NCBI RefSeq assembly: GCF_044647545.1
Contig: NZ_CP172818.1
Reading direction: 5' to 3' (one strand)
Source: Escherichia coli
Lineage (GTDB): Bacteria > Pseudomonadota > Gammaproteobacteria > Enterobacterales > Enterobacteriaceae
Length of the DNA stretch: 64,000 bases
Shown: piece after piece, positions 1 to 64,000 of the stretch
Layout: each line of letters starts with the position of its first letter
How positions within the stretch are numbered: position 1 is the first letter of the stretch
The notes under the pieces: generated by a model
Told to the model about the DNA's origin: nothing
Databases searched by the model: none
Seen by the model: only the letters and a program-made list of their open reading frames with translations
Made by a program: the position numbers and the translations under genes

Positions 1-316
1 GCTGTGGGAATGGTCCATTTATTTACAGGAATTTTGAAGATCTTAAACATTGCCCATGCAAAAGCCACATAGGTCAAAATAATCAGTAAATCCATAAGTA
101 TTACTCGGCAGAAGAGGTCTTGATGTCGGCGAGCTGTTTCTCCAGCCCGGCAATACGCTGTTGTAGTTGCACAACGCCGGAGGAGTCATGGTTTTGCATT
201 CCCCATCCCCGCTCCGGGCGGTAAAGCGTGGCCCAAATCCACAAAATGGCCAGATAACATGCAGCGTAAAAAGACTCACCCAACCAGCAACATGAATGGC
301 GTCGGCATGAGGATGA

Positions 317-325
317 TTACGTTTT
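317..325. repeat. IS1 target-site duplication, left copy (ttacgtttt)
   Basis: Identical 9-bp direct repeat ttacgtttt immediately flanks both IS1 ends (317-325 and 1095-1103). Confidence 0.85.
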
Positions 326-351
326 GGTGATGCTGCCAACTTACTGATTTA

Positions 352-657
352 GTGTATGATGGTGTTTTTGAGGTGCTCCAGTGGCTTCTGTTTCTATCAG
401 CTGTCCCTCCTGTTCAGCTACTTGACGGGGTGGTGCGTAACGGCAAAAGCACCGCCGGACATCAGCGTTATCTCTGCTCTCACTGCCGTAAAACATGGCA
501 ACTGCAGTTCACTTACACCGCTTCTCAACCCGGTACGCACCAGAAAATCATTGATATGGCCATGAATGGCGTTGGATGCCGGGCAACCGCCCGCATTATG
601 GGCGTTGGCCTCAACGCGATTTTACGTCACTTAAAAAACTCAGGCCGCAGTCGGTAA
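352..657 (+). CDS. insA: IS1 InsA-like protein, N-terminus altered by a +1 insertion relative to canonical insA
   Basis: ORF-track protein matches InsA from ...[31 protein letters not shown]... to the stop. The canonical GTG start (381) frame hits TGA after about 14 codons because of an extra T at about 422-423 (gctacTtgacgggg). Confidence 0.75.
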
Positions 658-1079
658 CCTCGCGCATACAGCCGGGCAGTGACGTCATCGTCTGCGCGGA
701 AATGGACGAACAGTGGGGCTATGTCGGGGCTAAATCGCGCCAGCGCTGGCTGTTTTACGCGTATGACAGGCTCCGGAAGACGGTTGTTGCGCACGTATTC
801 GGTGAACGCACTATGGCGACGCTGGGGCGTCTTATGAGCCTGCTGTCACCCTTTGACGTGGTGATATGGATGACGGATGGCTGGCCGCTGTATGAATCCC
901 GCCTGAAGGGAAAGCTGCACGTAATCAGCAAGCGATATACGCAGCGAATTGAGCGGCATAACCTGAATCTGAGGCAGCACCTGGCACGGCTGGGACGGAA
1001 GTCGCTGTCGTTCTCAAAATCGGTGGAGCTGCATGACAAAGTCATCGGGCATTATCTGAACATAAAACACTATCAATAA
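576..1079 (+). CDS. insB: IS1 InsB reading frame (transposase C-terminal part, normally expressed as InsAB' by -1 frameshifting)
   Basis: 167-aa ORF (...[19 protein letters not shown]...[15 protein letters not shown]) matching IS1 InsB; A-rich slippery region ttaaaaaactc near the insA stop. Confidence 0.85.
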
Positions 1080-1094
1080 GTTGGAGTCATTACC

Positions 1095-1103
1095 TTACGT
1101 TTT
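1095..1103. repeat. IS1 target-site duplication, right copy (ttacgtttt)
   Basis: Same 9-mer as 317-325, directly abutting the IS1 right end. Confidence 0.85.
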
Positions 1104-1647
1104 TTAGCAATCAGGTAGGGAATATCATGTAAAATAATAATCCCATAGAATATCACCAGAAATACAAAAATAAGCACTCCCAGTGCAAAATAGTCCAGGA
1201 ACATATTTCCCTCAAAGAATATAAAAAAGAACAATTAACGCATATTATGAAATGCCATGATGCAGTGCAACTTCCTTATTTATATAACGACATATTGTTT
1301 TTTATATACTTTCTGAAATGTGCTGTCTGGTTTTTCAACAGGACGAGGTTTATCATATTGAAATAGTGGAACTATTGGCCAAACTAATGAATAACTCCAG
1401 TAAAACATCCACAGTACAGATTAAGCGTATTAAACCTTCAATTATCTACCGTTTATTGCTGATTGGCCTCGGATCACCAATGGTGATTTACGGCCTGGTT
1501 CGCCCGCTAACCATCGAAACGCGAGATTAAACGCCCGGCAATACACGCCGGGCAGCTTCTGCCAGAAACGCACTTCTGTTGGCGTAGTCTGGGTTATTGC
1601 GCACGTAGGTTTAAAACGTAAATTGTAACAACGTGCGCTTTGTTTAT

Positions 1648-1728
1648 GCCGGATGCGGCGTGTACCTTATCCGGCCTACGGTCAGGTTCCCGTAGGCATG
1701 ATAAGACGCGTAAGCGTCGCATCAGGCA
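1648..1728. repeat. REP/BIME element (two inverted REP units) downstream of aldB
   Basis: gccggatgcggcgtg...cttatccggcctacg followed by cgtaggcatgataagacgcgtaagcgtcgcatcaggca; classic REP palindromic units. Coordinates are approximate. Confidence 0.75.
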
Positions 1729-1758
1729 ATGAATACCCAATGCGACCAGCTTCTTACA

Positions 1759-3297
1759 TCAGAACAGCCCCAACGGTTTATCCGAGTAGCTCACCAGCAG
1801 GCACTTGGTTTGCTGGTAATGCTCAAGCATCATCTTATGGGTTTCGCGTCCGATGCCCGACTGTTTGTAGCCGCCAAACGCCGCATGTGCCGGGTAAGCG
1901 TGATAACAGTTGGTCCACACGCGCCCGGCCTGAATGCCGCGCCCCATCTTATAGGCCAGATTACCGTTGCGGCTCCAGACACCCGCGCCCAGGCCATATT
2001 GCGTGTCGTTCGCCAGCTCCAGCGCCTCGTCCATCGTTTTGAAGGTGGTTACCGCCAGCACCGGACCAAAAATCTCCTCCTGGAACACGCGCATATTATT
2101 CTGACCAAACAAAATCGTCGGTTCGAGGTAGTAACCGTCTTTCAGTTCGCCTTCCAGCAGCTTGCGCCGCCCGCCGGTGAGCACGTCTGCGCCCTCTTTT
2201 TTACCAATATCAATGTAGTTGAGGATGGTTTCCAGTTGCCCGTGAGAAACCTGCGCCCCCATTTGCGTCACGCTGTCGAGCGGGTTACCGCTGCGAATGC
2301 TTTCGACACGGCGGATGGCGCGTTCCATAAAGCGTTCGTAGATAGACTCCTGCACTAAAGCACGGCTTGGACAGGTGCAAACTTCGCCCTGGTTAAAGGC
2401 AAACAGTGCAAAGCCTTCCAGCGCTTTATCGAAAAAGGCATCTTCTTCATCCATCACATCAGCAAAGAAGATATTTGGGGATTTGCCGCCCAGCTCCAGC
2501 GTCACCGGAATAATGTTTTGCGTGGCGTACTGCATAATTTGTTGGCCCACTTCCGTTGAGCCGGTAAACGCCACTTTGGCGATGCGTTTCGAGGTCGCCA
2601 GATATTCGCCAATTTCTCCGCCCGCACCGTTGACCACGTTCACCACGCCCGGCGGCAGTAAATCACCGACGATTTCCATTAGCAGCAGTACTGAGAGCGG
2701 GGTAAGACGTGCGGGTTTCAGCACCACACAGTTGCCCGCCGCCAGCGCGGGAGCCATTTTCCAGCTCGCCATCAGCAGCGGGAAGTTCCACGGAATAATC
2801 TGCCCCACCACGCCTAACGGTTCGTGGAAGTGATAAGCCACAGTTTCGCTATCCACTTCACTAATACCGCCTTCCTGCGCCCGAATACACGAGGCAAAAT
2901 AGCGAAAATGGTCAATCGCCAGCGGCACATCAGCAGCACTGGTTTCGCGAATGGGTTTGCCGTTATCCCAGGTTTCAGCGGTCGCTAACAGTTCGAGGTT
3001 CTGCTCCATCCGATCGGCAATCTTAAACAGAATCGCCGCGCGATCCTGCACCGAAGTATGCGCCCATTTATCTTTCACTTTGTGCGCAGCATCCAGCGCC
3101 AGATCGATGTCTCGTTTGCCCGAAGACGCCACTTCGCACAGCAGCTGTCCGGTCACCGGCGTCAGGTTCTGGTAATACTCGCCGTCGGCAGGGGCTACCC
3201 ATTCGCCGCCAATAAAGTTGTCGTAGCGGGCTTTTAACTTGAGGGGGAAACCATACTCGCCGGGCTTAATCTGTGCTGAAGGGGGATTATTGGTCAT
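1759..3297 (-). CDS. aldB: NADP-dependent aldehyde dehydrogenase B
   Basis: 512-aa product beginning [17 protein letters not shown] with aldehyde dehydrogenase motifs (ELGGKSP, catalytic Cys region). The ORF track extends to 3435 but the ATG at 3297 gives the conserved length. Confidence 0.95.
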
Positions 3298-3461
3298 GAT
3301 CGTCTCCTTGCGGTGTGAGGTATAACAAGGGTAGACGTGACTGGCGAAATCTTCGCCAGTCGATAACAGCTTTACGACGGCTATCACGAATTTACGGGCA
3401 AGGGTTACAGAGATAGTTGAAAAAGCGGCTGACAACTCGCCAGCCGTTGCGGGAATGATGA

Positions 3462-4613
3462 TTACATTGCGGCGCGATAAATCGCCACAATTTCTTCGTG
3501 AGTTGCCTGGATCGGGTTAGTAAAGCCACAGGCATCTTTCAGGGCATTAGTCGCCAGTACCGCGAAATCTTCTTCTTTCACGTTCAGGTCACGCAGGCCT
3601 GCCGGGATATCCACTTTCTTCGCCAGTTCACGGATGGCGTTAATGCAGGCTTCAGCACCTTCCGCGTCGTTTTTACCAGTCACGTTCACGCCCATTGCAG
3701 CGGCACAGTCACGCAGACGTGCTGCAGCGACTTTGCTATTGAATACCTGAACGTGTGGCAGCAGAACAGCATTACATACACCGTGTGGCAGGTTGTAGAA
3801 ACCGCCCAGCTGGTGCGCCATCGCATGAACATAACCCAGAGAAGCATTATTGAACGCCATACCGGCGAGGAACTGGGCATAAGCCATTGCTTCACGCGCT
3901 TTAGCATTGCTGCCATCTTCAACGGCTAACGGCAGATTTTCGGCAATCATGGTCACCGCTTTCAGTGCGCAAGCGTCAGTGATCGGCGTGGCGGCAATAG
4001 AAACATACGCTTCGATAGCGTGCGTTAAGGCATCCATACCCGTTGCGGCGGTCAGTGACTTCGGCATACCGATCATCAGAGAGGAGTCATTGACAGAAAG
4101 CAACGGAGTTACATGTTTATCAACAATCGCCATTTTGATATGACGCGCTTCGTCAGTGATGATGCAGAAACGGGTCATTTCAGAGGCCGTACCCGCCGTG
4201 GTATTGATGGCGATCATCGGCAGCTGCGGTTTTGCAGAGCGGTCAACGCCTTCGTAATCGCGAATATCGCCGCCATTGGCTGCCACCAGCGCAATACCTT
4301 TTGCGCAGTCGTGCGGAGAACCACCGCCTAAGGAGATCACGCTATCGCAATTATTTTCTTTAAGTAATTTCAAACCTGCGGCGACGTTTTCCGTGGTGGG
4401 GTTAGGTTGGGTGCCATCATAAATAACGCTAAAAATATTGCGTTCTTCCAGTGCTTTTTGCACATCACCCGCCATACCCAATTTCGTTAACATATTGTCG
4501 GTGACAATTAAGGTACGGGTAAATCCATAATCTGCCATCATATTCATTGCATCATTCAATGAATCAGCACCAATAACATTCACGGAAGGAATAAAAAAGG
4601 TTGAAGCTGCCAT
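3462..4613 (-). CDS. yiaY: Iron-containing (group III) alcohol dehydrogenase
   Basis: 383-aa ORF ([19 protein letters not shown]...) with the GGGSPHD NAD-binding motif typical of Fe-ADH; position next to aldB as in K-12. Confidence 0.9.
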
Positions 4614-4803
4614 AACACACTCCTGAAAGTGTAAAAAAGGGCGGGCAGCTTACTGAGGATTTTCATTTGAAAATATGATCAACATTACCGTTTATTAAAA
4701 TATTTTTAATAAAAAGCACGTTACATTCATCAAATAACGTGCCTTCTTAACATTAATAAGAAATTTTGTATTAATTCATATTTATTATGAATTAATCATT
4801 TCC

Positions 4804-6648
4804 TTATTTTTCCGGAAATAATAATGCGTCGCGCAATAAATGATCATTTCCACGACGACGCGTAAAGCCAATGCGGTCAAAATATTCCAGAATCTGAATT
4901 GCCAGCTTTCGGCCTACGCCTAAGCGATCGCGGAAATCCGCCGCGCAGGTTGAACCACACTCCTGATCGAGATCGCGGATCATATTGGCAAACTCGACAA
5001 TCCGATCGTTACGGTAATAACGATCTTTGACGATCGCGGTAATTATTCCTTGCTGCGCCGCCTGACGTAGCGTCAGACGCATTGCCTGCTCGTCGGTTCC
5101 CGTCTCTTTTGCCAGGTCTCGCACCCACCACGGTTCGTCACCAAACAGTGGCTCTGCTTTTTGCCAGATGGCCTGCTGCTCTTCGCTGAAGCCCGCTTTG
5201 TGATCCGGCAGATGCAGCCAGCCGTGATGACTGAGGATGTCACCGCTTTCACGCATCTTTTCAATCAGCAACAGTACCAGCGCTTCATCTTCCATTGGCA
5301 ACGCCATACGTCGCAGACGTTCGCGCCCAGGACCAGGTTCATCGCGATGTTTCTCATGATAAGTCGCTAATGTGTCGAGAATTTTCCGCTGCCAGCGGGC
5401 GGCAACTGGCGCATTCAACAAGCTGTAACCAGCCTGAATATAGCCAGGCTGTTGCAGCAGTTCGCGCATCCCTTCGCCGTTGAGCTGCCGTGCCCAGGCG
5501 AAATCCGCAAGGTTAACCGCGCCGCGTTCCAGATGAACAGATAACGCATCGGCATCGCTCTGCGCCCGTGCAAGAGACGCCAGCCATTGCAGATATTCCG
5601 GCTTACGCTTACCGCGACGCGGCGGGTTAAGCATCACCACACGCGCCCCCGCCAGCGTGTTGCGGGCCGAGATATCGCGCAGCACTATGCGATCGTTATC
5701 CGCCAGCCACAGCGGCGTGTCGAACACCAGCTCGGCAAGGTTATCTTCCAGCAGCGAAACGCGTCCCGTAACGTGGCTGGCGGCGTGGTGAATATGCAGT
5801 GGCTGCCACTGGGTCAGCGGTGTATGGGTTTGAAGCTCGACTATCACCCGCGTAAACGGCTCCGGCGGCACATCGGCAAGCAGCCAGTCGCCACGGTTAA
5901 TCTGCTCTTTTTCCGCATCACCCGCGATGTTAAGCGCGATACGCTGCCCGGCATGGGCAGTTTCTGTTGGCTGATTTTGCGCATGTAGCGCACGCACGCG
6001 CATCGGTTTATTTACACCAGTCAGCCAGATTGAATCGCCTACCTTCACTTCCCCGCTTAACGCCGTACCGGTGACGACCAGCCCGGCACCTTTTACGGTA
6101 AATGCGCGGTCGATCGCGAGGCGGAAACTATGTTGGCTGGCGTGTTCACGTTCTGGTAACTGAAGCAAATGCTCGCGCAGGGCATCAATTCCCCGACCTT
6201 CGGTTGCTGCGGTGATAAACAGTTTTGCCTCAGCAAAACCGTATTCCCGCAGCACCTCCTTTACCTGGCGTTCAACCTCATCAACACGCGCTTCGTCCAC
6301 GCGATCGGCTTTGGTCAGCGCCACTGTCAGCATCGGGTTACCGGTCAGCTGCAAAATCGCCAGATGCTCACGGGTCTGTGCCATCACGCCGTCATCGCAC
6401 GCCACCACCAACAGCGCGTGATCGATACCACCAACGCCCGCCAGCATGTTGGAAAGAAACTTTTCATGACCGGGAACGTCGATAAAACCCGGAACACGAC
6501 CATCCGGCTGCGGCCAGTAGGCATAGCCGAGATCGATGGTCATGCCGCGCTTTTTTTCTTCCGGCAGACGGTCGGCATTTACGCCAGTAATCGCCTGCAA
6601 TAAGGTTGTTTTGCCGTGGTCAACGTGTCCGGCAGTCGCAATAATCAT
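4804..6648 (-). CDS. selB: Selenocysteine-specific translation elongation factor SelB
   Basis: 614-aa ORF with N-terminal GTPase motifs ([28 protein letters not shown]); overlaps selA by 4 bp. Confidence 0.95.
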
Positions 6649-8036
6649 TTCAACAACATCTCCAAAAACCGTTGCTCATCTTCAAGGCAGCGTAAATCCA
6701 GCCACAATCGTCCGTCATAAATACGACCAATCACCGGCACTGGCAATTCACGCCAGCGGGCGGCTAATGACTCAAGGTGGCTACCGCGTCCATCATGGGG
6801 TGTAAACGTTAATGCCGCGCTCGGCAGGCGATCAACCGGCAGCGAACCACTGCCAATCTGCGAAAGACATGGCATAACCTGTACCGCAAACTCCGCGCCG
6901 TAATGTGCGGCAAGGGGAGCCTGTAAACGTTGTGCCTGGATTTGAATGACCTCTGCGCTGCGGGTAAGCAGGCGCAGGGTCGGTAATTTTTTACTCAGAG
7001 CTTCAGGGTGTAAATAAAGACGCAACGTGGCTTCCAGCGCCGCAAGGGTCATTTTATCCGCGCGTAATGCACGCTTCAGCGGGTGGCTTTGCAGTCGGGC
7101 GATCATCTCTTTTTTACCAACAATAATTCCTGCCTGCGGCCCGCCTAACAACTTGTCGCCGGAGAAGCTCACCAGACTGACGCCCGCCGCAATCAACTCC
7201 TGCGGCATTGGCTCTTTCGGCAAACCGTACTGGCTAAGATCGACCAGCGAGCCACTGCCTAAATCAGTCACTACGGGGACATCCAGCTCTTTGCCGAGCG
7301 CCACCAGTTCCGCTTCATCTATCGCTTTGGTGAATCCCTGAATGCTGTAGTTACTGGTATGTACTTTCATCAACAGCGCGGTATTTTCATTCACCGCCTG
7401 GCGATAATCATTAGCGTGCGTGCGGTTGGTGGTCCCCACTTCGTGTAGGGTGCAGCCTGCCTGACGCATAACATCGGGAATACGAAACGCGCCGCCAATC
7501 TCCACCAGTTCGCCGCGAGAAACCACCACCTCTTTCCCGCTGGCAGTGGCCGCCAACATCAATAACACCGCCGCCGCATTGTTATTAACGATACAGGCAT
7601 CTTCCGCCCCCGTAATACGGCACAGCAGCTGCGCCAGCGCCCGATCGCGATGTCCGCGTCCGGCGTCGTCCAGATCGTACTCGAGGGTCACTGGCGAACG
7701 CATAGCCTTCGTAACGGCTTCCACCGCGGCTTCCGCCTGTAAAGCTCGCCCAAGGTTGGTATGCAGCACGGTTCCCGTCAGGTTGATTACCGGACGCAGC
7801 GCGCTTTGCGCCTCTTTCGTCAACCGGGCATCGACTTCTTGCGCCCAGTTTTCACACCACGCGGGAAGCGTCTGGCTGTCTCGAATCACTTCTCGCGCTT
7901 CGTCAAGCATCTGACGCAGCAATTCCACCACGCGGGTGTGACCATAAGTATCACGCAAAGAAAGGAAGGAGCTATCGCGCAATAAGCGATCAATAGCCGG
8001 AAGTTGACTATAGAGGGAACGCGTTTCGGTTGTCAT
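6645..8036 (-). CDS. selA: L-seryl-tRNA(Sec) selenium transferase
   Basis: 463-aa ORF ([19 protein letters not shown]...), PLP-dependent fold; selAB operon arrangement. Confidence 0.95.
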
Positions 8037-8133
8037 AGGAAACCTGGCTGATCAAGGCCCTCTCACACGGAGAAGGGCGTTTAACATAACCACGGATTGT
8101 AACGTGAGATGGGTCAGGAGGACATATCGCGCA

Positions 8134-8742
8134 TCAAGCCTTTGGCGGTTCGGTGCGAGCAAAACTTTCGCGGCTAAACAGGTTTTCGACCAGTTTGACT
8201 AAGTGTGGGCGGTCGACACACCAGCCTGGCGCAACGCGGCGGAAATTGAGATATCCGACGGCACAGGCAATGGCGATAGTCGCCAGATTGACCGTATCGG
8301 TTTTGAGCGTGCCATCGACCAGATATCCTTCCAGCACATCCAGACTGCGGTTGATTTTCTCCCGCTGGCGTAACAATTCATCTTCAGACTGCTGCGCCGC
8401 CGGACGCGCCTGTTCACGCACCGATACCAGCCCGGCATCCATAATGCCATCCGCCAGTGCCTCAATTTTGCGCACTCGCAACGACTCCAGCGGATCGCGC
8501 GGCAACATCGCCGGAGCGACATTCATTAATTCAATATATTCAGCGATGATCGCCGAATCAAACCAACATTCACCCTCTTCGGTCACCAGCACCGGCACTT
8601 TCCCTAACGGGTTAAATTGCGCCACGCCGTTGTCCGCGTTATAGGGCAGTTCATTAATAAATTCGAAAGTTATGCCCTTTTCTAACAACAGAATAGAAAG
8701 TTTGCGTACAAACGGGCTGGTGTAGCTACCGACGAGTTTCAT
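8134..8742 (-). CDS. yibF: Glutathione S-transferase-like protein
   Basis: 202-aa ORF ([24 protein letters not shown]...) with GST N-terminal thioredoxin-like fold signature; K-12 gene order. Confidence 0.85.
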
Positions 8743-8970
8743 GCCGAGTCCTTTGTGCGAGGAAAAATATCAGTATGGCCTGGTGATGGGAAAAAGGGCA
8801 GAAAATGTTGATGGTTTGTTACTTCCCAATAAATCACATATTTATCATGGTGATATAAATATTTTCCTAATTGTTCTTATCTGACAGATATCTCACTTAA
8901 GGCTTTCTTATAAATCTGTAGGGTTTCGCCTGTCAGCAGACAAATAACCCGATAAAACAAGGATGAGCAG

Positions 8971-11900
8971 ATGAGCGGAAAACCGGCGGCGCGTCAGGGC
9001 GACATGACGCAGTATGGCGGTAGCATTGTCCAGGGTTCAGCCGGGGTACGTATTGGTGCCCCCACCGGCGTGGCCTGTTCGGTGTGCCCCGGCGGAGTAA
9101 CGTCCGGCCATCCGGTCAATCCGCTGCTCGGTGCAAAGGTCCTTCCCGGCGAGACAGACATCGCCCTGCCCGGCCCGCTGCCGTTCATTCTCTCCCGCAC
9201 CTACAGCAGTTACCGGACAAAAACGCCCGCGCCGGTGGGGAGCCTCGGCCCCGGCTGGAAAATGCCTGCGGATATCCGCTTACAGCTGCGCGATAACACA
9301 CTGATACTCAGTGATAACGGCGGCAGAAGCCTGTATTTTGAGCACCTGTTTCCCGGTGAGGACGGTTACAGCCGCAGCGAGTCACTCTGGCTGGTGCGCG
9401 GCGGCGTGGCGAAACTGGATGAAGGTCACCGGCTGGCCGCACTCTGGCAGGCGCTGCCGGAAGAGCTTCGCCTGAGTCCGCATCGTTATCTGGCGACGAA
9501 CAGTCCACAGGGGCCGTGGTGGGTACTCGGCTGGTGTGAGCGGGTGCCGGAGGCGGATGAGGTGCTGCCTGCGCCGCTGCCGCCGTACCGGGTACTGACC
9601 GGGCTGGTGGACCGCTTCGGGCGCACACAGACGTTCCACCGTGAGGCTGGCGGCGAATTCAGCGGCGAAATCACCGGCGTGACGGATGGCGCAGGCCGTC
9701 ACTTCCGGCTGGTACTGACCACGCAGGCGCTGCGGGCAGAAGAGGCCCGGCAGAAGGCCATTTCCGGCGGGACGGAACCGTCCGCTTTTCCTGATACCCT
9801 GCCGGACTACACGGAATATGGCCGGGACAACGGTATCCGTCTGTCTGCCGTGTGGCTGACACACGACCCTGAATACCCGGAGAATTTACCTGCCGCGCCG
9901 CTGGTGCGCTATGGCTGGACGCCACGCGGCGAACTGGCGGTGGTGTATGACCGCAGCAATACACAGGTGCGCAGCTTTACTTACGATGATAAATACCGGG
10001 GCCGGATGGTGGCGCACCGTCACACGGGCCGGCCGGAAATCCGTTACCGTTACGACAGTGACGGGCGGGTGACAGAACAGCTAAACCCGGCAGGCTTAAG
10101 CTACACGTATCAGTATGAGAAAGACCGCATCACCATCACCGACAGCCTGGACCGCCGTGAAGTCCTGCATACCGCAGGCGAAGGCGGCCTGAAGCGGGTG
10201 GTGAAAAAGGAACACGCGGACGGCAGCGTCACGCAGAGTCAGTTTGACGCGGTGGGCAGGCTTAAGACACAGACGGATGCCGCAGGCCGGACAACAGAAT
10301 ACAGCCCGGATGTGGTGACGGGCCTCATCACGCGCATCACCACGCCGGATGGCAGGGCATCGGCGTTTTACTATAACCACCACAGCCAGTTAACGTCAGC
10401 CACCGGGCCTGACGGGCTGGAAATACGCCGGGAATATGATGAATCCGGCCGTCTGATTCAGGAAACCGCCCCTGACGGCGATATCACCCGCTACCGTTAT
10501 GATAATCCACACAGTGACTTCCCCTGCGCAACGGAAGATGCCACCGGCAGCCGGAAAACCATGACGTGGAGCCGTTACGGTCAGTTGCTGAGCTTCACCG
10601 ACTGTTCCGGCTACCAGACCCGTTATGACCATGACCGCTTCGGGCAGATGACGGCGGTGCACCGCGAGGAAGGCCTGAGCCAGTGCCGCGCATACGACAG
10701 CCGTGGACAGTTAATTGCCGTGAAAGACACGCAGGGCCATGAAACGCGGTATGAATACAACATCGCCGGTGACCTGACCGCCGTCATTGCCCCGGACGGC
10801 AGCAGAAACGGGACACAGTACGATGCGTGGGGAAAGGCCATCCGTACCACGCAGGGCGGGCTGACCCGCAGTATGGAATACGATGCTGCAGGACGGGTCA
10901 TCCGCCTGACAAACGAAAACGGCAGCCACACCACCTTCCGTTACGATGTACTCGACCGGCTGATACAGGAAACCGGCTTTGACGGCCGCACACAGCGTTA
11001 CCACCACGACCTGACCGGCAAACTTATCCGCAGCGAGGATGAGGGGCTGGTCACCCACTGGCACTATGACGAAGCAGACCGCATCACGCAGCGAACGGTG
11101 AATGGTGAAACCGCAGAACAGTGGCGGTACGACGAACGCGGCTGGCTGACACAAATCAGCCATCTCAGCGAAGGGCACCGGGTGACGGTGCATTACGGGT
11201 ATGATGAGAAAGGCCGCCTGACCGGTGAGCGCCAGACGGTGCATCATCCGCAGACGGAAGCACTGCTCTGGCAGCATGAGACCAGACATGCGTACAACGC
11301 GCAGGGGCTGGCGAACCGCTGTATACCGGACAACCTGCCCGCCGTGGAATGGCTGACTTATGGCAGTGGTTACCTGGCAGGGATGAAACTCGGCGACACA
11401 CCGCTGGTGGAGTACACCCGCGACCGCCTGCACCGGGAAACGCTGCGCAGCTTCGGCCGTTATGAACTCACCACCGCTTATACCCCTGCCGGGCAGTTAC
11501 AGAGCCAGCACCTGAACAGCCTGCAGTATGACCGCGATTACACCTGGAACGACAACGGCGAACTCATTCGCATCAGCAGCCCGCGCCAGACCCGGAGTTA
11601 CAGCTACAGCGACTCCGGCAGGCTGACCGGCGTTCACACCACCGCAGCGAACCTGGATATCCGCATCCCGTATGCCACGGACCCGGCAGGTAACCGCCTG
11701 CCCGACCCGGAGCTGCACCCGGACAGCACCCTCAGCATGTGGCCGGATAACCGTATCGCCCGTGACGCGCACTATCTTTACCGGTATGACCGTCACGGCA
11801 GGCTGACGGAGAAAACCGACCTCATCCCGGAAGGGGTTATCCGCACGGATGATGAGCGGACTCACCGGTACCATTACGACAGCCGGCACCGGCTGGTGCA

Positions 11901-12750
11901 CTACACGCGGACACAATATGCAGAGCCGCTGGTCGAAAGTCGCTATCTTTACGACCCGCTGGGCCGCAGGGTGGCAAAACGGGTGTGGCGGCGTGAACGG
12001 GACCTGACGGGCTGGATGTCGCTGTCACGGAAACCGGAAGTGACCTGGTACGGCTGGGACGGCGACCGCCTGACCACGATACAGAACGACAGAACCCGCA
12101 TCCAGACGGTTTATCAGCCGGGGAGCTTCACACCACTCATCAGGGTCGAAACCGCCACCGGTGAGCAGGCGAAAACGCAGCGCCGCAGCCTGGCGGATGC
12201 GCTTCAGCAGTCCGGCGGCGAAGACGGTGGCAGTGTGGTGTTCCCGCCGGTGCTGGTGCAGATGCTCGACCGGCTGGAAAGTGAAATCCTTACTGACCGG
12301 GTGAGTGAGGAAAGCCGCCGCTGGCTGGCATCGTGCGGCCTGACGGTGGCGCAGATGCAAAACCAGATGGACCCGGTGTACACGCCGGCGCGAAAAATCC
12401 ACCTGTACCACTGCGACCATCGCGGCCTGCCGCTGGCGCTTGTCAGCACGGAAGGGGCAACAGAATGGTGCGCAGAATACGATGAGTGGGGCAACCTGCT
12501 GAATGAAGAGAACCCGCACCAGCTGCAACAGCTTATCCGCCTGCCGGGTCAGCAGTATGATGAGGAGTCCGGCCTGTATTACAACCGCCACCGCTATTAT
12601 GACCCGCTGCAGGGGCGGTATATCACTCAGGATCCGATTGGGCTGAAGGGGGGATGGAATTTTTATCAGTATCCGTTGAATCCGATATCAGACATCGAGC
12701 CCCCTGGGTTTATCTATGTGGGAGGATGCAAAATCGGGGGCATGTACTAA
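8971..12750 (+). CDS. rhsA: Rhs-family core protein (RhsA-type) with N-terminal PAAR-like region and YD repeats; very short atypical C-terminal tip
   Basis: 1259-aa ORF starting [26 protein letters not shown]; many YD/RHS repeats (RYRYDxxGR); conserved core end ...[29 protein letters not shown], followed by only [21 protein letters not shown] before the stop. GC-rich, unlike the AT-rich DNA downstream. Confidence 0.9.
12241..12686 (+). repeat. 3' end of rhs core; copy A of a dispersed direct repeat (copies at 14626-15069 and 17213-17298)
   Basis: About 450 bp nearly identical to 14626-15069; the last 80 bp or so also recur at 17213-17298. Boundaries are approximate. Confidence 0.8.
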
Positions 12751-13754
12751 TGGTCTTTGCGGCATATCAGCTGTGATGAGAGGTGCATAAGTTTTTCATA
12801 GACCGCATATGACGCCTTAATAACAATAAAATTAAAATATATTTTCAATAAAATCAATAGCCAAATAAAATAAATAAATAAATTTTCCCTGCACCTAGAA
12901 CGTGGAGAAAGTTAGTACATACTATGGATGCAATAGCATTGACATAATGGTGGGACGAATATTTTCACTTCGACTAATGTGGTAGATATCAGATTTGGAC
13001 GAAATATTTTAAGCAAAGATGAAAATAATTAAAATAAACAACGAATAAATACCACCCCATTAATAAACAATAGATAACCACGGGAAGGAAATAACAAACG
13101 GAAAAGGATCCGATGCCAGAGTTATCGGTAATATTAAAAAAAAAAATATAAATAAAATAAATAAATTTTATTTAGCACTCCCATTTTTTTTACACAACAT
13201 GGCCATAATAATAATTTTAAAATAATAATGACGGGAAAGAGAGAAAGAAGGTAAACTGTAAAAGGATTACAAAAATTTGGTCTACAAATACAGGTTATAG
13301 TAAAAAAATATTTTTTAGAATTTATTGTATCTTTTTTTTTTTACAACAACACAGGTCGCAGTGTAATTACAGAGATATTAAAATAATGCTCAAATTTATG
13401 AAGCAGTGAGGCAGAAGAATATACATATAAACGCTTCATTAAAACAAGTGGGTAATTTGGTTAAAAATAAACTAACATTGAATTACAATATATGTTAAAA
13501 TCAGGCAACCAAAAAGAAAAAATATAAAATATGATTAACAACAAGTCTTGTTGAAGGCACCATTCACTCAGACCAAATTGCTGGTGGGGTTTTTATTAGA
13601 AAATAGGCAAAAATGATGGGGTAATTCTGAATTTTGGCCACGGAAAATAAGTATGTAAGGATAATCAAACATCGTGTGCGCTGATGGCAGAGTAGGTGGA
13701 GGACTCCAGACAGTCAAACGATAAAAAAAGATAGCCTTTATGGAGGCTCCTGCA

Positions 13755-14597
13755 ATGTCAAATACATACCAGAAAAGAAAGGCAAGTAAAGAGTATGGTT
13801 TATATAATCAATGTAAGAAACTAAATGATGATGAATTATTTCGCTTACTTGATGATCACAATTCCTTGAAAAGGATTTCATCTGCCAGAGTATTACAGTT
13901 AAGAGGTGGGCAAGACGCTGTTAGATTGGTAATTGAGTTCTGCTCTGATAAAAATTATATCCGTAGAGATATCGGAGCATTTATACTCGGGCAAATAAAA
14001 ATTTGCAAAAAATGCGAAGATAATGTGTTTAATATTTTGAACAATATGGCATTGAATGATAAGAGCGCTTGCGTTCGAGCTACGGCAATCGAGTCAACGG
14101 CTCAGCGATGCAAGAAAAACCCAATTTATTCACCTAAAATAGTAGAACAATCTCAAATTACTGCTTTTGATAAATCGACTAATGTCAGACGTGCTACAGC
14201 ATTTGCTATTTCTGTTATCAATGATAAAGCAACAATTCCACTATTGATTAATCTGTTAAAAGATCCAAATGGAGATGTCAGAAACTGGGCCGCATTTGCA
14301 ATAAATATCAATAAATATGATAATAGTGATATTAGGGATTGTTTTGTGGAGATGCTTCAGGATAAAAATGAGGAAGTCCGTATTGAAGCAATAATCGGAC
14401 TTTCCTACAGAAAAGATAAAAGGGTTTTATCTGTTTTATGCGATGAGTTAAAAAAAAATACTGTTTATGATGATATCATTGAAGCTGCGGGTGAATTAGG
14501 TGATAAAACGCTACTTCCTGTTTTAGATACTATGTTGTACAAGTTTGATGACAATGAAATTATAACTTCCGCTATTGATAAGCTGAAGCGTTCATAG
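13755..14597 (+). CDS. yibA: HEAT/armadillo-repeat protein YibA
   Basis: 280-aa product from the ATG at 13755 (MSNTYQKRKASKEYGLYNQ...); repeated helical DxxVRxxAxxAL-like units; sits inside the Rhs accessory region as in K-12. Confidence 0.85.
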   Translation: MSNTYQKRKASKEYGLYNQCKKLNDDELFRLLDDHNSLKRISSARVLQLRGGQDAVRLVIEFCSDKNYIRRDIGAFILGQIKICKKCEDNVFNILNNMALNDKSACVRATAIESTAQRCKKNPIYSPKIVEQSQITAFDKSTNVRRATAFAISVINDKATIPLLINLLKDPNGDVRNWAAFAININKYDNSDIRDCFVEMLQDKNEEVRIEAIIGLSYRKDKRVLSVLCDELKKNTVYDDIIEAAGELGDKTLLPVLDTMLYKFDDNEIITSAIDKLKRS

Positions 14598-14638
14598 CGT
14601 GAGTTGCCTATGCACAGTGGGGTATTCCCGCCGGCACG

Positions 14639-15148
14639 GTGCAGATGCTCGATCGGCTGGAAAGTGAAATCCTGGCTGACCGGGTGAGTGAGGAAAGCCG
14701 CCGCTGGCTGGCATCGTGCGGCCTGACGGTGGAGCAGATGCAAAACCAGATGGACCCGGTGTTCACGCCGGCGCGAAAAATCCACCTGTACCACTGCGAC
14801 CATCGCGGCCTGCCGCTGGCCCTTATCAGCAAGGAAGGGACAACAGAATGGTACGCAGAATATGATGAATGGGGCAACCTGCTGAATGAAGAGAACCCGC
14901 ACCAGCTGCAACAGCTCATCCGCCTGCCGGGTCAGCAGTATGATGAGGAGTCCGGCCTGTATTACAACCGCCACCGCTATTATGACCCGCTGCAGGGGCG
15001 GTATATCACTCAGGATCCGATTGGGCTGAAGGGGGGATGGAATTTTTATCAGTATCCGTTGAATCCGATGACAACGGTTGATCCTCTTGGATTAAAATTT
15101 AAGGTAGAAGGTGACGGTCAGCTTTTGATTCTGCAATTGAATATTTGA
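14639..15148 (+). pseudogene. yibJ: Orphan Rhs core-end fragment (yibJ/rhsJ-like) with a truncated C-terminal tip
   Basis: GTG-initiated 169-aa ORF duplicating the last 150 residues or so of the rhsA core ([12 protein letters not shown]...[27 protein letters not shown]), then only 17 residues before the stop; no upstream core. Confidence 0.65.
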
Positions 15149-15209
15149 AACAAGATGATGAGATGAAAAAAAATAATTACGGCCCTTGAAAAGGATAAAC
15201 ACACTATAG

Positions 15210-15536
15210 TGGTTAGTTGTAATAATAATTATGATACACTCATTTAATCGATGGACAATGAGAATACACTGGGATCCTAAAGCTGCTCTATTGTGTACGG
15301 GTGTACAGAAAGATGGTAATTTTGATTTTAAAAATGACAATCTTGAGCCTGTAGTAGCATTAGGTCATGAAATAGCCCATGCAGAGGCTTATTAAATGAA
15401 GAATTCAGTGTTTATATGAAGCGAGTAAATACACCTGATCCTATATATGATAACGCAGAGGAAAGAAGAGTAATAACAGGTATTGAGAAACATGTTGCAC
15501 AAACATTAAAACAATGTGTTAGAAAAAACCACGGGG
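15210..15536 (+). pseudogene. Decayed remnant of a putative HExxH-motif toxin domain (two short frames separated by a frameshift)
   Basis: Frame 1 (about 15210-15396) translates ...WDPKAALLCTGVQKDGNFDFKNDNLEPVVALGHEIAHAEAY*; a second frame (about 15411-15536) gives MKRVNTPDPIYDNAEERRVITGIEKHVAQTLKQCVRKNHGE*. Read by eye; no ORF of 60 aa or more. Confidence 0.3.
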
Positions 15537-17284
15537 AATAATTTACCATGTACCTTAACAATATACGGTTGTAGTTGCTATATTTGTAAAGAGATTACCC
15601 CATCGAACCGGAATAAATGAAAATGACTATATTTTATGAGTTACTATCATCATTGAACAATCAGCATATAAGATAACCTCACCAAAAGCAGTTTAAACCA
15701 TGGTAAGTTGTAGAAGTGGGACATCTCGGCACCCCATTTTTTGTATGAAAAGTTACGAGAAATATATATTTTAATTTTTTTTTATATTATATATTAACCA
15801 AAATTAAAAAAACAACAATTTAAATAAAAAATTATTTATTACTTATATATTAACAATATCATAATAAATTCATTAAAACCGCTAGTTATAAATAATTATA
15901 AAAAAATCACAAATTGTTAAAATTTAATATTAATTATTTTAAAACAACCTAATGATATAAGATGGGGATTTATAGATCTAAGTGAAAGAGCTTGTTACTA
16001 TATTTTTATTTTTCTTTTGTTCCGGTGATTTGAATGGTATTAGTATGTTGAAAAAAATAGAAAAAAAGTGGAGGGGTCTAAGCCATAATATATCATTAGT
16101 GAAGAAAAGATGATGCATAAACTGAAATATAATATGGCAAAAAAGAATTCAAAGGCATCATTCTACTCCTGACTATTTTTCACATTTCCTCGAAGTTAAA
16201 TTGAAAATACGAGACGCAATATTAAAATTATACAAATGAATTCCAGAAAATCACGTAACGCTGCTTTTTTTACTAAACAATTCCATTTTATGTTTAAAAA
16301 TTAGATATCTATTAGAAGCTGTTTTTTATTGTTATAGATCATCAAAAATACTCCTTATAATAAAAGAACAAAATTGATTAAAAAATTGAAAATATTTATT
16401 ATCCATTACAACAATAAAAAATAAATTATATATTCTATTTGACTATTGGTTATTTCGTAGATGGTTGGGAAATATAACGATTATTGGAAAGATCAGCATC
16501 TCGGGATTTTTACAAGCAATATTGATTTTGAAAAGGGTATTCCTTTTCACGATACCATTCCAGATTTACCTGTATCAGATCTTGCATAATTTCACGAGAG
16601 CTTTATTAATTGGATGTGACATTCTCAGATGAAATAAAGCGTCATATTGTATGGAAACGATTTATACAAATCCCCAAATATTATTATGTAAAAATTTATC
16701 AAATAGAAATCAGACAGATGCGAAATCCAATGAGATCAAACAGCTACAAATTTAAAAATATTAAAAAAAATCATCACAAACGTATTAAAAATAAAAAATA
16801 CAAAAACATATTATTTATCTTAAAAGAAATCACCTAAATAAACCTAGAAAAATCATAAAATTAAATAACAAAATACATACCAATTATGAAAAATCACCAA
16901 AAAAATCTCTCACATTCATTCTATGAATTATTATTTCACTAATAAATCTAAAATCATTGCATCTCTCTCAATAATACAAACAAAAAAAAAAAAACGTCAA
17001 TATAATCATTCTTATTTAACCAAAGCTTCCACACAATCGAAACAGCACGGAAATAAGCCGCACTGGCGTCGACGCGGTAATGAATGAAGACGACTGCAAA
17101 ATAAGAAGAATCCGTAAACAGCAGAATTAGTTCTCAGGATACCGCACACGCTAGTAATATACGAATGATAAGTATTCAAGGCAGTGCTAAGACGTAATAT
17201 CGGTAACTTTTCCCGCCGCAGGGGCGGTATATCACTCAGGATCCGATTGGGCTGAAGGGGGGATGGAATTTTTATCAGTATCCG

Positions 17285-17758
17285 TTGAATCCGATAACTG
17301 ATATTGACCCGTTGGGATTAGCGACCTGTTTATACAGCATAACTTTAGGTATGCTTTCATGCGTTTCAGATACGTCAAGTGATGATAATTCTTATGGTGT
17401 GCTTACTATTTCAGTCGCCTCTGGTAATAATGGTAATAATATGCAATGTAAAAATAATCCTGGTTGTACACACTTACAAAATAGAGGCCCAATACCTCAA
17501 GGGGTATGGAGCTGGAATGTTAATGGTCCTGGAGCAACTAATAGAAAACCTAATGGTATACGTTTAGTACCGTCAGCAAATACAGAAACGTATAATCGTG
17601 ATGGATTTTTAACACATAGTTGTTTAAACGCTTTTGGTCCATCTTTAGGACCTCGATTCTGTTCCGAGGGGTGTATAACTGGTTCATCTAATGACATGCA
17701 AAAATTAAATGAGCTAATATTTTCAGAGCCAGATAGCACATTAACAGTGACGGACTAG
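17285..17758 (+). CDS. Orphan Rhs C-terminal toxin module; putative L,D-transpeptidase-like (YkuD/Tlde1-like) toxin domain
   Basis: Rhs core-end homology resumes at about 17213 ([36 protein letters not shown]); in-frame stop at 17204-17206 and no ATG before the TTG at 17285. The tip contains RGPIPQGVW and H-x15-SEGCI ([24 protein letters not shown]), resembling the LD-transpeptidase catalytic His/Cys signature. Confidence 0.6.
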
Positions 17759-17762
17759 AAAT

Positions 17763-18284
17763 ATGGCAAGGTTATTAACAATTGTGCTTTTTTTCTCTAT
17801 TTCTGCGAATGCAGTTACTGTAAACCAATTTCAGAGAGAGTTGGATTTGGCAGACAAGGCAATATTATGGGCACTAATATCAGCCAGTACCCAAGAGGGA
17901 CGAAAAGCGTGTTCACTTAGCTATTTTTCATGTAAAGCCGCAGAGGCTGAACTCGGACTGGCATATATGGCTGCTAATGATAACAAGGCATTTCTCACAT
18001 CCTTATCTAGAATAATGATGTACAAAATAGATGCTGGACTTTCCGAATCCTATACATGCTATTTATTAAGCAAGGGAAAGATCATAAGACCATATCTGAA
18101 GAATCTAAATCCACACCAACTTGTCGCTGATTGCATTGAAACTGTAAATAAAATAAAAGATAAAAATAAAAAAATCATTGATATAGATTCAGTTAATATT
18201 TGCAATGATAATAAAAATATAAATTGGAGAGTTAATAGTACTATTGTAGCCATTGATGATTCTATAAAATGCATCGATGAATAA
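17763..18284 (+). CDS. Putative secreted (periplasmic) immunity protein paired with the upstream orphan Rhs toxin
   Basis: 173-aa ORF starting 5 bp after the toxin stop; N-terminal signal-peptide-like segment MARLLTIVLFFSISANA followed by a Cys-containing soluble domain; AT-rich like the toxin tip. Confidence 0.5.
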   Translation: MARLLTIVLFFSISANAVTVNQFQRELDLADKAILWALISASTQEGRKACSLSYFSCKAAEAELGLAYMAANDNKAFLTSLSRIMMYKIDAGLSESYTCYLLSKGKIIRPYLKNLNPHQLVADCIETVNKIKDKNKKIIDIDSVNICNDNKNINWRVNSTIVAIDDSIKCIDE

Positions 18285-18741
18285 TAACTTAATTATATTT
18301 AAAAATATATTAATAACTCACTCTCCAGGAGTTTTTTTAACTTAGTGTTATAATGAATACGATAATTAAAAGTGAAGAGAAAAATAGTTGTATACATATA
18401 TTCCATGAACCTACATTGTGATCTATAAATTAAATATTTTTAAATGTGACTATCATCCTTCAGATAATAAAGCCATCATCGCAATAGATGGAAAAGCACT
18501 CCTGCTCTTTTTTGATTAGAGCCGTGGCAGAGGAACAACTCATATCATCATTGCGATCTCGACAATGTATAGTCTGATCCTTCGGCAGATCAAGACGGAT
18601 AAAAAATCCAATGAGTTCACACTCATCCCGAACTTCTTAACATAATGGATATTAACGAAAAATCATCACAGCCGATGAAATAATATGCAAAAATAATTAG
18701 TCCTTGCAGGGAGCAAAGTTCCATAATCTCCCCCGCCCCCC

Positions 18742-19878
18742 TCAATGATCCAAATAAAGATAATGCATCCAACTGGTCATTCTTAGCAGCACCTTCCGCA
18801 TCACCGAAACATGGCTGAAATGGTCGGAGTAAACTGCTACCTGGGCGTAAATGCCGTCGGGTAAGGCATCGATATCATCGTTAGGGTCCAGTTCAATGGT
18901 TCCCAGCACACCGTCCGTGCCGGGTACGACGGTTAATGATTGCAGTACCCCTTGCGCCTGATACGAACCGCCTGGCACGACAGGTAAAATACTAGTCAGT
19001 TTGCCGTGGAACACCTGCCCAGGTAGCGCGTTAAACACCACTTCCGCATCATCGCCGGGTTTCAGACGTAACAGCGAGTTCTGCCGAAATTGGGCGACAA
19101 TTTGCCGTTTTTGCTCGGGGATGAAAACCATCACCGGACGCAACGGCAAGGCAGCTGCGTATGTACCTGGGCGGATCAGTACCTGAGTAACGTAGCCATT
19201 GCTTGGTGCGCGAATGACAGTCTGCTCAAGGTTATATTTTGCTTCAGTAAGTTGCGCTCTTAAGCTCACAATCTGCGACTGCTCGCCGTTAACCATACTG
19301 TCGAGCTGGCTCTGGATCTGCGCCTGCTCCGCCACCGAGCCTTTCACCAGCGCGTCCTGCGCGAGGAAGTTTTGCCGCGCATCGTCGATGTCACGTTCCG
19401 AGAACGGATTCACTGCCGCCTGGCTGCCTTTCAGGTAACGTTGATAATTTTTAAACAGGCGGTCGCGCTCCGCTGAAACCTGGGTGGTGTTGGCCTGCGC
19501 TTCAGTGAGCTGCGCGCGCAGCGTCTTTATATTATGCGTCGCCGTCATCAGGTCAGCCTGAAGTCTGTCAACTCGCGCCTGGTAACGAACCGGGTCGAGC
19601 TTAAAAAGCACCTCGCCCTTCTGAATAAGCTGATTATTTTTGTCGGTGACTTCAGTAACAATTCCCGTCACCTGTGGCGTGATGGGGATCGCTATCACTG
19701 CCTTTTGCGCGGTAAAAGTGTAAGGGTGGTTGTAGTTCATCAACAAAATCAAACCACTCACCAGAAACACGCCTCCCAGCGCCGCCGTCGCCAGCGTCCA
19801 CTGATTTACCGGAATGCGGAAGATTTTAAAGACCGCCCACGCCAGCGCCACGTAAGTTAAAACAATCAATAGATCCAT
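18742..19878 (-). CDS. yibH: HlyD-family membrane fusion protein
   Basis: 378-aa ORF with N-terminal TM helix, long coiled-coil (RLQADL...LRAQLTEAQ) and C-terminal beta-barrel typical of HlyD/EmrA periplasmic adaptors. Confidence 0.85.
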
Positions 19879-19880
19879 AT

Positions 19881-20243
19881 TTAGATCTCCGGGAACGTGG
19901 AATAGTCAGTCTTTTTCTCGGCGGCGAGTTGATGCTCCAGCCGGGAAATTCGGTCAGAAAGTGCGGCGATTTCCGGGTCAGTCGCTTTCTCCTGCGACGC
20001 AACATGTGACTGCATACCCCAGCCACGCTCCGGTTGATAGAGCGTCGCCCAGATCCACAGGAACGGCCAGATAACATGCAGAGTAAACAGGCTCACCCAG
20101 CCCGCTGTATGAATAGCGTCGGCATGGGGGTGATTACGCTTTTTGGCAATCAGATAAGGGATGTCATGTATCGCGATGATTCCATAAAAAATCACCAGAA
20201 AGACGAAGATCAGCACTCCCAACGCGAAGTAGTTTAGAAACAT
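19881..20243 (-). CDS. yibI: DUF3302 inner-membrane protein
   Basis: 120-aa product from the ATG at 20243 ([45 protein letters not shown]...); the track ORF extends upstream to 20345. Confidence 0.85.
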
Positions 20244-20458
20244 ATCTGCCTCGGATTCACGTTTATCAGTGTTGTTTTTGGCTGGCAGCCAGATGGGAGT
20301 CGGGCTGATATTTTGACAATAATCCGGGTTGGCGATTCTCGCCATAACACCGAAGAATAATTTTTAGAGGTGATGAGTTGCTTAGTTACATAACGATTTT
20401 ATGACGAAGGCATAACATGCTGCAGATCACATCAGGTGAACGCCGTAAGAAAATATCT

Positions 20459-20474
20459 TGTGATTCAGATCACA
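20459..20474. promoter_or_regulatory. CRP binding site (TGTGA-N6-TCACA) in the mtlA promoter
   Basis: tgtgattcagatcaca, a perfect match to the CRP half-site consensus. Confidence 0.7.
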
Positions 20475-20502
20475 AAGATTCAACAAACTAACAAAACAAA
20501 AA

Positions 20503-20518
20503 TGTGACATTACTCACA
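20503..20518. promoter_or_regulatory. CRP binding site in the mtlA promoter
   Basis: tgtgacattactcaca, perfect TGTGA-N6-TCACA. Confidence 0.7.
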
Positions 20519-20575
20519 TTTAAATGCCATTTTTAGCGAAAATCGCCGCCTTGTTGCTTTTTTACACAAGAGTTT

Positions 20576-20591
20576 TGTGATGCACATCACG
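20576..20591. promoter_or_regulatory. CRP-like site in the mtlA promoter
   Basis: tgtgatgcacatcacg, one mismatch in the right half-site. Confidence 0.6.
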
Positions 20592-20629
20592 TCAATTACC
20601 TCTCTACCCCCTATATTTATGTGATTCAT

Positions 20630-20645
20630 ATCACACAAAAAGCCG
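20630..20645. promoter_or_regulatory. CRP binding site in the mtlA promoter
   Basis: tgtgattcatatcaca, perfect TGTGA-N6-TCACA about 135 bp upstream of the mtlA ATG. Confidence 0.7.
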
Positions 20646-20778
20646 TCGACTGGACAGTTAACCGATTCAGTGCCAGATTTCGCAGTATCTACAAGGTCCG
20701 GCTACCTCTGCCGCCACATTAACAAAAAACCTCGGGCTTCCAGCCTGCGCGACAGCAAACATAAGAAGGGGTGTTTTT

Positions 20779-22692
20779 ATGTCATCCGATATTAAGATCA
20801 AAGTGCAAAGCTTTGGTCGTTTCCTCAGCAACATGGTGATGCCAAATATCGGCGCGTTTATCGCGTGGGGTATCATCACCGCGTTATTTATTCCAACAGG
20901 GTGGTTACCGAACGAAACGCTGGCGAAGCTGGTCGGGCCGATGATCACTTATCTCCTGCCACTGCTGATCGGTTATACCGGTGGTAAGCTGGTAGGCGGC
21001 GAACGTGGCGGCGTAGTCGGTGCCATTACCACCATGGGCGTTATCGTCGGCGCAGACATGCCGATGTTCCTCGGTTCTATGATTGCAGGTCCGCTGGGCG
21101 GCTGGTGCATTAAGCACTTCGACCGCTGGGTAGACGGTAAGATCAAATCCGGTTTTGAAATGCTGGTGAATAACTTCTCCGCAGGCATCATCGGGATGAT
21201 CCTCGCTATTCTGGCATTTCTCGGCATTGGCCCGGTTGTTGAAGCCCTGTCTAAAATGCTGGCGGCGGGCGTTAACTTCATGGTTGTCCATGACATGCTG
21301 CCGCTGGCGTCTATCTTTGTTGAACCGGCGAAAATCCTGTTCCTCAACAACGCCATTAACCACGGTATCTTCTCGCCGCTGGGTATTCAGCAGTCCCATG
21401 AACTGGGTAAATCCATCTTCTTCCTGATTGAAGCTAACCCAGGTCCAGGTATGGGCGTGCTGCTGGCGTACATGTTCTTTGGTCGTGGTAGCGCTAAACA
21501 GTCTGCGGGCGGTGCGGCAATCATCCACTTCCTGGGGGGTATCCACGAAATCTACTTCCCGTATGTGCTGATGAATCCGCGTCTGATTCTGGCCGTTATC
21601 CTCGGCGGTATGACTGGCGTATTCACGCTGACTATCCTGGGCGGTGGGCTGGTTTCTCCGGCATCTCCGGGTTCTATCCTTGCTGTACTGGCGATGACGC
21701 CAAAAGGTGCTTACTTCGCTAACATCGCGGGTGTGTGTGCGGCGATGGCAGTCTCCTTCGTTGTCTCTGCTATTTTGCTGAAAACCAGCAAAGTGAAAGA
21801 AGAAGATGATATTGAAGCTGCTGCGCGTCGCGTTCAGGAAATGAAAGCTGAGTCTAAAGGTGCATCTCCGCTGTCTGCGGGCGATGTGACTAACGACCTG
21901 AGCCACGTACGTAAAATCATCGTTGCCTGTGACGCCGGTATGGGTTCCAGTGCGATGGGCGCAGGTGTGCTGCGTAAGAAAATTCAGGATGCAGGTCTGT
22001 CGCAGATTTCTGTTACTAACAGCGCGATCAACAACCTGCCGCCAGATGTGGACCTGGTCATCACTCACCGTGACCTGACCGAACGCGCTATGCGCCAGGT
22101 TCCGCAGGCACAGCATATTTCGCTGACCAACTTCCTCGACAGCGGCCTGTACACCAGCCTGACCGAACGTCTGGTTGCTGCCCAGCGCCATACTGAAAAC
22201 GAAGTAAAAGTGAAAGACAGTCTGAAAGACAGCTTTGACGATTCCAGTGCTAACCTGTTCAAGCTAGGCGCGGAGAACATCTTCCTCGGTCGCAAAGCGG
22301 CCACCAAAGAAGAAGCGATTCGTTTTGCTGGCGAGCAGCTGGTGAAAGGCGGTTACGTTGAGCCGGAATACGTTCAGGCGATGCTGGATCGTGAAAAACT
22401 GACCCCGACTTATCTGGGTGAGTCTATCGCGGTGCCACACGGTACGGTTGAAGCAAAAGATCGCGTACTGAAAACGGGCGTGGTGTTCTGCCAGTACCCG
22501 GAAGGCGTGCGCTTCGGTGAAGAAGAAGATGACATTGCCCGTCTGGTGATTGGTATTGCTGCCCGTAACAACGAGCACATTCAGGTTATCACCAGCCTGA
22601 CCAATGCACTGGATGATGAGACTGTCATCGAGCGTCTGGCACACACCACCAGCGTGGATGAAGTGCTGGAATTGCTGGCAGGTCGTAAGTAA
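20779..22692 (+). CDS. mtlA: PTS mannitol-specific EIICBA component
   Basis: 637-aa ORF ([31 protein letters not shown]...) with membrane EIIC, EIIB Cys region and C-terminal EIIA domain. Confidence 0.95.
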
Positions 22693-22786
22693 TCCAATCC
22701 TCCCCTCTCCTCACGGAGAGGGTTTGGGTGAGGGAAAAGCCTCACCCCAGCCCTCTCGGGTAAAAACATTGATGAAGGTTAATACT
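22693..22786. repeat. GC-rich intergenic palindromic element (two stem-loops) between mtlA and mtlD
   Basis: cctctcctcacggagagg and ggtgagggaaaagcctcacc inverted repeats; possible attenuator or REP-like element. Confidence 0.5.
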
Positions 22787-23935
22787 ATGAAAGCATTACA
22801 TTTTGGCGCAGGTAATATCGGTCGTGGCTTTATCGGTAAACTGCTGGCAGACGCGGGTATCCAACTGACGTTTGCCGATGTCAATCAGGTGGTACTTGAT
22901 GCCCTGAATGCCCGTCATAGCTATCAGGTTCATGTGGTTGGTGAAACCGAGCAGGTAGATACCGTTTCCGGCGTCAATGCTGTCAGCAGCATTGGTGATG
23001 ATGTCGTTGATCTGATTGCTCAGGTTGATTTAGTCACTACCGCCGTGGGCCCGGTTGTGCTGGAACGTATTGCCCCGGCAATCGCCAAAGGGCTGGTGAA
23101 ACGTAAAGAACAAGGTAATGAATCCCCGCTGAACATCATCGCTTGTGAAAACATGGTCCGCGGCACCACACAGCTGAAAGGACATGTGATGAACGCCCTG
23201 CCGGAAGATGCCAAAGCGTGGGTAGAAGAACACGTTGGCTTTGTTGATTCCGCCGTTGACCGCATCGTGCCGCCTTCGGCTTCTGCAACCAACGATCCGC
23301 TGGAAGTGACGGTAGAAACATTCAGCGAATGGATTGTTGATAAAACCCAGTTCAAAGGCGCGCTGCCGAACATCCCAGGCATGGAGTTAACCGACAACCT
23401 GATGGCATTTGTTGAGCGTAAACTCTTCACCCTGAATACAGGTCATGCTATAACCGCGTACCTCGGAAAACTGGCCGGTCATCAGACCATTCGTGATGCG
23501 ATTCTCGACGAGAAAATCCGCGCGGTGGTAAAAGGTGCGATGGAAGAAAGTGGTGCAGTATTGATCAAGCGCTACGGCTTTGACGCAGACAAACATGCGG
23601 CGTACATCCGGAAAATCCTCGGTCGTTTCGAGAACCCGTACCTGAAAGATGATGTAGAGCGCGTAGGCCGTCAGCCGCTGCGTAAACTGAGTGCTGGCGA
23701 CCGTCTAATCAAGCCACTGCTCGGAACGCTGGAATATGGTCTGCCACATAAAAACCTGATTGAAGGTATTGCCGCTGCAATGCACTTCCGCAGTGAAGAT
23801 GATCCGCAGGCTCAGGAACTGGCAGCACTGATCGCTGACAAAGGTCCGCAGGCGGCGCTGGCACAGATTTCCGGTCTTGATGCCAACAGCGAGGTTGTAT
23901 CCGAGGCGGTAACCGCTTATAAAGCAATGCAATAA
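22787..23935 (+). CDS. mtlD: Mannitol-1-phosphate 5-dehydrogenase
   Basis: 382-aa product from the ATG at 22787 ([20 protein letters not shown]...), Rossmann GxGxxG motif. Confidence 0.95.
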
Positions 23936-24522
23936 TGGTGGACCAGGCGCAGGATACCCTGCGCCCGAATAACAGATTGTCAGATATGCAGGCAACAATG
24001 GAACAAACCCAGGCCTTTGAAAACCGTGTGCTTGAGCGTCTGAATGCTGGCAAAACCGTGCGAAGCTTTCTGATCACCGCCGTCGAGCTTTTGACCGAGG
24101 CGGTAAATCTTCTGGTGCTTCAGGTATTCCGCAAAGACGATTACGCGGTGAAGTATGCTGTAGAACCGTTACTCGACGGCGATGGTCCGCTGGGCGATCT
24201 TTCTGTGCGTTTAAAACTCATTTACGGGTTGGGCGTCATTAACCGCCAGGAATACGAAGATGCGGAACTGCTGATGGCATTGCGTGAAGAGCTAAATCAC
24301 GACGGCAACGAGTACGCTTTTACCGACGACGAAATACTTGGACCCTTTGGTGAACTGCATTGCGTGGCGGCGTTACCACCGCCGCCACAGTTTGAACCTG
24401 CAGACTCCAGTTTGTATGCAATGCAAATTCAGCGTTACCAACAGGCTGTGCGATCAACAATGGTCCTTTCACTGACAGAGCTGATTTCCAAAATCAGCTT
24501 AAAAAAAGCCTTTCAAAAGTAA
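23935..24522 (+). CDS. mtlR: Mannitol operon repressor
   Basis: 195-aa ORF whose ATG overlaps the mtlD stop (TAATG); K-12 gene order. Confidence 0.9.
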   Translation: MVDQAQDTLRPNNRLSDMQATMEQTQAFENRVLERLNAGKTVRSFLITAVELLTEAVNLLVLQVFRKDDYAVKYAVEPLLDGDGPLGDLSVRLKLIYGLGVINRQEYEDAELLMALREELNHDGNEYAFTDDEILGPFGELHCVAALPPPPQFEPADSSLYAMQIQRYQQAVRSTMVLSLTELISKISLKKAFQK

Positions 24523-24532
24523 GTACTTTCGC

Positions 24533-24742
24533 TTACTTCTCCTCTACCTGTTTCGGACGATAAAGCTGACGATAATACTCCAGACGTTGTAGATATAACG
24601 GCACGCTTTCATCAGGTATTCCGGACGGAATCGCGTTACGGGGAGGTAGTTTTTTCAGATACTCCCGGAACGCCTGGCTCGATGCCATGAAATCTACGGC
24701 TTTATCGATAAGAAGCGGAACGTTTTCACCTAATTTGCCCAT
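24533..24742 (-). CDS. yibT: Small protein YibT
   Basis: 69-aa ORF ([31 protein letters not shown]...) between mtlR and yibL, as I recall for K-12 yibT. Confidence 0.65.
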
Positions 24743-25024
24743 GATGATATCTCCGTATTACCCCGCGCCGGGAATGCGCGGCCGCCAATTTTAGTTTAGA
24801 TCCCGGTATAAATGACATTAAGGAAAACGTGCTCAATCCTCAATAATCATCCGTTTTATTAACTATCTTTTTTCTTTAAATTTCTTAATTAATCAATAAA
24901 TTGCGTAGTTTTTAAGCATGTTAATGTTTACATTATAGAACTATTGCAATGTCATCAGTTGTGAACAAAGCACCTGGTCGCGCATACTAGGGGCTATAAA
25001 TTTATCTTTATCAGAAGCCATCAC

Positions 25025-25387
25025 ATGAAAGAAGTCGAAAAAAACGAAATCAAACGTCTCAGCGATCGCCTGGACGCCATCCGTCACCAGCAGGCCGATC
25101 TGTCGCTGGTTGAAGCCGCAGACAAATATGCCGAACTGGAAAAAGAGAAAGCCACTCTGGAAGCAGAAATTGCTCGCCTGCGCGAAGTTCACAGCCAGAA
25201 ACTCAGCAAAGAAGCGCAGAAACTGATGAAGATGCCGTTCCAGCGTGCAATCACCAAAAAAGAGCAGGCTGATATGGGCAAACTGAAAAAAAGTGTTCGC
25301 GGACTGGTGGTTGTGCACCCAATGACCGCGCTGGGCCGTGAAATGGGCCTGCAAGAGATGACAGGGTTCTCAAAGACTGCGTTTTAA
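25025..25387 (+). CDS. yibL: DUF2810 family protein YibL
   Basis: 120-aa charged coiled-coil-rich ORF ([23 protein letters not shown]...). Confidence 0.85.
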
Positions 25388-25423
25388 GAACACAGTATCT
25401 ACAGGGTGATTCTGCACATTCCT

Positions 25424-25460
25424 ATAGGCCGAGTAAGGTGTTCACGCCGCATCCGGCAAG
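25424..25460. repeat. REP element
   Basis: ataggccgagtaaggtgttcacgccgcatccggcaag, matching the REP consensus (reverse orientation). Confidence 0.65.
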
Positions 25461-25544
25461 ATAAGGCGCTCTGGATCAACAACCTAAGGGCAATTCTCTG
25501 ATGAGGATTGCCCTTTTCTTTACCAGACATCTCCCTCCACCAAG

Positions 25545-25561
25545 AATTGGCCCTACCAATT
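25545..25561. promoter_or_regulatory. Putative LldR operator O1 (palindrome AATTGG-N5-CCAATT)
   Basis: aattggccctaccaatt, a perfect 6-bp inverted repeat about 200 bp upstream of lldP; GntR/FadR-type operator architecture. Confidence 0.6.
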
Positions 25562-25673
25562 CTTCGCTTATCTGACCTCTGGTTCACAATTCCCCAATTA
25601 AAACTCACATCAATGTTGCTAATGCATAACATTTAGTTAACTATCCATTGTCATTATCCCTACACAACACAAT

Positions 25674-25684
25674 TGGCAGTGCCA
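25674..25684. promoter_or_regulatory. Putative LldR operator O2 (TGGCA-N-TGCCA)
   Basis: tggcagtgcca palindrome about 80 bp upstream of the lldP start codon. Confidence 0.5.
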
Positions 25685-25759
25685 CTTTTACACAACGTGT
25701 GACAAGGAGATGAGCAACAGACTCATTACACTGCGTGTGTGGACTGCAGGAGACCTGCA

Positions 25760-27415
25760 ATGAATCTCTGGCAACAAAACTACGATCCCGCCGGGAATAT
25801 CTGGCTTTCCAGCCTGATAGCATCGCTTCCCATCCTGTTTTTCTTCTTTGCGCTGATTAAGCTCAAACTGAAAGGATACGTCGCCGCCTCATGGACGGTG
25901 GCAATCGCCCTTGCCGTGGCTTTGCTGTTCTATAAAATGCCGGTCGCTAACGCGCTGGCCTCGGTGGTTTATGGCTTCTTCTACGGGTTGTGGCCCATCG
26001 CGTGGATCATTATTGCGGCAGTGTTCGTCTATAAGATCTCGGTGAAAACCGGGCAGTTTGACATCATCCGCTCGTCTATTCTTTCGATAACCCCTGACCA
26101 GCGCCTGCAAATGCTGATCGTCGGTTTCTGTTTCGGCGCTTTCCTTGAAGGAGCCGCAGGCTTTGGCGCACCGGTAGCAATTACCGCCGCATTGCTGGTC
26201 GGTCTGGGCTTTAAACCACTCTACGCCGCCGGACTGTGCCTGATTGTTAACACCGCACCAGTGGCATTTGGCGCGATGGGTATTCCGATTCTGGTCGCCG
26301 GGCAGGTAACAGGCATCGACAGCTTTGAGATTGGTCAGATGGTGGGGCGTCAGCTGCCGTTTATGACCATTATCGTGCTGTTCTGGATCATGGCGATTAT
26401 GGACGGTTGGCGCGGTATCAAAGAGACGTGGCCTGCGGTCGTGGTTGCAGGTGGTTCGTTTGCCATTGCTCAATACCTCAGCTCTAACTTCATTGGGCCG
26501 GAACTGCCAGACATTATCTCTTCGCTGGTATCACTGCTCTGCCTGACGCTGTTCCTCAAACGCTGGCAACCAGTGCGCGTATTCCGCTTCGGTGACTTGG
26601 GGGCGTCACAGGTTGATATGACGCTGGCTCACACAGGTTACACGGCAGGTCAGGTGCTGCGCGCCTGGACACCGTTTCTGTTCCTGACCGCCACCGTAAC
26701 GCTGTGGAGTATCCCGCCGTTTAAAGCCCTGTTCGCTTCAGGCGGTGCGCTGTATGAGTGGGTGATCAACATTCCGGTGCCGTACCTCGATAAACTGGTT
26801 GCCCGTATGCCGCCAGTGGTCAGCGAAGCGACAGCGTATGCCGCCGTGTTTAAGTTTGACTGGTTCTCTGCCACCGGTACCGCCATTCTGTTTGCTGCCC
26901 TGCTCTCGATTGTCTGGCTGAAGATGAAACCATCTGACGCTATCAGCACCTTCGGCAGCACGCTGAAAGAACTGGCTCTGCCCATCTACTCCATCGGTAT
27001 GGTGCTGGCATTCGCCTTTATCTCGAACTATTCCGGTTTGTCATCAACACTGGCGCTGGCACTGGCGCACACCGGTCATGCATTCACCTTCTTCTCGCCG
27101 TTCCTCGGCTGGCTTGGTGTCTTCCTGACCGGATCGGATACCTCATCTAACGCCCTGTTCGCCGCCCTGCAAGCCACTGCAGCACAACAAATTGGCGTTT
27201 CTGACCTGTTGCTGGTTGCTGCCAACACCACCGGTGGTGTCACCGGCAAAATGATCTCTCCGCAATCTATCGCTATCGCCTGTGCGGCGGTAGGCCTGGT
27301 GGGCAAAGAGTCTGATTTGTTCCGCTTTACTGTCAAACACAGCCTGATCTTCACCTGTATGGTGGGCGTGATCACCACGCTTCAGGCCTATGTCTTAACG
27401 TGGATGATTCCTTAA
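25760..27415 (+). CDS. lldP: L-lactate permease
   Basis: 551-aa product from the ATG at 25760 ([30 protein letters not shown]...), multi-TM lactate permease family. Confidence 0.95.
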
Positions 27416-28191
27416 TGATTGTTTTACCCAGACGCCTGTCAGACGAGGTTGCCGATCGTGTGCGGGCGCTGATTGATGAAAAAAACCTGGAAGCGGGCAT
27501 GAAGTTGCCCGCTGAACGTCAACTGGCGATGCAACTCGGCGTGTCGAGAAATTCACTGCGCGAGGCGCTGGCGAAACTGGTAAGCGAAGGTGTGCTGCTC
27601 AGTCGACGTGGCGGCGGGACGTTTATTCGCTGGCGTCATGACACATGGTCGGAGCAAAACATCGTCCAGCCGCTGAAAACGCTGATGGCCGATGATCCGG
27701 ATTACAGTTTCGATATTCTGGAAGCCCGCTACGCCATTGAAGCCAGCACCGCGTGGCATGCGGCAATGCGCGCCACACCAGGCGAAAAAGAGAAAATTCA
27801 GCTTTGCTTTGAAGCAACGCTAAGTGAAGACCCGGATCTCGCCTCACAAGCGGACGTTCGTTTTCATCTGGCGATTGCCGAAGCCTCACATAACATCGTG
27901 CTGCTGCAAACCATGCGCGGTTTCTTCGATGTCCTGCAATCCTCCGTGAAGCATAGCCGCCAGCGGATGTATCTGGTACCCCCGGTTTTTTCACAGCTGA
28001 CCGAACAACATCAGGCAGTCATTGACGCCATTTTTGCCGGTGATGCTGACGGGGCGCGTAAAGCAATGATGGCGCACCTTAGCTTTGTTCACACTACCAT
28101 GAAACGATTCGATGAAGATCAAGCTCGCCATGCACGCATTACCCGCCTGCCTGGTGACCATAATGAGCATTCGAGGGAGAAAAACGCATGA
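27415..28191 (+). CDS. lldR: GntR-family transcriptional regulator of the L-lactate operon
   Basis: 258-aa product ([52 protein letters not shown]...), wHTH plus FCD domain. Confidence 0.95.
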
Positions 28192-29378
28192 TTATTTCCG
28201 CAGCCAGCGATTATCGCGCCGCAGCACAACGCATTCTGCCGCCGTTCCTGTTCCACTATATGGATGGGGGGGCATATTCTGAATACACGCTGCGCCGCAA
28301 CGTGGAAGATTTGTCAGAAGTGGCGCTGCGCCAGCGTATTCTGAAAAACATGTCTGACTTAAGCCTGGAAACGACGCTGTTTAATGAGAAATTGTCGATG
28401 CCGGTGGCGCTAGGTCCGGTAGGTTTGTGTGGCATGTATGCGCGACGCGGCGAAGTTCAGGCTGCCAAAGCAGCGGATGCGCATGGCATTCCGTTTACTC
28501 TCTCGACGGTTTCCGTTTGCCCGATTGAAGAAGTGGCTCCGGCTATCAAACGTCCGATGTGGTTCCAGCTTTATGTGCTGCGCGATCGCGGCTTTATGCG
28601 TAACGCACTGGAGCGAGCAAAAGCAGCGGGTTGTTCGACACTGGTTTTCACCGTGGATATGCCGACACCGGGCGCACGTTACCGTGATGCGCATTCTGGG
28701 ATGAGCGGCCCAAATGCGGCAATGCGCCGCTACTTGCAGGCGGTGACGCATCCGCAATGGGCGTGGGATGTGGGCCTGAACGGTCGTCCGCATGATTTAG
28801 GTAATATCTCGGCTTACCTCGGCAAACCGACCGGACTGGAAGATTACATCGGCTGGCTGGGGAATAACTTCGATCCGTCCATCTCATGGAAAGACCTTGA
28901 GTGGATCCGCGATTTCTGGGATGGCCCGATGGTGATCAAAGGGATCCTCGACCCAGAAGATGCGCGCGATGCAGTACGCTTTGGTGCTGATGGAATTGTG
29001 GTTTCTAACCACGGTGGCCGCCAGCTGGACGGTGTGCTCTCTTCTGCCCGTGCACTGCCTGCTATTGCAGATGCGGTGAAAGGTGATATCGCCATTCTGG
29101 CGGATAGCGGAATACGTAACGGGCTTGATGTCGTGCGTATGATTGCGCTCGGTGCCGACACCGTACTGCTGGGTCGTGCTTTCCTGTATGCGCTGGCAAC
29201 AGCGGGCCAGGCGGGTGTAGCTAACCTGCTAAATCTGATCGAAAAAGAGATGAAAGTGGCAATGACGCTGACTGGCGCGAAATCGATTAGCGAAATTACG
29301 CAAGATTCGCTGGTGCAAGAGCTGAGTAAAGCGCCGGCGGCGGCGCTGGCTCCAATGGCGAAAGGGAATGCAGCTTAA
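28188..29378 (+). CDS. lldD: FMN-dependent L-lactate dehydrogenase
   Basis: 396-aa ORF ([29 protein letters not shown]...), alpha-hydroxy acid oxidase family; overlaps lldR by 4 bp. Confidence 0.95.
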
Positions 29379-29425
29379 GGGTTAGATGAATATCTGCTAT
29401 CCTGCCCCCGCACTAAGGGGGCAGT

Positions 29426-29899
29426 ATGCTAAACATCGTACTTTACGAACCAGAAATTCCGCCAAATACTGGCAACATCATCCGTCTTTGCGCTAATACC
29501 GGCTTTCGTCTGCATCTCATCGAACCGATGGGATTTGCCTGGGACGATAAGCGCCTGCGCCGCGCGGGGCTGGACTATCACGAGTTTACCGCCGTTACGC
29601 GTCATCATGACTATCGCGCGTTCCTTGAAGCAGAAAATCCCCAGCGCCTGTTTGCCCTCACCACGAAAGGTACGCCTGCTCACAGCGCCGTAAGCTATCA
29701 GGATGGCGATTATCTGATGTTCGGCCCGGAAACACGCGGCCTGCCAGCGAGCATTCTTGATGCCCTGCCCGCTGAACAAAAAATTCGCATTCCAATGGTG
29801 CCGGACAGCCGCAGCATGAACCTGTCCAATGCGGTGTCGGTCGTGGTGTATGAAGCCTGGCGGCAGCTGGGATATCCGGGAGCGGTGTTGAGAGATTAG
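29426..29899 (+). CDS. trmL: tRNA (cytidine/uridine-2'-O)-methyltransferase, SpoU family
   Basis: 157-aa ORF ([27 protein letters not shown]...), SPOUT motifs. Confidence 0.9.
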
Positions 29900-29908
29900 T
29901 TACTGTAT

Positions 29909-29937
29909 GCCGGATAGATGATTACATCGCATCCGGC
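29909..29937. terminator. REP-like hairpin between convergent trmL and cysE (probable bidirectional terminator)
   Basis: gccggat(ag)...atccggc inverted repeat with a 15-nt loop. Confidence 0.5.
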
Positions 29938-29951
29938 ACAATCACAGGACG

Positions 29952-30773
29952 TCAGATCCCATCCCCATATTCAAACGTATGGTTAATACCGTTGAAATGC
30001 TGATCCATATCCATTGACGGTTTATCGCTATCCGGTTTGCCGACAATGCGTGCCGGAACGCCAGCGGCGGTGGTATGCGGCGGCACCGGTTGCAGCACCA
30101 CGGAACCTGCGCCAATCTTCGCGCCGCGCCCAACTTCAATATTGCCGAGAATTTTCGCGCCCGCGCCAATCATCACACCTTCACGAATTTTCGGATGACG
30201 GTCGCCACCAGATTTACCCGTACCGCCAAGCGTCACAGATTGCAGAATCGATACGTCGTTTTCAATCACCGCCGTTTCACCCACAACGATGCCCGTGGCG
30301 TGGTCAAGCATGATACCGCGGCCAATTTTTGCTGCCGGGTGAATATCAACCTGGAACGTCACAGAAACCTGGTTTTGCAGAAAGATTGCCAGTGCGCGAC
30401 GCCCCTGATTCCACAACCAGTGGCCGATGCGATACGCCTGCAAAGCATGAAAACCCTTCAGGTATAGCAACGGGGTTGAGTATTTATCCACCGCCGGGTC
30501 ACGGGTACGCACCGCCTGAATATCACAGGCCGCAGAGGCGATCATTTCCGGGTCGGCGGCGTAGGCTTCTTCGACCACTTCACGGATAGCAATAGCCGGC
30601 ATAATGGGCGATGACAGCTTGTTCGCCAGCATGTAGCTCAGTGCACTGCCAAGGTTTTCGTGCTTGAGTAGCGTCGCGTGGTAAAAACTGGCCAGCATTG
30701 GCTCACAGTCTGCCAGCGTTCTGGCTTCAGCTTTAATATTGTTCCAGACAATTTCCAGTTCTTCACACGACAT
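29952..30773 (-). CDS. cysE: Serine O-acetyltransferase
   Basis: 273-aa ORF (MSCEELEIVWNNIKAEARTLADCEPMLASFYHATLLKHENLG...), hexapeptide-repeat C-terminus. Confidence 0.95.
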   Translation of the reverse strand: MSCEELEIVWNNIKAEARTLADCEPMLASFYHATLLKHENLGSALSYMLANKLSSPIMPAIAIREVVEEAYAADPEMIASAACDIQAVRTRDPAVDKYSTPLLYLKGFHALQAYRIGHWLWNQGRRALAIFLQNQVSVTFQVDIHPAAKIGRGIMLDHATGIVVGETAVIENDVSILQSVTLGGTGKSGGDRHPKIREGVMIGAGAKILGNIEVGRGAKIGAGSVVLQPVPPHTTAAGVPARIVGKPDSDKPSMDMDQHFNGINHTFEYGDGI

Positions 30774-30852
30774 TGCTTACTCCACACGATAAGATAATGA
30801 CCGGCCCGTTCTGCGCGGGCCGGGTCATAGTGGTAACAAAGGTTCCCTGGGT

Positions 30853-31872
30853 TTAGTGGCTGCTGCGCTCGTCCTTGCGTGCACGACCTAGTAAAGTCAA
30901 TGCTGCCTCGCGCGCGTTTTTTCCGCAATATAATACTTGATAAATTTCCTCGGTTATTGGCATTTCAACGCCGAAGCGATGCGCCAGTTCGCGGACTTCT
31001 TTCGTATTGCGGTAGCCTTCCACCACTTGACCAATTTTCTCCTGCGCGCTTTGTACATCCATGCCCTGACCGAGCATCATGCCAAAACGGCGGTTACGCG
31101 ACTGGTTGTCGGTACAGGTCAGCACCAGATCGCCCAGCCCCGCCATGCCCATAAAGGTGGCAGGATCGGCACCCAGCGCCGCGCCAAGACGCGACATCTC
31201 AGCCAGCCCACGGGTGATCAGCGCCGTACGCGCATTCGCGCCAAAACCGATACCGTCGGACATCCCCGCGCCAATGGCAATGACGTTTTTCACCGCGCCG
31301 CCAAGCTGCACACCGATGAAATCCGGGTTGCTGTAAACGCGGAAACTTTTGCCACAGTGCAGCAATTGCTGGAGGTCATCGGCAAAGGTCTGGTCCGTCG
31401 AGGCCAGCGAAATGGCCGTCGGTAAACCTGCCGCCAGTTCTTTCGCAAACGTTGGGCCAGAGATAACCGCCAGCGGAATTTGATCGCCTAAGGCCTCACG
31501 CGCTACGTCCTGTAACAGACGTCCGGTTTCTGCTTCCAGCCCTTTGGTCGCCCACACCAGACGCGCATCAGGACGCATCAGCGGTTTAATCTGGCGCAGC
31601 ACTTCACCAAAGACATGGCTGGGTACGACGACGAGAATATTACGGCTGGCTGCCAGCGCAGTGGCGAGATCGCTTTCAAGATGGAGCGTATCGGGAAAAG
31701 GCACATCGGGGAGAAACGCGGCGTTACAGCGGTCGCGTTCAAGCGTTGCGATATGTTCAGGGTCATGGCCCCAGAGGACAACCTCGTGGCCATTTCTTGC
31801 CAGGGTAATGGCAAGAGCGGTGCCGTACGAGCCGGCACCGATCACAGTCATTGAAGCATTACGTTGGTTCAT
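30853..31872 (-). CDS. gpsA: NAD(P)H-dependent glycerol-3-phosphate dehydrogenase
   Basis: 339-aa ORF ([29 protein letters not shown]...). Confidence 0.95.
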
Positions 31873-32339
31873 CAGGCATCCTGATGTTCTTCAGTACCTT
31901 CGCCAGCCTGCTGCTGCAAATAGTTCATGAACAGCGCATCGAAGTTAACCGGCGCAAGGTTCAGTTGCGGGAATGTACCGCGGGATACCATGCTGGTGAT
32001 GCACTCACGAGCATACGGGAACAGAATGTTCGGGCAGTATGCACCCAGGCAATGTGCCATCTGGGTGCCTTCGATACCCGCGATGGAGAAAATACCGCCC
32101 TGCTGAACTTCACACAGGAACGCGGTTTCTTCGCCCAGGGAGGCCGTTACGGTAACACGCAGTACCACTTCGTAAACGTCATCTGCCAGTTGAGAAGATG
32201 CCGTATCCAGATCAAGTTTAACTTCTGGCTGCCAATCTTTCTGGAAAACGTGCGGCGCGTTCGGCGCTTCGAAAGAAATATCCTTGGTATAAATACGTTG
32301 GATCTGGAAAGTCATTTCGGTGTTGTTTTGTTCTGACAT
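31872..32339 (-). CDS. secB: Protein-export chaperone SecB
   Basis: 155-aa ORF ([33 protein letters not shown]...). Confidence 0.95.
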
Positions 32340-32401
32340 GTGTAGAAAACCCTTAAGTGTTGTCCTTAAATACTGCGCAATGTAATGCCAACGTTCACAC
32401 G

Positions 32402-32653
32402 TTATTTCAGCAGGGGATCCAGTCCACCACGTGCATCCAATGCATACAAGTCATCACAGCCGCCAATGTGCTGTGCGTCAATAAAAATCTGGGGAACCGT
32501 GGTGCGACCGCTGCGTTTGATCATCTCTTCACGCTTAGCGGCGTTGCCATCGATCGGCAACTCCTGAAAACTCACGCCCTTGCTGCTCAGCAGTGCTTTC
32601 GCACGATGGCAATACGGGCAGGTTTCTTTGGTATAGATTTCAACATTGGCCAT
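32402..32653 (-). CDS. grxC: Glutaredoxin 3
   Basis: 83-aa ORF with the CPYC active site ([22 protein letters not shown]...). Confidence 0.95.
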
Positions 32654-32794
32654 AACTTAGCTCCTGTTTTTTTACCCTGAAATTTCATGTTGCAGGGCGG
32701 CTGCAAAATGGAGTGTCCCCAGAAGCTTATAACAATAAGTCGCTGGGGGCCTAATTGCAGCTAACGGCCTGCATCATGAAAGACGACAGGTAAA

Positions 32795-33226
32795 TTATTT
32801 GCCGCGCACCAGAGGTAAGTTTTCGCCAGCCCAGCCAGCAACGCCCTCTTTCAGCACGAATACTTGCGCAAAACCAGCTTTCGTCAGCGCGTTTGCAGGC
32901 TCCTGGCACTGCATGCCAGAACCGTCTACCACGATAACCGGTTTGTCTTTGTGCTTCTCAAGCTCACCAACATTGTTGGCTTTGATTTCGCTCGGCAACA
33001 GGTTGATAGAACCTGCGATATGGCCTTTACGGAAGTCATCACGCTGACGTAAATCCACAACCACAGCATCTTCTTTGTTGATCAGACGCGTAGCTTCACC
33101 ACGAGTAATCACCTTCACTTTCGAGGTCAGGCTCTTAAACGTAGTCACAATAACCGCCACCAGTAACGCGATCCAGGCGATACTCAGTATGGGATGACGG
33201 CCAACAAATTGCATAATTTCTTGCAT
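32795..33226 (-). CDS. yibN: Rhodanese-domain membrane-anchored protein
   Basis: 143-aa product from the ATG at 33226 ([27 protein letters not shown]...), rhodanese fold C-terminus. Confidence 0.85.
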
Positions 33227-33470
33227 GGGGGGTAACAACTCCCGACGTAGTGATTAAAAAAACCAGGAAAGGAGTATACCTGCGCGTTGCGGCAAATACA
33301 GCCAGCGCGTTAACTGGAATGCAATTTTGCGGGGCGCTACGAAAAAAAAGCGTAAATCTGGCATCTGCTTGCCGCGAGCGGTCGTATATTTTGATCTTCA
33401 GAGGCTATTTTATCGATTCAGCTGTAGTAAAATTACGCAAATTTTGACTCTTGAGTATGAGGTTGTCGCA

Positions 33471-35015
33471 ATGTCGGTTTCTAAAAAACCTATGGTACTG
33501 GTGATTCTGGATGGCTATGGCTATCGCGAAGAACAGCAGGATAACGCCATTTTTAGTGCTAAAACCCCGGTAATGGATGCACTGTGGGCCAATCGTCCGC
33601 ATACCCTGATCGACGCTTCCGGTCTGGAAGTCGGTCTGCCTGACCGTCAGATGGGCAACTCCGAAGTAGGCCACGTTAACCTGGGTGCCGGCCGCATCGT
33701 GTATCAGGACCTGACTCGTCTGGACGTTGAAATCAAAGATCGCGCTTTCTTTGCTAATCCGGTGTTGACTGGTGCAGTAGATAAAGCGAAAAACGCAGGC
33801 AAAGCAGTACACATTATGGGTCTGCTCTCCGCAGGTGGTGTACACAGCCACGAAGATCACATCATGGCGATGGTAGAACTGGCAGCTGAACGCGGCGCAG
33901 AAAAAATCTACCTACACGCATTCCTTGACGGTCGCGACACTCCGCCGCGCAGTGCTGAATCCTCGCTGAAAAAATTCGAAGAGAAATTTGCCGCGCTGGG
34001 TAAAGGCCGCGTAGCGTCCATCATTGGTCGTTACTACGCGATGGACCGCGATAACCGTTGGGATCGCGTTGAAAAAGCTTATGACCTGCTGACTCTGGCG
34101 CAAGGTGAGTTCCAGGCCGATACCGCCGTTGCCGGTTTGCAGGCTGCTTATGCTCGCGACGAAAACGACGAGTTCGTGAAAGCGACCGTTATTCGTGCAG
34201 AAGGTCAGCCAGATGTGGCAATGGAAGACGGCGATGCACTGATTTTCATGAACTTCCGTGCTGACCGCGCGCGTGAAATCACTCGAGCATTCGTAAATGC
34301 CGATTTTGACGGCTTCGCGCGTAAGAAAGTGGTTAACGTCGATTTCGTGATGCTGACCGAATACGCTGCCGACATCAAAACCGCAGTGGCTTACCCACCC
34401 GCTTCCCTGGTTAACACCTTCGGCGAATGGATGGCGAAAAACGACAAAACTCAGCTGCGTATTTCCGAAACCGAAAAATATGCCCACGTCACTTTCTTCT
34501 TTAACGGTGGCGTAGAAGAGTCGTTCAAAGGCGAAGATCGCATTCTGATCAACTCACCGAAAGTGGCTACCTACGATCTGCAACCGGAAATGAGCTCCGC
34601 AGAGCTGACCGAAAAACTGGTTGCGGCAATCAAGAGCGGCAAATACGACACCATTATCTGTAACTATCCGAACGGCGACATGGTAGGTCACACCGGGGTG
34701 ATGGAAGCGGCGGTTAAAGCGGTTGAAGCGCTGGATCACTGCGTGGAAGAAGTCGCGAAAGCGGTTGAGTCCGTGGGTGGACAACTGCTGATCACCGCTG
34801 ACCACGGTAACGCTGAACAGATGCGCGATCCGGCAACGGGTCAGGCGCACACAGCACACACCAACCTGCCAGTTCCGCTGATTTACGTTGGTGATAAGAA
34901 CGTGAAAGCGGTTGAAGGCGGCAAACTTTCTGACATCGCGCCGACCATGTTGTCGCTGATGGGTATGGAAATCCCGCAAGAGATGACTGGTAAGCCGCTG
35001 TTCATCGTGGAATAA
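33471..35015 (+). CDS. gpmM: 2,3-bisphosphoglycerate-independent phosphoglycerate mutase
   Basis: 514-aa product from the ATG at 33471 ([28 protein letters not shown]...). Confidence 0.95.
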
Positions 35016-35048
35016 TCCCTCCCCATGAGGGGAAAGGCGATTAATACC

Positions 35049-36308
35049 ATGACACGGGCCGTGAAACCGCGCAGGTTTGCAATCAGGCCCATCATCTACG
35101 CCAGCGTTCTGAGCGCTGGCGTATTGTTGTGCGCCTTTTCCGCCCACGCGGATGAGCGTGACCAACTCAAATCCATTCAGGCTGACATCGCCGCGAAAGA
35201 GCGCGCGGTACGCCAAAAGCAACAACAACGCGCAAGCCTGCTCGCACAATTGAAAAAGCAGGAAGAGGCGATATCTGAAGCCACTCGCAAACTGCGCGAA
35301 ACGCAAAATACGCTCAATCAACTCAATAAACAGATTGATGAGATGAACGCGTCGATTGCCAAACTGGAGCAGCAAAAAGCCGCCCAGGAGCGCAGCCTCG
35401 CCGCGCAACTGGATGCCGCGTTTCGTCAGGGTGAACATACCGGTATTCAGCTGATTCTCAGCGGTGAAGAAAGCCAGCGTGGGCAGCGCTTACAGGCTTA
35501 TTTCGGCTATCTCAACCAGGCGCGACAAGAAACCATTGCTCAGTTGAAACAAACGCGTGAAGAAGTCGCTATGCAGCGTGCCGAACTGGAAGAGAAACAG
35601 AGCGAGCAACAAACGCTTTTATATGAGCAGCGCGCCCAACAGGCGAAGCTGACCCAGGCGTTGAGCGAGCGTAAAAAGACGCTGGCAGGGCTGGAGTCTT
35701 CCATCCAGCAAGGTCAGCAACAGTTGAGCGAGCTGCGCGCCAACGAATCCCGCCTGCGTAACAGCATTGCCCGTGCGGAAGCTGCGGCGAAAGCGCGTGC
35801 TGAACGAGAAGCGCGTGAGGCCCAGGCGGTTCGCGACCGCCAGAAAGAAGCGACGCGCAAAGGCACCACCTACAAGCCGACCGAAAGCGAAAAATCGCTG
35901 ATGTCCCGAACTGGTGGCCTGGGTGCGCCGCGTGGTCAGGCATTCTGGCCGGTTCGCGGGCCGACGCTGCATCGCTATGGTGAACAGCTACAGGGCGAAC
36001 TACGCTGGAAAGGAATGGTTATCGGTGCCTCTGAAGGTACTGAAGTTAAAGCGATTGCCGACGGCCGGGTGATTCTGGCTGACTGGCTGCAAGGCTACGG
36101 TCTGGTGGTGGTGGTTGAGCACGGTAAAGGCGACATGAGTCTTTACGGCTATAATCAGAGCGCACTGGTGAGCGTTGGTTCGCAGGTTCGCGCGGGCCAG
36201 CCAATTGCACTGGTGGGCAGCAGTGGCGGTCAGGGTCGGCCTTCACTCTATTTCGAAATTCGCCGCCAGGGTCAGGCGGTCAATCCACAGCCGTGGTTGG
36301 GAAGATAA
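35049..36308 (+). CDS. envC: Murein hydrolase activator EnvC (coiled-coil plus LytM domain)
   Basis: 419-aa product (MTRAVKPRRFAIRPIIYASVLSAGVLLCAFSAHA...), long Q/E/A-rich coiled coil and C-terminal M23-like domain. Confidence 0.9.
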   Translation: MTRAVKPRRFAIRPIIYASVLSAGVLLCAFSAHADERDQLKSIQADIAAKERAVRQKQQQRASLLAQLKKQEEAISEATRKLRETQNTLNQLNKQIDEMNASIAKLEQQKAAQERSLAAQLDAAFRQGEHTGIQLILSGEESQRGQRLQAYFGYLNQARQETIAQLKQTREEVAMQRAELEEKQSEQQTLLYEQRAQQAKLTQALSERKKTLAGLESSIQQGQQQLSELRANESRLRNSIARAEAAAKARAEREAREAQAVRDRQKEATRKGTTYKPTESEKSLMSRTGGLGAPRGQAFWPVRGPTLHRYGEQLQGELRWKGMVIGASEGTEVKAIADGRVILADWLQGYGLVVVVEHGKGDMSLYGYNQSALVSVGSQVRAGQPIALVGSSGGQGRPSLYFEIRRQGQAVNPQPWLGR

Positions 36309-36311
36309 GTT

Positions 36312-37271
36312 TTGTTTCCATTTCGTCGTAACGTTCTTGCATTTGCCGCTCTGTTGGCGCTCTCCTCCCCCGTAATTGCTGGCAAACTTGCCATCGTCAT
36401 TGATGATTTTGGGTATCGCCCGCACAACGAAAACCAGGTGCTGGCGATGCCTTCCGCTATCTCCGTCGCTGTATTACCCGATTCACCGCACGCCAGAGAG
36501 ATGGCGACCAAAGCGCATAACAGCGGTCACGAAGTGTTGATTCATCTCCCGATGGCACCGTTGAGTAAACAGCCGCTGGAGAAAAATACGCTGCGCCCGG
36601 AGATGAGCAGCGACGAAATTGAGCGCATTATTCGTAGTGCGGTCAATAACGTGCCCTATGCCGTGGGGATCAATAACCACATGGGCAGCAAGATGACCTC
36701 TAACCTGTTTGGTATGCAGAAAGTGATGCAGGCGCTGGAGCGTTACAATCTTTACTTCCTCGACAGCGTAACCATCGGTAATACCCAGGCGATGCGCGCC
36801 GCGCAAGGCACTGGCGTGAAGGTGATCAAACGGAAGGTGTTCCTCGACGATTCGCAGAACGAAGCGGACATCCGTGTACAGTTTAATCGCGCAATTGACC
36901 TGGCGCGTCGCAACGGATCAACCATTGCCATTGGGCATCCTCACCCTTCAACGGTACGCGTGCTACAACAGATGGTTTATAACCTGCCGCCAGACATTAC
37001 GCTGGTGAAAGCCAGCAGCTTGCTGAATGAACCGCAGGTTGATACGTCTACACCGCCGAAAAACACTGTGCCCGACGCACCGCGTAATCCGTTCCGTGGC
37101 GTGAAGCTCTGCAAACCGAAGAAACCGCTGGAACCTGTTTATGCTAATCGCTTCTTTGAAGTATTAAGCGAAAGCATCAGCCAGAGCACGCTGATCGTTT
37201 ACTTCCAGCATCAGTGGCAAGGCTGGGGCAAACAGCCTGAAGCGGCGAAGCTTAACGCTAGCGCAAATTAA
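36312..37271 (+). CDS. yibQ: Divergent polysaccharide deacetylase family protein
   Basis: 319-aa ORF with signal peptide (MFPFRRNVLAFAALLALSSPVIAG). Confidence 0.85.
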   Translation: MFPFRRNVLAFAALLALSSPVIAGKLAIVIDDFGYRPHNENQVLAMPSAISVAVLPDSPHAREMATKAHNSGHEVLIHLPMAPLSKQPLEKNTLRPEMSSDEIERIIRSAVNNVPYAVGINNHMGSKMTSNLFGMQKVMQALERYNLYFLDSVTIGNTQAMRAAQGTGVKVIKRKVFLDDSQNEADIRVQFNRAIDLARRNGSTIAIGHPHPSTVRVLQQMVYNLPPDITLVKASSLLNEPQVDTSTPPKNTVPDAPRNPFRGVKLCKPKKPLEPVYANRFFEVLSESISQSTLIVYFQHQWQGWGKQPEAAKLNASAN

Positions 37272-38292
37272 AGGCGCTACGCGTAATGCGATGGTGCGAC
37301 CGCGTTTTGTCGCGCCATTGCCATAAGCGGAAAGACCACAGTAACGCCTGATAACCCACCTTCACGCTGCGCACATTGGTAATCAGGCGCTTATACATAC
37401 CGGAAGTAAATATCTCGGCAATCATCCGTTGGCGGGTAATAATATCCGGCTCTTTGCGCACCGCATGGCAAACACGCAATGCTTCGTAGGTTATTTGCTG
37501 ATGAAATTCCGGATAAATCGTAATTTTGTCAGCATAATTTCGATTTAATTTCTCCAGCAGGCGGGTAATCTTAATATAGTGACGTTGATAATTAAGGTTT
37601 TTGTTCCCTTGTCTGTTCAACCGACTCACTGACGTATTATGCAGATAATATTTATATAATGATTGCTCGGTATATCGCGCACGCAGCGCGTTAAACATAA
37701 ATTCTGTTGTCCAGACAATATCCTGATGATGTAATCCGGCAATAAATTTAATGTTATTTTTAACAATAACATCGCGGCGATAAACCCCCATCCAGACCAC
37801 GTGTGTCCAACGGCGGGAAGAAAGTCCCATCCGCAGCCAGTCCGGACCAGTTAATACACCGGTTGAGCGAAGGCGATCGGTAGGGATGGATTGCCAGGTT
37901 TCACCCGTTTCACGAAAACACCAATCAGCGTTGCACTGCGCCACGTCGAGGTCGTCCTCTAACGCCATGGTCATCAGCGTTTCGTACATGGTGGGATAGA
38001 CCTCATCGTCAGCATCGACAAAAGCGACATATTTTCCCGTTGCCACCTCGATCCCACGATTACGCGCCACCGATGCGCCAGCATTCGCCTGATGCAACAA
38101 ACGAACGTGCGGATAGTTTTCTGCGTAATGCTTTGCTATTTCAACAGAATTATCCGTTGAACCATCGTTAATAATAATGATTTCCAGAGCAGTCCATGTT
38201 TGCGCAATTAAAGATTCCATACAAGTGCGGAAATCATTGCCCGCATTATATAACGGAATAATAACACTAAGTTTATTGGTGCTGTTCATCAT
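37258..38292 (-). CDS. waaH: Family 2 glycosyltransferase (LPS core glucuronic acid transferase WaaH/YibD)
   Basis: 344-aa ORF (MMNSTNKLSVIIPLYNAGNDFRTCMESLIAQT...), GT-A with DxD; 3' end overlaps yibQ convergently by 14 bp. Confidence 0.85.
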   Translation of the reverse strand: MMNSTNKLSVIIPLYNAGNDFRTCMESLIAQTWTALEIIIINDGSTDNSVEIAKHYAENYPHVRLLHQANAGASVARNRGIEVATGKYVAFVDADDEVYPTMYETLMTMALEDDLDVAQCNADWCFRETGETWQSIPTDRLRSTGVLTGPDWLRMGLSSRRWTHVVWMGVYRRDVIVKNNIKFIAGLHHQDIVWTTEFMFNALRARYTEQSLYKYYLHNTSVSRLNRQGNKNLNYQRHYIKITRLLEKLNRNYADKITIYPEFHQQITYEALRVCHAVRKEPDIITRQRMIAEIFTSGMYKRLITNVRSVKVGYQALLWSFRLWQWRDKTRSHHRITRSAFNLR

Positions 38293-38530
38293 AAATTACC
38301 GACGACCTCTGAAGTTATCCTGACGTTTTACAGGCTTTGTATTAAGAAACTATTAAGCCTGTGAGATATTATTTTTACCGGTGAGAGAGTCACGTCAGGG
38401 TAGAGAGATAATGAGAGCAGCTATATAAGAGATCAGCGCAATTACGATATCTTGATTACACTGACAGGATTTTACATATTTAACGGATTATCCTCAGGAA
38501 AAAGGGCTGGAATACCAGCCCTTGTTTGTG

Positions 38531-39556
38531 TTAATCCCAGCTCAGGATAACTTTCCCGGACTGGCCCGAACGCATGGCGTCAAAGCCCTTCTGGAAATCA
38601 TCGATAGAGAAACGATGAGTAATGATCGGCGAAAGATCGAGGCCAGACTGAATCAGCGCCGCCATCTTGTACCAGGTTTCAAACATCTCACGACCGTAAA
38701 TACCTTTAATGAACAAGCCTTTAAAGATCACTTTGGTCCAGTCGATAGACATATCAGACGGTGGAATACCCAGCATCGCAATACGACCGCCGTGGTTCAT
38801 GGTGTCGAGCATGGTACGAAACGCTGGCGGCGCACCGGACATTTCCAGACCGACATCAAAGCCTTCGGTCATGCCCAGTTCTGTCATCACATCATTAAGG
38901 TTTTCTTTCGCGACGTTAACCGCACGGGTGATACCCATTTTACGCGCCAGCTCAAGGCGGTATTCGTTAACATCAGTAATCACCACGTTACGTGCACCAA
39001 CGTGTTTCGCCACCGCCGCAGCCATAATACCTATCGGACCTGCACCAGAAACCAGTACATCTTCGCCCACCAGATCGAACGACAGCGCAGTATGCACGGC
39101 GTTACCGAACGGATCAAAAATGGAAGCCAAATCGTCGGAGATATTGTCAGGGATTTTGAAGGCGTTGAACGCCGGAATCACCAGATATTCGGCGAAGCAG
39201 CCCGGACGGTTAACACCGACACCAGTGGTGTTGCGGCACAGATGGGTACGACCGCCACGACAGTTGCGACAGTGACCGCAAGTGATATGGCCTTCACCAG
39301 ATACGCGATCGCCAATCTTGAAGCCTTTCACTTCCTGACCAATACCTACCACTTCACCGACATATTCATGGCCCACGACCATCGGCACCGGGATGGTTTT
39401 TTGCGACCACTCATCCCAGTTATAGATGTGAACGTCAGTCCCGCAGATGGCTGTTTTACGGATTTTAATCAGCAGATCGTTATGCCCGAGTTCCGGTACA
39501 GGAACGTCGGTCATCCAGATGCCCTCTTCCGCTTTCAGTTTGGATAACGCTTTCAT
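38531..39556 (-). CDS. tdh: L-threonine 3-dehydrogenase
   Basis: 341-aa zinc-ADH family ORF ([43 protein letters not shown]...). Confidence 0.95.
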
Positions 39557-39565
39557 CTCACATCC

Positions 39566-40762
39566 TCAGGCGATAACGCCCAGTTGTTTACCAATACGCG
39601 TGAATGCTTCTACTGCACGCGTAATTTGCTCAGGGGTATGCGCCGCAGACATCTGGGTACGAATACGCGCCTGACCTTTCGGAACGACCGGATAGAAGAA
39701 ACCGGTGACGTAAATCCCCTCTTTTTGCAGCTCACGAGCAAATTTCTGCGCTACTACCGCATCGCCAAGCATGACCGGAATAATGGCGTGATCGGCTCCC
39801 GCCAGGGTAAAGCCCGCCGCCGACATTTGCTCACGGAACTGACGCGCGTTCGCCCACAGACGGTCACGCAGCTCGCTACCCGCTTCAACCATCTCCAGCA
39901 CTTTGATGGAAGCGGCAACAATGGCCGGTGCCAGCGAGTTGGAGAACAGGTACGGACGAGAACGCTGGCGCAGCCACTCAACCACTTCTTTGCGCGCCGC
40001 GGTATAACCACCAGAAGCCCCGCCCAATGCTTTACCCAACGTACCGGTAATGATGTCTACACGCCCCATCACATCGCAGTATTCATGGGAACCACGACCG
40101 TTTTCACCGACAAAACCGACCGCGTGGGAGTCGTCTACCATCACCAGGGCATCGTATTTATCTGCCAGATCGCAAACGCCCTTCAGATTGGCAATCACGC
40201 CGTCCATCGAGAACACACCATCGGTGGCAATCAGCACATGACGCGCACCGGCTTCACGCGCTTCTTTCAGACGAGCTTCCAGCTCCTGCATATCGTTGTT
40301 GGCATAGCGATAGCGTTTAGCTTTACACAGACGCACACCATCAATAATAGACGCGTGGTTCAGTGCGTCGGAGATAATGGCGTCTTCCGCGCCCAACAGC
40401 GTTTCAAACAGGCCACCGTTAGCATCAAAGCAGGAAGAGTAGAGAATCGCATCTTCCATCCCCAGGAAGGCCGCCAGTTTTTGTTCAAGCTCTTTATGAC
40501 TGTCCTGAGTGCCGCAAATAAAACGCACCGAAGCCATGCCGAAACCGTGAGAATCCATTCCCGCCTTTGCCGCCGCAATCAGATCCGGATGATTCGCCAG
40601 TCCGAGATAGTTATTGGCACAAAAGTTAATGACGTGGCTTCCATCAGCCACAGTGATATCTGCTTGCTGCGCAGACGTAATAATGCGCTCTTCTTTAAAC
40701 AACCCTTCCGCCCGTGCGGTTTCCAGATCGTTGGTTAACTGCTGATAACATTCTCCACGCAT
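39566..40762 (-). CDS. kbl: 2-amino-3-ketobutyrate CoA ligase (glycine C-acetyltransferase)
   Basis: 398-aa PLP-dependent ORF ([33 protein letters not shown]...). Confidence 0.95.
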
Positions 40763-40971
40763 TGCGATTCTCCAGACAGGGCAAATTCCAGCACATATTA
40801 CCCAAACTTATAGGTCGCGACGAGATGACGCGTTAACACTTCTGCAAAATTCAGGATAAATCCAGCCCCCTCACTTTTGGTGAATGGCTGAAGCCAACGT
40901 CATGTAGTGATATGATAAGAAGTATTCGTGTCTGAGATTGTCTCTGACTCCATAATTCGAAGGTTACAGCT

Positions 40972-41904
40972 ATGATCATCGTTACCGGCGGCGCGGGCTT
41001 TATCGGCAGCAACATCGTTAAAGCCCTGAATGATAAAGGCATCACCGATATTCTGGTGGTGGACAACCTGAAAGACGGCACCAAGTTTGTCAACCTGGTG
41101 GATCTGGATATCGCGGACTATATGGATAAGGAAGACTTCCTGATCCAGATTATGGCTGGCGAAGAGTTCGGCGATGTCGAAGCGATTTTCCACGAAGGCG
41201 CGTGCTCTTCCACCACCGAGTGGGACGGCAAGTATATGATGGATAACAACTATCAATACTCCAAAGAGCTGCTGCACTACTGTCTGGAGCGCGAAATCCC
41301 GTTCCTGTATGCCTCTTCCGCAGCCACTTACGGTGGACGCACCTCCGACTTTATTGAATCCCGCGAATATGAAAAACCGTTGAATGTCTACGGTTACTCA
41401 AAATTCCTGTTTGATGAATATGTTCGCCAAATCCTGCCTGAAGCGAACTCGCAGATTGTTGGCTTCCGTTATTTCAACGTTTATGGACCGCGTGAAGGCC
41501 ATAAAGGCAGCATGGCGAGCGTCGCTTTCCATCTCAACACCCAGCTTAATAACGGTGAATCACCGAAGCTGTTCGAAGGTAGCGAGAACTTTAAACGCGA
41601 CTTCGTCTATGTGGGCGACGTGGCAGATGTAAACCTGTGGTTCCTGGAAAATGGCGTTTCCGGCATCTTCAACCTCGGTACTGGTCGTGCGGAATCCTTC
41701 CAGGCTGTAGCAGATGCTACGCTTGCTTATCACAAGAAAGGCCAGATCGAATACATTCCGTTCCCGGATAAACTGAAAGGCCGCTATCAGGCGTTCACGC
41801 AGGCAGACCTGACGAATCTGCGCGCGGCGGGTTATGACAAACCGTTCAAAACCGTTGCCGAAGGCGTAACGGAATACATGGCCTGGCTGAATCGCGACGC
41901 ATAA
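40972..41904 (+). CDS. hldD: ADP-L-glycero-D-manno-heptose 6-epimerase
   Basis: 310-aa ORF ([33 protein letters not shown]...). Confidence 0.95.
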
Positions 41905-41913
41905 GAGCTCTGC

Positions 41914-42960
41914 ATGAAAATACTGGTGATCGGCCCGTCTTGGGTTGGCGACATGATGATGTCGCAAAGTCTCTATCGCACGCTCCAGGCGCGCTATCCC
42001 CAGGCGATAATCGACGTGATGGCACCGGCATGGTGCCGTCCATTATTATCGCGGATGCCGGAAGTTAACGAAGCTATTCCTATGCCTCTCGGTCACGGAG
42101 CGCTGGAAATCGGCGAACGCCGCAAACTGGGTCATAGTCTGCGTGAAAAGCGCTACGACCGCGCCTACGTCTTACCCAACTCCTTCAAGTCCGCATTAGT
42201 GCCTTTCTTCGCGGGTATTCCTCATCGCACCGGCTGGCGCGGCGAGATGCGCTACGGTTTACTTAACGATGTACGCGTGCTCAATAAAGAAGCCTGGCCG
42301 CTAATGGTGGAACGCTATGTCGCGCTGGCCTATGACAAAGGCATTATGCGTACAGCACAAGATCTGCCGCAGCCATTGTTATGGCCGCAGTTGCAGGTGA
42401 GCGAAGGTGAAAAATCATATACCTGTAATCAATTTTCGCTTTCATCAGAACGTCCGATGATTGGCTTTTGCCCGGGTGCGGAGTTTGGTCCGGCAAAACG
42501 CTGGCCACACTACCACTATGCGGAGCTGGCAAAGCAGCTGATTGATGAAGGTTATCAGGTGGTTCTGTTTGGCTCGGCGAAAGATCATGAAGCGGGCAAT
42601 GAGATTCTTGCCGCTTTGAATACTGAGCAGCAGGCATGGTGTCGTAACCTGGCGGGGGAAACACAGCTTGATCAAGCGGTTATCCTGATTGCAGCCTGTA
42701 AAGCCATTGTCACTAACGATTCTGGCCTGATGCACGTTGCGGCGGCGCTCAATCGTCCGCTGGTTGCCCTGTATGGTCCGAGTAGCCCAGACTTCACACC
42801 GCCGCTATCCCATAAAGCGCGCGTGATCCGCCTGATTACCGGCTATCACAAAGTGCGTAAAGGTGACGCTGCGGAGGGTTATCACCAGAGCTTGATCGAC
42901 ATTACTCCCCAGCGCGTACTGGAAGAACTCAACGCGCTATTGTTACAAGAGGAAGCCTGA
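41914..42960 (+). CDS. waaF: LPS heptosyltransferase II
   Basis: 348-aa ORF (MKILVIGPSWVGDMMMSQSLYRTLQARYP...). Confidence 0.95.
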   Translation: MKILVIGPSWVGDMMMSQSLYRTLQARYPQAIIDVMAPAWCRPLLSRMPEVNEAIPMPLGHGALEIGERRKLGHSLREKRYDRAYVLPNSFKSALVPFFAGIPHRTGWRGEMRYGLLNDVRVLNKEAWPLMVERYVALAYDKGIMRTAQDLPQPLLWPQLQVSEGEKSYTCNQFSLSSERPMIGFCPGAEFGPAKRWPHYHYAELAKQLIDEGYQVVLFGSAKDHEAGNEILAALNTEQQAWCRNLAGETQLDQAVILIAACKAIVTNDSGLMHVAAALNRPLVALYGPSSPDFTPPLSHKARVIRLITGYHKVRKGDAAEGYHQSLIDITPQRVLEELNALLLQEEA

Positions 42961-42963
42961 CGG

Positions 42964-43923
42964 ATGCGGGTTTTGATCGTTAAAACATCGTCGATGGGCG
43001 ATGTTCTCCATACGTTGCCCGCACTCACTGATGCCCAGCAGGCAATCCCAGGGATTAAGTTTGACTGGGTGGTGGAAGAAGGGTTCGCACAGATTCCTTC
43101 CTGGCACGCCGCCGTTGAGCGAGTTATTCCTGTGGCAATACGTCGCTGGCGTAAAGCCTGGTTCTCGGCCCCCATAAAAGCTGAACGCAAAGCGTTTCGT
43201 GAAGCGCTACAAGCAGAGAACTATGACGCAGTTATCGATGCTCAGGGGCTGGTAAAAAGCGCGGCGCTGGTGACGCGTCTGGCGCATGGCGTAAAGCATG
43301 GCATGGACTGGCAAACCGCTCGCGAACCTTTAGCCAGCCTGTTTTACAATCGTAAGCATCATATTGCGAAACAGCAGCACGCCGTAGAACGCACCCGCGA
43401 ACTGTTTGCCAAAAGTTTGGGCTATAGCAAACCGCAAACCCAGGGCGATTATGCTATCGCACAGCATTTCCTGACGAACCGGCCTACAGATGCTGGCGAA
43501 TATGCCGTATTTCTTCATGCGACGACCCGTGATGATAAACACTGGCCGGAAGAACACTGGCGAGAATTGATTGGTTTACTGGCTGATTCAGGAATACGGA
43601 TTAAACTTCCGTGGGGCGCGCCGCATGAGGAAGAACGGGCGAAACGACTGGCGGAAGGATTTGCTTATGTTGAAGTATTGCCGAAGATGAGTCTGGAAGG
43701 CGTTGCCCGCGTGCTGGCCGGGGCTAAATTTGTAGTGTCGGTGGATACGGGGTTAAGCCATTTAACGGCGGCACTGGATAGACCCAATATCACGGTTTAT
43801 GGACCAACCGATCCTGGATTAATTGGTGGGTATGGGAAGAATCAGATGGTTTGTAGGGCTCCAAGAGAAAATTTAAATAACCTCAACAGTCAAGCAGTTT
43901 TGGAAAAGTTATCATCATTATAA
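42964..43923 (+). CDS. waaC: LPS heptosyltransferase I
   Basis: 319-aa ORF (MRVLIVKTSSMGDVLHTLPALTDAQQAIPG...). Confidence 0.95.
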   Translation: MRVLIVKTSSMGDVLHTLPALTDAQQAIPGIKFDWVVEEGFAQIPSWHAAVERVIPVAIRRWRKAWFSAPIKAERKAFREALQAENYDAVIDAQGLVKSAALVTRLAHGVKHGMDWQTAREPLASLFYNRKHHIAKQQHAVERTRELFAKSLGYSKPQTQGDYAIAQHFLTNRPTDAGEYAVFLHATTRDDKHWPEEHWRELIGLLADSGIRIKLPWGAPHEEERAKRLAEGFAYVEVLPKMSLEGVARVLAGAKFVVSVDTGLSHLTAALDRPNITVYGPTDPGLIGGYGKNQMVCRAPRENLNNLNSQAVLEKLSSL

Positions 43924-43932
43924 AGGTAAAAC

Positions 43933-45192
43933 ATGCTAACATCCTTTAAACTTCATTCATTGAAACCTTACACTCTGAAATCATCAATGATTTTAGAGAT
44001 AATAACTTATATATTATGTTTTTTTTCAATGATAATTGCATTCGTCGATAATACTTTCAGCATAAAAATATATAATATCACTGCTATAGTTTGCTTATTG
44101 TCACTAATTTTACGTGGCAGACAAGAAAATTATAATATAAAAAACCTTATTCTTCCCCTTTCTATATTTTTAATAGGCTTGCTTGATTTAATTTGGTATT
44201 CTGCGTTTAAAGTAGATAATTCGCCATTTCGTGCTACTTACCATAGTTATTTAAATACTGCCAAAATATTTATATTTGGTTCTTTTATTGTTTTCTTGAC
44301 ACTAACTAGCCAGCTAAAATCAAAAAAAGAGAGTGTATTATACACTTTGTATTCTCTGTCATTTCTAATTGCTGGATATGCAATGTATATTAATAGCATT
44401 CATGAAAATGACCGCATTTCTTTTGGTGTAGGAACGGCAACAGGAGCAGCATATTCAACAATGCTAATAGGGATAGTTAGTGGCGTTGCGATTCTTTATA
44501 CTAAGAAAAATCATCCTTTTTTATTTTTATTAAATAGTTGCGCGGTACTTTATGTTCTGGCGCTAACACAAACCAGAGCAACCCTACTCCTGTTCCCTAT
44601 AATTTGTGTTGCTGCATTAATAGCTTATTATAATAAATCACCCAAGAAATTCACTTCCTCTATTGTTCTACTAATTGCTATATTAGCTAGCATTGTTATT
44701 ATATTTAATAAACCAATACAGAATCGCTATAATGAAGCATTAAATGACTTAAACAGTTATACCAATGCTAATAGTGTTACTTCCCTAGGTGCAAGACTGG
44801 CAATGTACGAAATTGGTTTAAATATATTCATAAAGTCACCTTTTTCATTTAGATCAGCAGAGTCACGCGCTGAAAGTATGAATTTGTTAGTTGCAGAACA
44901 CAATAGGCTAAGAGGGGCATTGGAGTTTTCTAACGTACATCTACATAATGAGATAATTGAAGCAGGGTCACTGAAAGGTCTGATGGGAATTTTTTCCACA
45001 CTTTTCCTCTATTTTTCACTATTTTATATAGCATATAAAAAACGAGCTTTGGGTTTGTTGATATTAACGCTTGGCATTGTGGGGATTGGACTCAGTGATG
45101 TGATCATATGGGCACGCAGCATTCCAATTATCATTATATCCGCTATAGTCCTCTTACTCGTCATTAATAATCGTAACAATACAATTAATTAA
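43933..45192 (+). CDS. waaL: O-antigen ligase (K-12 type)
   Basis: 419-aa polytopic membrane ORF (MLTSFKLHSLKPYTLKSSMILEIITYILCFF...), AT-rich. Confidence 0.9.
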   Translation: MLTSFKLHSLKPYTLKSSMILEIITYILCFFSMIIAFVDNTFSIKIYNITAIVCLLSLILRGRQENYNIKNLILPLSIFLIGLLDLIWYSAFKVDNSPFRATYHSYLNTAKIFIFGSFIVFLTLTSQLKSKKESVLYTLYSLSFLIAGYAMYINSIHENDRISFGVGTATGAAYSTMLIGIVSGVAILYTKKNHPFLFLLNSCAVLYVLALTQTRATLLLFPIICVAALIAYYNKSPKKFTSSIVLLIAILASIVIIFNKPIQNRYNEALNDLNSYTNANSVTSLGARLAMYEIGLNIFIKSPFSFRSAESRAESMNLLVAEHNRLRGALEFSNVHLHNEIIEAGSLKGLMGIFSTLFLYFSLFYIAYKKRALGLLILTLGIVGIGLSDVIIWARSIPIIIISAIVLLLVINNRNNTIN

Positions 45193-45223
45193 GAATAAAC
45201 AAGTTTAAGAAGTGAGTTAAAAC

Positions 45224-46297
45224 TCACTTCTTATCTATACAACTTAATCTCTTTACTGAATTAGTTAAAGTTTCAGTATCGATATCTTTTACCGTATATG
45301 TTGGGGATACTATTTGTATAGATTTATGATGATTCGGGGACCAAATTAAATGCGAGGGATATTCCGGAGTACGTGAATTAGGGTAAAATGCAAGCGTTGG
45401 TTTATGATAAGCCGCAGCGATATGAACAAGAGCTGTATCAACAGAAATGACAAAATCACTATACTTGGTCAACGCAACGGTATAAATAAACTCATCAAAT
45501 GGTAGTGTTTCGATTTCAAGTATTGGTATTGTCAATAAATCTTGCGGTAACCCGGTAAATATAATCCGATAATTTTCAAAGTGTGTTTTCACTTCTTGAT
45601 ATATAACTTTTATTTGCTCAAACGTAAGACGGCATATTTTTTTTGCACCTAATGGATTAATAATGACTATTCTTGTATCTCCAATAAATTCTTTTATTTT
45701 ATCTTCAACATCTACTGGTAAATGCAAGTCGTAGTTGGTGGAAAATTTACCCTCACCATAAATATGCTTCAGTATTTCTATTGCTCGTGTACTCATATGT
45801 TCTTTTAAACATTCATCGTGGGGATGGTAAAATGAATAGTAACGCTTATACCAATGATCAAAACCCAGAATGTAAGAATCTTTTAAACTTGATAATATTA
45901 AGCTATGCTTAAATGAGGGCATAGTTTCAAAGGGGTCTAATACAATATCGAACTGTAAATCCCGCAGATGCTTACATAGAGTAAGCATTTCAAGAAAACC
46001 GGTTGATTCTTTAATACAGAACTCAAATATATTTTTATTATTAGAGAGAAATTCCCCACCCTTTCTATTTGTGAGAAGAGTTATTTTAACCCCTTTACTA
46101 TAAAGTTCACGATAAATCGAACTTAATACAATTAGATCACCAAGTTTATTATTATCATGAATAATAAGGCATGATTTAACTTGTGCTGGATCTGTAATTT
46201 GATTATTTATTTTATTACGAAATAAAAAAGAAAGGAAATTAATCTTGATTTTGTTTATATAAAATCTTTTCTTTTTGTGAAAAGTTCCTAAGCGCAT
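45224..46297 (-). CDS. waaU: LPS core heptosyltransferase IV (WaaU/RfaK)
   Basis: 357-aa GT9-family ORF; position in the K-12 core cluster. Confidence 0.85.
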   Translation of the reverse strand: MRLGTFHKKKRFYINKIKINFLSFLFRNKINNQITDPAQVKSCLIIHDNNKLGDLIVLSSIYRELYSKGVKITLLTNRKGGEFLSNNKNIFEFCIKESTGFLEMLTLCKHLRDLQFDIVLDPFETMPSFKHSLILSSLKDSYILGFDHWYKRYYSFYHPHDECLKEHMSTRAIEILKHIYGEGKFSTNYDLHLPVDVEDKIKEFIGDTRIVIINPLGAKKICRLTFEQIKVIYQEVKTHFENYRIIFTGLPQDLLTIPILEIETLPFDEFIYTVALTKYSDFVISVDTALVHIAAAYHKPTLAFYPNSRTPEYPSHLIWSPNHHKSIQIVSPTYTVKDIDTETLTNSVKRLSCIDKK

Positions 46298-46329
46298 TTT
46301 TATACCATATTATTTTAGTTTCAGGATGA

Positions 46330-47181
46330 TTAATTAGCATAAGAATCGGTTGAAGTTCTATATTGCATTTTTTTTCTTGTCATATCTTTTGATTCTTCTG
46401 CACTGATGTCTTGAAGTTTAATAAATGGAATTACATCGTAAGAAATAGCTGTATCATCTGATAAATTATAAATATTAATATCTTTTACATTATCATGCAT
46501 AAAACGAAAAAATGGCAATATTTTGAATAAATCCCTACTTAATTCCGAGGGCATGGGATTTTTATTCTCATCATAGAAACGAGAACAGCTACCCGTTAAA
46601 TCAAGACCAGAACAAATAATCCGCGCATACTTAAGTGAATATGCGATTTGAATTGCAGCAAAGGCAATAGTATGGCATGAGCAATAACCAAGACTAATGT
46701 CCTTGCAAAATCCAACCAGACGACCTTTTTTAGACAACGGTACAGAGATCAGCAGTTCTTTGTGAATCTGTCTCAAAATATTAAATTTAATCTTCTTTAT
46801 AAAACCACCTTTTTCCCGACGGTAAAAGGACCGTAATACGAGGCAGTTCTGGAGGATATAAAGTTTATCTTCTTTGGAAGCGTGTTCATAAACGTCAACG
46901 TTTACTATGGTATAACGACTTCTCTGGCTAAATTTATAAAAATCATCACGACGCTGATGTAAAAATCGGACATCTGTAAGTACATATATAAAAGGAACGA
47001 TATTATTACTTAACAGATATTGCGCAGAACCATTGACAGCAATAATATCCTTTGTTCGTAATACTGACAAAGGTGTTTTTTGCGATGTAGGGCCCGAAAG
47101 AAAAATAATAACATCATCAGATATTTTATTTTCAATCAGGTTTTCAACATCTTTTTTGTCAATGTATCTAATATTCTTCAT
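46330..47181 (-). CDS. waaZ: LPS core biosynthesis protein WaaZ (KdoIII-related)
   Basis: 283-aa ORF (MKNIRYIDKKDVENLIENKISDDVIIFLSGPTSQ...); K-12 core-type gene. Confidence 0.8.
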   Translation of the reverse strand: MKNIRYIDKKDVENLIENKISDDVIIFLSGPTSQKTPLSVLRTKDIIAVNGSAQYLLSNNIVPFIYVLTDVRFLHQRRDDFYKFSQRSRYTIVNVDVYEHASKEDKLYILQNCLVLRSFYRREKGGFIKKIKFNILRQIHKELLISVPLSKKGRLVGFCKDISLGYCSCHTIAFAAIQIAYSLKYARIICSGLDLTGSCSRFYDENKNPMPSELSRDLFKILPFFRFMHDNVKDINIYNLSDDTAISYDVIPFIKLQDISAEESKDMTRKKMQYRTSTDSYAN

Positions 47182-47251
47182 GATAAACCTGTGAAATAAA
47201 TAACTCCGCTTAAAACTGTCCTGGTGAAGACATGTAATTGTGGGATTTTTT

Positions 47252-47950
47252 TTAGCGCGCTGGTTTCCCTTTCAAACGCCGCATAAAATTGCGCATTTTT
47301 TTACGATATACTAAAAGATAATAGCCTAGATCTCTAATCTCATTTTTAATACCGTAATGACGCTCTAAGTCAATACGATCTTTCGCTTTACGCTGCGCTG
47401 AAGCACGCTTTCCGGAGAGATCGATAATTCGAACCTCACCATTTTTTATAATGAAGTTACCACGATGGGGGTCGCCAGAAACCATGCCATGTTGATGTAA
47501 GGCATTAATTGATTGCTGAATTTTATTTTTTAGCGCATCATCAATATCGGGCATATCACACAACTCTATGCCATCAATATACTCGATGATCATGATATAA
47601 GTATGGACAAAACGTAAGGTTTTCCGTTCAGCCAATAAATAAAAGTCATTGAGTGTATTTAACCCTTCATTTCGTACTTTTTGGGTTTGCTCAAAAAGGC
47701 GTTCGTAATAATCACCTTTTAACAGAGACTTAAAGAAACGTTCGTTACGCTTAACTTTCGGAGAAAAAACCTTAAGAATCAATTTACCGTAATCGGTATC
47801 AATAAGCATAACTTTTGTATCATCAATAGAACGAAAAACCTTGATGATATTTATATTATAAGACAAGAAGTCATTTAATACATTGAGGTACTTTGAATTG
47901 TTTTCATCGGTAAAAACAACCAAGTCTTTGATCTTGCTCTTCTGAATCAT
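47252..47950 (-). CDS. waaY: LPS core heptose II kinase WaaY
   Basis: 232-aa ORF (MIQKSKIKDLVVFTDENNSKYLNVLNDF...), WaaP-like kinase fold. Confidence 0.85.
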   Translation of the reverse strand: MIQKSKIKDLVVFTDENNSKYLNVLNDFLSYNINIIKVFRSIDDTKVMLIDTDYGKLILKVFSPKVKRNERFFKSLLKGDYYERLFEQTQKVRNEGLNTLNDFYLLAERKTLRFVHTYIMIIEYIDGIELCDMPDIDDALKNKIQQSINALHQHGMVSGDPHRGNFIIKNGEVRIIDLSGKRASAQRKAKDRIDLERHYGIKNEIRDLGYYLLVYRKKMRNFMRRLKGKPAR

Positions 47951-47967
47951 AATAAACCAGTTAAATG

Positions 47968-48984
47968 TTATTTACGGTAATATTTTCGGCAAAGATAACA
48001 GACTCCTGCTATAATTCCTGAGATATAATGATGTTGCACTAAAAGATGTTTATATCTTTTTTTAAATTCAATAATTGATTTCGCATCTCGTGGAGAGTCA
48101 TCTTTCCAGGGGGAATTTTCTAAAGCTATTTTATAGTATTTTACCGATGGATAAATTGCCCATTTGTGCCACGGTTTAGTTGCACCTGTATAATGAATAA
48201 GAAGAGTACTTTCTGTAATCAGCTTTTTATAGTTTTGATGTGTTTTGTCTTTTAATTCACTTTTAATTGTATAAATTGTATTGTACTCACGAGGCAAAAA
48301 TAATGTCATCCCTTTCAGTAAGACATTCATAACATCCTGATCAGGGTATTTATAAACATTATCTTTACTCATAAGAATAGACAACGCTTTTTCTGTTAGT
48401 TTTGCGTCAGCCCATTTTTTTAAGTCTAAATAAACGACACCGGAATTAAAGTACTGCCCAAGTAATTCAGGATCAGACAACCTGGATACCGCCTTTTCTT
48501 GCATTGGCTCAACATCTTTAACAACAGCAGCAACCGCTCCATTTAAACCCAGATGTAATAGTTGGCTAATATCGCCTTTACAAACAACATCTGCATCAAG
48601 ATAAAGCAAACGATCAAGCGTTAAACCCAATAATTGAAATGCAAATAAACGGAAGTACATTGCTCTTGACCAGACCTGTGTACAAGGCAAGCACTGGAGC
48701 TTATCAGTGTTAATTCTATATAACGTGATTCTTAATTGGTTTTGCTCTGCAAGCTTTGCAATTTTTTGAAAAAAACCATCATTATAAACATCAGCAATAA
48801 TATAAAAATCAAGATTAATATGTCGATTATTTAGGACAATTGATGTGATGGAAACACCTACACCATCAAGATAATTAGCATCGACACCATAGGCAACATT
48901 TAAACATTCAGAAGTATTTATATTAGCTAGCCGAAAATCCCAGGCTTTAACTTTATCTATCTCTATGGCAGGAAATGAGTCCAC
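47968..48984 (-). CDS. waaJ: LPS 1,2-glucosyltransferase (WaaJ/WaaR, GT8)
   Basis: 338-aa GT8 ORF with a DxD motif. Confidence 0.85.
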   Translation of the reverse strand: MDSFPAIEIDKVKAWDFRLANINTSECLNVAYGVDANYLDGVGVSITSIVLNNRHINLDFYIIADVYNDGFFQKIAKLAEQNQLRITLYRINTDKLQCLPCTQVWSRAMYFRLFAFQLLGLTLDRLLYLDADVVCKGDISQLLHLGLNGAVAAVVKDVEPMQEKAVSRLSDPELLGQYFNSGVVYLDLKKWADAKLTEKALSILMSKDNVYKYPDQDVMNVLLKGMTLFLPREYNTIYTIKSELKDKTHQNYKKLITESTLLIHYTGATKPWHKWAIYPSVKYYKIALENSPWKDDSPRDAKSIIEFKKRYKHLLVQHHYISGIIAGVCYLCRKYYRK

Positions 48985-49023
48985 AATGCTACCCTTATAT
49001 CATTACTTTATAGTTTCCCAGTT

Positions 49024-50043
49024 TTAATGCTTTATCTTTTCAATAAAATAAAAAAGATAGTTGCTAAATCCTTTTAGATATCTATGCTTTTTAAGCATAT
49101 GTTTTGCGCTATATCTTAATTGATTGCTATTGTTCGGTTTCAGCAACGCCGTATTCTTCCATGGCGAAGCATTTTTTGCCTCCATAAAGGCTTGTGATAC
49201 AGGATAATCCCAGGCCCAATCATGCCAGGGCTTGGTTGGCCCGATATAATGGATAAAAATAGTATCGTTGGTTACTGGGTTTATAAAGCTTTCTTTGAGT
49301 TGATAATTTAAGCTGAACTGGGTGTTATATTTAATATCAGCGAAAATAAGTTTATCCGCCAGCAACATATTTAACACATCCTGATCAGGATGTGTTATTT
49401 TTTTGATTATTTCTGGCTCATTTAGCATTGCAATAGCTCGTGCAGAAACCTGCTGAGCCGCCCATTGGGCAGTATTAATCAATAAAAAACCGGAGTTAAA
49501 GTAACCTTTAGCAATTCCCGCAACACCTAACGAATGGGCGCGTTTTTCCCACCAGTCAGCTTGCCCTTCTGTAACAACCATTGCGACTTTATCGTCAGGA
49601 AATGAGAAATTAATTAGTGGCTCAATAGTCCCCTGACAAATGATATCTGCATCCAGATAAAGGACTTTAGGCGCCTTATTAATAAAGTAATCTGCAATAA
49701 CAAAACGAAAATATATTGCATGAGTCCAATTCTTAGTGCTAGGCAATGAGCGCAGTCGATCACCATTAATCAGATATATTTTAATTCTGGTTTTATACTG
49801 CAACGCCAGGGCATCAAAATACTTACGATCATCATCACCAAAATAATCAGTAAAAATATGGAAACACAATCGACTTCCTTCATTATATTTTAATATTGAA
49901 GCAATCGAAATTCCGCAACCAAATAGAAAGTTTTTGTCAGTTCCATAAGCGATGTCCAGACAAAGATTTTCTGTTTCTACTTTATGATCATAATCAATAA
50001 CTGAATTAAGAAACTCAGTTTCCTGGAAAAACACCTGCTGCAT
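49024..50043 (-). CDS. waaO: LPS 1,3-glucosyltransferase (WaaO/WaaI, GT8)
   Basis: 339-aa GT8 ORF paralogous to the preceding gene. Confidence 0.85.
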   Translation of the reverse strand: MQQVFFQETEFLNSVIDYDHKVETENLCLDIAYGTDKNFLFGCGISIASILKYNEGSRLCFHIFTDYFGDDDRKYFDALALQYKTRIKIYLINGDRLRSLPSTKNWTHAIYFRFVIADYFINKAPKVLYLDADIICQGTIEPLINFSFPDDKVAMVVTEGQADWWEKRAHSLGVAGIAKGYFNSGFLLINTAQWAAQQVSARAIAMLNEPEIIKKITHPDQDVLNMLLADKLIFADIKYNTQFSLNYQLKESFINPVTNDTIFIHYIGPTKPWHDWAWDYPVSQAFMEAKNASPWKNTALLKPNNSNQLRYSAKHMLKKHRYLKGFSNYLFYFIEKIKH

Positions 50044-51122
50044 TATTTCCTCCGGGAAATAGCAGAAATAATTACCTTATGTAATCTATCGTAATACTTC
50101 GATTGGTAAAATTCATCGATCGACGCAGGAATTTTTTCATGTTCGATATGAATTTCACCTGCTATATATTTATTTAGAAGAGTTACAAAACCAGCAATAT
50201 CTCCCGGTTGATACAGATGGCCATTGACATCAGGTTGAATAATGTCAGCAGGCCCGGAGACACAATCGGCACTGATACAAGGAATCCCCCACGACAAGGC
50301 TTCAAGTAGGGTCATTGGGAAACCTTCAAAAGATGACGTGAGCAATAACGCACTCACTTTTTCAATATCTTGCTGGACCAATTCCCAGGGATATTGTTGC
50401 CAACCATACCAGACAATTCGATCATCAATATTTAATTCTCTACCATAAGCCTGGCATTTTTCGAAATCGGAGCCATCACCCAATACATGGAGTTTCCAGT
50501 TACCTTTCGCTTGTGATAAGCCATCAAGCAGGTCTTTAACTCTTTTCTGGCCTTCAAATTTCATACGCCCAACATAAATAAACGTTGCCGTTTCACCTTC
50601 CTCGGGCGCGGGAATGACTGAGTCTTTAGTTTCGACGGGATTAAAAATAACATTTATCGTCGATTCTGCTACACCTCGATTAATCATTTGCTGTTTAATG
50701 CCAGAGCTGATTGCTAAATGATAGTCGGCACAGGTGATATATTCAGCATGTTTTTTGTGATCTAAAGAAAAATGTGGCCATGAAAATACTGGCATATCAA
50801 TTCCTGATTTTTTACGTGCTTTTGCGGCAAACAGGCAGGAGATCACATCAATACAAATAACGATATCTGGTTGGTACTCCTGAAGCCATTTACTTAGAGC
50901 ATGAATATGTTTCGCCCGACGCAAAAAACCTAAACGAATATTGGAAAATGAACATGAGTATTTAATACCTTCCAGCCATCCCTTATCCATTTTGTCATTA
51001 CGACAAAAGAAAAACATTTCACTTTGGATATGTTGTTGCCTGAAGGTAGTAATAACATCACGGATGACAGTTTCCATGCCGCCAAATCCAGAAACAGCTT
51101 CGCCGATAAACGCTATTTTCAT
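50043..51122 (-). CDS. waaB: LPS 1,6-galactosyltransferase WaaB
   Basis: 359-aa product from the ATG at 51122 (MKIAFIGEAVSGFGGMETVIRDVITTF...), GT4 fold. Confidence 0.85.
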   Translation of the reverse strand: MKIAFIGEAVSGFGGMETVIRDVITTFRQQHIQSEMFFFCRNDKMDKGWLEGIKYSCSFSNIRLGFLRRAKHIHALSKWLQEYQPDIVICIDVISCLFAAKARKKSGIDMPVFSWPHFSLDHKKHAEYITCADYHLAISSGIKQQMINRGVAESTINVIFNPVETKDSVIPAPEEGETATFIYVGRMKFEGQKRVKDLLDGLSQAKGNWKLHVLGDGSDFEKCQAYGRELNIDDRIVWYGWQQYPWELVQQDIEKVSALLLTSSFEGFPMTLLEALSWGIPCISADCVSGPADIIQPDVNGHLYQPGDIAGFVTLLNKYIAGEIHIEHEKIPASIDEFYQSKYYDRLHKVIISAISRRK

Positions 51123-51165
51123 AGAAACTCTCATTAATTGAGTAAAACTCACTGTTTTAACGGTT

Positions 51166-52101
51166 TTATTTGTCTATAAAATCAGAAACAATCGTTGACA
51201 TCATTTTATCTGGACTGAATTTATATAAACTATCATAATCCATTGGTTTAACAGATGAGTTAATAAAATACTCTAACTTATCCCAATCATCATGACCTAT
51301 TATAAAAAAGCGAGATTCACTATAGATTTCTGAACCAAATACATTTATATTATTAGTAATTAATTTTTTATTGAAAAATAGTGCCTCAAGTATACGAAGA
51401 GTCCAGCCAGATTGGTTTTCTTTGGTTATATCAACAATTATATTAGCATTTAATGTTCTTCTAATATTCTCTTCATAAGATATTTGTTTTTCAATCAAAT
51501 ACTTTGAAGTCGTAGATGATGTCTTATCTTTGACAACATTAAAATCTAGCTTACATCCTAGTGTTGTTAATCTCTCGGCTAACTCATTAATTATTTGAAG
51601 ACGCCCTTTATCACGACCAAGGAAAAAACATATTGGCTGGCTGTTATTTTTGTCAGATAAACTATAATTTCTAATTTCATCCATTCCTATAGGAAAAAAT
51701 TGTTCTATTGCCTTGATCTTTTCATTCCCTATAAATCTATGCTCAAAATCATATATAATATCGAAATAATTCGCGTTATCAAGAATAAAATCTTCGCCAA
51801 CAGTATTTCTTAGAAGCAAAACTTTATGACAGTTAATATTTTTTAATATTTGTTTATTGATACCTTTATTAACAACACTGTCATTAATGATAATTATGTC
51901 ATCTTTTTTAATATCATTGAGGTAATGCTTGATGAATAATCGCCCCAGCCATGCATTATCCATCCCTATTTTTGATATTTTTTTATTAATCCAGTTATAT
52001 TTTTTTGGTGTTGTTATATTTTTTATCTTGTACTTTTTTTTCAGGTACTGAATCATTTTTAATTCATAATCTGCAACCCAATTTATAAAATAAATAGTCA
52101 T
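51166..52101 (-). CDS. waaS: LPS core biosynthesis protein WaaS (rhamnosyltransferase-like)
   Basis: 311-aa AT-rich ORF ([33 protein letters not shown]...). Confidence 0.8.
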
Positions 52102-52137
52102 AATAAAGTTAGTTCCAGTACATACTAATAAATATTT

Positions 52138-52935
52138 TTATAATCCTTTGCGTTGTGTTCGCTCTTTAATACGCTCGGCCTTAACGCTTGCCATGTTCAA
52201 TAAATTCTGTTCAAGAGACAATATTTTGCGTAAAGGCATCCCAAAATACACTTTCATAAACCGCCAGATATCCCGCTGAGTCAGGCCGATATTCATCGAA
52301 GAAAAATAAAGCCCAATAAGATCTTTATCGCGCCAACGACGTGGAACGCGCGTGCGAAGCTGCGCCCGGTGCAGGTCAATTACTGAAATTTTTAACTCCT
52401 CTTCCTTACCGGAAAAAGGCAAGTGCAGCAGGAAATGACAGATATAACAGTCACGGTGGTTAATGCCCGCAGCATGCATATCGCGCACCATCGTCGCGAC
52501 ACGCTTAATAAGCATACGCTTTACGCGAACATCTGGTGGGTTGGTCGCCCAGTCAGCACAGTAATCTTCCAGACTGATGGTTGGTGTCAGATCTTCGGTA
52601 ATAATAAACGAGGTTCTGGTCAGCGGATTAATGCCTTTTTCGCCGAATGCCACCCCATACATAGTATCAACGCCGACATCCCGCAGTCGATGAATCGCAT
52701 TCCATTCGCGGTCTGCGCCTAATACTGGCATCCGCAATGAGAGTAAATTTTTGATTATCTCTTTCAGGGTCGTGCCGCGATGCCATTTGAGAAAATAGCT
52801 TTTGCCCGCCATTTCAAAGCGCAGAGTGCGGCGAGTTTCCAGTTCACGAAATACCTCACCCTGCAAGGTTTTAACTTCCTCAAAAGGATCTTTACCGCGC
52901 CATAACGTGGCAAACGGCTCTTTAAGTTCAACCAT
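52138..52935 (-). CDS. waaP: LPS core heptose I kinase WaaP
   Basis: 265-aa product ([40 protein letters not shown]...). Confidence 0.9.
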
Positions 52936-54052
52936 CCAGACCACCCGTTATGATGTCCGCTGCTTTCTCTGGCAGACTGTATAAATCTTGTGTATCAGCA
53001 TAATGTCGCGCATTTTCTGCCCAGGCCTGGCGCAATGAAGATTGCGTTAACGCTTTGCGTAAAATCTCATTCAATGTTTCCTGGCGGAATGGCTCAGCAA
53101 TAGCCTCGCCGCAATTGGCGTCAACAATATAATGCGCATAGCCACAAACGGCTGTTGTTAGTACCGGTAATCCTGCAGTAATCGCTTCCAGCAGCACAAT
53201 TCCCGCCGCTTCCTGGTAGGCAGGATGAAGTAATAAATCCGCCGCCGCCATTAATTCCGAGACATCGTTGCGCCCCGAGAAGAAGTGAACATTACTGCGC
53301 ACGCCGCGTTTTTCTGCCAGCGCCTCAAATTTTCGCGGTTTATCCTGCCCAACAACATATAGTAATGTGTTGTGGCGCAGCGAATCCGGTAACGAAGCAA
53401 GTGCTTCAATGGAACGATCGACACCTTTACGCGTGAAGTCTGAACCGACCTGCAACAATAAATATTGTTGTTCGGTTATTCCATTCTTCTTACGGAAGAT
53501 TTCACGGCTATTCGCTGGTTGCTGGCTATATTTACGATCAGGATAAATCCCCGGTGGCAGAATATGAAAACGCTCCGCTTCAGTCTGATAATGTTTCTGG
53601 AAATCGGCGATTTGCTTATCTGTCAGCATCAGCAGCTGTGTCGGCTTGCCCTGTTCGAAGGTTGCCCGCTCAAAGGCGGCATAATGGCGATAACGTGACG
53701 TCAGGCGATAGAAAAAGCCTTTCTCCTGCGCTACTTTCTCGGCATAACAAACATCAGCGGCATAATAAACGTCCAGCCCCGGCATTTTATTAAATCCAAC
53801 GACTCTATCGACGGGGTATTCACGTAAATGTTTTTGCACCCAGGCAAAATATTCCGCATTGCGCCCGTGATTGGTATGCGATTTAACCGGCACTTTGATC
53901 AGTTCAAATACATCAGGGCATTCGCCTTCCCACGACTGGGTATAAACCCGAACATGATGACCTCGGGCGGCAACTGTCTGAGCAATACGCATAAAATCGC
54001 GCTGCAAACCGCCAAAGGGAAAATATTTATATAAACAAAAAGCAACGATCAT
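52928..54052 (-). CDS. waaG: LPS glucosyltransferase I WaaG
   Basis: 374-aa GT4 ORF ([43 protein letters not shown]...). Confidence 0.9.
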
Positions 54053-55107
54053 AACGACGTACCTGTCGTGGAGGAGGGAAGTAATTTATCGACAGCTGCA
54101 ATGACATCTGCCGCCGGAATAACCGAAAGATACATCTCATTTCGGTCACGCTGATCGCGCGTTGGCATTTCCCGGTAATCTCCCGCCCAGAATTGAATCA
54201 TGTTATTTGACCAGGGACGCCAGAAAATATGGTCTGTCGCACCAAACAGCGATATCAGTGGCGTATTAACTGCAGCGGCAATATGCGCCGGTGCGGAATC
54301 AACGCCAATAAACAGCTGCGCATGATCGATTAACGCACCAAGTTCCGGGAAGGTCACCTTTCCGGCCAGTGCCGTTACTGGTGGCGTCTGGCATCCCTGC
54401 GCAATTTCATTGACGCAGGCCAGATCGTCTTTATCTGGGCCGGACGTCAGAACGACTTCATAACCACGAGCATGTAAGGCATCAATCACAGCGGAAAACT
54501 TGGCGTTGTCCCAGCATTTGAAGATTTGCCGCGCCGTAGGTTGGATAACCACATAATTTTGTCCAACACCAGCGTGATCAAGTTCGCGACGCATACGTTT
54601 CCAGCTTGCAGGCGGGTAACTCATGGTTGTCTGCTTCACCAACGATTCAAGTCCCAATGGCGTCAGCACGGATAAGTTACTTTCCACCACATTTCCACCC
54701 TGCAACGGCACCAAATGAGTGAAACTATTACGCCAAAAAGCAGACTGCCGATGATGATAATCCTGGGAAATTTTCACACGGGCATTTAATAAGCGAACCA
54801 GTATAGCAACCATCCATTGATCGGTAAGATTAACGATAAGGTCATACTTATTGGCACGTAATATCTTGATGAGATGGAAAAAGTTGGCAATTTTTTCTGA
54901 GGCTTTTGCTTTTTTATTTTTTATGCCGTAGAGCGCGTTAATCTCTGGATTTTCAGACAGGATCGGGATGGTGTCCTGATAAAGCAGCACATCGATTTTT
55001 GCGTCAGGGTAATTTTTTTTCAGCGAACTAATGACGGGAGTAGTTAATAACATATCCCCATGAAAACGCATCTTAATGAGCAAAATTCTTCGAAATGGCT
55101 TATCCAC
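54049..55107 (-). CDS. waaQ: LPS heptosyltransferase III WaaQ
   Basis: GT9-family ORF; the track start is the GTG at 55107 (352 aa). A TTG at 55083 would give the 344-aa length I recall for K-12 WaaQ, so the start is uncertain. Confidence 0.85.
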   Translation of the reverse strand: MDKPFRRILLIKMRFHGDMLLTTPVISSLKKNYPDAKIDVLLYQDTIPILSENPEINALYGIKNKKAKASEKIANFFHLIKILRANKYDLIVNLTDQWMVAILVRLLNARVKISQDYHHRQSAFWRNSFTHLVPLQGGNVVESNLSVLTPLGLESLVKQTTMSYPPASWKRMRRELDHAGVGQNYVVIQPTARQIFKCWDNAKFSAVIDALHARGYEVVLTSGPDKDDLACVNEIAQGCQTPPVTALAGKVTFPELGALIDHAQLFIGVDSAPAHIAAAVNTPLISLFGATDHIFWRPWSNNMIQFWAGDYREMPTRDQRDRNEMYLSVIPAADVIAAVDKLLPSSTTGTSL

Positions 55108-55156
55108 AAGTAACTCTTTTTGTTGAGATTATCCGATTAAGGTGAAGCAGAAAAAG

Positions 55157-55168
55157 CACGCTACCGCC
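55157..55168 (-). promoter_or_regulatory. ops element (GGCGGTAGCGTG) of the JUMPstart sequence in the waaQ operon leader; RfaH recruitment site
   Basis: Reverse complement of 55157-55168 is ggcggtagcgtg, located about 50-60 nt upstream of the waaQ start on the coding strand. Confidence 0.75.
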
Positions 55169-55519
55169 CCAGGCTCAACAGCTACCTGAATACTGATACC
55201 GCACTGATATTGACGCGCTAGTGTATCACTTCTTTCGCGGCAATCCGACCCGAATGATTTTTAAGCACATTGTTGATTTTCAATAAAGAAATCAATCAAA
55301 TAAAATCATTAGCAACCATATTCTTTTACTGTTGCTCTGCGATTCCTTCCTGCACGTACTGCAGAAATCAATGAATCGCATAAAAATACAAAAAAAGTAT
55401 AGATGTTCAGCAAGAATTGGCGGGTAAATTGCTATTTAAGTCAAAAACGGGAAAAGTAATGGTAAAGCCACAGCTAAATACATAGAATCCCCAGCACATC
55501 CATAAGTCAGCTATTTACT

Positions 55520-57284
<1,765 letters not shown>

Positions 57285-57291
57285 CGTTTAT

Positions 57292-57313
57292 GCCGGATGG
57301 TATGCCATCCGGC
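57292..57313. terminator. Hairpin between convergent coaD and mutM (probable bidirectional terminator)
   Basis: Perfect 9-bp inverted repeat gccggatgg / ccatccggc with a 4-nt loop. Confidence 0.55.
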
Positions 57314-57322
57314 TCGCATCAA

Positions 57323-58132
57323 TTACTTCTGGCACTGCCGACAATAAAACGTTGCCCGCTGCGCATGTTTAGTCGCCACAATTGGCGTACCGCACACCCG
57401 ACACGGCTCGCCTTTTCGCCCGTAAACCTGCAATTCCTGCGCGAAATAGCCCGGTTTACCATCACTTTGCAGAAAATCTTTCAGCGTTGTACCACCCTGC
57501 TCAATCGAACGCAGCAACACCGCTTTAATCACCCGAGCTAACAATTCACACTCTGCCAGCGACAGTGATGACGCCAGCCGATCCGGATGGATCCCCGCAG
57601 CAAACAGAGATTCGCTGGCATAGATATTCCCTACGCCTACCACCAGCTTGTTATCCATCAGCCATGGTTTAATCGCCGTTTTTTTCTTCGCGCACTTCTG
57701 ATGCAGGTACTCACCGTTGAAATCGTCGCTAAGCGGCTCCGGTCCAAGATGGGCCAGCACGTTGTGCCCTTCCAGCTCTTTGGTCCACAGCCAGGCACCA
57801 AAGCGGCGCGGATCGGTGTAGCGCAGCACTTTACCGTTGCTCATCACCAAATCAACATGGTCATGCTTTTCAGGGGGAAGTTCTTCTGGAAGGATGCGCA
57901 GGCTGCCAGACATCCCCAAATGAATGATAATCCAGCCCTCAGGCAGCTCCAGCAGCAGATATTTAGCCCGCCGCTGCACGCTAAGCACTGGTTGGTCGCT
58001 TAAACGGTAGATCTCTTCTGAAACCGGCCAGCGCAAGCGTCCGTTGCGCACCACCGCATGAAGAATGGTTGCACCAACGAGATGCGGTTCTATGCCGCGA
58101 CGGCTGGTTTCAACTTCGGGTAATTCAGGCAT
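57323..58132 (-). CDS. mutM: Formamidopyrimidine-DNA glycosylase
   Basis: 269-aa ORF starting [20 protein letters not shown] with C-terminal zinc finger CRVCGTPI...CRQCQ. Confidence 0.95.
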
Positions 58133-58229
58133 AGCATCTCCAGGAATGAACAGATGCAGTCAATATGGGGGCAAGCAGATAACAAAAAACCCCGCCGGAG
58201 CGAGGTTTTTCGTTACATCAAAGCGAGAA

Positions 58230-58400
<171 letters not shown>

Positions 58401-58417
58401 TTATTTCCTCTAAGTAC

Positions 58418-58675
<258 letters not shown>

Positions 58676-58870
58676 TTAGCTCGAGCTTCGTATGGGGTAT
58701 TGGCGCCTCGTCAGGCTTTACAGCCCGGTCATCGCAGTTCTATGTGAACTCTCGATTGCCAGGCCCAAATGCCAAACCCGAGATTCTCAAAGGTGGCGTA
58801 GTATACGCTGACTCAGCGATGTGCTCAAGTCCCGAACAGACAAAGATCCCGAAGGATCGCGCATAGCGGG

Positions 58871-59545
58871 TTAAATCCAGCCGCGTTCGGCAAAAGAAAC
58901 ATACTCTCCACGCCCAATTACGATATGGTCGAGCACGCGTAAATCCATGAACTGACAACTCTTTATTATCCGTTCAGTAATGAGTTTATCCGCTTTACTG
59001 GGTTCAGCACAACCCGAAGGGTGATTATGTGCAAGGATCAGCGCCGAGGCATTTATTTTTATCGCTTCGCGGATAATTTCCCGAGGATGGACTTCAACAT
59101 GGTTTAGCGTGCCGGAAAAAAGACGGCTATGCGTTATAACCCGGTGTTGTGAGTCGAGAAAGATCACCATAAAGATCTCCCGCTCCTCGCCCGTAAGCTG
59201 GCTTTGTAAAAATTCCCTCGTCATCTCCGGGCTGAGTAAAGGGCTTTCTTCACGCATCCGCACGTTGTAGTAACGCCGCGCCAGTTCGGCAATCCCCTTT
59301 AACTGGGCGAATTTCGCCACGCCAATTCCATGAACGCCACTAAACTGTTCATATTCAGAGGTTAACAAGCCATAAAGAGAGCCGAAATTCTCCAGCATCT
59401 CTTTTGCCAGGGTTAATACATCTTTACCGCGCGTTCCGGTACGCAGAAATAGCGCCAGCAGCTCGACATCCGTTAAGGCGCTAATACCAAACTTCAGCAT
59501 TTTTTCGCGCGGCATCAACAGCTGTGCATTGTTTTTCACCTTCAC
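58871..59545 (-). CDS. yicR: RadC-like JAB-domain protein YicR
   Basis: 224-aa ORF with a JAMM-like HNHPSG motif (...[17 protein letters not shown]...). Confidence 0.9.
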
Positions 59546-59710
59546 CTCCTTTGTGGTGCTCGCATCCTGTCATAGCCGTTCCGTTAAATCGACGGCCAGT
59601 TTTCAATCCTGGAAAGCGCCTCGCAAAGTGATTCTCAGGTGAAGGCACGACAACAAAAGTATTGTGATAAAATCGCCAACTTCTGGTGTCACCCAACAGG
59701 AAAAATCATC

Positions 59711-60931
59711 ATGAGCCTGGCCGGTAAAAAAATCGTTCTCGGCGTCAGCGGCGGTATTGCTGCCTATAAAACCCCTGAACTGGTGCGTCGTTTGCGCGAT
59801 CGCGGGGCCGACGTCCGCGTAGCCATGACCGAAGCGGCAAAAGCCTTTATCACCCCACTTAGCTTGCAGGCGGTTTCTGGTTATCCCGTTTCCGACAGTC
59901 TGCTGGACCCGGCAGCCGAAGCCGCTATGGGCCATATTGAGCTGGGTAAATGGGCTGATTTAGTGATTCTCGCCCCTGCCACGGCAGATTTGATTGCCCG
60001 TGTTGCTGCCGGAATGGCGAATGACCTGGTATCGACGATTTGTCTGGCTACACCTGCGCCTGTAGCCGTGCTCCCCGCCATGAACCAGCAGATGTACCGT
60101 GCCGCTGCCACGCAGCATAATTTAGAGGTGCTTGCTTCCCGTGGTTTGCTCATCTGGGGGCCAGACAGCGGCAGTCAGGCTTGTGGTGATATCGGCCCAG
60201 GGCGAATGCTCGATCCGTTAACCATTGTGGATATGGCGGTGGCGCATTTTTCGCCCGTCAACGACCTGAAACATCTGAACATTATGATTACCGCCGGTCC
60301 GACGCGTGAACCGCTCGATCCCGTGCGTTATATCTCTAATCACAGCTCCGGCAAGATGGGTTTTGCTATCGCCGCCGCCGCAGCCCGTCGTGGCGCGAAC
60401 GTCACGCTGGTATCAGGTCCGGTTTCACTACCGACGCCACCGTTTGTTAACCGTGTTGATGTGATGACCGCGCTGGAAATGGAAGCCGCCGTGAATGCAT
60501 CTGTACAGCAGCAAAATATTTTTATCGGTTGCGCCGCCGTGGCGGATTATCGCGCAGCTACCGTGGCCCCAGAGAAAATCAAAAAGCAGGCCACGCAGGG
60601 TGATGAATTAACAATAAAAATGGTTAAAAACCCCGATATCGTCGCAGGCGTTGCCGCACTAAAAGACCATCGACCCTACGTCGTTGGATTTGCCGCCGAA
60701 ACAAATAATGTGGAAGAATACGCTCGGCAAAAACGTATCCGTAAAAACCTTGATCTGATCTGCGCGAACGATGTTTCCCAGCCAACTCAAGGATTTAACA
60801 GCGACAACAACGCATTACACCTTTTCTGGCAGGACGGAGATAAAGTCTTACCGCTTGAGCGCAAAGAGCTCCTTGGCCAATTATTACTCGACGAGATCGT
60901 GACCCGTTATGATGAAAAAAATCGACGTTAA
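59711..60931 (+). CDS. dfp: Bifunctional phosphopantothenoylcysteine decarboxylase/synthetase
   Basis: 406-aa product from the ATG at 59711 ([28 protein letters not shown]...). Confidence 0.95.
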
Positions 60932-61367
60932 GATTCTGGACCCGCGCGTTGGGAAGGAATTTCCGCTCCCGACTTATGCCACCTCTGGCTCTGCCGGACT
61001 TGACCTGCGTGCCTGTCTCGACGACGCCGTAGAACTGGCTCCGGGTGACACTACGCTGGTTCCGACCGGGCTGGCGATTCATATTGCCGATCCTTCACTG
61101 GCGGCAATGATGCTGCCGCGCTCCGGATTGGGACATAAGCACGGTATCGTGCTTGGTAACCTGGTAGGATTGATCGATTCTGACTATCAGGGCCAGTTGA
61201 TGATTTCCGTGTGGAACCGTGGTCAGGACAGCTTCACCATTCAACCAGGCGAACGCATCGCCCAGATGATTTTTGTTCCGGTAGTACAGGCTGAATTTAA
61301 TCTGGTGGAAGATTTCGACGCCACCGACCGCGGTGAAGGCGGCTTTGGTCACTCTGGTCGTCAGTAA
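60909..61367 (+). CDS. dut: dUTP diphosphatase
   Basis: 152-aa ORF ([36 protein letters not shown]...); its start overlaps the last 23 nt of dfp in another frame. Confidence 0.95.
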
Positions 61368-61473
61368 CACATACGCATCCGAATAACGTCATAACATAGC
61401 CGCAAACATTTCGTTTGCGGTCATAGCGTGGGTGCCGCCTGGCAAGTGCTTATTTTCAGGGGTATTTTGTAAC

Positions 61474-62070
61474 ATGGCAGAAAAACAAACTGCGAAAAGG
61501 AACCGTCGCGAGGAAATACTTCAGTCTCTGGCGCTGATGCTGGAATCCAGCGATGGAAGCCAACGTATCACGACGGCAAAACTGGCCGCCTCTGTCGGCG
61601 TTTCCGAAGCGGCACTGTATCGCCACTTCCCCAGTAAGACCCGCATGTTCGATAGCCTGATTGAGTTTATCGAAGATAGCCTGATTACTCGCATCAATCT
61701 GATTCTGAAAGATGAGAAGGACACCACAGCGCGCCTGCGTCTGATTGTGTTGCTGCTTCTCGGTTTTGGTGAGCGTAATCCTGGCCTGACCCGCATCCTC
61801 ACTGGTCATGCGCTAATGTTTGAACAGGATCGCCTGCAAGGGCGCATCAACCAGCTGTTCGAGCGTATTGAGGCGCAGTTGCGTCAGGTATTGCGTGAAA
61901 AGAGAATGCGTGAGGGTGAAGGTTACACCACCGATGAAACGCTGCTGGCAAGCCAGTTGCTGGCATTTTGTGAAGGTATGCTGTCACGCTTTGTCCGCAG
62001 CGAATTTAAATACCGCCCGACGGATGATTTTGACGCCCGCTGGCCGCTAATTGCCGCGCAGTTGCAGTAA
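61474..62070 (+). CDS. slmA: Nucleoid occlusion factor SlmA (TetR family)
   Basis: 198-aa product ([52 protein letters not shown]...). Confidence 0.95.
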
Positions 62071-62108
62071 TATGACGTCCGGCATGATTATTCATCCAGC
62101 GAATATTT

Positions 62109-62750
62109 TTAAACGCCAAACTCTTCGCGATAGGCCTTAACCGCCGCCAGATGTTCCGCCATTTCCGGCTTCTCTTCCAGGTAAGCAATCAGGTCTTTCA
62201 GGGTGATGATAGAGATCACTTTGCAGTTGTAATCACGCTCAACTTCCTGAATTGCCGAAATCTCGCCGCGCCCCCGTTCCTGACGATCGAGCGAAATCAA
62301 TACGCCAGCAAGCGTCGCGCCATTGGCCTGAATAATTTCCATCGACTCGCGGATCGCCGTTCCGGCGGTGATCACATCATCCACCAGCATTACGCGTCCT
62401 TGTAACGCGCTACCGACCAGATTGCCACCTTCACCATGGTCTTTTGCTTCTTTGCGGTTAAAGCAGTACGGCAGGTCCAGGTCATGATGCTCCGCCAGCG
62501 CCACGGCAGTTGTGGTGGCAATCGGGATCCCTTTGTAAGCAGGGCCAAACAGCAGATCGAACTCAATGCCGGAATCCACCAATGCTTCAGCGTAAAAACG
62601 GCCTAACAGTGCCAGATCGCGCCCGGTATTAAACAGCCCGGCGTTGAAGAAATAGGGGCTTTTGCGCCCGGACTTCAACGTAAACTCGCCAAACTTTAAC
62701 ACCTGCTTGCTAAGCGCAAATTCAATAAACTGGCGCTGATATGGTTTCAT
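62109..62750 (-). CDS. pyrE: Orotate phosphoribosyltransferase
   Basis: 213-aa product ([38 protein letters not shown]...). Confidence 0.95.
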
Positions 62751-62815
62751 GCCTTCGCTCCTCATCTTACTTTTCTACAGACAAAAAAAAGGCGACTCAT
62801 CAGTCGCCTTAAAAA

Positions 62816-63532
62816 TCAGTTTGCCAGCGCCGCCTTCTGCGTCGCTACAATGGATTCGATTCCCCCTCGGGCCAGCGCCAACAAGGTGAGTAATTCTTCG
62901 TGGGTGAACGGTTCGCCTTCTGCCGTCCCCTGCACTTCAATGATGCGCCCGTCTTCGGTCATCACTACGTTCATGTCGGTCTCTGCGGCTGAGTCTTCAA
63001 CGTATTCCAGATCGCAAACCGCTTCGCCGTTGACAATGCCGACAGAAACTGCGGCTACCATCCCTTTCATCGGGTTGGTTTTCAGCTTGCCGTTTTCCAC
63101 CAGCTTCTGTAGCGCATCTGCCAGCGCCACGCAGGCACCCGTAATCGACGCGGTACGCGTGCCACCATCAGCCTGAAGCACGTCGCAGTCCAGCGTAATG
63201 GTGAACTCACCCAGCGCTTTCAAATCTACTGCCGCACGAAGAGCACGGGCGATCAGACGCTGGATTTCCATGGTGCGTCCACCCTGCTTACCTTTCGCCG
63301 CTTCACGCGCGTTACGGGTGTGGGTAGAACGTGGCAGCATGCCGTACTCTGCGGTGATCCAGCCCTGGCCCTGACCTTTCAGGAAGCGCGGCACGCCTTC
63401 TTCAATAGAGGCGGTACACAATACTATGGTATCGCCAAATTCGACCAGCACCGAGCCTTCTGCATGTTTTGTATAGTTACGAGTCAGGGTAACGGGACGC
63501 ACCTGATTATTGCTACGGCCTGCTGGACGCAT
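62816..63532 (-). CDS. rph: Ribonuclease PH, apparently full-length
   Basis: 238-aa product ([35 protein letters not shown]...ATQKAALAN) with no internal frameshift. Confidence 0.95.
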
Positions 63533-63659
63533 ATTGAAATCTCCGGCTTGAAACAAATGTGGCTGCGCATTATACGGACTTCCGGCGGTTATTCCTATCC
63601 TGACAAGGCATCGATGGCTATAATCCTTCCACCTCTCCTTTTATAAACAGGAACGTCTA

Positions 63660-64000
63660 TGATCCGCAGTATGACCGCCTACGCCCGGCGTGAAATCAAG
63701 GGTGAATGGGGGAGCGCAACCTGGGAAATGCGCTCGGTAAACCAGCGTTATCTGGAAACTTACTTTCGTCTGCCGGAGCAGTTCCGTAGCCTTGAACCTG
63801 TCGTTCGTGAGCGTATTCGTTCTCGCCTGACGCGCGGTAAAGTGGAATGTACCCTGCGCTATGAGCCAGATGTTAGCGCGCAAGGTGAGCTGATCCTCAA
63901 CGAAAAACTGGCTAAACAGCTGGTAACTGCCGCGAACTGGGTAAAAATGCAGAGCGACGAAGGAGAAATCAACCCGGTTGATATTCTACGCTGGCCGGGC
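63660..64000 (+). CDS. yicC: YicC family protein (5' part; runs off the window end)
   Basis: Open frame from the ATG at 63660 (MIRSMTAYARREIKGEWGSATWEMRSVNQRYLETYFRLPEQFRSL...) continuing to the window end; read by eye, not in the ORF track. Confidence 0.85.

Follow-up and report, generated by a model that had tools for sequence, protein, structure and literature searches.

The window, a stretch of 64,000 nucleotides of Escherichia coli DNA, carries a chromosomal rhs locus in which the genes follow one another in the order yibF, rhs, yhhH, yibA, Rhs remnant, orphan Tlde1, Imm57, yibH, yibI and mtlA. At this locus the window is closest to ST648-like strains, ampC_0069 (NZ_CP046396.1) being one, and outside two zones (12760-13555 and 15716-17214, referred to below as the RhsB-CT zone and the spacer-IS zone) the window and ampC_0069 are 99.9–100% identical over tens of kilobases. 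The combination of a Rhs element with orphan toxin/immunity modules and an H-repeat IS is already well known, H-repeats beside Rhs C-terminal tips being a described association (PMC3032704), and nothing new is encoded here.

In ampC_0069 and its relatives, the interval from the Rhs remnant to the Tlde1 tip is occupied by a gene for a 100-aa protein, an AT-rich spacer of about 0.7 kb (23–33% GC), a transposase pseudogene fragment and an intact ISAs1-family (H-repeat) transposase gene, the 378-aa product of which carries the domains DDE_Tnp_1_assoc and DDE_Tnp_1. This natural segment of 1946 bp is conserved, with 98.9–99.9% identity and at most two gaps in 11 other genomes. The 100-aa protein (WP_022646262.1; 4716-5018 of L001, the ampC_0069 locus) is recorded in 3017 collection blocks, and in all ten of the ten places shown it has the same neighbourhood of ISAs1, Tlde1 and Imm57. 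It contains an HExxH motif (HEIAH) and has a weak likeness to Peptidase_M91 that falls below the cut-off (19.1 bits versus 25), and is possibly what remains of an Rhs toxin tip. In the window, two indels of one base each, at 15392 and 15533, put its gene out of frame. An ORF of 116 aa is called in the natural spacer of some relatives (L011, L012 and L013, 6612-6962; equivalent to about 15830-16130 in the window). Since Pfam gives no hit to this ORF and relatives of it are absent outside this locus, it is not credible as an immunity gene, and the natural spacer is therefore also without a credible gene. The features of the region are listed in Table 1.

Table 1. Features of the rhs region, in positions of the window, with the evidence or state of each.
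Feature	Position	Strand	Evidence or state
Second scrambled zone (RhsB-CT zone)	12760..13555	+	spans the RhsB C-terminal toxin domain and the larger part of yhhH
Remnant of 100-aa orphan gene	15258..15560	+	tblastn: two 100%-identical pieces in different frames
Normal intergenic spacer	15561..15715	.	alignment to ampC_0069, single substitution at 15597
Scrambled AT-rich spacer	15716..16139	.	corresponds to L001 5180-5697; 59-73% identity per 100 columns, many deletions
yibJ end piece (K-12-type)	15728-15739		k-mer match
yibG 5' part pieces (K-12-type)	15990-16015 and 16098-16109		k-mer match
Scrambled partial "transposase family protein" pseudogene	16140..16250	+	corresponds to L001 5697-5852; annotation of natural allele and alignment
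Scrambled ISAs1/H-repeat (ISEc1-like), left end and transposase gene	16251..17207	+	DNA alignment to L001 5846-7116
yibG 19-mer TTGGAAAGATCAGCATCTC	16484-16502		embedded in transposase-homologous DNA
75-aa Lys/Asn-rich ORF	16610..16837	+	accidental frame in scrambled transposase-derived DNA; frame differs from the transposase traces
K-12-type 12-mer	17107-17118		inside scrambled ISAs1
Rhs core-end repeat	17213..17294	+	100% identity to relatives resumes; leads into Tlde1
Orphan Tlde1 toxin gene	17285-17758		Pfam Tlde1_dom
Imm57 immunity gene	17763-18284		Pfam Imm57
Old natural H-repeat relic	18446..18677	+	downstream of Imm57; tblastn E 2.9e-17; identical in relatives

The differences from ampC_0069 outside the two zones (a patch in the rhs core, SNPs, gene content and the waa cluster) look natural. 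About 31 differences, mostly substitutions, lie in the rhs core at 9634-10188 while the surroundings are identical, and this cluster resembles the outcome of gene conversion by a different rhs copy. Compared with ampC_0069, the window is without a 6.5-kb segment (a YadA-like adhesin and a DUF3251 gene) and a 1.4-kb segment (a Fic-family gene), at 25388-25484 and 3410. The waa (LPS core) cluster at 43862-52242 is of K-12 type, being 99.9% identical to strains BS-04 and HS-01 and 99.3% identical to K-12; ampC_0069, otherwise the closest strain, has a different LPS core type.

A preliminary description of the DNA that separates the yibJ-like Rhs remnant from the orphan Tlde1/Imm57 pair, made from the sequence alone, had portrayed 15541-17212 as low-complexity, very AT-rich DNA lacking credible genes. 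Its location and composition are confirmed. The stretch has a GC content of 26.5%, compared with about 50% across most of the window, and both GC and 4-mer entropy are the lowest in the window (reached in the overlapping windows starting at 15301, 15401 and 15501, out of 624 sliding windows of equal length). Bins of 100 bp within it drop to 11–22% GC, and of the 46 A/T homopolymers of at least seven bases in the window, nine fall here, among them an A13 at 16982-16994. The remark that such a composition is extreme even for rhs accessory DNA also holds, given a natural counterpart of about 37% GC; the composition is extreme because the sequence is scrambled. The extent needs correction: the abnormal part is 15716-17214, and 15541-15715 is the normal allele apart from one substitution at 15597.

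No intact gene was found in 15541-17212. The 75-aa Lys/Asn-rich ORF, which begins with TTG, does exist and is the longest in the stretch, but it is not the sole one, as had been stated, since several of 42–55 aa are also present. It belongs to no Pfam family, is without a homologue among 5.8 billion protein clusters and matches no protein record exactly, and this rules it out as a gene. True toxin/immunity modules flank the stretch; inside it there is no core end, toxin domain or immunity ORF.

The scrambled allele is private to this sequence in every collection searched. It was found in none of 5426 complete E. coli genomes, an exact 32-mer specific to the window is absent from GTDB-representative genome and metagenome collections, and searches for exact protein records of three small ORFs and a truncated Rhs protein of 1259 aa (see below) found none. 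These results bear on the idea of a functional AT-rich element, that is, an island for H-NS nucleation or silencing, a leader regulating the orphan toxin pair, or a locus for a small RNA. Such an element would suit the very high AT content and the position directly upstream of a toxin/immunity pair, but the sequence is conserved nowhere, and relatives hold an intact IS at the same position. A scan of 12500-19000 against Rfam at E up to 1 gave no family and a tRNA/tmRNA scan gave no hit, while promoter-like sites are not in excess (11, compared with 12.3 ± 3.4 in shuffled sequences). No finding speaks for a silencing role. We regard this idea as scarcely credible, and the stretch has no function of its own.

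Alignment with the natural allele identifies what the stretch is: a corrupted copy of the natural spacer, the IS fragment and ISAs1 (H-repeat/ISEc1-like). Window positions 15716-17214 are collinear with L001 5180-7125, with 1499 bp taking the place of 1950 bp in the reference. Along this alignment there are 1296 matching positions, 171 substitutions and 151 indel events, the latter comprising 135 deletions (483 bases in total, mostly of 1–4 bases, the longest of 30) and 16 insertions (32 bases). Retention of reference bases is strand-asymmetric, with 84% of A, 73% of T, 55% of C and 38% of G kept. Transitions and transversions number 75 and 96 (a ratio of 0.78), and there are 93 changes from GC to AT compared with 32 from AT to GC. 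The boundaries are sharp. Flanking DNA is 100% identical to ampC_0069 for kilobases on either side; bar the substitution at 15597, full identity extends to about 15715, then drops abruptly to 46–80% per 100 columns across the zone, and is restored from about 17215, at the repeated Rhs core end. Some 320 events within 1.5 kb, next to near-identical flanks of kilobase length, cannot have built up in place at normal rates.

Two further suggestions of the preliminary description can be judged from this alignment. Separately acquired foreign DNA does not fit, as the stretch follows, in collinear order, the allele resident in ST648-like E. coli. "Decayed immunity genes" is apt in a loose sense as far as decay is concerned, but what is decayed is mainly ISAs1/H-repeat with its upstream spacer, plus faint yibG-like traces, and not immunity genes. 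Homology to a conserved coding gene is present after all, namely to the ISAs1 transposase gene, albeit with no gene intact. Taken together, the observation reported in the preliminary description is confirmed and its interpretation partly supported.

With regard to ISAs1 itself, the copy has collinear nucleotide homology to a bona fide element over its length (coordinates in Table 1) and sits at the same position as the intact ST648-like copy, and traces of the transposase protein are kept: residues 42-94 are detectable by tblastn at 16479-16616 (E 3.6e-6) and residues 313-337 at 17068-17145, in a different frame. However, there is no intact DDE transposase ORF, the start codon is gone, about 330 bp (roughly a quarter of the bases) are missing, about 60 bp of the 3' end are deleted, and the GC content is 26% instead of about 37–44%. 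Such a copy could not transpose. Because the intact DDE transposase is absent, the stretch is an ISAs1-derived remnant and not a member of the family.

The locus itself provides a natural control for decay. The old H-repeat relic that lies 1.3 kb downstream of the spacer-IS zone, which we take to be the yibU-type pseudogene of K-12, is 78.6% identical to ISAs1, from which it differs by 48 substitutions and two gap events, with a transition to transversion ratio of 2.2 (33:15) and 40% GC compared with 44% in ISAs1. Relic and zone are both non-functional ISAs1-derived DNA of the same rhs locus. The relic is, however, nearly pure substitution and is common to relatives, thus fitting the pattern of a natural pseudogene, whereas the zone is private, has a transition to transversion ratio below one and carries almost one indel per substitution (an indel-to-substitution ratio of about 0.9, versus 0.04 in the relic). 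The zone has neither the predominance of substitutions over indels, nor the transition excess, nor the matching divergence of the flanks that a natural pseudogene would have.

This comparison bears most directly on the possibility that the zone is a genuine old allele of ISAs1 and spacer, which decayed neutrally, drifting to AT and shrinking under the mutational bias to AT and the deletion bias usual in bacteria, and was later recombined into an ST648-like background. AT enrichment (93 versus 32 changes) and shrinkage from 1950 to 1499 bp are what is expected of bacterial pseudogenes, an old H-repeat relic does occur at the locus, the right boundary is a repeated Rhs core end and as such a natural recombination site, and the genome of the window is otherwise mosaic, as in its K-12-type waa cluster. 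Nevertheless, an old imported allele should carry diverged flanks, and none are seen at either edge: identity passes from 100% to about 65% without a shoulder of donor SNPs, and does so at two separate zones, which disfavours import. The high ratio of indels to substitutions, the lack of a transition excess and the strongly strand-asymmetric retention of bases speak against old decay as well, as do the absence of the allele from the 5426 genomes and the large collections, and the presence of pieces of a non-homologous allele interleaved within transposase-derived DNA. We consider an old allele of this kind unlikely.

Those interleaved pieces come from the allele of K-12 type, from its yibJ 3' end, yibG and downstream spacer (loci L005 and L006). 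Seven exact matches of at least 11 bases to this allele occur across the zone, all in collinear order, and six of the seven are absent from the ISAs1-type allele; random AT-rich control pieces have 1.5 such matches on average and never more than four. The yibG 19-mer occurs nowhere else in the window, nor in any ISAs1-type locus fetched. Altogether the yibG pieces amount to fewer than 100 bases, scattered across 1.5 kb and interleaved with IS-derived DNA. Although the zone sits among orphan Rhs modules of the yibJ-yibG kind and holds short pieces of yibG and of the yibJ 3' end, it does not contain such a module. In a three-way MAFFT alignment, 87 bases match the K-12-type allele only, a modest excess over the 27–73 of controls, and many bases of the zone match neither allele, so that a simple blend of two alleles is an incomplete description. 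The blend is supported through the collinear exact k-mers and not through bulk composition. No natural process known to us would alternate two non-homologous alleles at intervals of a few dozen bases.

The RhsB-CT zone bears the same signature. Here 85% of A and 51% of G are kept, GC falls from 35% to 27%, and the sequence includes AAAT-type low-complexity filler, a displaced exact 38-mer and a piece resembling the rhsA-CT of the K-12-type allele. Slightly upstream, an inserted G at 12699 shortens the main Rhs ORF (8971-12750) to 1259 aa, from 1411. Upstream of this insertion lies a further point of difference: the core end of the main rhs at 12654-12675 matches the orphan core ends and K-12 rhsA (TTTTATCAGTATCCGTTGAAT), unlike that of ampC_0069, and either natural conversion or a part in the blend may account for this match.

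Strain BS-04 (NZ_CP172819.1), a RefSeq "complete" genome, has a scramble of its own at the same RhsB-CT/yhhH position (L005 11016-11470), found in no other of the 5426 genomes. In it G is lost preferentially, a 17-mer from K-12 rhsA-CT is included, and the right boundary coincides with that of the RhsB-CT zone (L001 about 3005). The BS-04 assembly is indel-rich and several of its genes are frameshifted. At positions where BS-04 and the RhsB-CT zone both differ from the reference, they agree at 46 and disagree at 142. Shared ancestry of the two scrambles was rejected on these counts and, with so few derived states in common, they appear to have arisen independently. Recurrence in deposited assemblies, always between the same two locus types, suggests a technical cause tied to strain-variable rhs segments. 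A search of the literature for the assembly methods of BS-04 and HS-01 found nothing.

Recurrence could also be read as the mark of a process acting in the cell, namely an in-place, AT-biased and deletion-prone hypermutation of the IS and of the Rhs toxin/immunity module, akin to a RIP-like defence or to targeted mutagenesis. In fungi, RIP introduces C-to-T and G-to-A transitions without deletions, and it is not known in bacteria. What is seen here resembles fungal RIP in that a repeated element has become AT-rich within sharp boundaries; hypermutation would also suit the presence of two sharply bounded zones in a background 100% identical to relatives, the multi-copy IS covered by one of them, and the independent scramble of BS-04, which shares the toxin/immunity position and the right boundary. 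In contrast to RIP or deaminase damage, however, transitions are a minority (75:96) and deletions dominate, with G-to-A and C-to-T changes making up only 56 of the 171 substitutions, alongside the 151 indel events. Nor does the zone resemble a target of DGR mutagenesis, which substitutes adenines specifically, A being the best-kept base (84% kept, 2.6% substituted). No mutational process explains the interleaved pieces of a different allele, and the BS-04 assembly is, as noted, rich in indels. Hypermutation in place is thus very improbable on our assessment, and we give an equally slender chance to the wider proposal that the scramble is real DNA produced by a local hypermutation of E. coli not known before, which would spare the neighbouring genes and would have acted separately in two strains or more, the present one and BS-04 among them. 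As the cause of the pattern, natural decay and local hypermutation are both unlikely.

A technical origin can itself take more than one form. Single-base indels relative to otherwise identical relatives occur near the spacer-IS zone at 15115, 15237, 15392 and 15533, three of the four in homopolymer runs, and the only substitution near them is that at 15597. One form is that the zones were bridged or patched by a single low-quality long read, or escaped polishing, so that raw errors remain. The deletion-dominated and strand-asymmetric errors, the homopolymer indels nearby and abrupt boundaries adjoining multi-copy Rhs core ends and a multi-copy IS would all be expected from raw reads. About 25% deleted bases, in runs of up to 30, nevertheless exceed the usual error of raw reads, and the collinear K-12-type pieces and the displaced exact 38-mer would be left unexplained, which makes uncorrected reads a distinctly improbable account of the zones.

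The explanation that we consider probable, although far from certain, is that the spacer and ISAs1 were corrupted in silico by a merging of two alleles during consensus calling or polishing. In such a step, reads or homologous sequences would be merged although they belong to two rhs alleles that differ in structure, one of ST648 type with ISAs1, the other of K-12 type with rhsA-CT, yibJ and yibG. The two AT-rich alleles, which are not homologous, would be forced into one alignment between their shared flanks; letters that happen to coincide, mostly A and T, would survive, and the others, mostly G and C, would be lost as small deletions, and short stretches of each allele would be left in collinear order. 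A mixed sample, paralogous reads recruited by mistake or polishing with homologues could have supplied the second allele. An alignment-based merge between shared flanks would give just such a pattern of interleaved, collinear pieces of two alleles. The RhsB-CT zone, with its like signature and rhsA-CT-like pieces, and the private scramble of BS-04 lend this explanation further support.

Artefacts of consensus calling and polishing in which divergent haplotypes or paralogues are merged are known from long-read assembly. The zones share with them abrupt edges at shared flanks, an excess of deletions, a mix of two alleles, private sequence and homopolymer indels nearby, and a comparable scramble exists in an indel-rich RefSeq assembly (BS-04). 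They differ in that the remainder of the window is of high quality. The identity of the stretch is shown; the merge, as its cause, is inferred from the sequence pattern. Several observations count against a merge of alleles. The rest of the window is clean, with only a few SNPs, the patch resembling gene conversion and two small indels relative to ampC_0069, which means that the assembly is not poor in general. Only about 90–100 bases are accounted for by the K-12-type allele. Finally, 15072-15715 also differs structurally between the locus types, yet only single-base indels are found there.

The stretch, then, probably did not decay in the cell, and its biological novelty is nil. What it offers is a warning about data quality: 12760-13555, 15716-17214 and several single-base indels are probably not the true sequence of the strain, and the apparent losses of the main Rhs toxin (truncated), yhhH, ISAs1 (dead) and the 100-aa gene (broken) are possibly artefacts. 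Were the sequence real after all, it would represent an unprecedented local mutational process, and the scramble would stand as the bacterial equivalent of repeat-induced mutation or as a route to the inactivation of toxin modules. As matters stand, pseudogene counts and comparisons of rhs loci that draw on such assemblies may mislead.

Follow-up and report, generated by a model that had tools for sequence, protein, structure and literature searches.

Introduction

The operator of the Escherichia coli mannitol (mtl) operon contains five sites for CRP (Ramseier & Saier 1995, cited in PMC13421365), and the mtl start site is the one mapped with S1 in 1983, as cited in the same paper. Lee et al. 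(Nucleic Acids Res, July 2026; PMC13421365) sum up and extend the earlier work on mtl, and the studies covered there include Ramseier & Saier 1995, Figge et al. 1994 and Lee & Saier 1983. The published centres of the five sites are −262.5, −219.5, −175.5, −102.5 and −58.5, and successive sites are 43, 44, 73 and 44 bp apart (PMC13421365). Expression of mtl requires CRP, and Fis and Cra bind as well, Cra to the promoter region, where it represses (PMC13421365). In K-12, electrophoretic mobility shift assays (EMSA) revealed cAMP-dependent binding of CRP to the mtl sites. CRP1, in which 7 of 10 core bases match, shows poor occupancy and is dispensable. Chromosomal mutants demonstrated that CRP2, CRP4 and CRP5 are indispensable to mtl expression and that CRP3 contributes; mutation of CRP2 abolishes both mtl expression and growth on mannitol (PMC13421365). 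Looping and anti-silencing have been considered as reasons why CRP2, at −219.5, is needed (PMC13421365).

The repressor MtlR has no DNA-binding domain, and neither MtlR nor HPr alone binds the mtl operator (PMC13421365). Supershift of CRP-DNA complexes by MtlR requires two bound CRP dimers 43-46 bp apart; a pair 73 bp apart gave no supershift and became positive once it was shortened to 44 bp (PMC13421365). The malK operator, re-spaced to 44 bp, is turned into an MtlR target, and an arbitrary spacer sequence works (PMC13421365). CRP-dependent MtlR binding was shown with DNA from K-12, Salmonella and V. cholerae, and R167 and L178 of MtlR are required; the MtlR-CRP interface is an AlphaFold3 prediction with two point mutants, with no solved complex (PMC13421365). 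Dephosphorylated EII-Mtl sequesters MtlR at the membrane, which constitutes induction, and dephospho-HPr competes for the same interface (PMC13421365). The five-site array, the roles of its sites and the mechanism of MtlR docking are already known.

Related systems share parts of this design. CRP5 (−58.5) and CRP4 (−102.5) of mtl are like a tandem class I arrangement, although the proximal site, at −58.5, misses the canonical class I position by about 3 bp. CytR, with a DNA-binding domain of its own and operator octamers (GTTGCATT), acts together with CRP pairs separated by about 52-53 bp, unlike MtlR, which lacks such a domain and requires pairs at 43-46 bp. The two are alike in that CytR-CRP complexes (deoP2, cdd, nupG and others) also have an anti-activator, placed between or against tandem CRP dimers on DNA, that masks CRP-polymerase contacts (PMC13421365). 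The remote, phase-dependent CRP site of pap resembles mtl CRP2 at −219.5 (PMC13421365), but mtl differs from both pap and the tandem class I arrangement in requiring four sites. The malE-malK region, with four CRP sites, is another dense multi-CRP array that forms a higher-order nucleoprotein complex; its adjacent sites, however, are 34 bp apart, and MtlR therefore does not bind there unless the sites are re-engineered to 44 bp (PMC13421365). Sequestration of Mlc by EIICB-Glc follows the same logic as induction of mtl, in that a dephosphorylated PTS transporter at the membrane removes a repressor from DNA (PMC13421365), but Mlc contacts DNA itself, whereas CRP is the only route of MtlR to DNA.

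A dense CRP array upstream of mtlA

The window analysed here is a stretch of 64,000 bases of E. coli DNA. Positions 19800-21200 match E. coli chromosomes, for example NZ_CP033850.1, with 100% identity, and 5,404 of 5,426 complete E. coli genomes contain a single copy of the region. The annotation of the identical record gives the gene order as minus-strand yibH and yibI followed by plus-strand mtlA, mtlD and mtlR (Table 1). The array lies within the 535-bp divergent intergenic region, between a minus-strand open reading frame that ends at 20243 and a plus-strand open reading frame that starts at 20779; positions 20400-20778 make up the 3' two-thirds of it. MtlR as encoded in the window matches the K-12 protein with 100% identity, R167 and L178 included, and solved structures of MtlR are available (6kcr, 3brj). 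We conclude that 20416-20686 is very probably the operator-promoter that serves mtlADR, the mannitol operon of E. coli, activated by CRP and controlled by docking of MtlR on CRP pairs.

A search for the exact motif TGTGA-N6-TCACA (TGTGANNNNNNTCACA) returned 20459-20474, 20503-20518 and 20620-20635, with no other match in the 64,000-base window. The expected count was 0.08, and 0 of 100 shuffles of the 64-kb window gave three. Allowing one mismatch added a single match in the window, 20576-20591 (TGTGATGCACATCACG), whose right half reads TCACG. A first-pass annotation of this DNA had reported four CRP motifs, three of them perfect, within 200 bp. The count is right and the span is 177 bp, but the fourth motif, which had been placed at 20630, starts at 20620. 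The additional half-sites noticed near 20420 are real as well, and they belong to a fifth, degenerate site at 20416-20431 (CATGCTGCAGATCACA) that has 7 of 10 core bases, with TCACA at 20427-31 as its right half. Thus the four near-perfect motifs stand, but the array has five sites. Their centres match the published spacings of 43/44/73/44 bp exactly, and therefore the four motifs are the published CRP2-CRP5 (PMC13421365), with transcription starting at about 20686; the proposal of a cAMP-dependent mannitol operon was sound. A CRP-S reading (Sxy-dependent; TGCGA-N6-TCGCA) was rejected because all cores read TGTGA/TCACA.

Table 1. Sites, promoter elements, conserved blocks and genes of the mtl region (window positions; centres also given relative to the transcription start)
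Feature	Position	Strand	Centre	Sequence	Remarks
CRP1	20416..20431		20423.5 (−262.5)	CATGCTGCAGATCACA	7/10; weak, distal; 43 bp from CRP2
CRP2	20459..20474		20466.5 (−219.5)	TGTGATTCAGATCACA	Perfect core; 13.0 bits
CRP3	20503..20518		20510.5 (−175.5)	TGTGACATTACTCACA	Perfect core; 44 bp from CRP2; top score of the window
CRP4	20576..20591		20583.5 (−102.5)	TGTGATGCACATCACG	9/10; 73 bp from CRP3
CRP5	20620..20635		20627.5 (−58.5)	TGTGATTCATATCACA	Perfect core; promoter-proximal activator site; 44 bp from CRP4
−35 hexamer	20651..20656	+		TGGACA	Read from sequence; fits a start 58.5 bp downstream of the CRP5 centre
Extended −10	20671..20679	+		TGcCAGATT	Read from sequence
Putative start of transcription (20686), with a 5' untranslated region of 93 nt	20686..20778	+			Computed from published site centres
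Cra (FruR) consensus match	20658..20671	−		ACTGAATCGGTTAA	Perfect match; between −35 and −10
AACAAA block, CRP2-CRP3 spacer	20482..20487	.		AACAAA	ACAAA in exact register in 33/38 Enterobacterales rows
TGT-N9-ACA with T-tract, 73-bp spacer	20553..20567	.		GTTGCTTTTTTACAC	G...C in 23/38 rows, T-run in 29/38
C-run, CRP4-CRP5 spacer	20607..20611	.			Strand-independent G/C run, conserved across taxa
mtlA	20779..22692	+			Mannitol PTS enzyme IICBA; annotation of identical record
mtlD	22787..23935	+			Mannitol-1-phosphate 5-dehydrogenase; annotation
mtlR	23935..24522	+			Repressor without DNA-binding domain; annotation; docks on paired CRP dimers (PMC13421365)

The sites were scored with a 22-bp, symmetrised CRP matrix built from 16 textbook non-mtl sites (training median 13.7 bits), the consensus of which is the textbook AAATGTGATCTAGATCACATTT. 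With this matrix, CRP1-CRP5 scored 8.95, 13.0, 19.9, 14.8 and 18.7 bits and took places 17, 5, 1, 3 and 2 among 63,979 positions. The scores of CRP2-CRP5 (13.0-19.9 bits) are within the range of the training sites, and CRP1 is marginal. Four of the five top scores of the window thus lie upstream of mtlA, in agreement with the earlier description of an unusually dense array. In first-order Markov simulations, sites of at least 13 bits occurred by chance at 1.26 per 64 kb, so that four within 180 bp are far beyond chance. Over the whole window there were 10 hits of at least 10 bits, compared with 10.2 by chance. Because hits elsewhere in the window are at chance level, the signal is one of clustering, and it is overwhelming. 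Likewise, the only pairs of sites of at least 8 bits that lie 43-46 bp apart anywhere in the window are CRP1-2, CRP2-3 and CRP4-5.

The chance-level total of hits of at least 10 bits could be taken to mean that the motifs are a by-product of AT-rich intergenic DNA or of local duplication, without a regulatory role. We consider the probability of this vanishingly small, since the three exact sites all fall inside 177 bp, the highest matrix scores gather in the array, the half-sites are invariant while the spacers drift, the spacing is conserved across bacterial orders, and binding and mutant data have been published (PMC13421365, PMC4287617). Occupancy by CRP is documented for these sites in vitro by EMSA on the K-12 allele (PMC13421365) and in vivo by ChIP-seq in ETEC H10407 (PMC4287617). 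In the ETEC table, one peak lists TGTGATCTGAATCACA and TGTGATCTACAGCATG, the reverse complements of CRP2 and CRP1, and is assigned to yibI; a second peak, assigned to mtlA, lists TGTGATTGATATCACA and TGTGATGAACGTCACG, the K-12 alleles of CRP5 and CRP4 (PMC4287617). This is a real, unusually dense regulatory array that could be recognised from raw sequence. We infer that the window allele would behave like the K-12 and ETEC operators.

Divergence from K-12 and other E. coli

The locus agrees with the K-12 mtlADR operator in location, gene order, the five sites and their 43/44/73/44 spacing, half-sites, promoter, 5' untranslated region and MtlR. It differs in being an allelic variant: relative to MG1655, the 535-bp intergenic region carries 14 substitutions and a single indel, with five of the changes in N6 spacers and no indel between sites. 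All 50 half-site bases were unchanged, as against 5 changes among 30 bases in the N6 spacers. From 20642 to the mtlA start there was no difference from MG1655, and the identity extends to 20790. At the 4-fold degenerate sites of mtlA, mtlD and mtlR, 52 of 643 positions (8.1%) were divergent from MG1655, whereas the remaining regulatory positions of 20400-20778 showed 4 changes in 349, about sevenfold slower. Comparison of 5/30 with the 8.1% at 4-fold sites indicates that the N6 spacers drift at a roughly neutral rate, and hypervariability in excess of neutral drift was rejected, as 5/30 is not clearly above 8.1%. The spacers stand out on account of the constraint on the remainder of the region. 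The CRP half-sites are under purifying selection.

Thirty E. coli genomes sampled across the ranking of 5,404 aligned over 390-391 bases with no length change. The window allele is in the minority, with 157 of 5,404 genomes at least 99% identical to it. In seven further sequences the sole half-site change was TCACG to TCGCG in CRP4 of one ETEC isolate. Strain GPEC1054 carries unrelated DNA upstream of ~20443, so that CRP1 is lost and CRP2-5 are kept, which is in line with CRP1 being dispensable. Downstream, the gap between mtlA and mtlD is 94 bp in the window and 229 bp in K-12.

Spacing of the sites across species

Operator layouts in only four other species were examined in PMC13421365. To extend this survey, GTDB species genomes were scanned with MtlA residues 1-300, and 80 loci were kept among the matches listed: 65 gammaproteobacterial ones and 15 from Firmicutes. 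For each locus, 700 bp upstream of mtlA were scanned with the matrix at a threshold of at least 9 bits. Among the matches listed, 62 of the 65 gammaproteobacterial loci had at least one adjacent pair of sites 43-46 bp apart, 47 had two such pairs, 43 had the layout pair-(72 to 74)-pair, and 33 had exactly 44/73/44. The mean number of sites per locus, again among the matches listed, was 4.08 in Gammaproteobacteria versus 0.20 in Firmicutes, and no 43-46 bp pair was detected in 15 of 15 Firmicutes mtlA loci. The spacing histogram for the matches listed peaked at 44 bp (92 intervals), with further peaks at 43 (17), 45 (12) and 73 bp (42).

Among the matches listed, the 33 loci with exact 44/73/44 spacing came from Escherichia, Citrobacter, Enterobacter, Klebsiella, Serratia and Yersinia, and further from Pantoea, Erwinia, Pectobacterium, Hafnia and Budvicia. 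Close variants among the matches listed were 45/73/44 in Aeromonas and 44/73/43 in some Vibrio; Orbaceae had a single 43-44 bp pair, and one Pasteurellaceae locus had three sites (40/44). CRP1 passed the 9-bit threshold in some genera only. The CRP cores were near-invariant across 35 loci, the core of CRP2 included. The species survey is a modest extension of PMC13421365 and agrees with it. It goes slightly beyond the literature consulted in showing how widely and how rigidly the 44/73/44 layout is kept over dozens of genera, and in the spacer features that are locked in register with it.

The species comparison also bears on which genes the distal sites serve. CRP1 and CRP2, and perhaps CRP3, could serve mainly the divergent yibI-yibH genes, leaving CRP4 and CRP5 alone for mtlA: the sites lie in the shared 535-bp divergent intergenic region, and the ChIP-seq peak with the CRP2 and CRP1 sequences was assigned to yibI in ETEC (PMC4287617). 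However, a yibI homologue was located within 1.5 kb upstream at only 11 of 80 loci, while the pair-(72-74)-pair layout was kept at 43 of 65 gammaproteobacterial loci, both among the matches listed. The rarity of yibI next to a retained layout indicates that the array travels with mtlA and not with yibI. Moreover, the loss of mtl expression and of mannitol growth on CRP2 mutation (PMC13421365) speaks against this division of labour, and a promoter scan together with inspection revealed no minus-strand sigma-70-like promoter at the canonical distance from CRP1 or CRP2. We therefore judge a main role in yibI-yibH expression improbable and assign the whole array to mtlA; the distal sites may have an additional effect on yibIH.

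Promoter and probable Cra site

The sequence CTGGACAG at the −35 position is conserved in Enterobacteriaceae and GTGCCAGATT at the extended −10 is invariant there; in Serratia, Yersinia, Pantoea and Hafnia, TGnTAGAGT replaces the extended −10 in the same register within 1 bp. A generic promoter and terminator scan missed this weak CRP-dependent promoter and returned chance-level hits only. A second, class II promoter working through CRP3, with GAAAAT at 20538-43 as its −10, was considered and dropped because the 20538-43 stretch is not conserved.

The minus-strand match at 20658-20671 is perfect with respect to the Cra consensus, RSTGAAWCSNTHHW. The window contains 3 hits to RSTGAAWCSNTHHW compared with 0.5 expected, and the block AACGATTCAG at the match is conserved in Enterobacteriaceae only. 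Its place between the promoter elements would suit a repressor, and judged from its sequence it probably corresponds to the published Cra site.

MtlR docking and regulation of the operon

The first-pass annotation had stated that MtlR operators were not identified. The literature offers an answer, in which the CRP pairs 43-46 bp apart themselves serve as the docking platform (PMC13421365). We weighed the opposite possibility that the array is a CRP activation module only and that MtlR uses a separate DNA operator elsewhere in 20400-20778. The conserved non-CRP blocks at 20482-87, 20553-67 and 20607-11 could in principle be protein sites for such a purpose, but the blocks are not the same in the two MtlR-binding pairs. 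In addition, a Pfam search of MtlR returned the MtlR domain PF05068 alone, and MtlR by itself does not bind but supershifts CRP-DNA, for which an arbitrary spacer sequence serves at 44-bp spacing (PMC13421365). A separate MtlR operator is thus largely refuted, and we regard it as highly improbable.

With MtlR docking on CRP pairs, regulation of the operon would proceed as follows. At high cAMP, CRP dimers would occupy CRP2-CRP5 upstream of a weak sigma-70 promoter. CRP5 (−58.5) and CRP4 (−102.5) would act like tandem class I/III activator sites and recruit RNA polymerase, and the upstream pair CRP2/CRP3 would also be required, probably in an architectural role. The same array would be the 'operator' of MtlR, which would dock on CRP1-2 (43 bp) and on CRP2-3 and CRP4-5 (44 bp each), with the 73-bp CRP3-4 interval not qualifying. 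Bridging by MtlR would block the contacts between CRP and polymerase. Transport of mannitol would dephosphorylate EII-Mtl and draw MtlR to the membrane, relieving repression, and dephospho-HPr, as a glucose signal, would compete with EII-Mtl and restore repression. Cra probably adds repression through the site between −35 and −10.

Conserved spacer elements and geometry of the array

The loci stack without gaps because the spacing is fixed, and the stack revealed conserved blocks outside the CRP sites that are not reported in PMC13421365 (Table 1). In the CRP2-CRP3 spacer, ACAAA at 20483-87 keeps a distance of 18 bp to the centre of CRP2. A conserved A/T block at 20450-57 is directly 5' of CRP2. 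The block in the 73-bp spacer contains a T7 run, lies 24 bp from the CRP4 centre and reads TGTA...TACA in Aeromonas. Runs of at least four C or G, on either strand, were detected in the CRP4-5 spacer at 33 of 45 loci, compared with 1 of 45 for the CRP2-3 spacer.

Two identities were considered for the block at 20553-67. A search with a degenerate Fis pattern, allowing at most one mismatch, gave no match in 20400-20700 of the window allele; the block has, read by eye, 2 mismatches to the pattern in the window allele, and it has 1-2 in many species. As a weak guess, it might be a Fis site. A CytR operator at 20553-60 (GTTGCTTT) was rejected because the sequence is not conserved in other genera. 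The features of a CytR/CRP operator are absent here: the spacings are 43/44/73/44, and GTTGCTTT is a single octamer-like sequence (7/8) without a partner.

The distance between the two pairs was 73 bp in almost all Enterobacterales and in Aeromonas, among the matches listed. Departures from 72-74 bp among the matches listed were 63 bp in Edwardsiella and 51 bp in a subgroup of Vibrio, Salinivibrio and Aliivibrio. With 10.5 bp to the helical turn, the distances of 73, 63 and 51 bp correspond to 6.95, 6.0 and 4.86 turns, near whole numbers. With two or three independent departures, this is suggestive of whole-turn phasing of the inter-pair distance.

It is possible, although we hold it only tentatively and think it on balance doubtful, that the array is a single fixed-geometry nucleoprotein assembly and more than two independent MtlR-binding CRP pairs. 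In its favour are the near-integral helical distances, the blocks held at set distances from CRP2 and CRP4, and the G/C run of the CRP4-5 spacer. If so, CRP3 and CRP4 would have to face the same side of the helix, and DNA-shape elements, or an extra contact such as the polymerase alpha C-terminal domain, Fis or another factor, would help to fold the upstream pair onto the promoter. Such a geometry could explain the requirement for CRP2 at −219.5. The rigid layout and the register-locked features provide testable handles on activation by far-upstream CRP.

The 5' untranslated region and downstream sequence

The predicted fold of the 5' untranslated region was unremarkable (z = −0.22). An Rfam scan of 20000-25500 at E ≤1 gave no match in the regulatory region or the 5' untranslated region. 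A weak REP-like naRNA4 match to Rfam was observed at 25427.

Sequence constraint within the CRP array

When window positions 20400-20778, the region of the five CRP sites (CRP1-CRP5) upstream of mtlA, were compared with MG1655 and further E. coli sequences (L084-L088), we found that the N6 centres of the sites had changed at 5 of 30 positions, approximately the rate at the four-fold sites of mtlA, mtlD and mtlR (8.1%). The CRP half-sites (0/50 changed) and the remaining regulatory DNA of this region (4/349) were strongly constrained, and the promoter together with the 5' untranslated region (20642-20790) showed no difference from K-12. The sole half-site polymorphism among the E. coli sequences compared came from one isolate, ETEC L3_E36 (L087), in which an A-to-G change at the equivalent of window position 20589 converts the right half of CRP4 from TCACG to TCGCG. 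This may be an artefact of sequencing or, alternatively, a change that impairs an essential site. In E. coli GPEC1054 (L089), unrelated DNA takes the place of the window sequence 5' of CRP2 (equivalent to positions below about 20443), and the strain lacks CRP1 while retaining CRP2-CRP5 intact. Judged by its sequence, this strain is a natural 'CRP1 deletion'.

The two pairs, CRP2-CRP3 and CRP4-CRP5, lay 73 bp apart at nearly all mtlA loci among the matches listed, as in the window (20510-20584). This separation was 63 bp in Edwardsiella (L033); in a single subgroup of Vibrionales, from Vibrio, Salinivibrio and Aliivibrio (L042, L048-L050, L052), it was 51 bp. Because 73, 63 and 51 bp each approximate an integer number of helical turns, these distances hint at a phasing constraint linking CRP3 to CRP4.

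When mtlA upstream regions were stacked, features other than CRP sites were also found to be conserved at fixed register within the array among the matches listed (Table). An ACAAA motif in the CRP2-CRP3 spacer (block 20482-20487) was present in 33 of the 38 Enterobacterales rows among these matches. Furthermore, a G/C run of at least 4 on either strand occurred in the CRP4-CRP5 spacer (20600-20613) at 33 of 45 loci, compared with 1 of 45 for the CRP2-CRP3 spacer, again among the matches listed.

Cra consensus matches

The Cra consensus is RSTGAAWCSNTHHW. Three perfect matches were observed in the window, against 0.5 expected; those in yibH and lldP are probably due to chance.

Neighbouring regions

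The gap between mtlA and mtlD measures 94 bp in the window (22693-22786) versus 229 bp in MG1655, and an additional REP-type insert, missing from the window strain, is presumably present there in K-12. Relative to K-12, the DUF3251 and YadA-like autotransporter region represents variable accessory content. At 25427-25467, a weak Rfam match to naRNA4 (27.3 bits, below the gathering score of 59.5) probably marks a REP element lying downstream of yibL. The rhs locus contains the complete rhsB-type gene together with yhhH and yibA, followed by orphan RHS core fragments.

Table. Positions of features in and around the mtlA upstream region
Feature	Position	Strand	Location or remark
rhs locus	8606-18284		upstream of yibH
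ISAs1 transposase	16069-17205		rhs locus, after orphan RHS core fragments
Orphan tlde1-domain toxin and Imm57 immunity gene	17351-18284		rhs locus
Cra consensus matches	19401-19414 and 33409-33422		one within yibH, one within lldP
A/T block	20450-20457		5' of CRP2; conserved, fixed register
TGT-N9-ACA/T7-tract block	20553-20567		73-bp spacer; conserved, fixed register
Cra consensus match	20658-20671	minus	between mtl -35 and -10 elements
DUF3251 gene, then 5.2-kb YadA-like trimeric autotransporter gene	25946-31925		between yibL and lldP

Follow-up and report, generated by a model that had tools for sequence, protein, structure and literature searches.

A divergent BoxC/PIT/TMECO repeat in the mtlA-mtlD spacer of Escherichia coli as an apparently ancient stem-loop component of the mannitol operon

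The spacer between mtlA and mtlD in the window, by which we mean the whole 64-kb stretch of E. coli DNA that was analyzed, contains a structured element that, by comparison with published repeats, is a divergent, truncated palindromic member of the BoxC/PIT/TMECO family. This copy is probably an ancient, single-locus component of the mtlADR operon that acts in the sense RNA as an intercistronic stem-loop module, serving as a decay barrier or an insulator and not as a terminator. The kind of element is already known; what appears to be new is a divergent member that has become an ancient operon component, with RNA-stem-like substitutions under selection.

Structure and family membership of the mtlA-mtlD element

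The mtlA stop codon TAA (22690-22692) and the mtlD start codon ATG (22787-22789) delimit a spacer of 94 nt (22693-22786), in which the structured element spans positions ~22703-22760 (58 nt), the remaining sequence forming the A/U-rich ribosome-binding region of mtlD. Matches at 95% identity or more to a 701-nt query spanning the locus were obtained in 5405 of the 5426 complete E. coli genomes. The features of the locus are as follows.

20779-22692, plus strand: mtlA, PTS mannitol transporter IICBA (from the ORF list and the RefSeq annotation of near-identical E. coli records).
22693-22702, plus strand: linker of 10 nt from the mtlA stop codon to the element (from the alignment of E. coli alleles).
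22703-22710, plus strand: b1, pyrimidine block CCCTCTCC, 5' arm of hairpin P1.
22711-22714, plus strand: P1 loop TCAC; varies between species in sequence and length (3-8 nt), including GNRA and UUCG tetraloops.
22715-22722, plus strand: b2, purine block GGAGAGGG, partner of b1 (in P1) or of b2' (in P3); the most conserved of all blocks.
22723-22725, plus strand: j1, junction TTT, resembling the type-A loop TTA of canonical TMECOs; covaries with j2.
22726-22734, plus strand: b3, purine block GGGTGAGGG, 5' arm of hairpin P2; in DNA, a potential third triplex strand on b1:b2.
22735-22739, plus strand: P2 loop AAAAG; replaced in other genera by 9-19 nt of unrelated sequence.
22740-22747, plus strand: b3', CCTCACCC, 3' arm of P2; compensatory changes in orthologues L052 and L072.
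22748-22750, plus strand: j2, junction CAG, whose reverse complement CTG resembles the type-B loop.
22751-22757, plus strand: b2', CCCTCTC, second partner for b2, giving the alternative long hairpin P3-J-P2.
22758-22786, plus strand: GGG followed by the A/U-rich mtlD leader, with the Shine-Dalgarno sequence GAAGG at 22774-22778.
22787-23935, plus strand: mtlD, mannitol-1-phosphate 5-dehydrogenase, the downstream gene.

The original prediction, that two adjacent hairpins fill the 94-bp spacer, was accurate for the hairpins themselves, which are both perfect 8-bp stems at the coordinates given: P1 consists of CCCTCTCC (22703-22710), loop TCAC and GGAGAGGG (22715-22722), and P2 of GGGTGAGG (22726-22733), loop GAAAAG and CCTCACCC (22740-22747). 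Each hairpin pattern occurs once in the 64-kb window and was not found in 100 shuffles. The hairpins do not fill the spacer, however, and a third arm, CCCTCTC (22751-22757), had been overlooked. Through this arm, GAGAGGGTTTGGGTGAGG can pair with CCTCACCCCAGCCCTCTC (18 nt, 89% complementary) to give an alternative fold, P2+P3, which excludes P1 since P1 and P3 both use b2. Folding of the RNA from 22685 to 22795, one of the checks proposed with the prediction, confirmed a stable structure, with -39.9 kcal/mol compared to -28.0 +/- 3.3 kcal/mol for shuffled sequences (z = -3.7; 0 of 200 shuffles as good). An Rfam scan over the element returned only chance-level overlaps with mir-2954 (19 bits against a gathering score of 96; E = 4.5), and no promoter-like site was found at the element. 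The spacer region is regarded as non-coding because loop lengths differ between species by non-multiples of three, and minus-strand ORFs over the spacer were rejected for the same reason. The ATG at 22772-22774, in frame and five codons 5' of the mtlD start, was rejected as a start codon; it reads ATA, ACG or TTA in other genera.

Bachellier and colleagues reportedly counted 32 BoxC copies in 1999, and Hoyne and colleagues are said to have described 25 PIT elements in 2000. The repeat was first named BoxC, then PIT (potential intrastrand triplex) and then TMECO (Holder et al. 2015, PMC4666352). BoxC is described as a 56-bp repeat in 32 copies (PMC2267715), and the TMECO consensus is given as CCCTCNCCC N3-6 GGGNGAGGG N3 GGGNGAGGG (PMC4666352). 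The b2-j1-b3 segment of the window copy, GGAGAGGGTTTGGGTGAGGG, is identical to the canonical type-A core, GGAGAGGGTTAGGGTGAGGG, at 19 of 20 bases, and b1 corresponds to the first eight of the nine bases of the canonical block-1 variant CCCTCTCCC (Table 1 of PMC4666352). The blocks of the mtl element are laid out as b1, b2, b3, b3' and b2', the terminal b1' arm being absent, and the element is wholly intergenic, as is the location of the family. In palindromic TMECO pairs, one junction is always of type A (TTA) and the other of type B (CCG, CTG or TCG) (PMC4666352); the left junction of the mtl copy, TTT, is type-A-like with one change, and the right junction, once reverse-complemented, reads CTG as in TMECO no. 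8. Palindromic pairs of K-12 have the arrangement b1 b2 b3 - N16-27 - b3' b2' b1', for example between hrpB and mrcB (L086 1035-1119) and between gcvP and ygfF (L087 8552-8650).

The mtl copy therefore has in common with BoxC/PIT/TMECO repeats the same three blocks in the same order and in near-identical sequence, a 3-nt junction, an intergenic position, a palindromic pair with A-like and B-like junctions, and an indel-prone flank. It differs by a stem of 8 bp instead of 9-10 bp, by the junction TTT instead of TTA or CCG, by a distance of 5-6 nt instead of 16-27 nt between the halves, and by a right-hand half that lacks the outer arm of full pairs. No match to the strict TMECO consensus was found in the window, because the b1:b2 stem has 8 bp rather than 9, one pair being lost at the loop end; a version allowing three substitutions over the three blocks likewise gave no match in the window, and blocks 2 and 3 of the consensus match with one substitution at 22714-22734. 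The strict expression matched 24 of 62 orthologous copies from other species. The mtlA-mtlD copy is not among the 23 TMECOs tabulated for K-12 MG1655 (PMC4666352), the supplements of Holder et al. 2015 do not mention mtlA, mtlD, b3599 or b3600, and a literature search found no paper connecting BoxC with mtlA.

The proposal that the element belongs to a dispersed repeat family was well founded as far as the family is concerned, since the canonical unit, searched in all complete E. coli genomes, was found at up to 32 places per genome, with a median of 19. The genome-wide search gave a different answer for the mtl variant itself, which BLAST of the 67-nt element against the 5,426 E. coli genomes placed at the mtl locus only, with an exact copy at a median of one place per genome at BLAST sensitivity and no second copy in the 64-kb window. 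In such a search of 28 Gb, an E value of 10 or below is out of reach for short diverged copies, and the canonical consensus was searched separately for that reason.

Conservation across genera and polymorphism of the spacer

BLAST detected the element in 5404 of 5426 E. coli genomes. For the comparison between species, mtlA-mtlD spacers were extracted from the 80 closest MtlD-encoding loci, with one genome per species and an MtlD identity of at least 81%. The element was present in 67 of these 80 loci, in Escherichia, Citrobacter, Salmonella, Klebsiella, Enterobacter, Kosakonia, Cedecea, Buttiauxella, Mangrovibacter, Siccibacter and others. Sixty-three spacers parsed into the same nine segments, under a regular expression that limits how far the blocks may diverge; L024, L041, L065 and L072 are more diverged and visibly keep the architecture. 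In L041 and L065, from two genera, b2' has diverged and a small CCC-N4-GGG hairpin persists.

Orientation and truncation are constant among the orthologues, and the element ends 28-33 nt before the mtlD ATG. The stretch from the mtlA stop codon to b1 ranges from 7 to 171 nt, the inserts found there being REP units, ERIC-like sequences, small hairpins and a second, inverted BoxC-like unit; in compact spacers, and in most spacers of the Enterobacteriaceae type, the beginning of the first stem lies 3-14 nt past the mtlA stop codon. Independent insertions would not reproduce the same truncation everywhere. Homogenization by gene conversion is unlikely for three reasons: the E. coli and E. albertii copies have retained an 8-bp stem and a TTT junction of their own, the Enterobacter mtl copies use CTA where CCG or TTA is found in neighboring BoxC units of these loci, and in Cedecea neteri the second unit of the spacer has a different b1 and a different junction. 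As judged from the alignments, the mtl copy is an ancient single-locus part of the mtlADR operon, under purifying selection in the Enterobacteriaceae sampled. It is near-universal in E. coli and orthologous across genera, whereas published TMECO loci differ greatly between strains, and instability associated with TM elements has been reported.

The contrast is illustrated 6.6 kb from the invariant mtl copy by the lldD-trmL spacer, a typical strain-variable BoxC locus. This spacer has ~48 nt and no BoxC unit in the window (29378-29425), compared to 198 nt in K-12 (L005 11581-11778), where L005 11593-11719 is occupied by an inverted pair of canonical BoxC/TMECO units, listed as nos. 17 and 18 by Holder et al.

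Length polymorphism of the E. coli mtlA-mtlD spacer, with alleles of 94, 229, 319 and 419 nt and rarer others, is confined to the region 5' of the element. The window carries the compact 94-nt allele. The K-12 allele of 229 nt has an extra 135 bp, made up of the hairpin CCCACCCTCTCCACATGGAGAAGGTGGGG and a REP pair, and the 319- and 419-nt alleles have further REP units, the additions overall comprising an extra hairpin and two to six REP units. An even-step sample of 59 full-length matches contained 10 short, 37 K-12-like and 12 longer alleles, the short allele thus representing ~17% of the sample, including O157:H7 strains. The REP consensus (GCCGGATGCGGCG... / GCCTGATGCG...) with its imperfect palindromes is absent from 22693-22786, REP units being restricted to the extra 135-325 nt of the other E. 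coli alleles. A 135-bp deletion between two direct CCCTCTCC repeats appears to have given rise to the short allele, because E. albertii has the long form and the sequence TCCAATCCTACCCTCTCC is found in the closest genome with a short allele. In other genera, however, spacers are generally compact.

Several additional repeats were observed in and around these loci. Citrobacter werkmanii (L011), C. youngae CCUG 30791 (L013) and Enterobacteriaceae RIT691 (L051) have an insert of ~127 nt between the mtlA stop codon and the element, in the first ~135 nt of the spacer. This insert contains GAATCCCCAGGAGC...GACTGGGGTGAGCG, which we take to be the ERIC/IRU core. A second BoxC-like unit is present 5' of the conserved one in Cedecea neteri, two "Enterobacter sp." and Franconibacter (L055, L061, L067 and L072); it is complete in L061 and remnant-like in L055, L067 and L072, and is inverted in at least L055 and L061. 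These second units mark the mtlA-mtlD spacer as a putative repeated insertion target. Canonical BoxC/TM units with CCG and TTA junctions are also found in Enterobacter ~500 nt 3' of mtlR (L025 3809-3841, L028 3793-3825 and L030 3668-3756). In the window, the intergenic sequence 3' of mtlR at 25427-25467, ggccgagtaaggtgttcacgccgcatccggcaag, gave a sub-threshold match to Rfam naRNA4 (27 bits against a gathering score of 59.5) and looks like a single REP unit.

Spacers of the Pantoea type (L069, L071, L073 and L075-L085; 91-99 nt), two of which (L069 and L076) are labeled Enterobacter in their records, contain no BoxC blocks. They contain two directly repeated GC-rich hairpins, GGGGCGGGCAAGCCCGTCCC and GGGGCGGATTTGCCCGCCC, that end ~27 nt before the mtlD ATG. 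Although wholly unlike the BoxC-type element in sequence, these are again two adjacent GC-rich hairpins at the same place that are able to refold into one long hairpin. The occurrence of an unrelated GC-rich hairpin pair at this position in Pantoea and its relatives suggests, by analogy, that the mtl operon may need a stable structure there.

Substitution pattern in the stems

Among 60 distinct sequences, the mean pairwise identity of the five stem blocks was 0.92-0.99 (0.92 for b1 and 0.99 for b2). The corresponding values were 0.51 for 38 four-fold degenerate mtlD sites in the same comparison, 0.47-0.51 for the loop ends and 0.35 for the 5 nt located 5' of b1, and loop lengths ranged from 3 to 19 nt across orthologues. 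In the long hairpin, 91.8% of the cells are paired, compared to at most 58% with the partners slid, and five pairs have changes on both sides, values that were reached by 0 of 500 shuffles. True covariation is thin, with 7 of the 19 pairs being invariant. Compensatory changes were found in the stems (GGGTGAAA/TTTCACCC in L052 and GGGAAAG/CTTTCCC in L072) and at the junctions (TTC/GAA, CCA/TGG, TTG/CAG and TTA/TAG). The P1 pair counts were obtained by block-anchored parsing instead of from the MAFFT alignment, in which b1 was misaligned because loop lengths differ. The P1 loops include GCAA, GAAA and GGAA, of the GNRA type, and UUCG and UCCG, of the UNCG type.

In the sense strand, the stems contain 40 G·U cells versus 3 A·C cells, which are not independent events, or ~22 versus 2 independent events when counted by lineage. 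This excess points to hairpins in the sense mRNA, because both kinds of change would be equally detrimental to a DNA cruciform or to the antisense strand. Part of it could stem from the dual role of b2, from additional constraint on the purine blocks or from a bias toward C-to-T changes on the non-template strand.

The same data bear on the possibility, which we regard as unlikely, that the element acts as DNA and has no role in the mtl mRNA. Blocks b1, b2 and b3 of the non-template strand would then form an intrastrand purine-motif triplex, or the palindrome would extrude as a cruciform, and the presence of the element would be explained by an activity of BoxC DNA, for example as a hotspot of recombination or instability or as a site for replication or nucleoid proteins. 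The sequence does permit b3 (GGGTGAGG) to be placed antiparallel on b2 (GGAGAGGG) with eight consecutive allowed triplets of the types G*G:C, T*A:T and A*A:T (in order G*G, G*G, G*G, T*A, G*G, A*A, G*G and G*G, checked by hand) and loops of 4 and 3 nt, an arrangement that would satisfy the criterion of Hoyne as quoted by the citing source (more than 7 perfect triplets and loops of 0-10 nt). Canonical TMECO oligonucleotides do form triplexes in vitro, and the 5' flank of the element is an indel hotspot, in the E. coli alleles as in the REP, ERIC-like and BoxC inserts found elsewhere, which fits the reported TM-associated instability. However, in vivo footprinting gave no support for a stable triplex (PMC4666352). 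Blocks b3' and b2', which are superfluous for a triplex, are 92-93% conserved and their changes are mostly C-to-T, so that G·U pairing is kept, and the changes of b3 in L052 and L072 weaken the triplets and restore a Watson-Crick hairpin. C-to-T and G-to-A changes should be equally penalized in a cruciform, in contrast to the lineage counts given above. Finally, dispersed BoxC loci are strain-variable, as exemplified by the missing lldD-trmL pair of the window, whereas the mtl copy is nearly universal. The replacement of b3 GGGTGAGG by GGGCGAGG, with a compensated b3', is an example of a change that keeps RNA pairing and breaks triplex potential. A pyrimidine-motif RNA triple helix, combining b1:b2 with b2', was also considered and rejected: b2' emerges beside the 3' end of b2, and only an antiparallel arrangement is possible.

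The four G-tracts of b2-j1-b3 (GGGAGAGGGTTAGGGTGAGGG in most genera) raise the question of an RNA or DNA G-quadruplex competing with the hairpins. A perfect (G3N1-7)3G3 motif, resembling telomeric repeats, is present in 35 of 63 orthologues. A tract of two G residues replaces one of the four in E. coli, including the window copy, in Citrobacter and Salmonella (GGTTGAGGG) and in L020 and L063, leaving no perfect motif in the window; in addition, each G-tract has a conserved C-rich partner. The NMR analysis of a DNA oligonucleotide by Holder et al. favored the triplex over the G-quadruplex (PMC4666352). We consider a G-quadruplex to be extremely improbable.

Possible roles in the mtl mRNA

The strong GC-rich hairpins between two cistrons had also been proposed to act as an intra-operon attenuator. 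This proposal did not withstand analysis, transcription attenuation or termination being very improbable: neither hairpin is followed by a U-run, no terminator-like site was found on either strand between 22500 and 23000, and the sequence 3' of the element is A-rich (GGGTAAAAAC). Hoyne and Maher 2002, as cited by Holder et al. (PMC4666352), observed no promoter, terminator or polymerase-blocking effect in vivo for such elements. The 3'-end (Term-seq) supplementary tables of Adams et al. 2021, which may be incomplete and in which the operon was probably uninduced, list no 3' end in the spacer; they list an antisense RNA 3' end inside mtlD (MG1655 3775490, minus strand) that is unrelated to the spacer element. 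No entry for the mtlA-mtlD spacer was found in those RNase III and RNase E data tables that were searched. The element resembles classical attenuators, with their 1:2 and 2:3 pairings, in having a central strand, b2, with two mutually exclusive partners, b1 upstream and b2' downstream. It differs from them in having neither a U-tract terminator hairpin nor a leader peptide, nor a change in occlusion of the ribosome-binding site large enough to predict regulation.

The existence of two exclusive folds could alternatively indicate a bistable riboregulator, in which a switch between P1+P2 and P2+P3, set by the terminating ribosome, by a protein (for example MtlR/HPr, ProQ or CsrA) or by access of Rho to the C-rich arms, would tune mtlD-mtlR relative to mtlA. 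The two folds are nearly iso-energetic in most species, with means of -42.2 kcal/mol for P1+P2 and -41.1 kcal/mol for P2+P3, and with -38.9 and -38.2 kcal/mol, respectively, for the window copy, which prefers P1+P2 by ~2 kcal/mol when folded with its flanks. The competing pyrimidine arms b1 and b2' are both conserved, the predicted unpaired fraction of the Shine-Dalgarno sequence differs modestly between the two folds (0.71 versus 0.51), and the first stem lies close to the mtlA stop codon in compact spacers. However, the near-degeneracy is automatic, b1 and b2' being the same sequence, and neither fold closes the mtlD ribosome-binding site, so that there is no indication of an on/off switch in translation. 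Nor is the spacing between the mtlA stop codon and the element conserved, as described above, and none of the data examined pointed to a ligand or protein partner. In particular, the co-occurrence of mtlR gives no signal of a partner, because mtlR is present in all 80 loci, with or without the BoxC-type element. On balance, a riboregulator of this type is quite unlikely.

We return to the intercistronic stem-loop module proposed at the outset, which fits the constant distance to mtlD, the tolerance of insertions on the mtlA side and, in most spacers of the Enterobacteriaceae type, the proximity of the first stem to the mtlA stop codon. The sense transcript would fold into two adjacent GC-rich stem-loops, P1 and P2, near equilibrium with one long stem-loop, P2+P3, and the structure would end ~30 nt before the mtlD start codon. 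Following cleavage in the A/U-rich leader, the stem-loops may protect the mtlA segment from 3'-to-5' exonucleases, and this block would uncouple the decay of mtlA from that of the mtlD-mtlR segment. The stem-loops may also insulate the mtlD initiation region, keeping its ribosome-binding site free from upstream pairing. A mechanism acting on mRNA decay or translation is one that we can only infer; mRNA stabilization is the likeliest type of function, given that selection appears to act on hairpins of the sense transcript.

The closest functional parallel is provided by REP/BIME sequences. Work by Newbury and colleagues in 1987 is said to have identified them as intercistronic mRNA stabilizers, at malE-malF, and in 2015 Liang, Rudd and Deutscher reportedly found that REPs proximal to a stop codon lower upstream translation. 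Like REP/BIME, the mtl element is a GC-rich extragenic palindrome between sugar-transport cistrons, starting within ~15 nt of the upstream stop codon, and by analogy the likely mode of action of both would be a barrier to 3' exonucleases. The two belong to unrelated sequence families, and REP copies are not orthologously conserved across genera, whereas the mtl element is. The window allele lacks the REP/BIME units that adjoin the mtl element in K-12-type alleles.

BoxC/PIT/TMECO repeats have been known since the 1990s without a function being found, and published work calls them unstable and dispensable. The mtl copy is fixed in E. coli, keeps its position and architecture throughout the Enterobacteriaceae sampled and changes as an RNA helix would, and it provides a concrete test case in an easily induced operon. 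For annotation, the element accounts for the mtlA-mtlD spacer and for its strain-to-strain length polymorphism, and it cautions against automatically treating a match to a repeat family as junk. A further-reaching reading, which we put forward as doubtful though conceivable, is that the element works as an ancient RNA, the mtlADR mRNA having retained it as a bistable stem-loop module over a period well in excess of 100 million years (a rough estimate). If this were true, it would be the first BoxC-type element with evidence for a cellular role; the mtl copy would perhaps set the MtlA:MtlD:MtlR ratios through decay or translation, or bind a protein, and the dispersed, unstable BoxC copies would be degenerate or selfish relatives of a working RNA structure.

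Follow-up and report, generated by a model that had tools for sequence, protein, structure and literature searches.

What do the two palindromes between yibL and the L-lactate permease gene lldP do, and is the distance between them held for a reason? They lie in a stretch of Escherichia coli DNA of 64 kb that was analysed as a whole (the window). The first-pass annotation had proposed that both are operators of LldR, the regulator encoded in the same operon, and that their spacing would allow looping. The genes, the spacer and the two boxes are laid out as follows.

23935-24522: mtlR, mannitol operon regulator of the MltR family (NCBIfam equivalog model)
25025-25387: yibL, YibL family ribosome-associated protein (NCBIfam equivalog model)
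25388-25759: yibL-lldP spacer, ending before the lldP ATG at 25760
25486-25515, plus strand: intrinsic terminator of yibL, a 13-pair stem and then TTCTTT
25545-25561: predicted LldR operator O1, AATTGGCCCTACCAATT, a high-affinity site that is also the site of activation, in reports a PdhR box too
25671-25687: predicted LldR operator O2, AATTGGCAGTGCCACTT, placed at about +22 to +38, within the transcribed leader, and containing the core TGGCAGTGCCA (25674-25684)
25760-27415, plus strand: lldP, L-lactate permease, first gene of the operon (NCBIfam equivalog NF007740, 1199 bits, full length)
27415-28191, plus strand: lldR, FadR-subfamily GntR regulator (NCBIfam equivalog NF007741, 498 bits)
28188-29378, plus strand: lldD, FMN-dependent L-lactate dehydrogenase, last gene of the operon (NCBIfam NF033901, 823 bits)
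29426-29899: trmL, tRNA methyltransferase (NCBIfam equivalog model)

The gene order around lldP-lldR-lldD is the same as in E. coli K-12, and the operon is intact downstream of both boxes, with lldR encoded 1.7 kb downstream of them. The LldR of the window has the Pfam GntR (winged-helix) and FCD domains and is identical to K-12 LldR at 255 of 258 residues (99%), residues 1-120, including the DNA-binding domain, being unchanged. According to the NCBIfam scan, its closest paralogue is PdhR. On its upstream side, the lldP regulatory region is bounded by the yibL terminator. A REP-like element also follows yibL (25427-25467, plus strand); it weakly resembles the REP-derived Rfam family naRNA4 (RF02564), scoring 27 bits where the gathering threshold is 59.5.

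Both strings picked out by the first-pass annotation are exactly where it had placed them. The first, aattggccctaccaatt, fills 25545-25561 and is a perfect inverted repeat with 6-nt arms around a 5-nt centre; in this strain the palindrome can be extended to 9-nt arms (AAGAATTGG/CCAATTCTT) at 25542-25564. The second, tggcagtgcca, fills 25674-25684 and is likewise perfect, with 5-nt arms around a single central G. It is part of a 17-bp box that is 76% identical to the O1 box as a direct repeat. O1 and O2 start at -215 and -89 from the lldP ATG, as in K-12, and the repeat finder gave a start-to-start spacing of 126 bp, within 4 bp of the "about 130 bp" first proposed and equal to 12.0 helical turns at 10.5 bp per turn.

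Both boxes match the skeleton AANTGGNNNNNCCANTT exactly, and the LldR box of Anzai et al. 2023 reads AAnTGGTCnGACCAnTT, with the core TGG-N5-CCA. O1 and O2 are the only exact matches to the skeleton in the 64 kb on both strands, where 0.09 were expected from shuffles, and 1 of 100 shuffles gave at least two such matches. When one mismatch was allowed, the box pattern had two extra matches (2536 and 50485), which is chance level for the 64-kb window. Operators of the FadR subfamily have been described as A/T-rich palindromes with TKGT/ACMA half-sites and 3 nt between GT and AC (PMC4494728). Set against this pattern, O1 reads TGGC-CCT-ACCA, in which the right half fits ACMA and the left half has C instead of T, while O2 reads TGGC-AGT-GCCA, in which the innermost position deviates in both halves. 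The spacing and the TGG/CCA fit in both boxes.

Binding of LldR to these sequences has been published. In the study of Anzai et al. 2023 the strongest LldR genomic SELEX peak lies upstream of lldP (62.9), and Table 1 gives the two LldR boxes of the lldP promoter as AAtTGGcCctACCAaTT (12/14) and AAgTGGcactgCCAaTT (10/14), the latter being the reverse complement of 25671-25687. The same study (PMC10272880) confirmed LldR binding by gel shift, reported that lactate induction requires lldR, and stated that its boxes are in the same places as the two sites mapped by Aguilera et al. 2008 (J Bacteriol 190:2997). Furthermore, AATTGGCCCTACCAATT was quoted as the LldR binding sequence by San Martin et al. 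2013 (PMC3582500). The spacer of the window differs from that of K-12 MG1655 at 13 positions (substitutions or indels) in 375 alignment columns; none of these falls in either box, and O1 and O2 together are identical at 34 of 34 positions. As the boxes are identical to those of K-12, the published LldR function was transferred to this strain. Judged by this identity, the two palindromes are almost certainly the lldPRD operators O1 and O2, to which the LldR encoded by the operon itself binds as dimers. The pair is an already known, characterised element, unchanged here in another Escherichia strain. The proposal that these are LldR operators is thus borne out by sequences identical to the published boxes (PMC10272880), and the outcome once named as fatal to it, a failure of LldR to bind in vitro, is answered by published binding on identical DNA.

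The position of the pair relative to the promoter depends on the transcription start, around which we placed the following features.

25562-25670, plus strand: inter-operator segment of 109 bp, carrying the lldPRD core promoter (109 bp in 51 and 108 bp in 7 sequences of a 58-sequence alignment)
25616-25644, plus strand: possible weak sigma-70 core promoter, found by eye, with TTGCTA (25616-25621), a 17-nt spacer and AACTAT (25639-25644)
25627-25641, minus strand: ArcA-box-like sequence GTTAACTAAATGTTA (plus strand TAACATTTAGTTAAC), overlapping the -10 area
25650, plus strand: putative lldPRD transcription start, 110 nt upstream of the ATG

Aguilera and colleagues (2008) reportedly placed the lldPRD start 110 nt upstream of the ATG, O1 at -105 to -89 and O2 at +22 to +38. 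With +1 at 25650, these operator positions map exactly onto 25545-25561 and 25671-25687, which we take as a check of internal consistency. With the start at this position, O2 would lie in the transcribed leader and not upstream of the promoter. The first-pass description of two palindromes upstream of lldP stands in that both are in the spacer, with the refinement that O2 belongs to the leader.

The -35/-10 pair was chosen by eye from the start at 25650 and is given with low confidence. A sigma-70 consensus scan returned no promoter-like site in the region on either strand, in keeping with a promoter that depends on an activator. Across genera, both GTTGC and the -10 area are conserved, and two of the 13 spacer differences fall in the presumed hexamers, which read TTGCTA/AACTAT here and TTGCCA/AACCAT in K-12. 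The ArcA box has the consensus GTTAATTAAATGTTA, from which GTTAACTAAATGTTA deviates by one mismatch; it is the only such match in the 64 kb, and the TAACATTTAGTTAAC block is the third most conserved of the region across genera. Two sources state that ArcA represses lldPRD and that an ArcA operator lies between O1 and O2 (PMC3798270, PMC8689689). On sequence grounds, the candidate box at 25627-25641 is likely to be the site of this anaerobic repression.

Several other elements of the region were considered. A TTCAC(A) block at 25584-25588, about 62-66 nt upstream of the putative start, is nearly invariant across genera. It was rejected as a CRP site: inspection by eye found no TGTGA partner at the 6-nt spacing, and the left half is unconserved. 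A structured leader RNA was rejected as well, the fold of +1 to +126 being no better than shuffled sequence (z = -0.79). An upstream open reading frame of 17 codons (25710-25763, plus strand) has a TGA stop that overlaps the lldP ATG (ATGA), and AAGGAG abuts its own ATG; 4 of its 17 residues differ from K-12. Translational coupling to lldP was considered, but the frame was discarded as a conserved coding element, being found only in Escherichia and sporadically elsewhere and absent in most genera. Five of the 13 spacer differences from K-12 fall within 15 nt of the leader (25733-25747), just upstream of the lldP ribosome-binding site, and this stretch is variable among E. coli strains too.

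How the pair works has been described for lldPRD. According to PMC3424551 and PMC5412874, the LldR sites flank the transcription start, repression needs both of them, and activation needs the upstream site together with LldR-lactate. The operator-mutation data are attributed to Aguilera 2008 in PMC3424551 and PMC8689689. Further, looping repression by LldR is said to depend on both sites and on their angular orientation in PMC8689689, and the inducer is reported not to free LldR from DNA in PMC5412874. In such a mechanism, LldR would occupy both sites when lactate is absent, and the dimers, 126 bp (about 12 turns) apart and on the same face of the DNA, would interact. Their contact would loop out the core promoter and so repress it. 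L- or D-lactate would release the loop, and LldR at O1, centred near -97, would then activate transcription. ArcA would repress anaerobically through the box over the -10 area, and PdhR binding of O1 might be a further reported input. The looping idea of the first-pass annotation is the same as this published model. To our knowledge, however, the physical loop (contact between the dimers at the two sites) and an LldR tetramer have so far only been proposed.

We compared the arrangement of the boxes across genera. The query was a degenerate DNA pattern encoding the N-terminus of LldP (MNLWQQNYD), so that the operators were not presupposed, and it returned 59 loci from a one-genome-per-species collection. 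They covered Escherichia, Salmonella, Citrobacter, Klebsiella, Raoultella, Enterobacter, Kosakonia, Pluralibacter, Trabulsiella, Yokenella and Superficieibacter, plus one Vibrio. K-12 and the window brought the set to 61 sequences, from which the Vibrio and Kosakonia quasisacchari (upstream sequence too short for box 1) were removed, leaving 59. The excluded Vibrio xiamenensis locus shares the LldP N-terminus pattern, and no LldR-type boxes were found upstream of it (best match 6/10). Contigs labelled "uncultured Oscillospiraceae MAG" (L003; locus 96.9% identical to the window) and "Chryseobacterium sp. 18061" (L059) carried typical enterobacterial lldP promoters, and both records are probably contaminated or mislabelled.

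TGG-N5-CCA was kept in both boxes in all 59 lldP upstream regions, which represent about 12 enterobacterial genera. The start-to-start distance between O1 and O2 was 126 bp in 51 of the 59 and 125 bp in the other 8, with no other value, although the 59 species are phylogenetically related and the constant spacing does not amount to 59 independent observations. The 1-bp change to 125 bp was tolerated in at least five lineages. In the 58-sequence alignment, the inter-operator segment had no insertions and only single-base deletions. Its length is fixed within 1 bp, whereas the neighbouring segments vary by 6 to 17 nt: the segment from O2 to the ATG, 72 nt here, was 70 to 76 nt long, and the one preceding O1, 50 nt here, was 37 to 54 nt long. 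Identity between the boxes drops to 0.58-0.63 in two stretches. As substitutions accumulate there, it is the length that is specifically held. A fixed spacing is the pattern that a phasing constraint would predict, and these alignments thus lend comparative support to the looping model.

The boxes stand out from their surroundings as well. O1 is the most conserved 17-mer of the upstream region, with a mean identity to the majority base of 0.96 against 0.76 overall in 58 enterobacterial sequences, and its ATTGG/CCAAT is invariant among them; the extension of the O1 palindrome to 9-nt arms is specific to Escherichia in the same alignment. The O2 area ranks second in conservation (58 sequences). 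On the other hand, the 5-1-5 palindrome TGGCAnTGCCA occurs only in 8 Escherichia-type sequences among the 59 compared. The O2 core reads TGGCAGGACCA, TGGCAGGGCCA or TGGCTGGGCCA in other genera, and TGGCAGTACCA in one E. coli strain. Since the "perfect" TGGCAGTGCCA palindrome is restricted to Escherichia, the functional register of O2 is TGG-N5-CCA, as in O1. The call made from the sequence at first pass was accurate, with the register and the position of box 2 now corrected.

Short palindromes are common, and one-mismatch matches to the box occur at chance level in the window, as would suit a view of the two repeats as functionless chance inverted repeats. This view has a negligible probability and is excluded. 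It is refuted by statistics (two exact matches where 0.09 were expected, both in the single spacer upstream of lldP and 126 bp from each other), by conservation (box cores invariant in about 12 genera while the flanking DNA has diverged) and by the published binding of LldR to identical DNA (PMC10272880). Of a different kind is the suggestion that O1 is mainly, or also, an operator of the pyruvate-sensing PdhR, which would be an overlapping function and not an exclusive alternative; we regard it as possible but rather doubtful. Among the PdhR boxes from genomic SELEX with PdhR is AATTGGccctACCAATT, located upstream of lldP (13/14), a site to which O1, and O1 only, is identical, and lldPRD mRNA rose 3.3-fold in a pdhR mutant (PMC7660256). 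PdhR is, moreover, the closest LldR paralogue, and it is named among the regulators of lldPRD (PMC10272880). Nevertheless, the LldR peak at this site is by far the strongest and lactate induction depends on lldR (PMC10272880), and the PdhR paper lists box 1 without box 2 (PMC7660256). Published evidence for PdhR control of lldPRD is conflicting. Aguilera and colleagues reportedly found in 2008 that a pdhR mutation was without effect on an lldP-lacZ fusion, which counts against a role of PdhR.

An additional use of O1, next to its function as an LldR operator, was raised by Rfam. The palindrome might also form an RNA hairpin of a minus-strand small RNA, the candidate STnc380, which seems very improbable. 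The model (RF02055) matched over its full length on the minus strand at 25477-25586 with a sub-threshold score (32.8 bits, E = 5e-4; 36.4 bits in K-12). Hairpin 1 of the model is the reverse complement of O1 and hairpin 2 is the yibL terminator, and the minus strand folds well as RNA (-45.2 kcal/mol, z = -5.8). However, both scores are far under the gathering threshold of 60, and a good RNA fold is automatic and strand-independent because of the two DNA palindromes. The consensus scan of both strands detected no promoter-like site for a minus-strand RNA. The inner arm pairs are invariant in all 58 species compared and thus show no covariation, and pairing in the outer stem (25542-25545 with 25561-25564) is lost in 21 to 48 of these species. 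No STnc380 match at E <= 0.01 was obtained in two Salmonella loci or in Citrobacter koseri, and a search of the literature collection for STnc380 returned nothing but the false match STnc3800. There is accordingly only a slim chance that O1 has two uses, as an LldR/PdhR operator on the DNA and as the hairpin at the 5' end of a small RNA that is transcribed divergently and ends at a bidirectional yibL terminator. If it were so, LldR bound at O1 would control an antisense or divergent transcript as well. The fixed operator spacing across genera is much more likely to be the new point at this locus than a two-use O1.

The operator pair sits in a region that varies among strains. The spacer is present in 5420 of 5426 complete E. 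coli genomes; within the spacer, the best of them is 97.2% identical to the window and most are 90-95% identical, while the yibL-lldD region (25025-29378) is 95.4% identical to K-12. This points either to an exceptionally variable yibL-lldD locus or to an origin of the window in a divergent lineage of Escherichia or Shigella. In about 10% of the genomes, coverage of the spacer query falls below 80% because an autotransporter gene lies upstream of lldP. In many E. coli strains, among them O157:H7, N32, CE0007a and Z1323HEC0355, this large YadA-like trimeric autotransporter gene (ehaG/upaG type) is directly upstream of lldP, and in Z1323HEC0355 it is a frameshifted pseudogene. The window and K-12 are without it, and yibL occupies that place in the window.

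The operators are textbook-level and experimentally mapped, and they carry little weight as a discovery; they are already in use for lactate biosensors, as stated in PMC8689689 and PMC5412874. The only new contribution is the cross-genus spacing of 126 (+/-1) bp, which we did not find stated in the literature examined. A fixed operator distance may guide the design of synthetic lactate promoters.

Among known systems, lldPRD of E. coli K-12 is the closest, with the same boxes, 126-bp spacing, ATG distances (-215 and -89), operon and regulator (99%), and it differs by the 13 spacer changes outside the boxes. Next come the E. coli PdhR boxes at the promoters of pdhR, ndh and cyoA (PMC7660256). 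PdhR is a FadR-type paralogue of LldR, and O1 matches the PdhR box at 13/14; however, O2 is unlisted there, and the inducer of PdhR is pyruvate whereas that of LldR is lactate. The arrangement also resembles lac O1-O3, gal OE-OI, araO2-I1 and deo, in which, too, one regulator binds on both sides of the core promoter, at two sites a near-integral number of turns apart. Unlike these looping systems, LldR belongs to the GntR/FadR family, its upstream site doubles as the activator site in the presence of inducer, the inducer is reported not to release the protein, and the physical loop is so far a proposal. Finally, LldR of Corynebacterium glutamicum and of Pseudomonas aeruginosa, and gonococcal GdhR at lctP, use FadR-type TNGT-N3-ACNA inverted repeats and, as with enterobacterial LldR, these are found close to where an operon for a lactate permease or dehydrogenase begins. 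In those three cases the literature describes a simple repressor whose site coincides with the transcription start or follows it closely, whereas enterobacterial LldR has another site far upstream and also acts as an activator.

Follow-up and report, generated by a model that had tools for sequence, protein, structure and literature searches.

Is a gene that is missing by comparison with Escherichia coli K-12 a gene that has been lost? The interval between kbl and hldD raises this question, as the gene htrL (yibB) lies there in K-12 and does not in the stretch of E. coli DNA analyzed here (64,000 nucleotides of contig NZ_CP172818.1, hereafter the window). A first-pass annotation of the window had placed htrL at this position in K-12, and the MG1655 record bears it out: the order is kbl (b3617), htrL (b3618, 285 amino acids, minus strand) and rfaD, or hldD (b3619), and htrL occupies a kbl-rfaD gap of 1435 bp, so that kbl does not directly adjoin hldD in the reference strain.

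To be absent is not to be lost, however. The arrangement without htrL is ancestral and the more common of the two, and the insertion is in K-12; the lack of htrL here is ordinary because it is laboratory K-12 that has the extra, foreign-looking gene. We are confident that the window carries the ancestral majority kbl-hldD allele and that the K-12 cassette is derived, independently of core type. The arrangement is already known, being visible in thousands of annotated genomes, and the finding at this spacer matters little in itself. What it illustrates is that K-12 should not be taken as the default: when a strain lacks a gene that MG1655 has, the reason is often that K-12 carries an accessory insertion, not that the other strain suffered a loss. 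Annotators should treat the spacer as a regulatory region that the kbl-tdh and hldD-waaFCL operons share, and if the cassette-borne promoter, the leader hairpin, and the clustered changes described below hold, they would be of modest use to work on LPS core regulation and threonine catabolism.

The spacer and its flanking genes

On the minus strand, kbl (39566..40762) encodes glycine C-acetyltransferase in a 398-amino-acid ORF and is the first gene of the kbl-tdh operon; among NCBIfam profiles, its product scores 745.7 bits on the TIGR01822 equivalog over residues 6 to 397, with a cutoff of 493, and also scores as the NF005394 equivalog. On the plus strand, hldD (rfaD/gmhD/htrM; 40972..41904, a 310-amino-acid ORF) encodes ADP-L-glycero-D-manno-heptose 6-epimerase and opens the hldD-waaF-waaC-waaL operon. 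HldD scores 677.5 bits on the NF008360 equivalog (cutoff 452, residues 1 to 309) and is 100% identical to HldD of E. coli FDAARGOS_497. Farther to the left of kbl, tdh and waaH are likewise confirmed as NCBIfam equivalogs.

The divergent intergenic region between kbl and hldD, an htrL-less haplotype, spans 40763..40971 and measures 209 bp, in agreement with the gap of about 210 bp without htrL given in the first-pass annotation. This spacer contains no annotated gene of any kind and is too small to leave room for the 285-amino-acid htrL gene. With K-12 HtrL as the query, a tblastn search of all 64 kb of the window gave no match at E ≤ 1e-5; the query reaches 435.9 bits on PF09612 and 550.5 on NF008462 (the family is also described by TIGR02192). 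We propose that such a spacer of about 210 bp, whose two strands carry the kbl-tdh promoter and the hldD-waaFCL promoter and leader, respectively, would never have held a gene.

Alignment with K-12 and the htrL cassette

MG1655 has the same flanking genes in the same orientations as the window (b3617 to b3619, NC_000913 3791355..3794919), and the two ends of the spacer are shared: the kbl-proximal 99 bp (40763..40861) are identical to K-12 at 98 of 99 positions and the hldD-proximal 48 bp before the ATG (40924..40971) at 47 of 48. The middle differs. Where K-12 has 1288 bp (NC_000913 3792651..3793938), the window has a haplotype-specific 62 bp (40862..40923), bounded in the pairwise alignment by shared flanks that end at 40861 and 40924, and megablast breaks at query positions 599/662. 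The first 23 bp of this segment are without a K-12 counterpart, and the following 39 bp (40885..40923) are about 59% identical to K-12 (23/39, from a manual position-by-position count on the aligned sequences). As the alignment reads, the middle of the spacer has been replaced, and the difference is no simple insertion or deletion.

At 37%, the GC content of the K-12 cassette is below that of kbl (54%) and of rfaD (51%). Within the cassette are htrL, a hairpin terminator, AT-rich spacers, and a divergent hldD promoter segment; htrL is its sole annotated gene, and no transposase gene is found within it. Genomic SELEX identified the htrL-hldD spacer as a site for RpoD and H-NS (PMC3946193), which fits foreign AT-rich DNA. 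The cassette boundaries in MG1655 (locus L001, positions 4652 and 5939) show neither terminal repeats nor a target duplication, and we rejected a transposon- or IS-borne insertion on this ground. We also rejected carriage of htrL by plasmids, as the lone "plasmid" match is a chromosome-sized record of 4.9 Mb, and by phages, where K-12-identical matches occur only in two Campylobacter phage records and Xanthomonas jumbo phages have only 25% homologues.

In the mechanism that we propose, a low-GC cassette of 1.29 kb would have replaced the middle 62 to 66 bp of the spacer in the K-12-type allele, bringing with it htrL/yibB, a terminator, an AT-rich, H-NS-bound spacer, and its own hldD −35/−10 segment. 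Exchange of the cassette by homologous recombination in the conserved flanks would then have produced a two-allele polymorphism in E. coli.

Two further features of htrL sequences can be recorded here. In MG1655, the kbl-upstream block GATAAATAACG (L001 4645..4655) is repeated perfectly, over 11 bp and in inverted orientation, upstream of htrL (5771..5781), which may be due to chance in AT-rich DNA. The two Campylobacter phages, A18a and A11a (MG065686.1 and MG065691.1), encode in their records a protein 100% identical to K-12 HtrL, most likely reflecting E. coli DNA contamination or misassembly of these records.

Distribution of the two arrangements

A survey of 5426 complete E. coli genomes, 5424 of which match the region, divides the latter without remainder. 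The htrL-less state, recognized by a one-piece match across the junction, occurs in 3465 of the 5424, and the K-12 cassette is present in 1959 (1950 of them with at least 80% of the cassette length); the two counts sum exactly to 5424. Carriers of htrL include K-12, O157:H7, O111, and O104:H4, while the htrL-less group includes BL21, ST131-type O25:H4, clone D i14, APEC O2:K1, AR435, and 13P484A. Variable presence of htrL/yibB was also listed in a pan-genome study of urinary tract infection (UTI) isolates (PMC8303582). Because 64% of complete E. coli genomes are without htrL, its lack in the window diagnoses nothing beyond excluding K-12-like strains.

Nor does htrL follow the K-12 core type. 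The K-12-type waaL-waaU-waaZ genes are found in 1031 genomes, and only 451 of these have htrL; about 1500 htrL carriers have other core types. This overlap rules out a linkage of htrL to the K-12 core.

The arrangement in other genera was surveyed with HldD as the query, using one genome per species, in a scan of 80 loci that included neither Salmonella nor E. fergusonii. Among 83 loci, those at which kbl adjoins hldD have a spacer of 212 to 306 bp without htrL, with few exceptions, and in most of the Enterobacterales sampled the length is 212 to 260 bp. The spacer measures 213 bp in E. albertii, 214 bp in Citrobacter, 215 bp in Enterobacter, 216 bp in Kluyvera, about 230 bp in Pantoea, 232 bp in Photorhabdus, 240 bp in Serratia, and 244 to 261 bp in Yersinia. 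In a multigenus alignment, the htrL-less spacers are colinear block for block, and the window fits among them; those of FDAARGOS_497, BL21, O25:H4, clone D i14, AR435, 13P484A, E. albertii, Citrobacter, and Enterobacter share its architecture and conserved blocks, with no gene inside.

This pattern is broken by the K-12-like E. coli loci, by Enterobacter sp. Ag1, and by a few longer htrL-less spacers. Ag1 is the only case beyond E. coli, in the loci scanned, of htrL at this site. Its spacer is 1439 bp, and its cassette (locus L027, 3562..5000) has an HtrL 81% identical to that of K-12 at the same insertion site and on the kbl strand, where the window is empty. Cedecea neteri (locus L026), a close relative of Ag1, has a 215-bp spacer without htrL. 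Citrobacter youngae CCUG 30791 (locus L073, 3552..4703) has instead a gene for a GT4 glycosyltransferase of 383 amino acids in a 1602-bp spacer, again where the window is empty. The insertions in Ag1 and C. youngae both sit between the kbl-proximal block and the hldD promoter, with LPS- or glycan-related genes on the kbl strand, and the GT4 gene marks the kbl-hldD spacer as a place where glycan-related genes have been inserted more than once.

By parsimony, the short spacer would be ancestral and htrL an accessory insertion. The two alleles may instead be an old polymorphism, repeatedly lost or exchanged, since the divergence of the cassette resembles that of its flanks: K-12 and Ag1 cassette DNA is about 77% identical and their kbl genes are 81% identical.

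Within E. coli there is also a second htrL-less allele. AR435 (locus L090) and about 480 other genomes have an htrL-less spacer only 83% identical to that of the window, and the AR435-type allele has 92% identity to the window over the surrounding 1.2 kb, an unusually deep divergence within a species. In the one example at hand, AR435, the neighboring core genes look R2-type.

Flanks, core cluster, and strain background

The background of the strain accounts for the K-12-type core cluster a few kilobases away. Outside islands and the waa center (43863..52241), the window and E. coli FDAARGOS_497 (NZ_CP033850.1) are near-clonal, at 99.9 to 100% identity over 64 kb. MG1655 is more distant, with 20 to 50 differences per kb on both sides of the central waa tract. 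The first-pass annotation had suggested a non-MG1655 strain with a K-12-type core, pointing to an intact rph and an IS1 in yiaW, and each element of that suggestion survives comparison. The flanks are 2 to 4% diverged from MG1655; the rph ORF is uninterrupted at 62816..63532, where identity with MG1655 would need the rph frameshift; and an IS1 element lies at 326..1094 with a 9-bp duplication, corresponding to MG1655 3754319..3754327, on both sides of it. By divergence, absence of htrL, uninterrupted rph, and IS1 in yiaW alike, the strain is not MG1655.

The core cluster is another matter. The type-specific waa center (waaL, waaU, waaZ, waaY, waaJ, waaO, waaB, waaS, and the 3' end of waaP, with gene names taken from the HS-01 and MG1655 annotations) is identical to MG1655 over 43878..52248, with 0 differences per kb in bins 44 to 51 and flanking differences at 43877 and 52249. 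From waaL(K-12) through waaS, the genes are in K-12 order and colinear with the HS-01 and MG1655 clusters, and waaL to waaZ are also identical to those of the natural isolate HS-01. FDAARGOS_497, in contrast, has a different core type at the waa center, where its waaL runs in the opposite direction. One crossover falls at the extreme end of waaC (43851..43877) and the other in the 3' end of waaP (52242..52261). Thus, a K-12 core can stand beside an htrL-less spacer because about 2.9 kb separate the spacer from the tract identical to K-12. As far as the end of waaC, the left flank comes from an FDAARGOS_497-like lineage, and only the type-specific center of the waa cluster is identical to K-12.

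The identity of the outer-core genes (43878..52248) with those of MG1655 could also suggest that the strain descends from a K-12-like ancestor that recently deleted htrL, and the company these genes keep lends this some appeal: waaL-waaU-waaZ are at least 99% K-12-like in 457 genomes, compared to 451 genomes with both features, and nearly all of the 457 appear to be htrL positive. The flanks tell otherwise. The 13.9 kb from 30000 to 43862, which include the spacer, are 99.95% identical to the htrL-less FDAARGOS_497 and about 3% different from MG1655, and 2.9 kb separate the spacer from the start of the K-12-identical tract on its right. At the junction, the 62 bp have the standard htrL-less sequence, which E. 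albertii and Citrobacter share, and are not the product of a deletion from K-12, and tblastn found no HtrL remnant in the window. The FDAARGOS_497-like flanks and the standard junction lead us to reject a recent deletion, to which we assign next to no probability.

A laboratory origin deserves somewhat more weight. If K-12 outer-core genes had been put into a wild strain, the spacer would simply be that of the recipient, and several observations are what such a hybrid would produce: there are zero MG1655 differences over 8.37 kb, neither crossover is more than about 50 bp from an edge of the type-specific segment, the databases searched have no record of the exact chimeric WaaC or WaaP sequence, and the combination of FDAARGOS_497-like flanks with a K-12 waa center occurs in no complete genome of the collection. 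Natural isolates such as HS-01 nevertheless share the K-12-identical center, and the WaaC junction is patchy, with K-12-like residues 301 to 303, an FDAARGOS-like N305, and K-12-like residues 308 to 319, a pattern suggestive of natural recombination that left mismatch-repair patches or involved an unsampled donor allele. We regard construction as improbable. Whether the waa center arose naturally or by construction, the reading of the spacer as the ancestral allele is unchanged.

To the right of the center, K-12 is the outlier. The waaP-waaG-waaQ genes of MG1655 (locus L084, 7154..10099) are about 16% diverged from those of the window (52249..55500), HS-01, and FDAARGOS_497, which are within about 1.5% of each other. 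The window also differs from FDAARGOS_497 in islands: it is without the 6.5-kb island of a DUF3251 gene and a YadA-like adhesin gene between yibL and lldP (25388..25484), the Fic-family gene next to yiaY (3410), and the reverse-transcriptase gene between slmA and pyrE (62071..62097), and the Rhs region at 12.7 to 17.2 kb is different.

Promoters in the spacer and the cassette

The spacer of the window has a candidate promoter for each operon, although a simple σ70 promoter and terminator scan reported no site at its threshold on either the kbl or the hldD side. For kbl-tdh, a candidate lies on the minus strand at 40795..40823, with a −10 element TAATAT (40800→40795), a 17-nt spacer, and a −35 element TCGTCG (40823→40818); its placement is predicted from the sequence and from the conservation of GGCACATATTACCCAAA across genera, and transcription would start at about 40788 on the minus strand. 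A −60 G>A up-mutation of kbl in Salmonella was placed by its authors in the −35 element (PMC6593847). The mutation falls on the second base of the TCGTCG hexamer, consistent with the predicted promoter.

On the hldD side, a candidate hldD-waaFCL promoter lies on the plus strand at 40888..40916, with a −35 element CTGAAG (40888..40893), a 17-nt spacer, and an extended −10 element TGaTATGAT (40908..40916). The sequences GGCTGAAG and TG-n-TATGAT are conserved in most genera aligned, and GGCTGAAG, 17 nt, and TG-n-TATGAT together probably constitute a σ70 promoter for hldD with an extended −10, from which transcription would start at about 40923 on the plus strand. We also considered a σ32-type reading of GGCTGAAG…ATGT and rejected it by our own reading of the sequence, as its elements would be too closely spaced and the sequence fits a σ70 −35 followed by an extended −10. 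Raina and Georgopoulos are said to have mapped rfaD promoters in 1991.

The 39-bp hldD promoter segment of K-12 belongs to the diverged end of the cassette. By a manual count in the multigenus alignment, it is closer to that of Ag1 (30/39) than to that of htrL-less E. coli (23/39), and the hldD leader of Ag1 is E. coli-like, not Cedecea-like. This E. coli-like leader suggests transfer of the cassette together with its promoter and leader, and htrL would appear to travel with its own version of the hldD promoter through recombination in the conserved flanks.

One could go further and regard the cassette as a "gene plus promoter" module whose exchange alters the regulation of heptose and inner-core synthesis, with the spacer of this strain also under selection. 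This extension draws on the −35, −10, and discriminator that the cassette supplies to hldD-waaFCL, on its H-NS-bound AT-rich tract, and on its sharing between E. coli and Ag1. We consider it doubtful. If it were true, htrL-positive and htrL-negative strains would differ in the control of heptose and inner-core synthesis.

A conserved hairpin in the hldD leader

The 5' leader of hldD contains a predicted stem-loop, GTCTGAGA-TTG-TCTCTGAC, at 40930..40948 on the plus strand, proposed from a minimum-free-energy hairpin and from covariation; it is the same in K-12 and the window. About 25 genera have a minimum-free-energy hairpin in this position, although their stem sequences differ. In a 22-sequence alignment with this structure stated, 5 of the 8 pairs show compensatory changes (19 cells), and the covariation score of 0.336 compares to 0.176 for shuffled alignments, with 0 of 500 shuffles reaching 0.336; slid controls reach at most 0.226. 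RNAalifold returned no structure on the wide 25-genus alignment because of misalignment, and it was the narrower alignment that showed the covariation. At E ≤ 1, Rfam 15 gave 0 covariance-model matches in 40600..41150. Since the stem leaves the ribosome-binding site uncovered, our guess is that it acts as a 5'-proximal stabilizing hairpin.

Private changes in this strain

All htrL-less E. coli spacers examined are 213 bp except that of the window, which a 5-bp deletion and a 1-bp insertion bring to 209 bp. Across 25484..43862 and 52242..62071 (about 28 kb), the window has only three differences from FDAARGOS_497: an A>C change at 40749 (plus strand) that makes Kbl F5C, the deletion of TAACG between 40861 and 40862, and an extra A at 40917/40918, just downstream of the hldD −10. 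All three fall within 169 bp, for which we calculate a probability under random placement of P ≈ 3×(169/28209)² ≈ 1e-4. Both indels are found in 0 of 5424 complete genomes, where the best full-length spacer identity is 97.2%.

The odd length invites the suspicion that the short spacer is an assembly or sequencing artifact, either a collapsed region or a set of indel errors, as 209 bp stands against 213 bp in every other htrL-less spacer examined and the 1-bp difference sits in a short run of A. The 5-bp deletion, in contrast, lies in nonrepetitive sequence and is atypical of sequencing errors, and the neighboring F5C substitution is present in independent assemblies. Because the htrL-less arrangement recurs in 3465 complete E. 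coli genomes, the short spacer is a real allelic difference, neither chance nor artifact, and we put the probability of an artifactual spacer as very low. For the two indels taken by themselves, sequencing error is possible.

The TAACG deletion truncates a block, CAG[C/G]ATAAAT[A/C]ACG, that is kept in 14 of 14 spacers aligned; its remnant lies at 40853..40862, about 100 bp upstream of the kbl ATG. The block is a candidate Lrp site, lying in the region where Lrp sites are expected, and a scan of the spacer with the Lrp consensus matched at best 11 of 15 positions. The extra A after the hldD −10 is probably harmless, since other genera have the longer form. Mutations upstream of kbl and in lrp enable Salmonella to grow on threonine (PMC6593847), and it is possible that the private changes in this strain reflect selection on kbl-tdh expression.

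The third change lies within the coding sequence. F5 of Kbl is invariant in 21 other Enterobacterales Kbl N termini, and the exact Kbl F5C protein occurs on two unrelated htrL-positive backgrounds (loci L088 and L089, 3001..4197), one of them 99.97% identical to MG1655.

Follow-up and report, generated by a model that had tools for sequence, protein, structure and literature searches.

The waa locus in the window (the whole 64-kb stretch of Escherichia coli DNA analyzed here) raises the question of which lipopolysaccharide core type its AT-rich centre specifies, and whether that centre belongs with the chromosome around it. A low-GC centre of this locus and its exchange via homologous recombination have been reported (PMC8715443), and the initial annotation had described waaL to waaS as an AT-rich, K-12-type block flanked by hldD-waaFC and waaPGQ in a mosaic locus. 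The GC profile bore out the compositional contrast far beyond chance, with a GC content of 0.333 in 43,933–52,101 versus 0.505 in the remaining window, and the low-GC variable centre matches the published description of the waa mosaic (PMC8715443). Per-gene GC in the block runs from 0.268 (waaS) to 0.396 (waaB), with 0.51–0.54 for hldD, waaF and waaC and 0.47 for waaP, waaG and waaQ. The 8,169-bp stretch with the minimum GC of the window starts at 43,976, and the sole other region below 0.40 is the rhs tip at 12.4–18.1 kb. A two-change-point likelihood fit over 36–60 kb placed the maximum-likelihood change-points at 43,860 and 52,260 (log-likelihood of −16,154 versus −16,491 for a single composition). 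Thus, the true block edges are slightly wider than 43,933–52,101, and the low-GC type-specific DNA includes the final ~60 nt of waaC and the final ~104 nt of waaP.

The reading frames, described at the outset as intact, are indeed so: all eight are present, with lengths equal to those of the RefSeq K-12 proteins and no frameshifts or indels within the block (Table 1). Seven of them share one strand in the order waaS-B-O-J(R)-Y-Z-U and converge on waaL, an arrangement that matches the RefSeq K-12 annotation gene for gene. Between waaL and waaU, a gap of 31 bp holds a candidate terminator hairpin, which is weak evidence because terminator-like sites show no excess (14 versus 13.0 in shuffles). 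The block does not qualify as a mobile genomic island, as the eight LPS genes alone fill 43.8–52.3 kb; no mobility gene occurs among the ORFs of at least 100 aa in that interval, nor is one annotated in any compared waa locus.

Table 1. Features of the waa locus in the window
Feature	Coordinates	Strand	Basis or remark
hldD, heptose epimerase	40972–41904	+	ORF, annotation of homologous loci
waaF, heptosyltransferase II	41914–42960	+	ORF, annotation of homologous loci
waaC, heptosyltransferase I	42964–43923	+	backbone allele; final ~60 nt K-12-type
Core-type-specific low-GC cassette, K-12 type	43863–52241		change-points; homology to the other core types ends and restarts here
waaL, O-antigen ligase, K-12 type, 419 aa	43933–45192	+	100% aa K-12; Pfam Wzy_C
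Palindromic hairpin, 12-bp stem; candidate bidirectional terminator	45206–45233	-	terminator-like site
waaU, GT9 heptosyltransferase IV, 357 aa, K-12-type-specific	45224–46297	-	100% K-12; Pfam Glyco_transf_9
waaZ, Kdo III transferase, 283 aa	46330–47181	-	NCBIfam equivalog NF007333, 554 bits
waaY, heptose II kinase, 232 aa	47252–47950	-	NCBIfam NF007684, 400 bits; Pfam WaaY
waaJ (= waaR), GT8 alpha-1,2-glucosyltransferase, 338 aa, GTG start	47968–48984	-	Pfam GT8 + GT8C; RefSeq rfaJ
waaO, GT8 alpha-1,3-glucosyltransferase, 339 aa	49024–50043	-	NCBIfam NF011718, 582 bits
waaB, GT4 alpha-1,6-galactosyltransferase, 359 aa from annotated ATG	50043–51122	-	NCBIfam NF007396, 610 bits
waaS, WaaS/CpsH-family glycosyltransferase (rhamnosyltransferase), 311 aa	51166–52101	-	NCBIfam NF053598, 179 bits
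waaP	52138–52935	-	majority-class allele; hybrid, C-terminal ~35 codons K-12-type
waaG	52928–54052	-	majority-class allele
waaQ	54049–55107	-	majority-class allele
JUMPstart with ops GGCGGTAGCGTG (55157–55168), waaQ leader	55157–55195	-	Rfam RF01707
waaA, Kdo transferase; right-hand conserved locus boundary	55520–56797	+	ORF; 99.8% aa across all compared loci

The lack of IS, integrase and phage genes within or adjoining the block, likewise stated in PMC8715443, would also fit a reading in which its low GC reflects selection on these genes (membrane-protein composition, H-NS/RfaH control) and not a foreign origin, "mosaic" then being no evidence of horizontal acquisition. The five core-type blocks all have a GC of 0.33–0.35 though their gene sets differ, and no donor outside Escherichia/Shigella is known (PMC8715443), both points in favour of such selection. 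We nevertheless regard it as improbable. The GC drop is strongest at third codon positions (GC3 of 0.23–0.35 versus 0.45–0.62 in flanking genes), which amino acid composition does not explain; AT-richness is equally high in the soluble WaaY, WaaS and WaaZ and in the membrane protein WaaL; and a single site that hosts non-homologous alternatives with sharp common edges bears the signature of exchange.

Core type was assigned by protein comparison against the K-12, R1, R2, R3 and R4 loci. All eight block proteins are 100% identical to those of K-12 and do not fall in another core type, upholding the initial assignment; the comparison supports the presence of a K-12 core-type cassette in the window. 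WaaL showed no match at E<1e-5 to the R2 and R3 ligases and 30–32% aa identity to the R1 and R4 ligases, and neither WaaU nor WaaS has a counterpart among the R1–R4 proteins. The waaS gene lies between waaB and waaP, where R2 has wabA (PMC13293308). The diagnostic K-12-type genes are waaL, waaU and waaS. Thus, waaU and waaS stand as the K-12 indicators they had been taken for, but waaZ, named along with them, is not diagnostic because the R2-type locus carries it too (88.4% aa identity). The R1, R3 and R4 types were sought through waaV/waaW/waaT (R1), waaD/waaJ (R3) and waaX (GT25)/waaW/waaT (R4), each with the matching ligase, and were rejected: the GT8 enzymes of the window are at best 40–57% identical (aa) to those loci, and no GT25 or GT-A gene is present. 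Where waaU stands in the window, waaK/waaD (GlcNAc transferase) and waaV/waaX are absent.

R2 is the type that has most to be weighed, since it has waaZ, waaY, waaJ, waaO and waaB in common with K-12, together with the cassette edges, and hybrids with swapped waaU/waaK or waaL have been published (PMC13293308). These hybrids show that parts of the cassette recombine, and a block of this kind, or another type misread from gene names, could carry the same labels. We give this reading almost no weight. The five shared genes are 100% identical to K-12 and only 88.2–92.5% identical to R2 in protein sequence (WaaJ, 89.6%; WaaY, 92%, with 52–58% to R1/R3/R4; WaaB, 92.5%, the gene being absent from R1/R3/R4), and the DNA of the block is 100% identical to K-12 without interruption. 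R2 further differs in its own ligase, in waaK for waaU, in wabA (GT8) for waaS and in its minority-class waaPGQ (see below); its waaK, wabA and ligase have no match in the window, which holds no such hybrid.

The tract 43,878–52,248 shows zero differences from K-12 laboratory strains (MG1655 and derivatives), which have the same eight proteins in the same order and orientation and the same ops/JUMPstart-led waaQ operon layout. This identity could suggest that the window is E. coli K-12 or a derivative, with the block in its native context, but the flank comparisons reject that reading and leave it virtually no chance. On the left, the tdh-kbl-hldD-waaFC flank differs by 1–4% from K-12 (nine substitutions in the final 820 nt of waaC), and yibB, which lies upstream of hldD in K-12, is absent from the window. 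On the right, waaPGQ differs by 22–35%. E. coli has two deep waaPGQ allele classes, 74–76% nt apart; that of K-12 is the minority class, common to R2, and that of the window is the majority class, found in R1, R3 and R4 strains. Specifically, WaaQ, WaaG and WaaP are 72.8%, 90.4% and 90.2% identical to the K-12 proteins versus 98.9–99.7% to the R1/R3/R4/ST131-like alleles (WaaQ, 98.9% to R1/R3/R4). Though less AT-rich than the block, waaPGQ is not a plain conserved flank, since the two classes exist. Identity to K-12 outside the block is only 95–97% across the window, and over 40–58 kb no K-12 genome exceeds 95% overall, and the best genomes reach only 99.0%. The window does not hold a complete K-12 reference waa locus, its waaP, waaG, waaQ and waaC alleles and the yibB position being different.

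The flanks are instead 99.9–100% identical to those of genomes that we call ST648-like, a label taken from flank identity, and whose own outer core is R4. Strain 1428 is 99.96% identical to the window up to 43,862 on the hldD/waaF/waaC side and 100% identical in waaP, waaG and waaQ from 52,242 onward, with no match of its backbone between these positions; H84 is also 100% identical from 52,242. The same flanks, waaC to 43,862 and waaP/G/Q from 52,242, occur in strains ST648, ECONIH1, MS6198 and IMT16316. In these genomes the 8.4-kb K-12 cassette of the window is replaced by an R4 cassette of ~5.9 kb (waaO, waaT, waaY and waaW plus a GT25 gene, with waaL on the opposite strand), and they carry insertions of Fic, YadA-like and reverse-transcriptase genes, all absent from the window.

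Other strains resemble the window in part. ST131-like genomes such as AR_0086 (STc131 in PMC8715443) combine K-12 gene content with majority-class waaG and waaQ and lack yibB, as the window does, but their block represents another haplotype (95.8% nt identity), and the 3′ part of their waaP remains K-12/R2-like for ~130 bp further, the junction region being 91.6% identical to the window. In the Indonesian farm isolates HS-01, BS-04 and BS-01 the block is joined to majority-class waaPGQ, as in the window. The HS-01 block is K-12-identical, whereas that of BS-01 is partly identical and itself mosaic, with frameshifts. The left flank of the three is K-12-like (the WaaC protein equals that of K-12, and HS-01 has yibB), and across waaPGQ and the right flank they are ~1–2% divergent from the window. 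HS-01 and BS-01 are thus natural precedents for a K-12 block with majority-class waaPGQ.

In base-level junction alignments, homology to the R1, R3, R4 and R2 loci stops and resumes at the cassette edges, 43,862/3 and 52,241/2, and the K-12-identical tract begins and ends at these universal edges. Under exchange, both crossovers would have to lie very close to the cassette, within 43,816–43,862 on the left and 52,242–52,383 on the right. WaaC and WaaP are each a hybrid of a backbone part and a K-12-type end. The imported tracts would end within 48 bp (left) and 142 bp (right) of the heterologous cassette; flanks so short would be unusual for ordinary homologous recombination, which counts against exchange. 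No other public assembly contains the hybrid WaaP, the hybrid WaaC or the left junction. The right junction, as an exact 44-mer, is found in one other isolate, BS-01. Neither JGI metagenome contigs nor GTDB representative genomes contain the junction 44-mer. The arrangement therefore has no confirming second isolate.

Such a pattern could also come from a chimeric or contaminated assembly, or an in silico join, of an ST648-like isolate and a K-12-type strain. Graph-based assemblers change paths where homology begins or ends, and the switch points fall exactly there; the block matches a ubiquitous laboratory strain at every base; neither hybrid protein recurs; and the backbone WaaG allele is otherwise accompanied by R4 neighbours only. 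K-12 itself cannot be the contaminant, however, because at the right junction it shares only 7 bp (52,242–52,248) with the backbone, and the donor must already carry a majority-class waaP, as the natural isolates HS-01 and BS-01 do. Moreover, a private A at 43,877 in waaC matches none of the compared K-12-type loci, the block is free of frameshifts and indels, and five further structural differences separate the window from the backbone without any of them being K-12-identical; departures from the backbone elsewhere in the window are only 95–97% identical to K-12, so there is no general K-12 mixture. On balance an artefact is unlikely but keeps some probability.

Most likely, the core-type cassette was replaced by homologous recombination, as the junction alignments suggest. 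The cassette would have been exchanged as a unit through the conserved flanks, and the donor was likely of the HS-01/BS-01 kind, with a K-12-type cassette already next to majority-class waaPGQ. That the locus is a variable low-GC waa centre in its K-12 form within an ST648-like chromosome, with exchange as a unit, is in our view very probably the explanation. We lean, by a modest degree, toward the more specific reading in which an ST648-like chromosome (phylogroup F, high-risk ExPEC) underwent a recent natural switch of the whole cassette, either R4 for K-12 or K-12 for R4. ST648 and phylogroup F are associated with R4/R1, and R2/K-12 hybrids exist (PMC13293308). As the exchange mechanism has already been proposed in the literature, this would be a new instance and not a new kind.

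The functions of the enzymes are known from K-12. Glucose I is attached by the flank-encoded WaaG (PMC6358824, PMC8151780) and WaaO adds glucose (PMC6358824); WaaO, WaaJ/R, WaaB and WaaU then assemble the outer core of K-12, Glc-Glc-Glc(-Hep IV) branched with galactose (PMC6358824, PMC8151780), WaaU having the heptosyltransferase IV function (PMC13293308). WaaY phosphorylates heptose II (PMC6358824, PMC8151780), WaaZ adds an optional third Kdo and WaaS an optional rhamnose (WaaS: PMC6358824), and WaaL ligates O-antigen onto the finished core (PMC6358824, PMC8151780). As these enzymes are identical to those of K-12, the outer core would be expected to terminate in Hep IV attached to Glc III and to carry Gal at Glc I. 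The exact ops element GGCGGTAGCGTG has a single match in the window, with 0.07 expected by chance, and the JUMPstart model RF01707 matches at 55.2 bits (gathering score, 35; E = 2e-10). The ops/JUMPstart element is the loading site for the antiterminator RfaH, which the distal genes of the K-12 waaQ operon require (PMC6358824); RfaH counter-silences H-NS, and rfaQ/waaG are H-NS-bound in CFT073 (PMC9765446). By analogy, waaU to waaS would form the distal part of a long minus-strand waaQ operon, the AT-rich block may be prone to H-NS binding, and transcription through it would depend on RfaH loaded at ops/JUMPstart. The enzyme functions, RfaH dependence and H-NS binding proposed for the window are carried over from the K-12 and CFT073 work.

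The block on its own offers no novelty, being base for base the K-12 outer-core gene set that is already known. Its setting bears on how core types are read. Core type sets which phages, antibodies and lectins (e.g., DC-SIGN; PMC8715443) bind to cells that are rough or partly so, and decides which ligase attaches O-antigen. Typing surveys use it as a marker of lineage, R4 being associated with ST648 and K-12 with STc131 (PMC13293308, PMC8715443). The K-12 cassette in an ST648-like backbone indicates that this marker can switch cleanly. "K-12 type" is moreover accompanied by two very different waaPGQ inner-core sets, on which outer-core typing schemes are silent. If the switch is natural, it would be a clean, datable instance of a clinically relevant lineage changing its core type, and would point to trimming of recombination tracts back to where heterology starts, a possible source of the sharp common boundaries of the five cassettes.

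Both the GC profile and a change-point fit bore out the AT-rich central block, waaL to waaS, described in the initial annotation (43,933–52,101). Over ~43.9–52.2 kb, the GC content in 500-bp windows drops from 0.53–0.55 to 0.25–0.40, and it is 0.333 in the annotated interval versus 0.505 across the remaining window. The eight block genes each have a GC content of 0.27–0.40 and a GC3 of 0.23–0.35, with flanking genes at 0.51–0.54 (hldD, waaF, waaC, and waaA) and 0.47 (waaP, waaG, and waaQ). The block is the minimum-GC 8.2-kb stretch within the 64-kb window, and a two-change-point likelihood fit placed the GC steps at 43,860 and 52,260, with a log-likelihood gain of ~337 units. An ORF map found all eight ORFs where they had been annotated, with every frame intact. 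The block itself is already known; it is 100% identical to K-12 laboratory strains across 8,169 bases, and the homologous K-12 stretch is annotated in RefSeq as waaL, waaU, waaZ, rfaY, rfaJ, waaO, waaB, and rfaS. In profile searches WaaZ, WaaY, WaaO, and WaaB exceeded NCBIfam equivalog cut-offs, WaaS fell in the WaaS/CpsH subfamily, WaaL carried a Wzy_C ligase domain, and WaaU and WaaJ were assigned to GT9 and GT8, respectively. All five cassette types have a GC content of 0.33–0.35 and lack mobility genes, consistent with the published view that waa cassettes stem from some low-GC source and were gained and exchanged through homologous recombination (PMC8715443).

Features of the window and reference waa loci used in the comparisons
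Feature	Window position	Reference locus	Remarks
IS1 copy	326–1095		InsA and IS1 transposase domains; 9-bp overlap of the K-12 alignment across the copy, as expected for a target duplication of 9 bp
Empty Fic site	3410		Fic-family gene (~1.4 kb) of strain 1428 absent
Rhs element region	8971–17200		Rhs ORF (1,259 aa) stops ~20–30 codons past the conserved DPIGL core motif
Stretch after Rhs ORF	12,750–13,740		~1 kb, extremely AT-rich; no ORF of at least 80 aa
Tlde1-domain ORF, then Imm57 immunity ORF	17285–18284		Downstream of rhs element
Empty YadA-like site	25388–25484		lldP/yibL interval; YadA-like autotransporter and DUF3251 gene (~6.5 kb) of strain 1428 absent
waaH	37258–38292		Outside waa cluster; GT2, LPS HepIII glucuronic acid transferase per homologue annotation; moderately low-GC patch (0.41–0.45)
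Missing yibB (htrL)	40762–40972		1.25 kb, between kbl and hldD
waaO	49024–50043		"Lipopolysaccharide 3-alpha-galactosyltransferase" in RefSeq and NCBIfam NF011718
waaPGQ with leader	52138–55500
JUMPstart element	55,157–55,195		waaQ leader; exact ops site
Empty reverse-transcriptase site	62071–62097		pyrE/slmA interval; reverse-transcriptase-family gene (~1.3 kb) of strain 1428 absent
K-12 core		L001
R1 core		L007	E. coli C
R2 core		L002/L008	Own ligase, GlcNAc transferase, and GT8 gene at waaS position
R3 core		L005	O157:H7
R4 core		L006	With GT25 gene

For the core-type assignment we took annotated loci representing all five classical gene orders and compared the window proteins against every locus. 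Each of the eight outer-core proteins matches its K-12 counterpart at 100% identity, upholding the K-12 core type proposed initially. WaaL is only ~30% identical to the R1 and R4 ligases and has no match to those of R2 and R3, and none of the R-type loci compared encodes a counterpart of WaaU or WaaS. The R2 loci do encode counterparts of WaaZ (88% identity), WaaB (92.5%), WaaY (92%), WaaJ (90%), and WaaO (88%). Of the three genes put forward as K-12 indicators, waaU and waaS thus stand and waaZ does not, because of its R2 counterpart; by these comparisons, waaL, waaU, and waaS are the K-12-type markers. That the K-12 allele is present at all eight genes matters because R2/K-12 hybrid cassettes are on record (PMC13293308).

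The strain, however, is not K-12, and the initial interpretation was corrected accordingly. Identity of waaC to K-12 is 99.1%, which, together with the divergence of waaPGQ, rules out that the window is simply K-12. In a base-by-base map, tdh-kbl-hldD-waaFC diverges from K-12 by 1–4%, the stretch from 43,878 to 52,248 shows zero differences, waaP, waaG, and waaQ are 22–35% diverged, and the divergence from waaA onward is 1–2%. The window also lacks yibB, as do strain 1428, an ST131-like locus, and the R1, R2, and R4 loci, whereas K-12, HS-01, and O157:H7 carry it.

E. coli waaPGQ falls into two deep allele classes with 74–76% nucleotide identity between them. The class of the window occurs in 4,469 of 5,426 complete genomes (at least 95% identity), and that of K-12, ~76% identical to it, in 955, which are apparently K-12-like and R2 strains. 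Identity is 95–99% within the majority class and 90% between K-12 and R2. The WaaQ of the window shares 98.9% identity with the alleles of O157, R4, and HS-01 versus 72.8% with that of K-12, so the waaPGQ genes, described initially as flanking genes, are not K-12 alleles, which is a further correction. Together, these identities and classes indicate that the variable region of the K-12 reference extends through waaQ and that the window is K-12-like in the outer-core cassette only. Either waaPGQ class is found with K-12-type outer cores, and the waaP of the ST131-like locus is a mosaic that is K-12/R2-like for ~130 bp past the cassette edge.

A set of genomes, among them strains ST648, ECONIH1, MS6198, IMT16316, and canine 1428, matches both flanks at 100.0% identity; the label "ST648-like" is used here by flank identity only. 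Identity to strain 1428 is 99.93% over 17,203–25,388, 99.96% over 25,484–43,862, 100.000% over 52,242–62,071, and 99.9% over 62,097–64,000. Strain 1428 has nothing matching 43,863–52,241; its cassette is R4. ST648 has been linked to R4, and phylogroup F to R4 (51%) and R1 (46%) (PMC13293308). Among the 30 contigs listed of many, the backbone WaaG occurs in R4 contexts only. A closer-relative search with the left 19 kb of the window was swamped by matches to the IS1 copy.

At the left junction, the window tracks strain 1428 to 43,862 and is K-12 type thereafter; a T at 43,815 is common to the window and strain 1428 and missing from every K-12-type locus compared. The switch falls exactly where all five types cease aligning, within the final ~60 nt of waaC. 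At the right junction, K-12-type sequence ends at 52,241 and 1428-type sequence starts at 52,242, an edge common to all types, ~104 nt within the waaP 3′ end. Because the junctions lie inside the ends of both genes, WaaC and WaaP are hybrid proteins. The waaP of K-12 is too divergent for K-12 itself to have donated the cassette directly through homologous exchange. Two natural isolates from Indonesian farms, HS-01, with zero differences in the block, and BS-01, combine a K-12 block with majority-class waaPGQ. The right-junction 44-mer occurs unchanged in BS-01, whose identity with the window runs from ~51.1 kb to 52,383; given a donor of this kind, the crossovers would lie within 43,816–43,862 and 52,242–52,383. 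BS-01 is the nearest relative at the junction, and its block (L016, 3381–11086) is itself a mosaic, identical to K-12 at its ends and ~5% diverged in the middle, and its waaU, rfaY, and rfaP are annotated with frameshifts or an internal stop, which could be genuine decay or long-read assembly errors.

These data suggest that the window probably represents a natural recombinant in an R4-associated lineage. A chimeric assembly or other artefact, which we consider improbable, would fit the switch points falling exactly at the cassette edges and the rarity of the junctions. Among 5,426 genomes, the right-junction region is at least 98.6% identical only in BS-01, HS-01, and BS-04, all from one farm study, and none of these, nor any other public assembly, is identical over the left junction. 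A large gene-position index held no exact match to hybrid WaaP (265 or 268 aa) or to hybrid WaaC, and neither JGI metagenome contigs nor GTDB representative genomes contain the 44-mer, which was found in BS-01 only. Against an artefact, K-12 and the backbone have just 7 bp in common at the right junction, and the block is free of indels and frameshifts. In addition, the A at 43,877, 15 bp inside the cassette beside the left junction, is private, every K-12-type locus examined having T; it alters one residue near the WaaC C terminus (I to N). The other differences from strain 1428, namely the empty Fic, YadA-like, and reverse-transcriptase sites, the differing rhs tip, and the IS1 copy with its 9-bp duplication, are not K-12 sequence, for which reason the window looks like a distinct natural strain rather than a two-genome mixture. 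A general K-12 × ST648-like chimera or a K-12-guided assembly was rejected, because identity to K-12 is only 95–97% at the window start and at each of the Fic, YadA-like, reverse-transcriptase, and rhs-tip sites.

In the rhs region, the best homologue, at just 74.6% identity, comes from these backbone genomes, in their RhsB tip/yhhH region. Strain 1428 matches the window at 100% over 13.6–15.7 kb, with high divergence resuming over 15.7–17.2 kb. The pattern resembles replacement or decay of an Rhs toxin/immunity tip, and the Tlde1 and Imm57 ORFs are apparently an orphan toxin/immunity pair.

In K-12, glucose II and III come from WaaO and WaaJ/R, the galactose branch from WaaB, and heptose IV, to which O antigen is attached, from WaaU; WaaY is the heptose II kinase, WaaL ligates O antigen, and the third Kdo and the rhamnose of stress-induced glycoforms are due to WaaZ and WaaS, respectively (PMC6358824, PMC8151780, PMC13293308). 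The database name of WaaO was apparently taken from the Salmonella enzyme; the K-12 enzyme adds glucose (PMC6358824). The genes waaU through waaS form the distal waaQ operon, and the JUMPstart element in its leader was the sole accepted match in an Rfam scan of 38–60 kb; istR and Leu-leader matches near 58.2 kb were weak, under gathering scores, and treated as chance. Counter-silencing of H-NS by RfaH (PMC9765446) at an ops/JUMPstart operon might, by analogy, apply to this 33%-GC block. Consensus scans found no excess of promoters (49 sites versus 45.1 in shuffles) or terminators (14 versus 13.0); the terminator scan noted a hairpin in the waaL/waaU gap.

Heteroduplex extension halted at heterology would make exchange tracts from both sides end at the cassette edge, and the short imported flanks could result from the same halting. 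The window records an apparently clean replacement of the core-type cassette in a lineage associated with R4, probably a natural one and, if so, a fresh instance of a process already assumed by the field and of modest interest in its context only.
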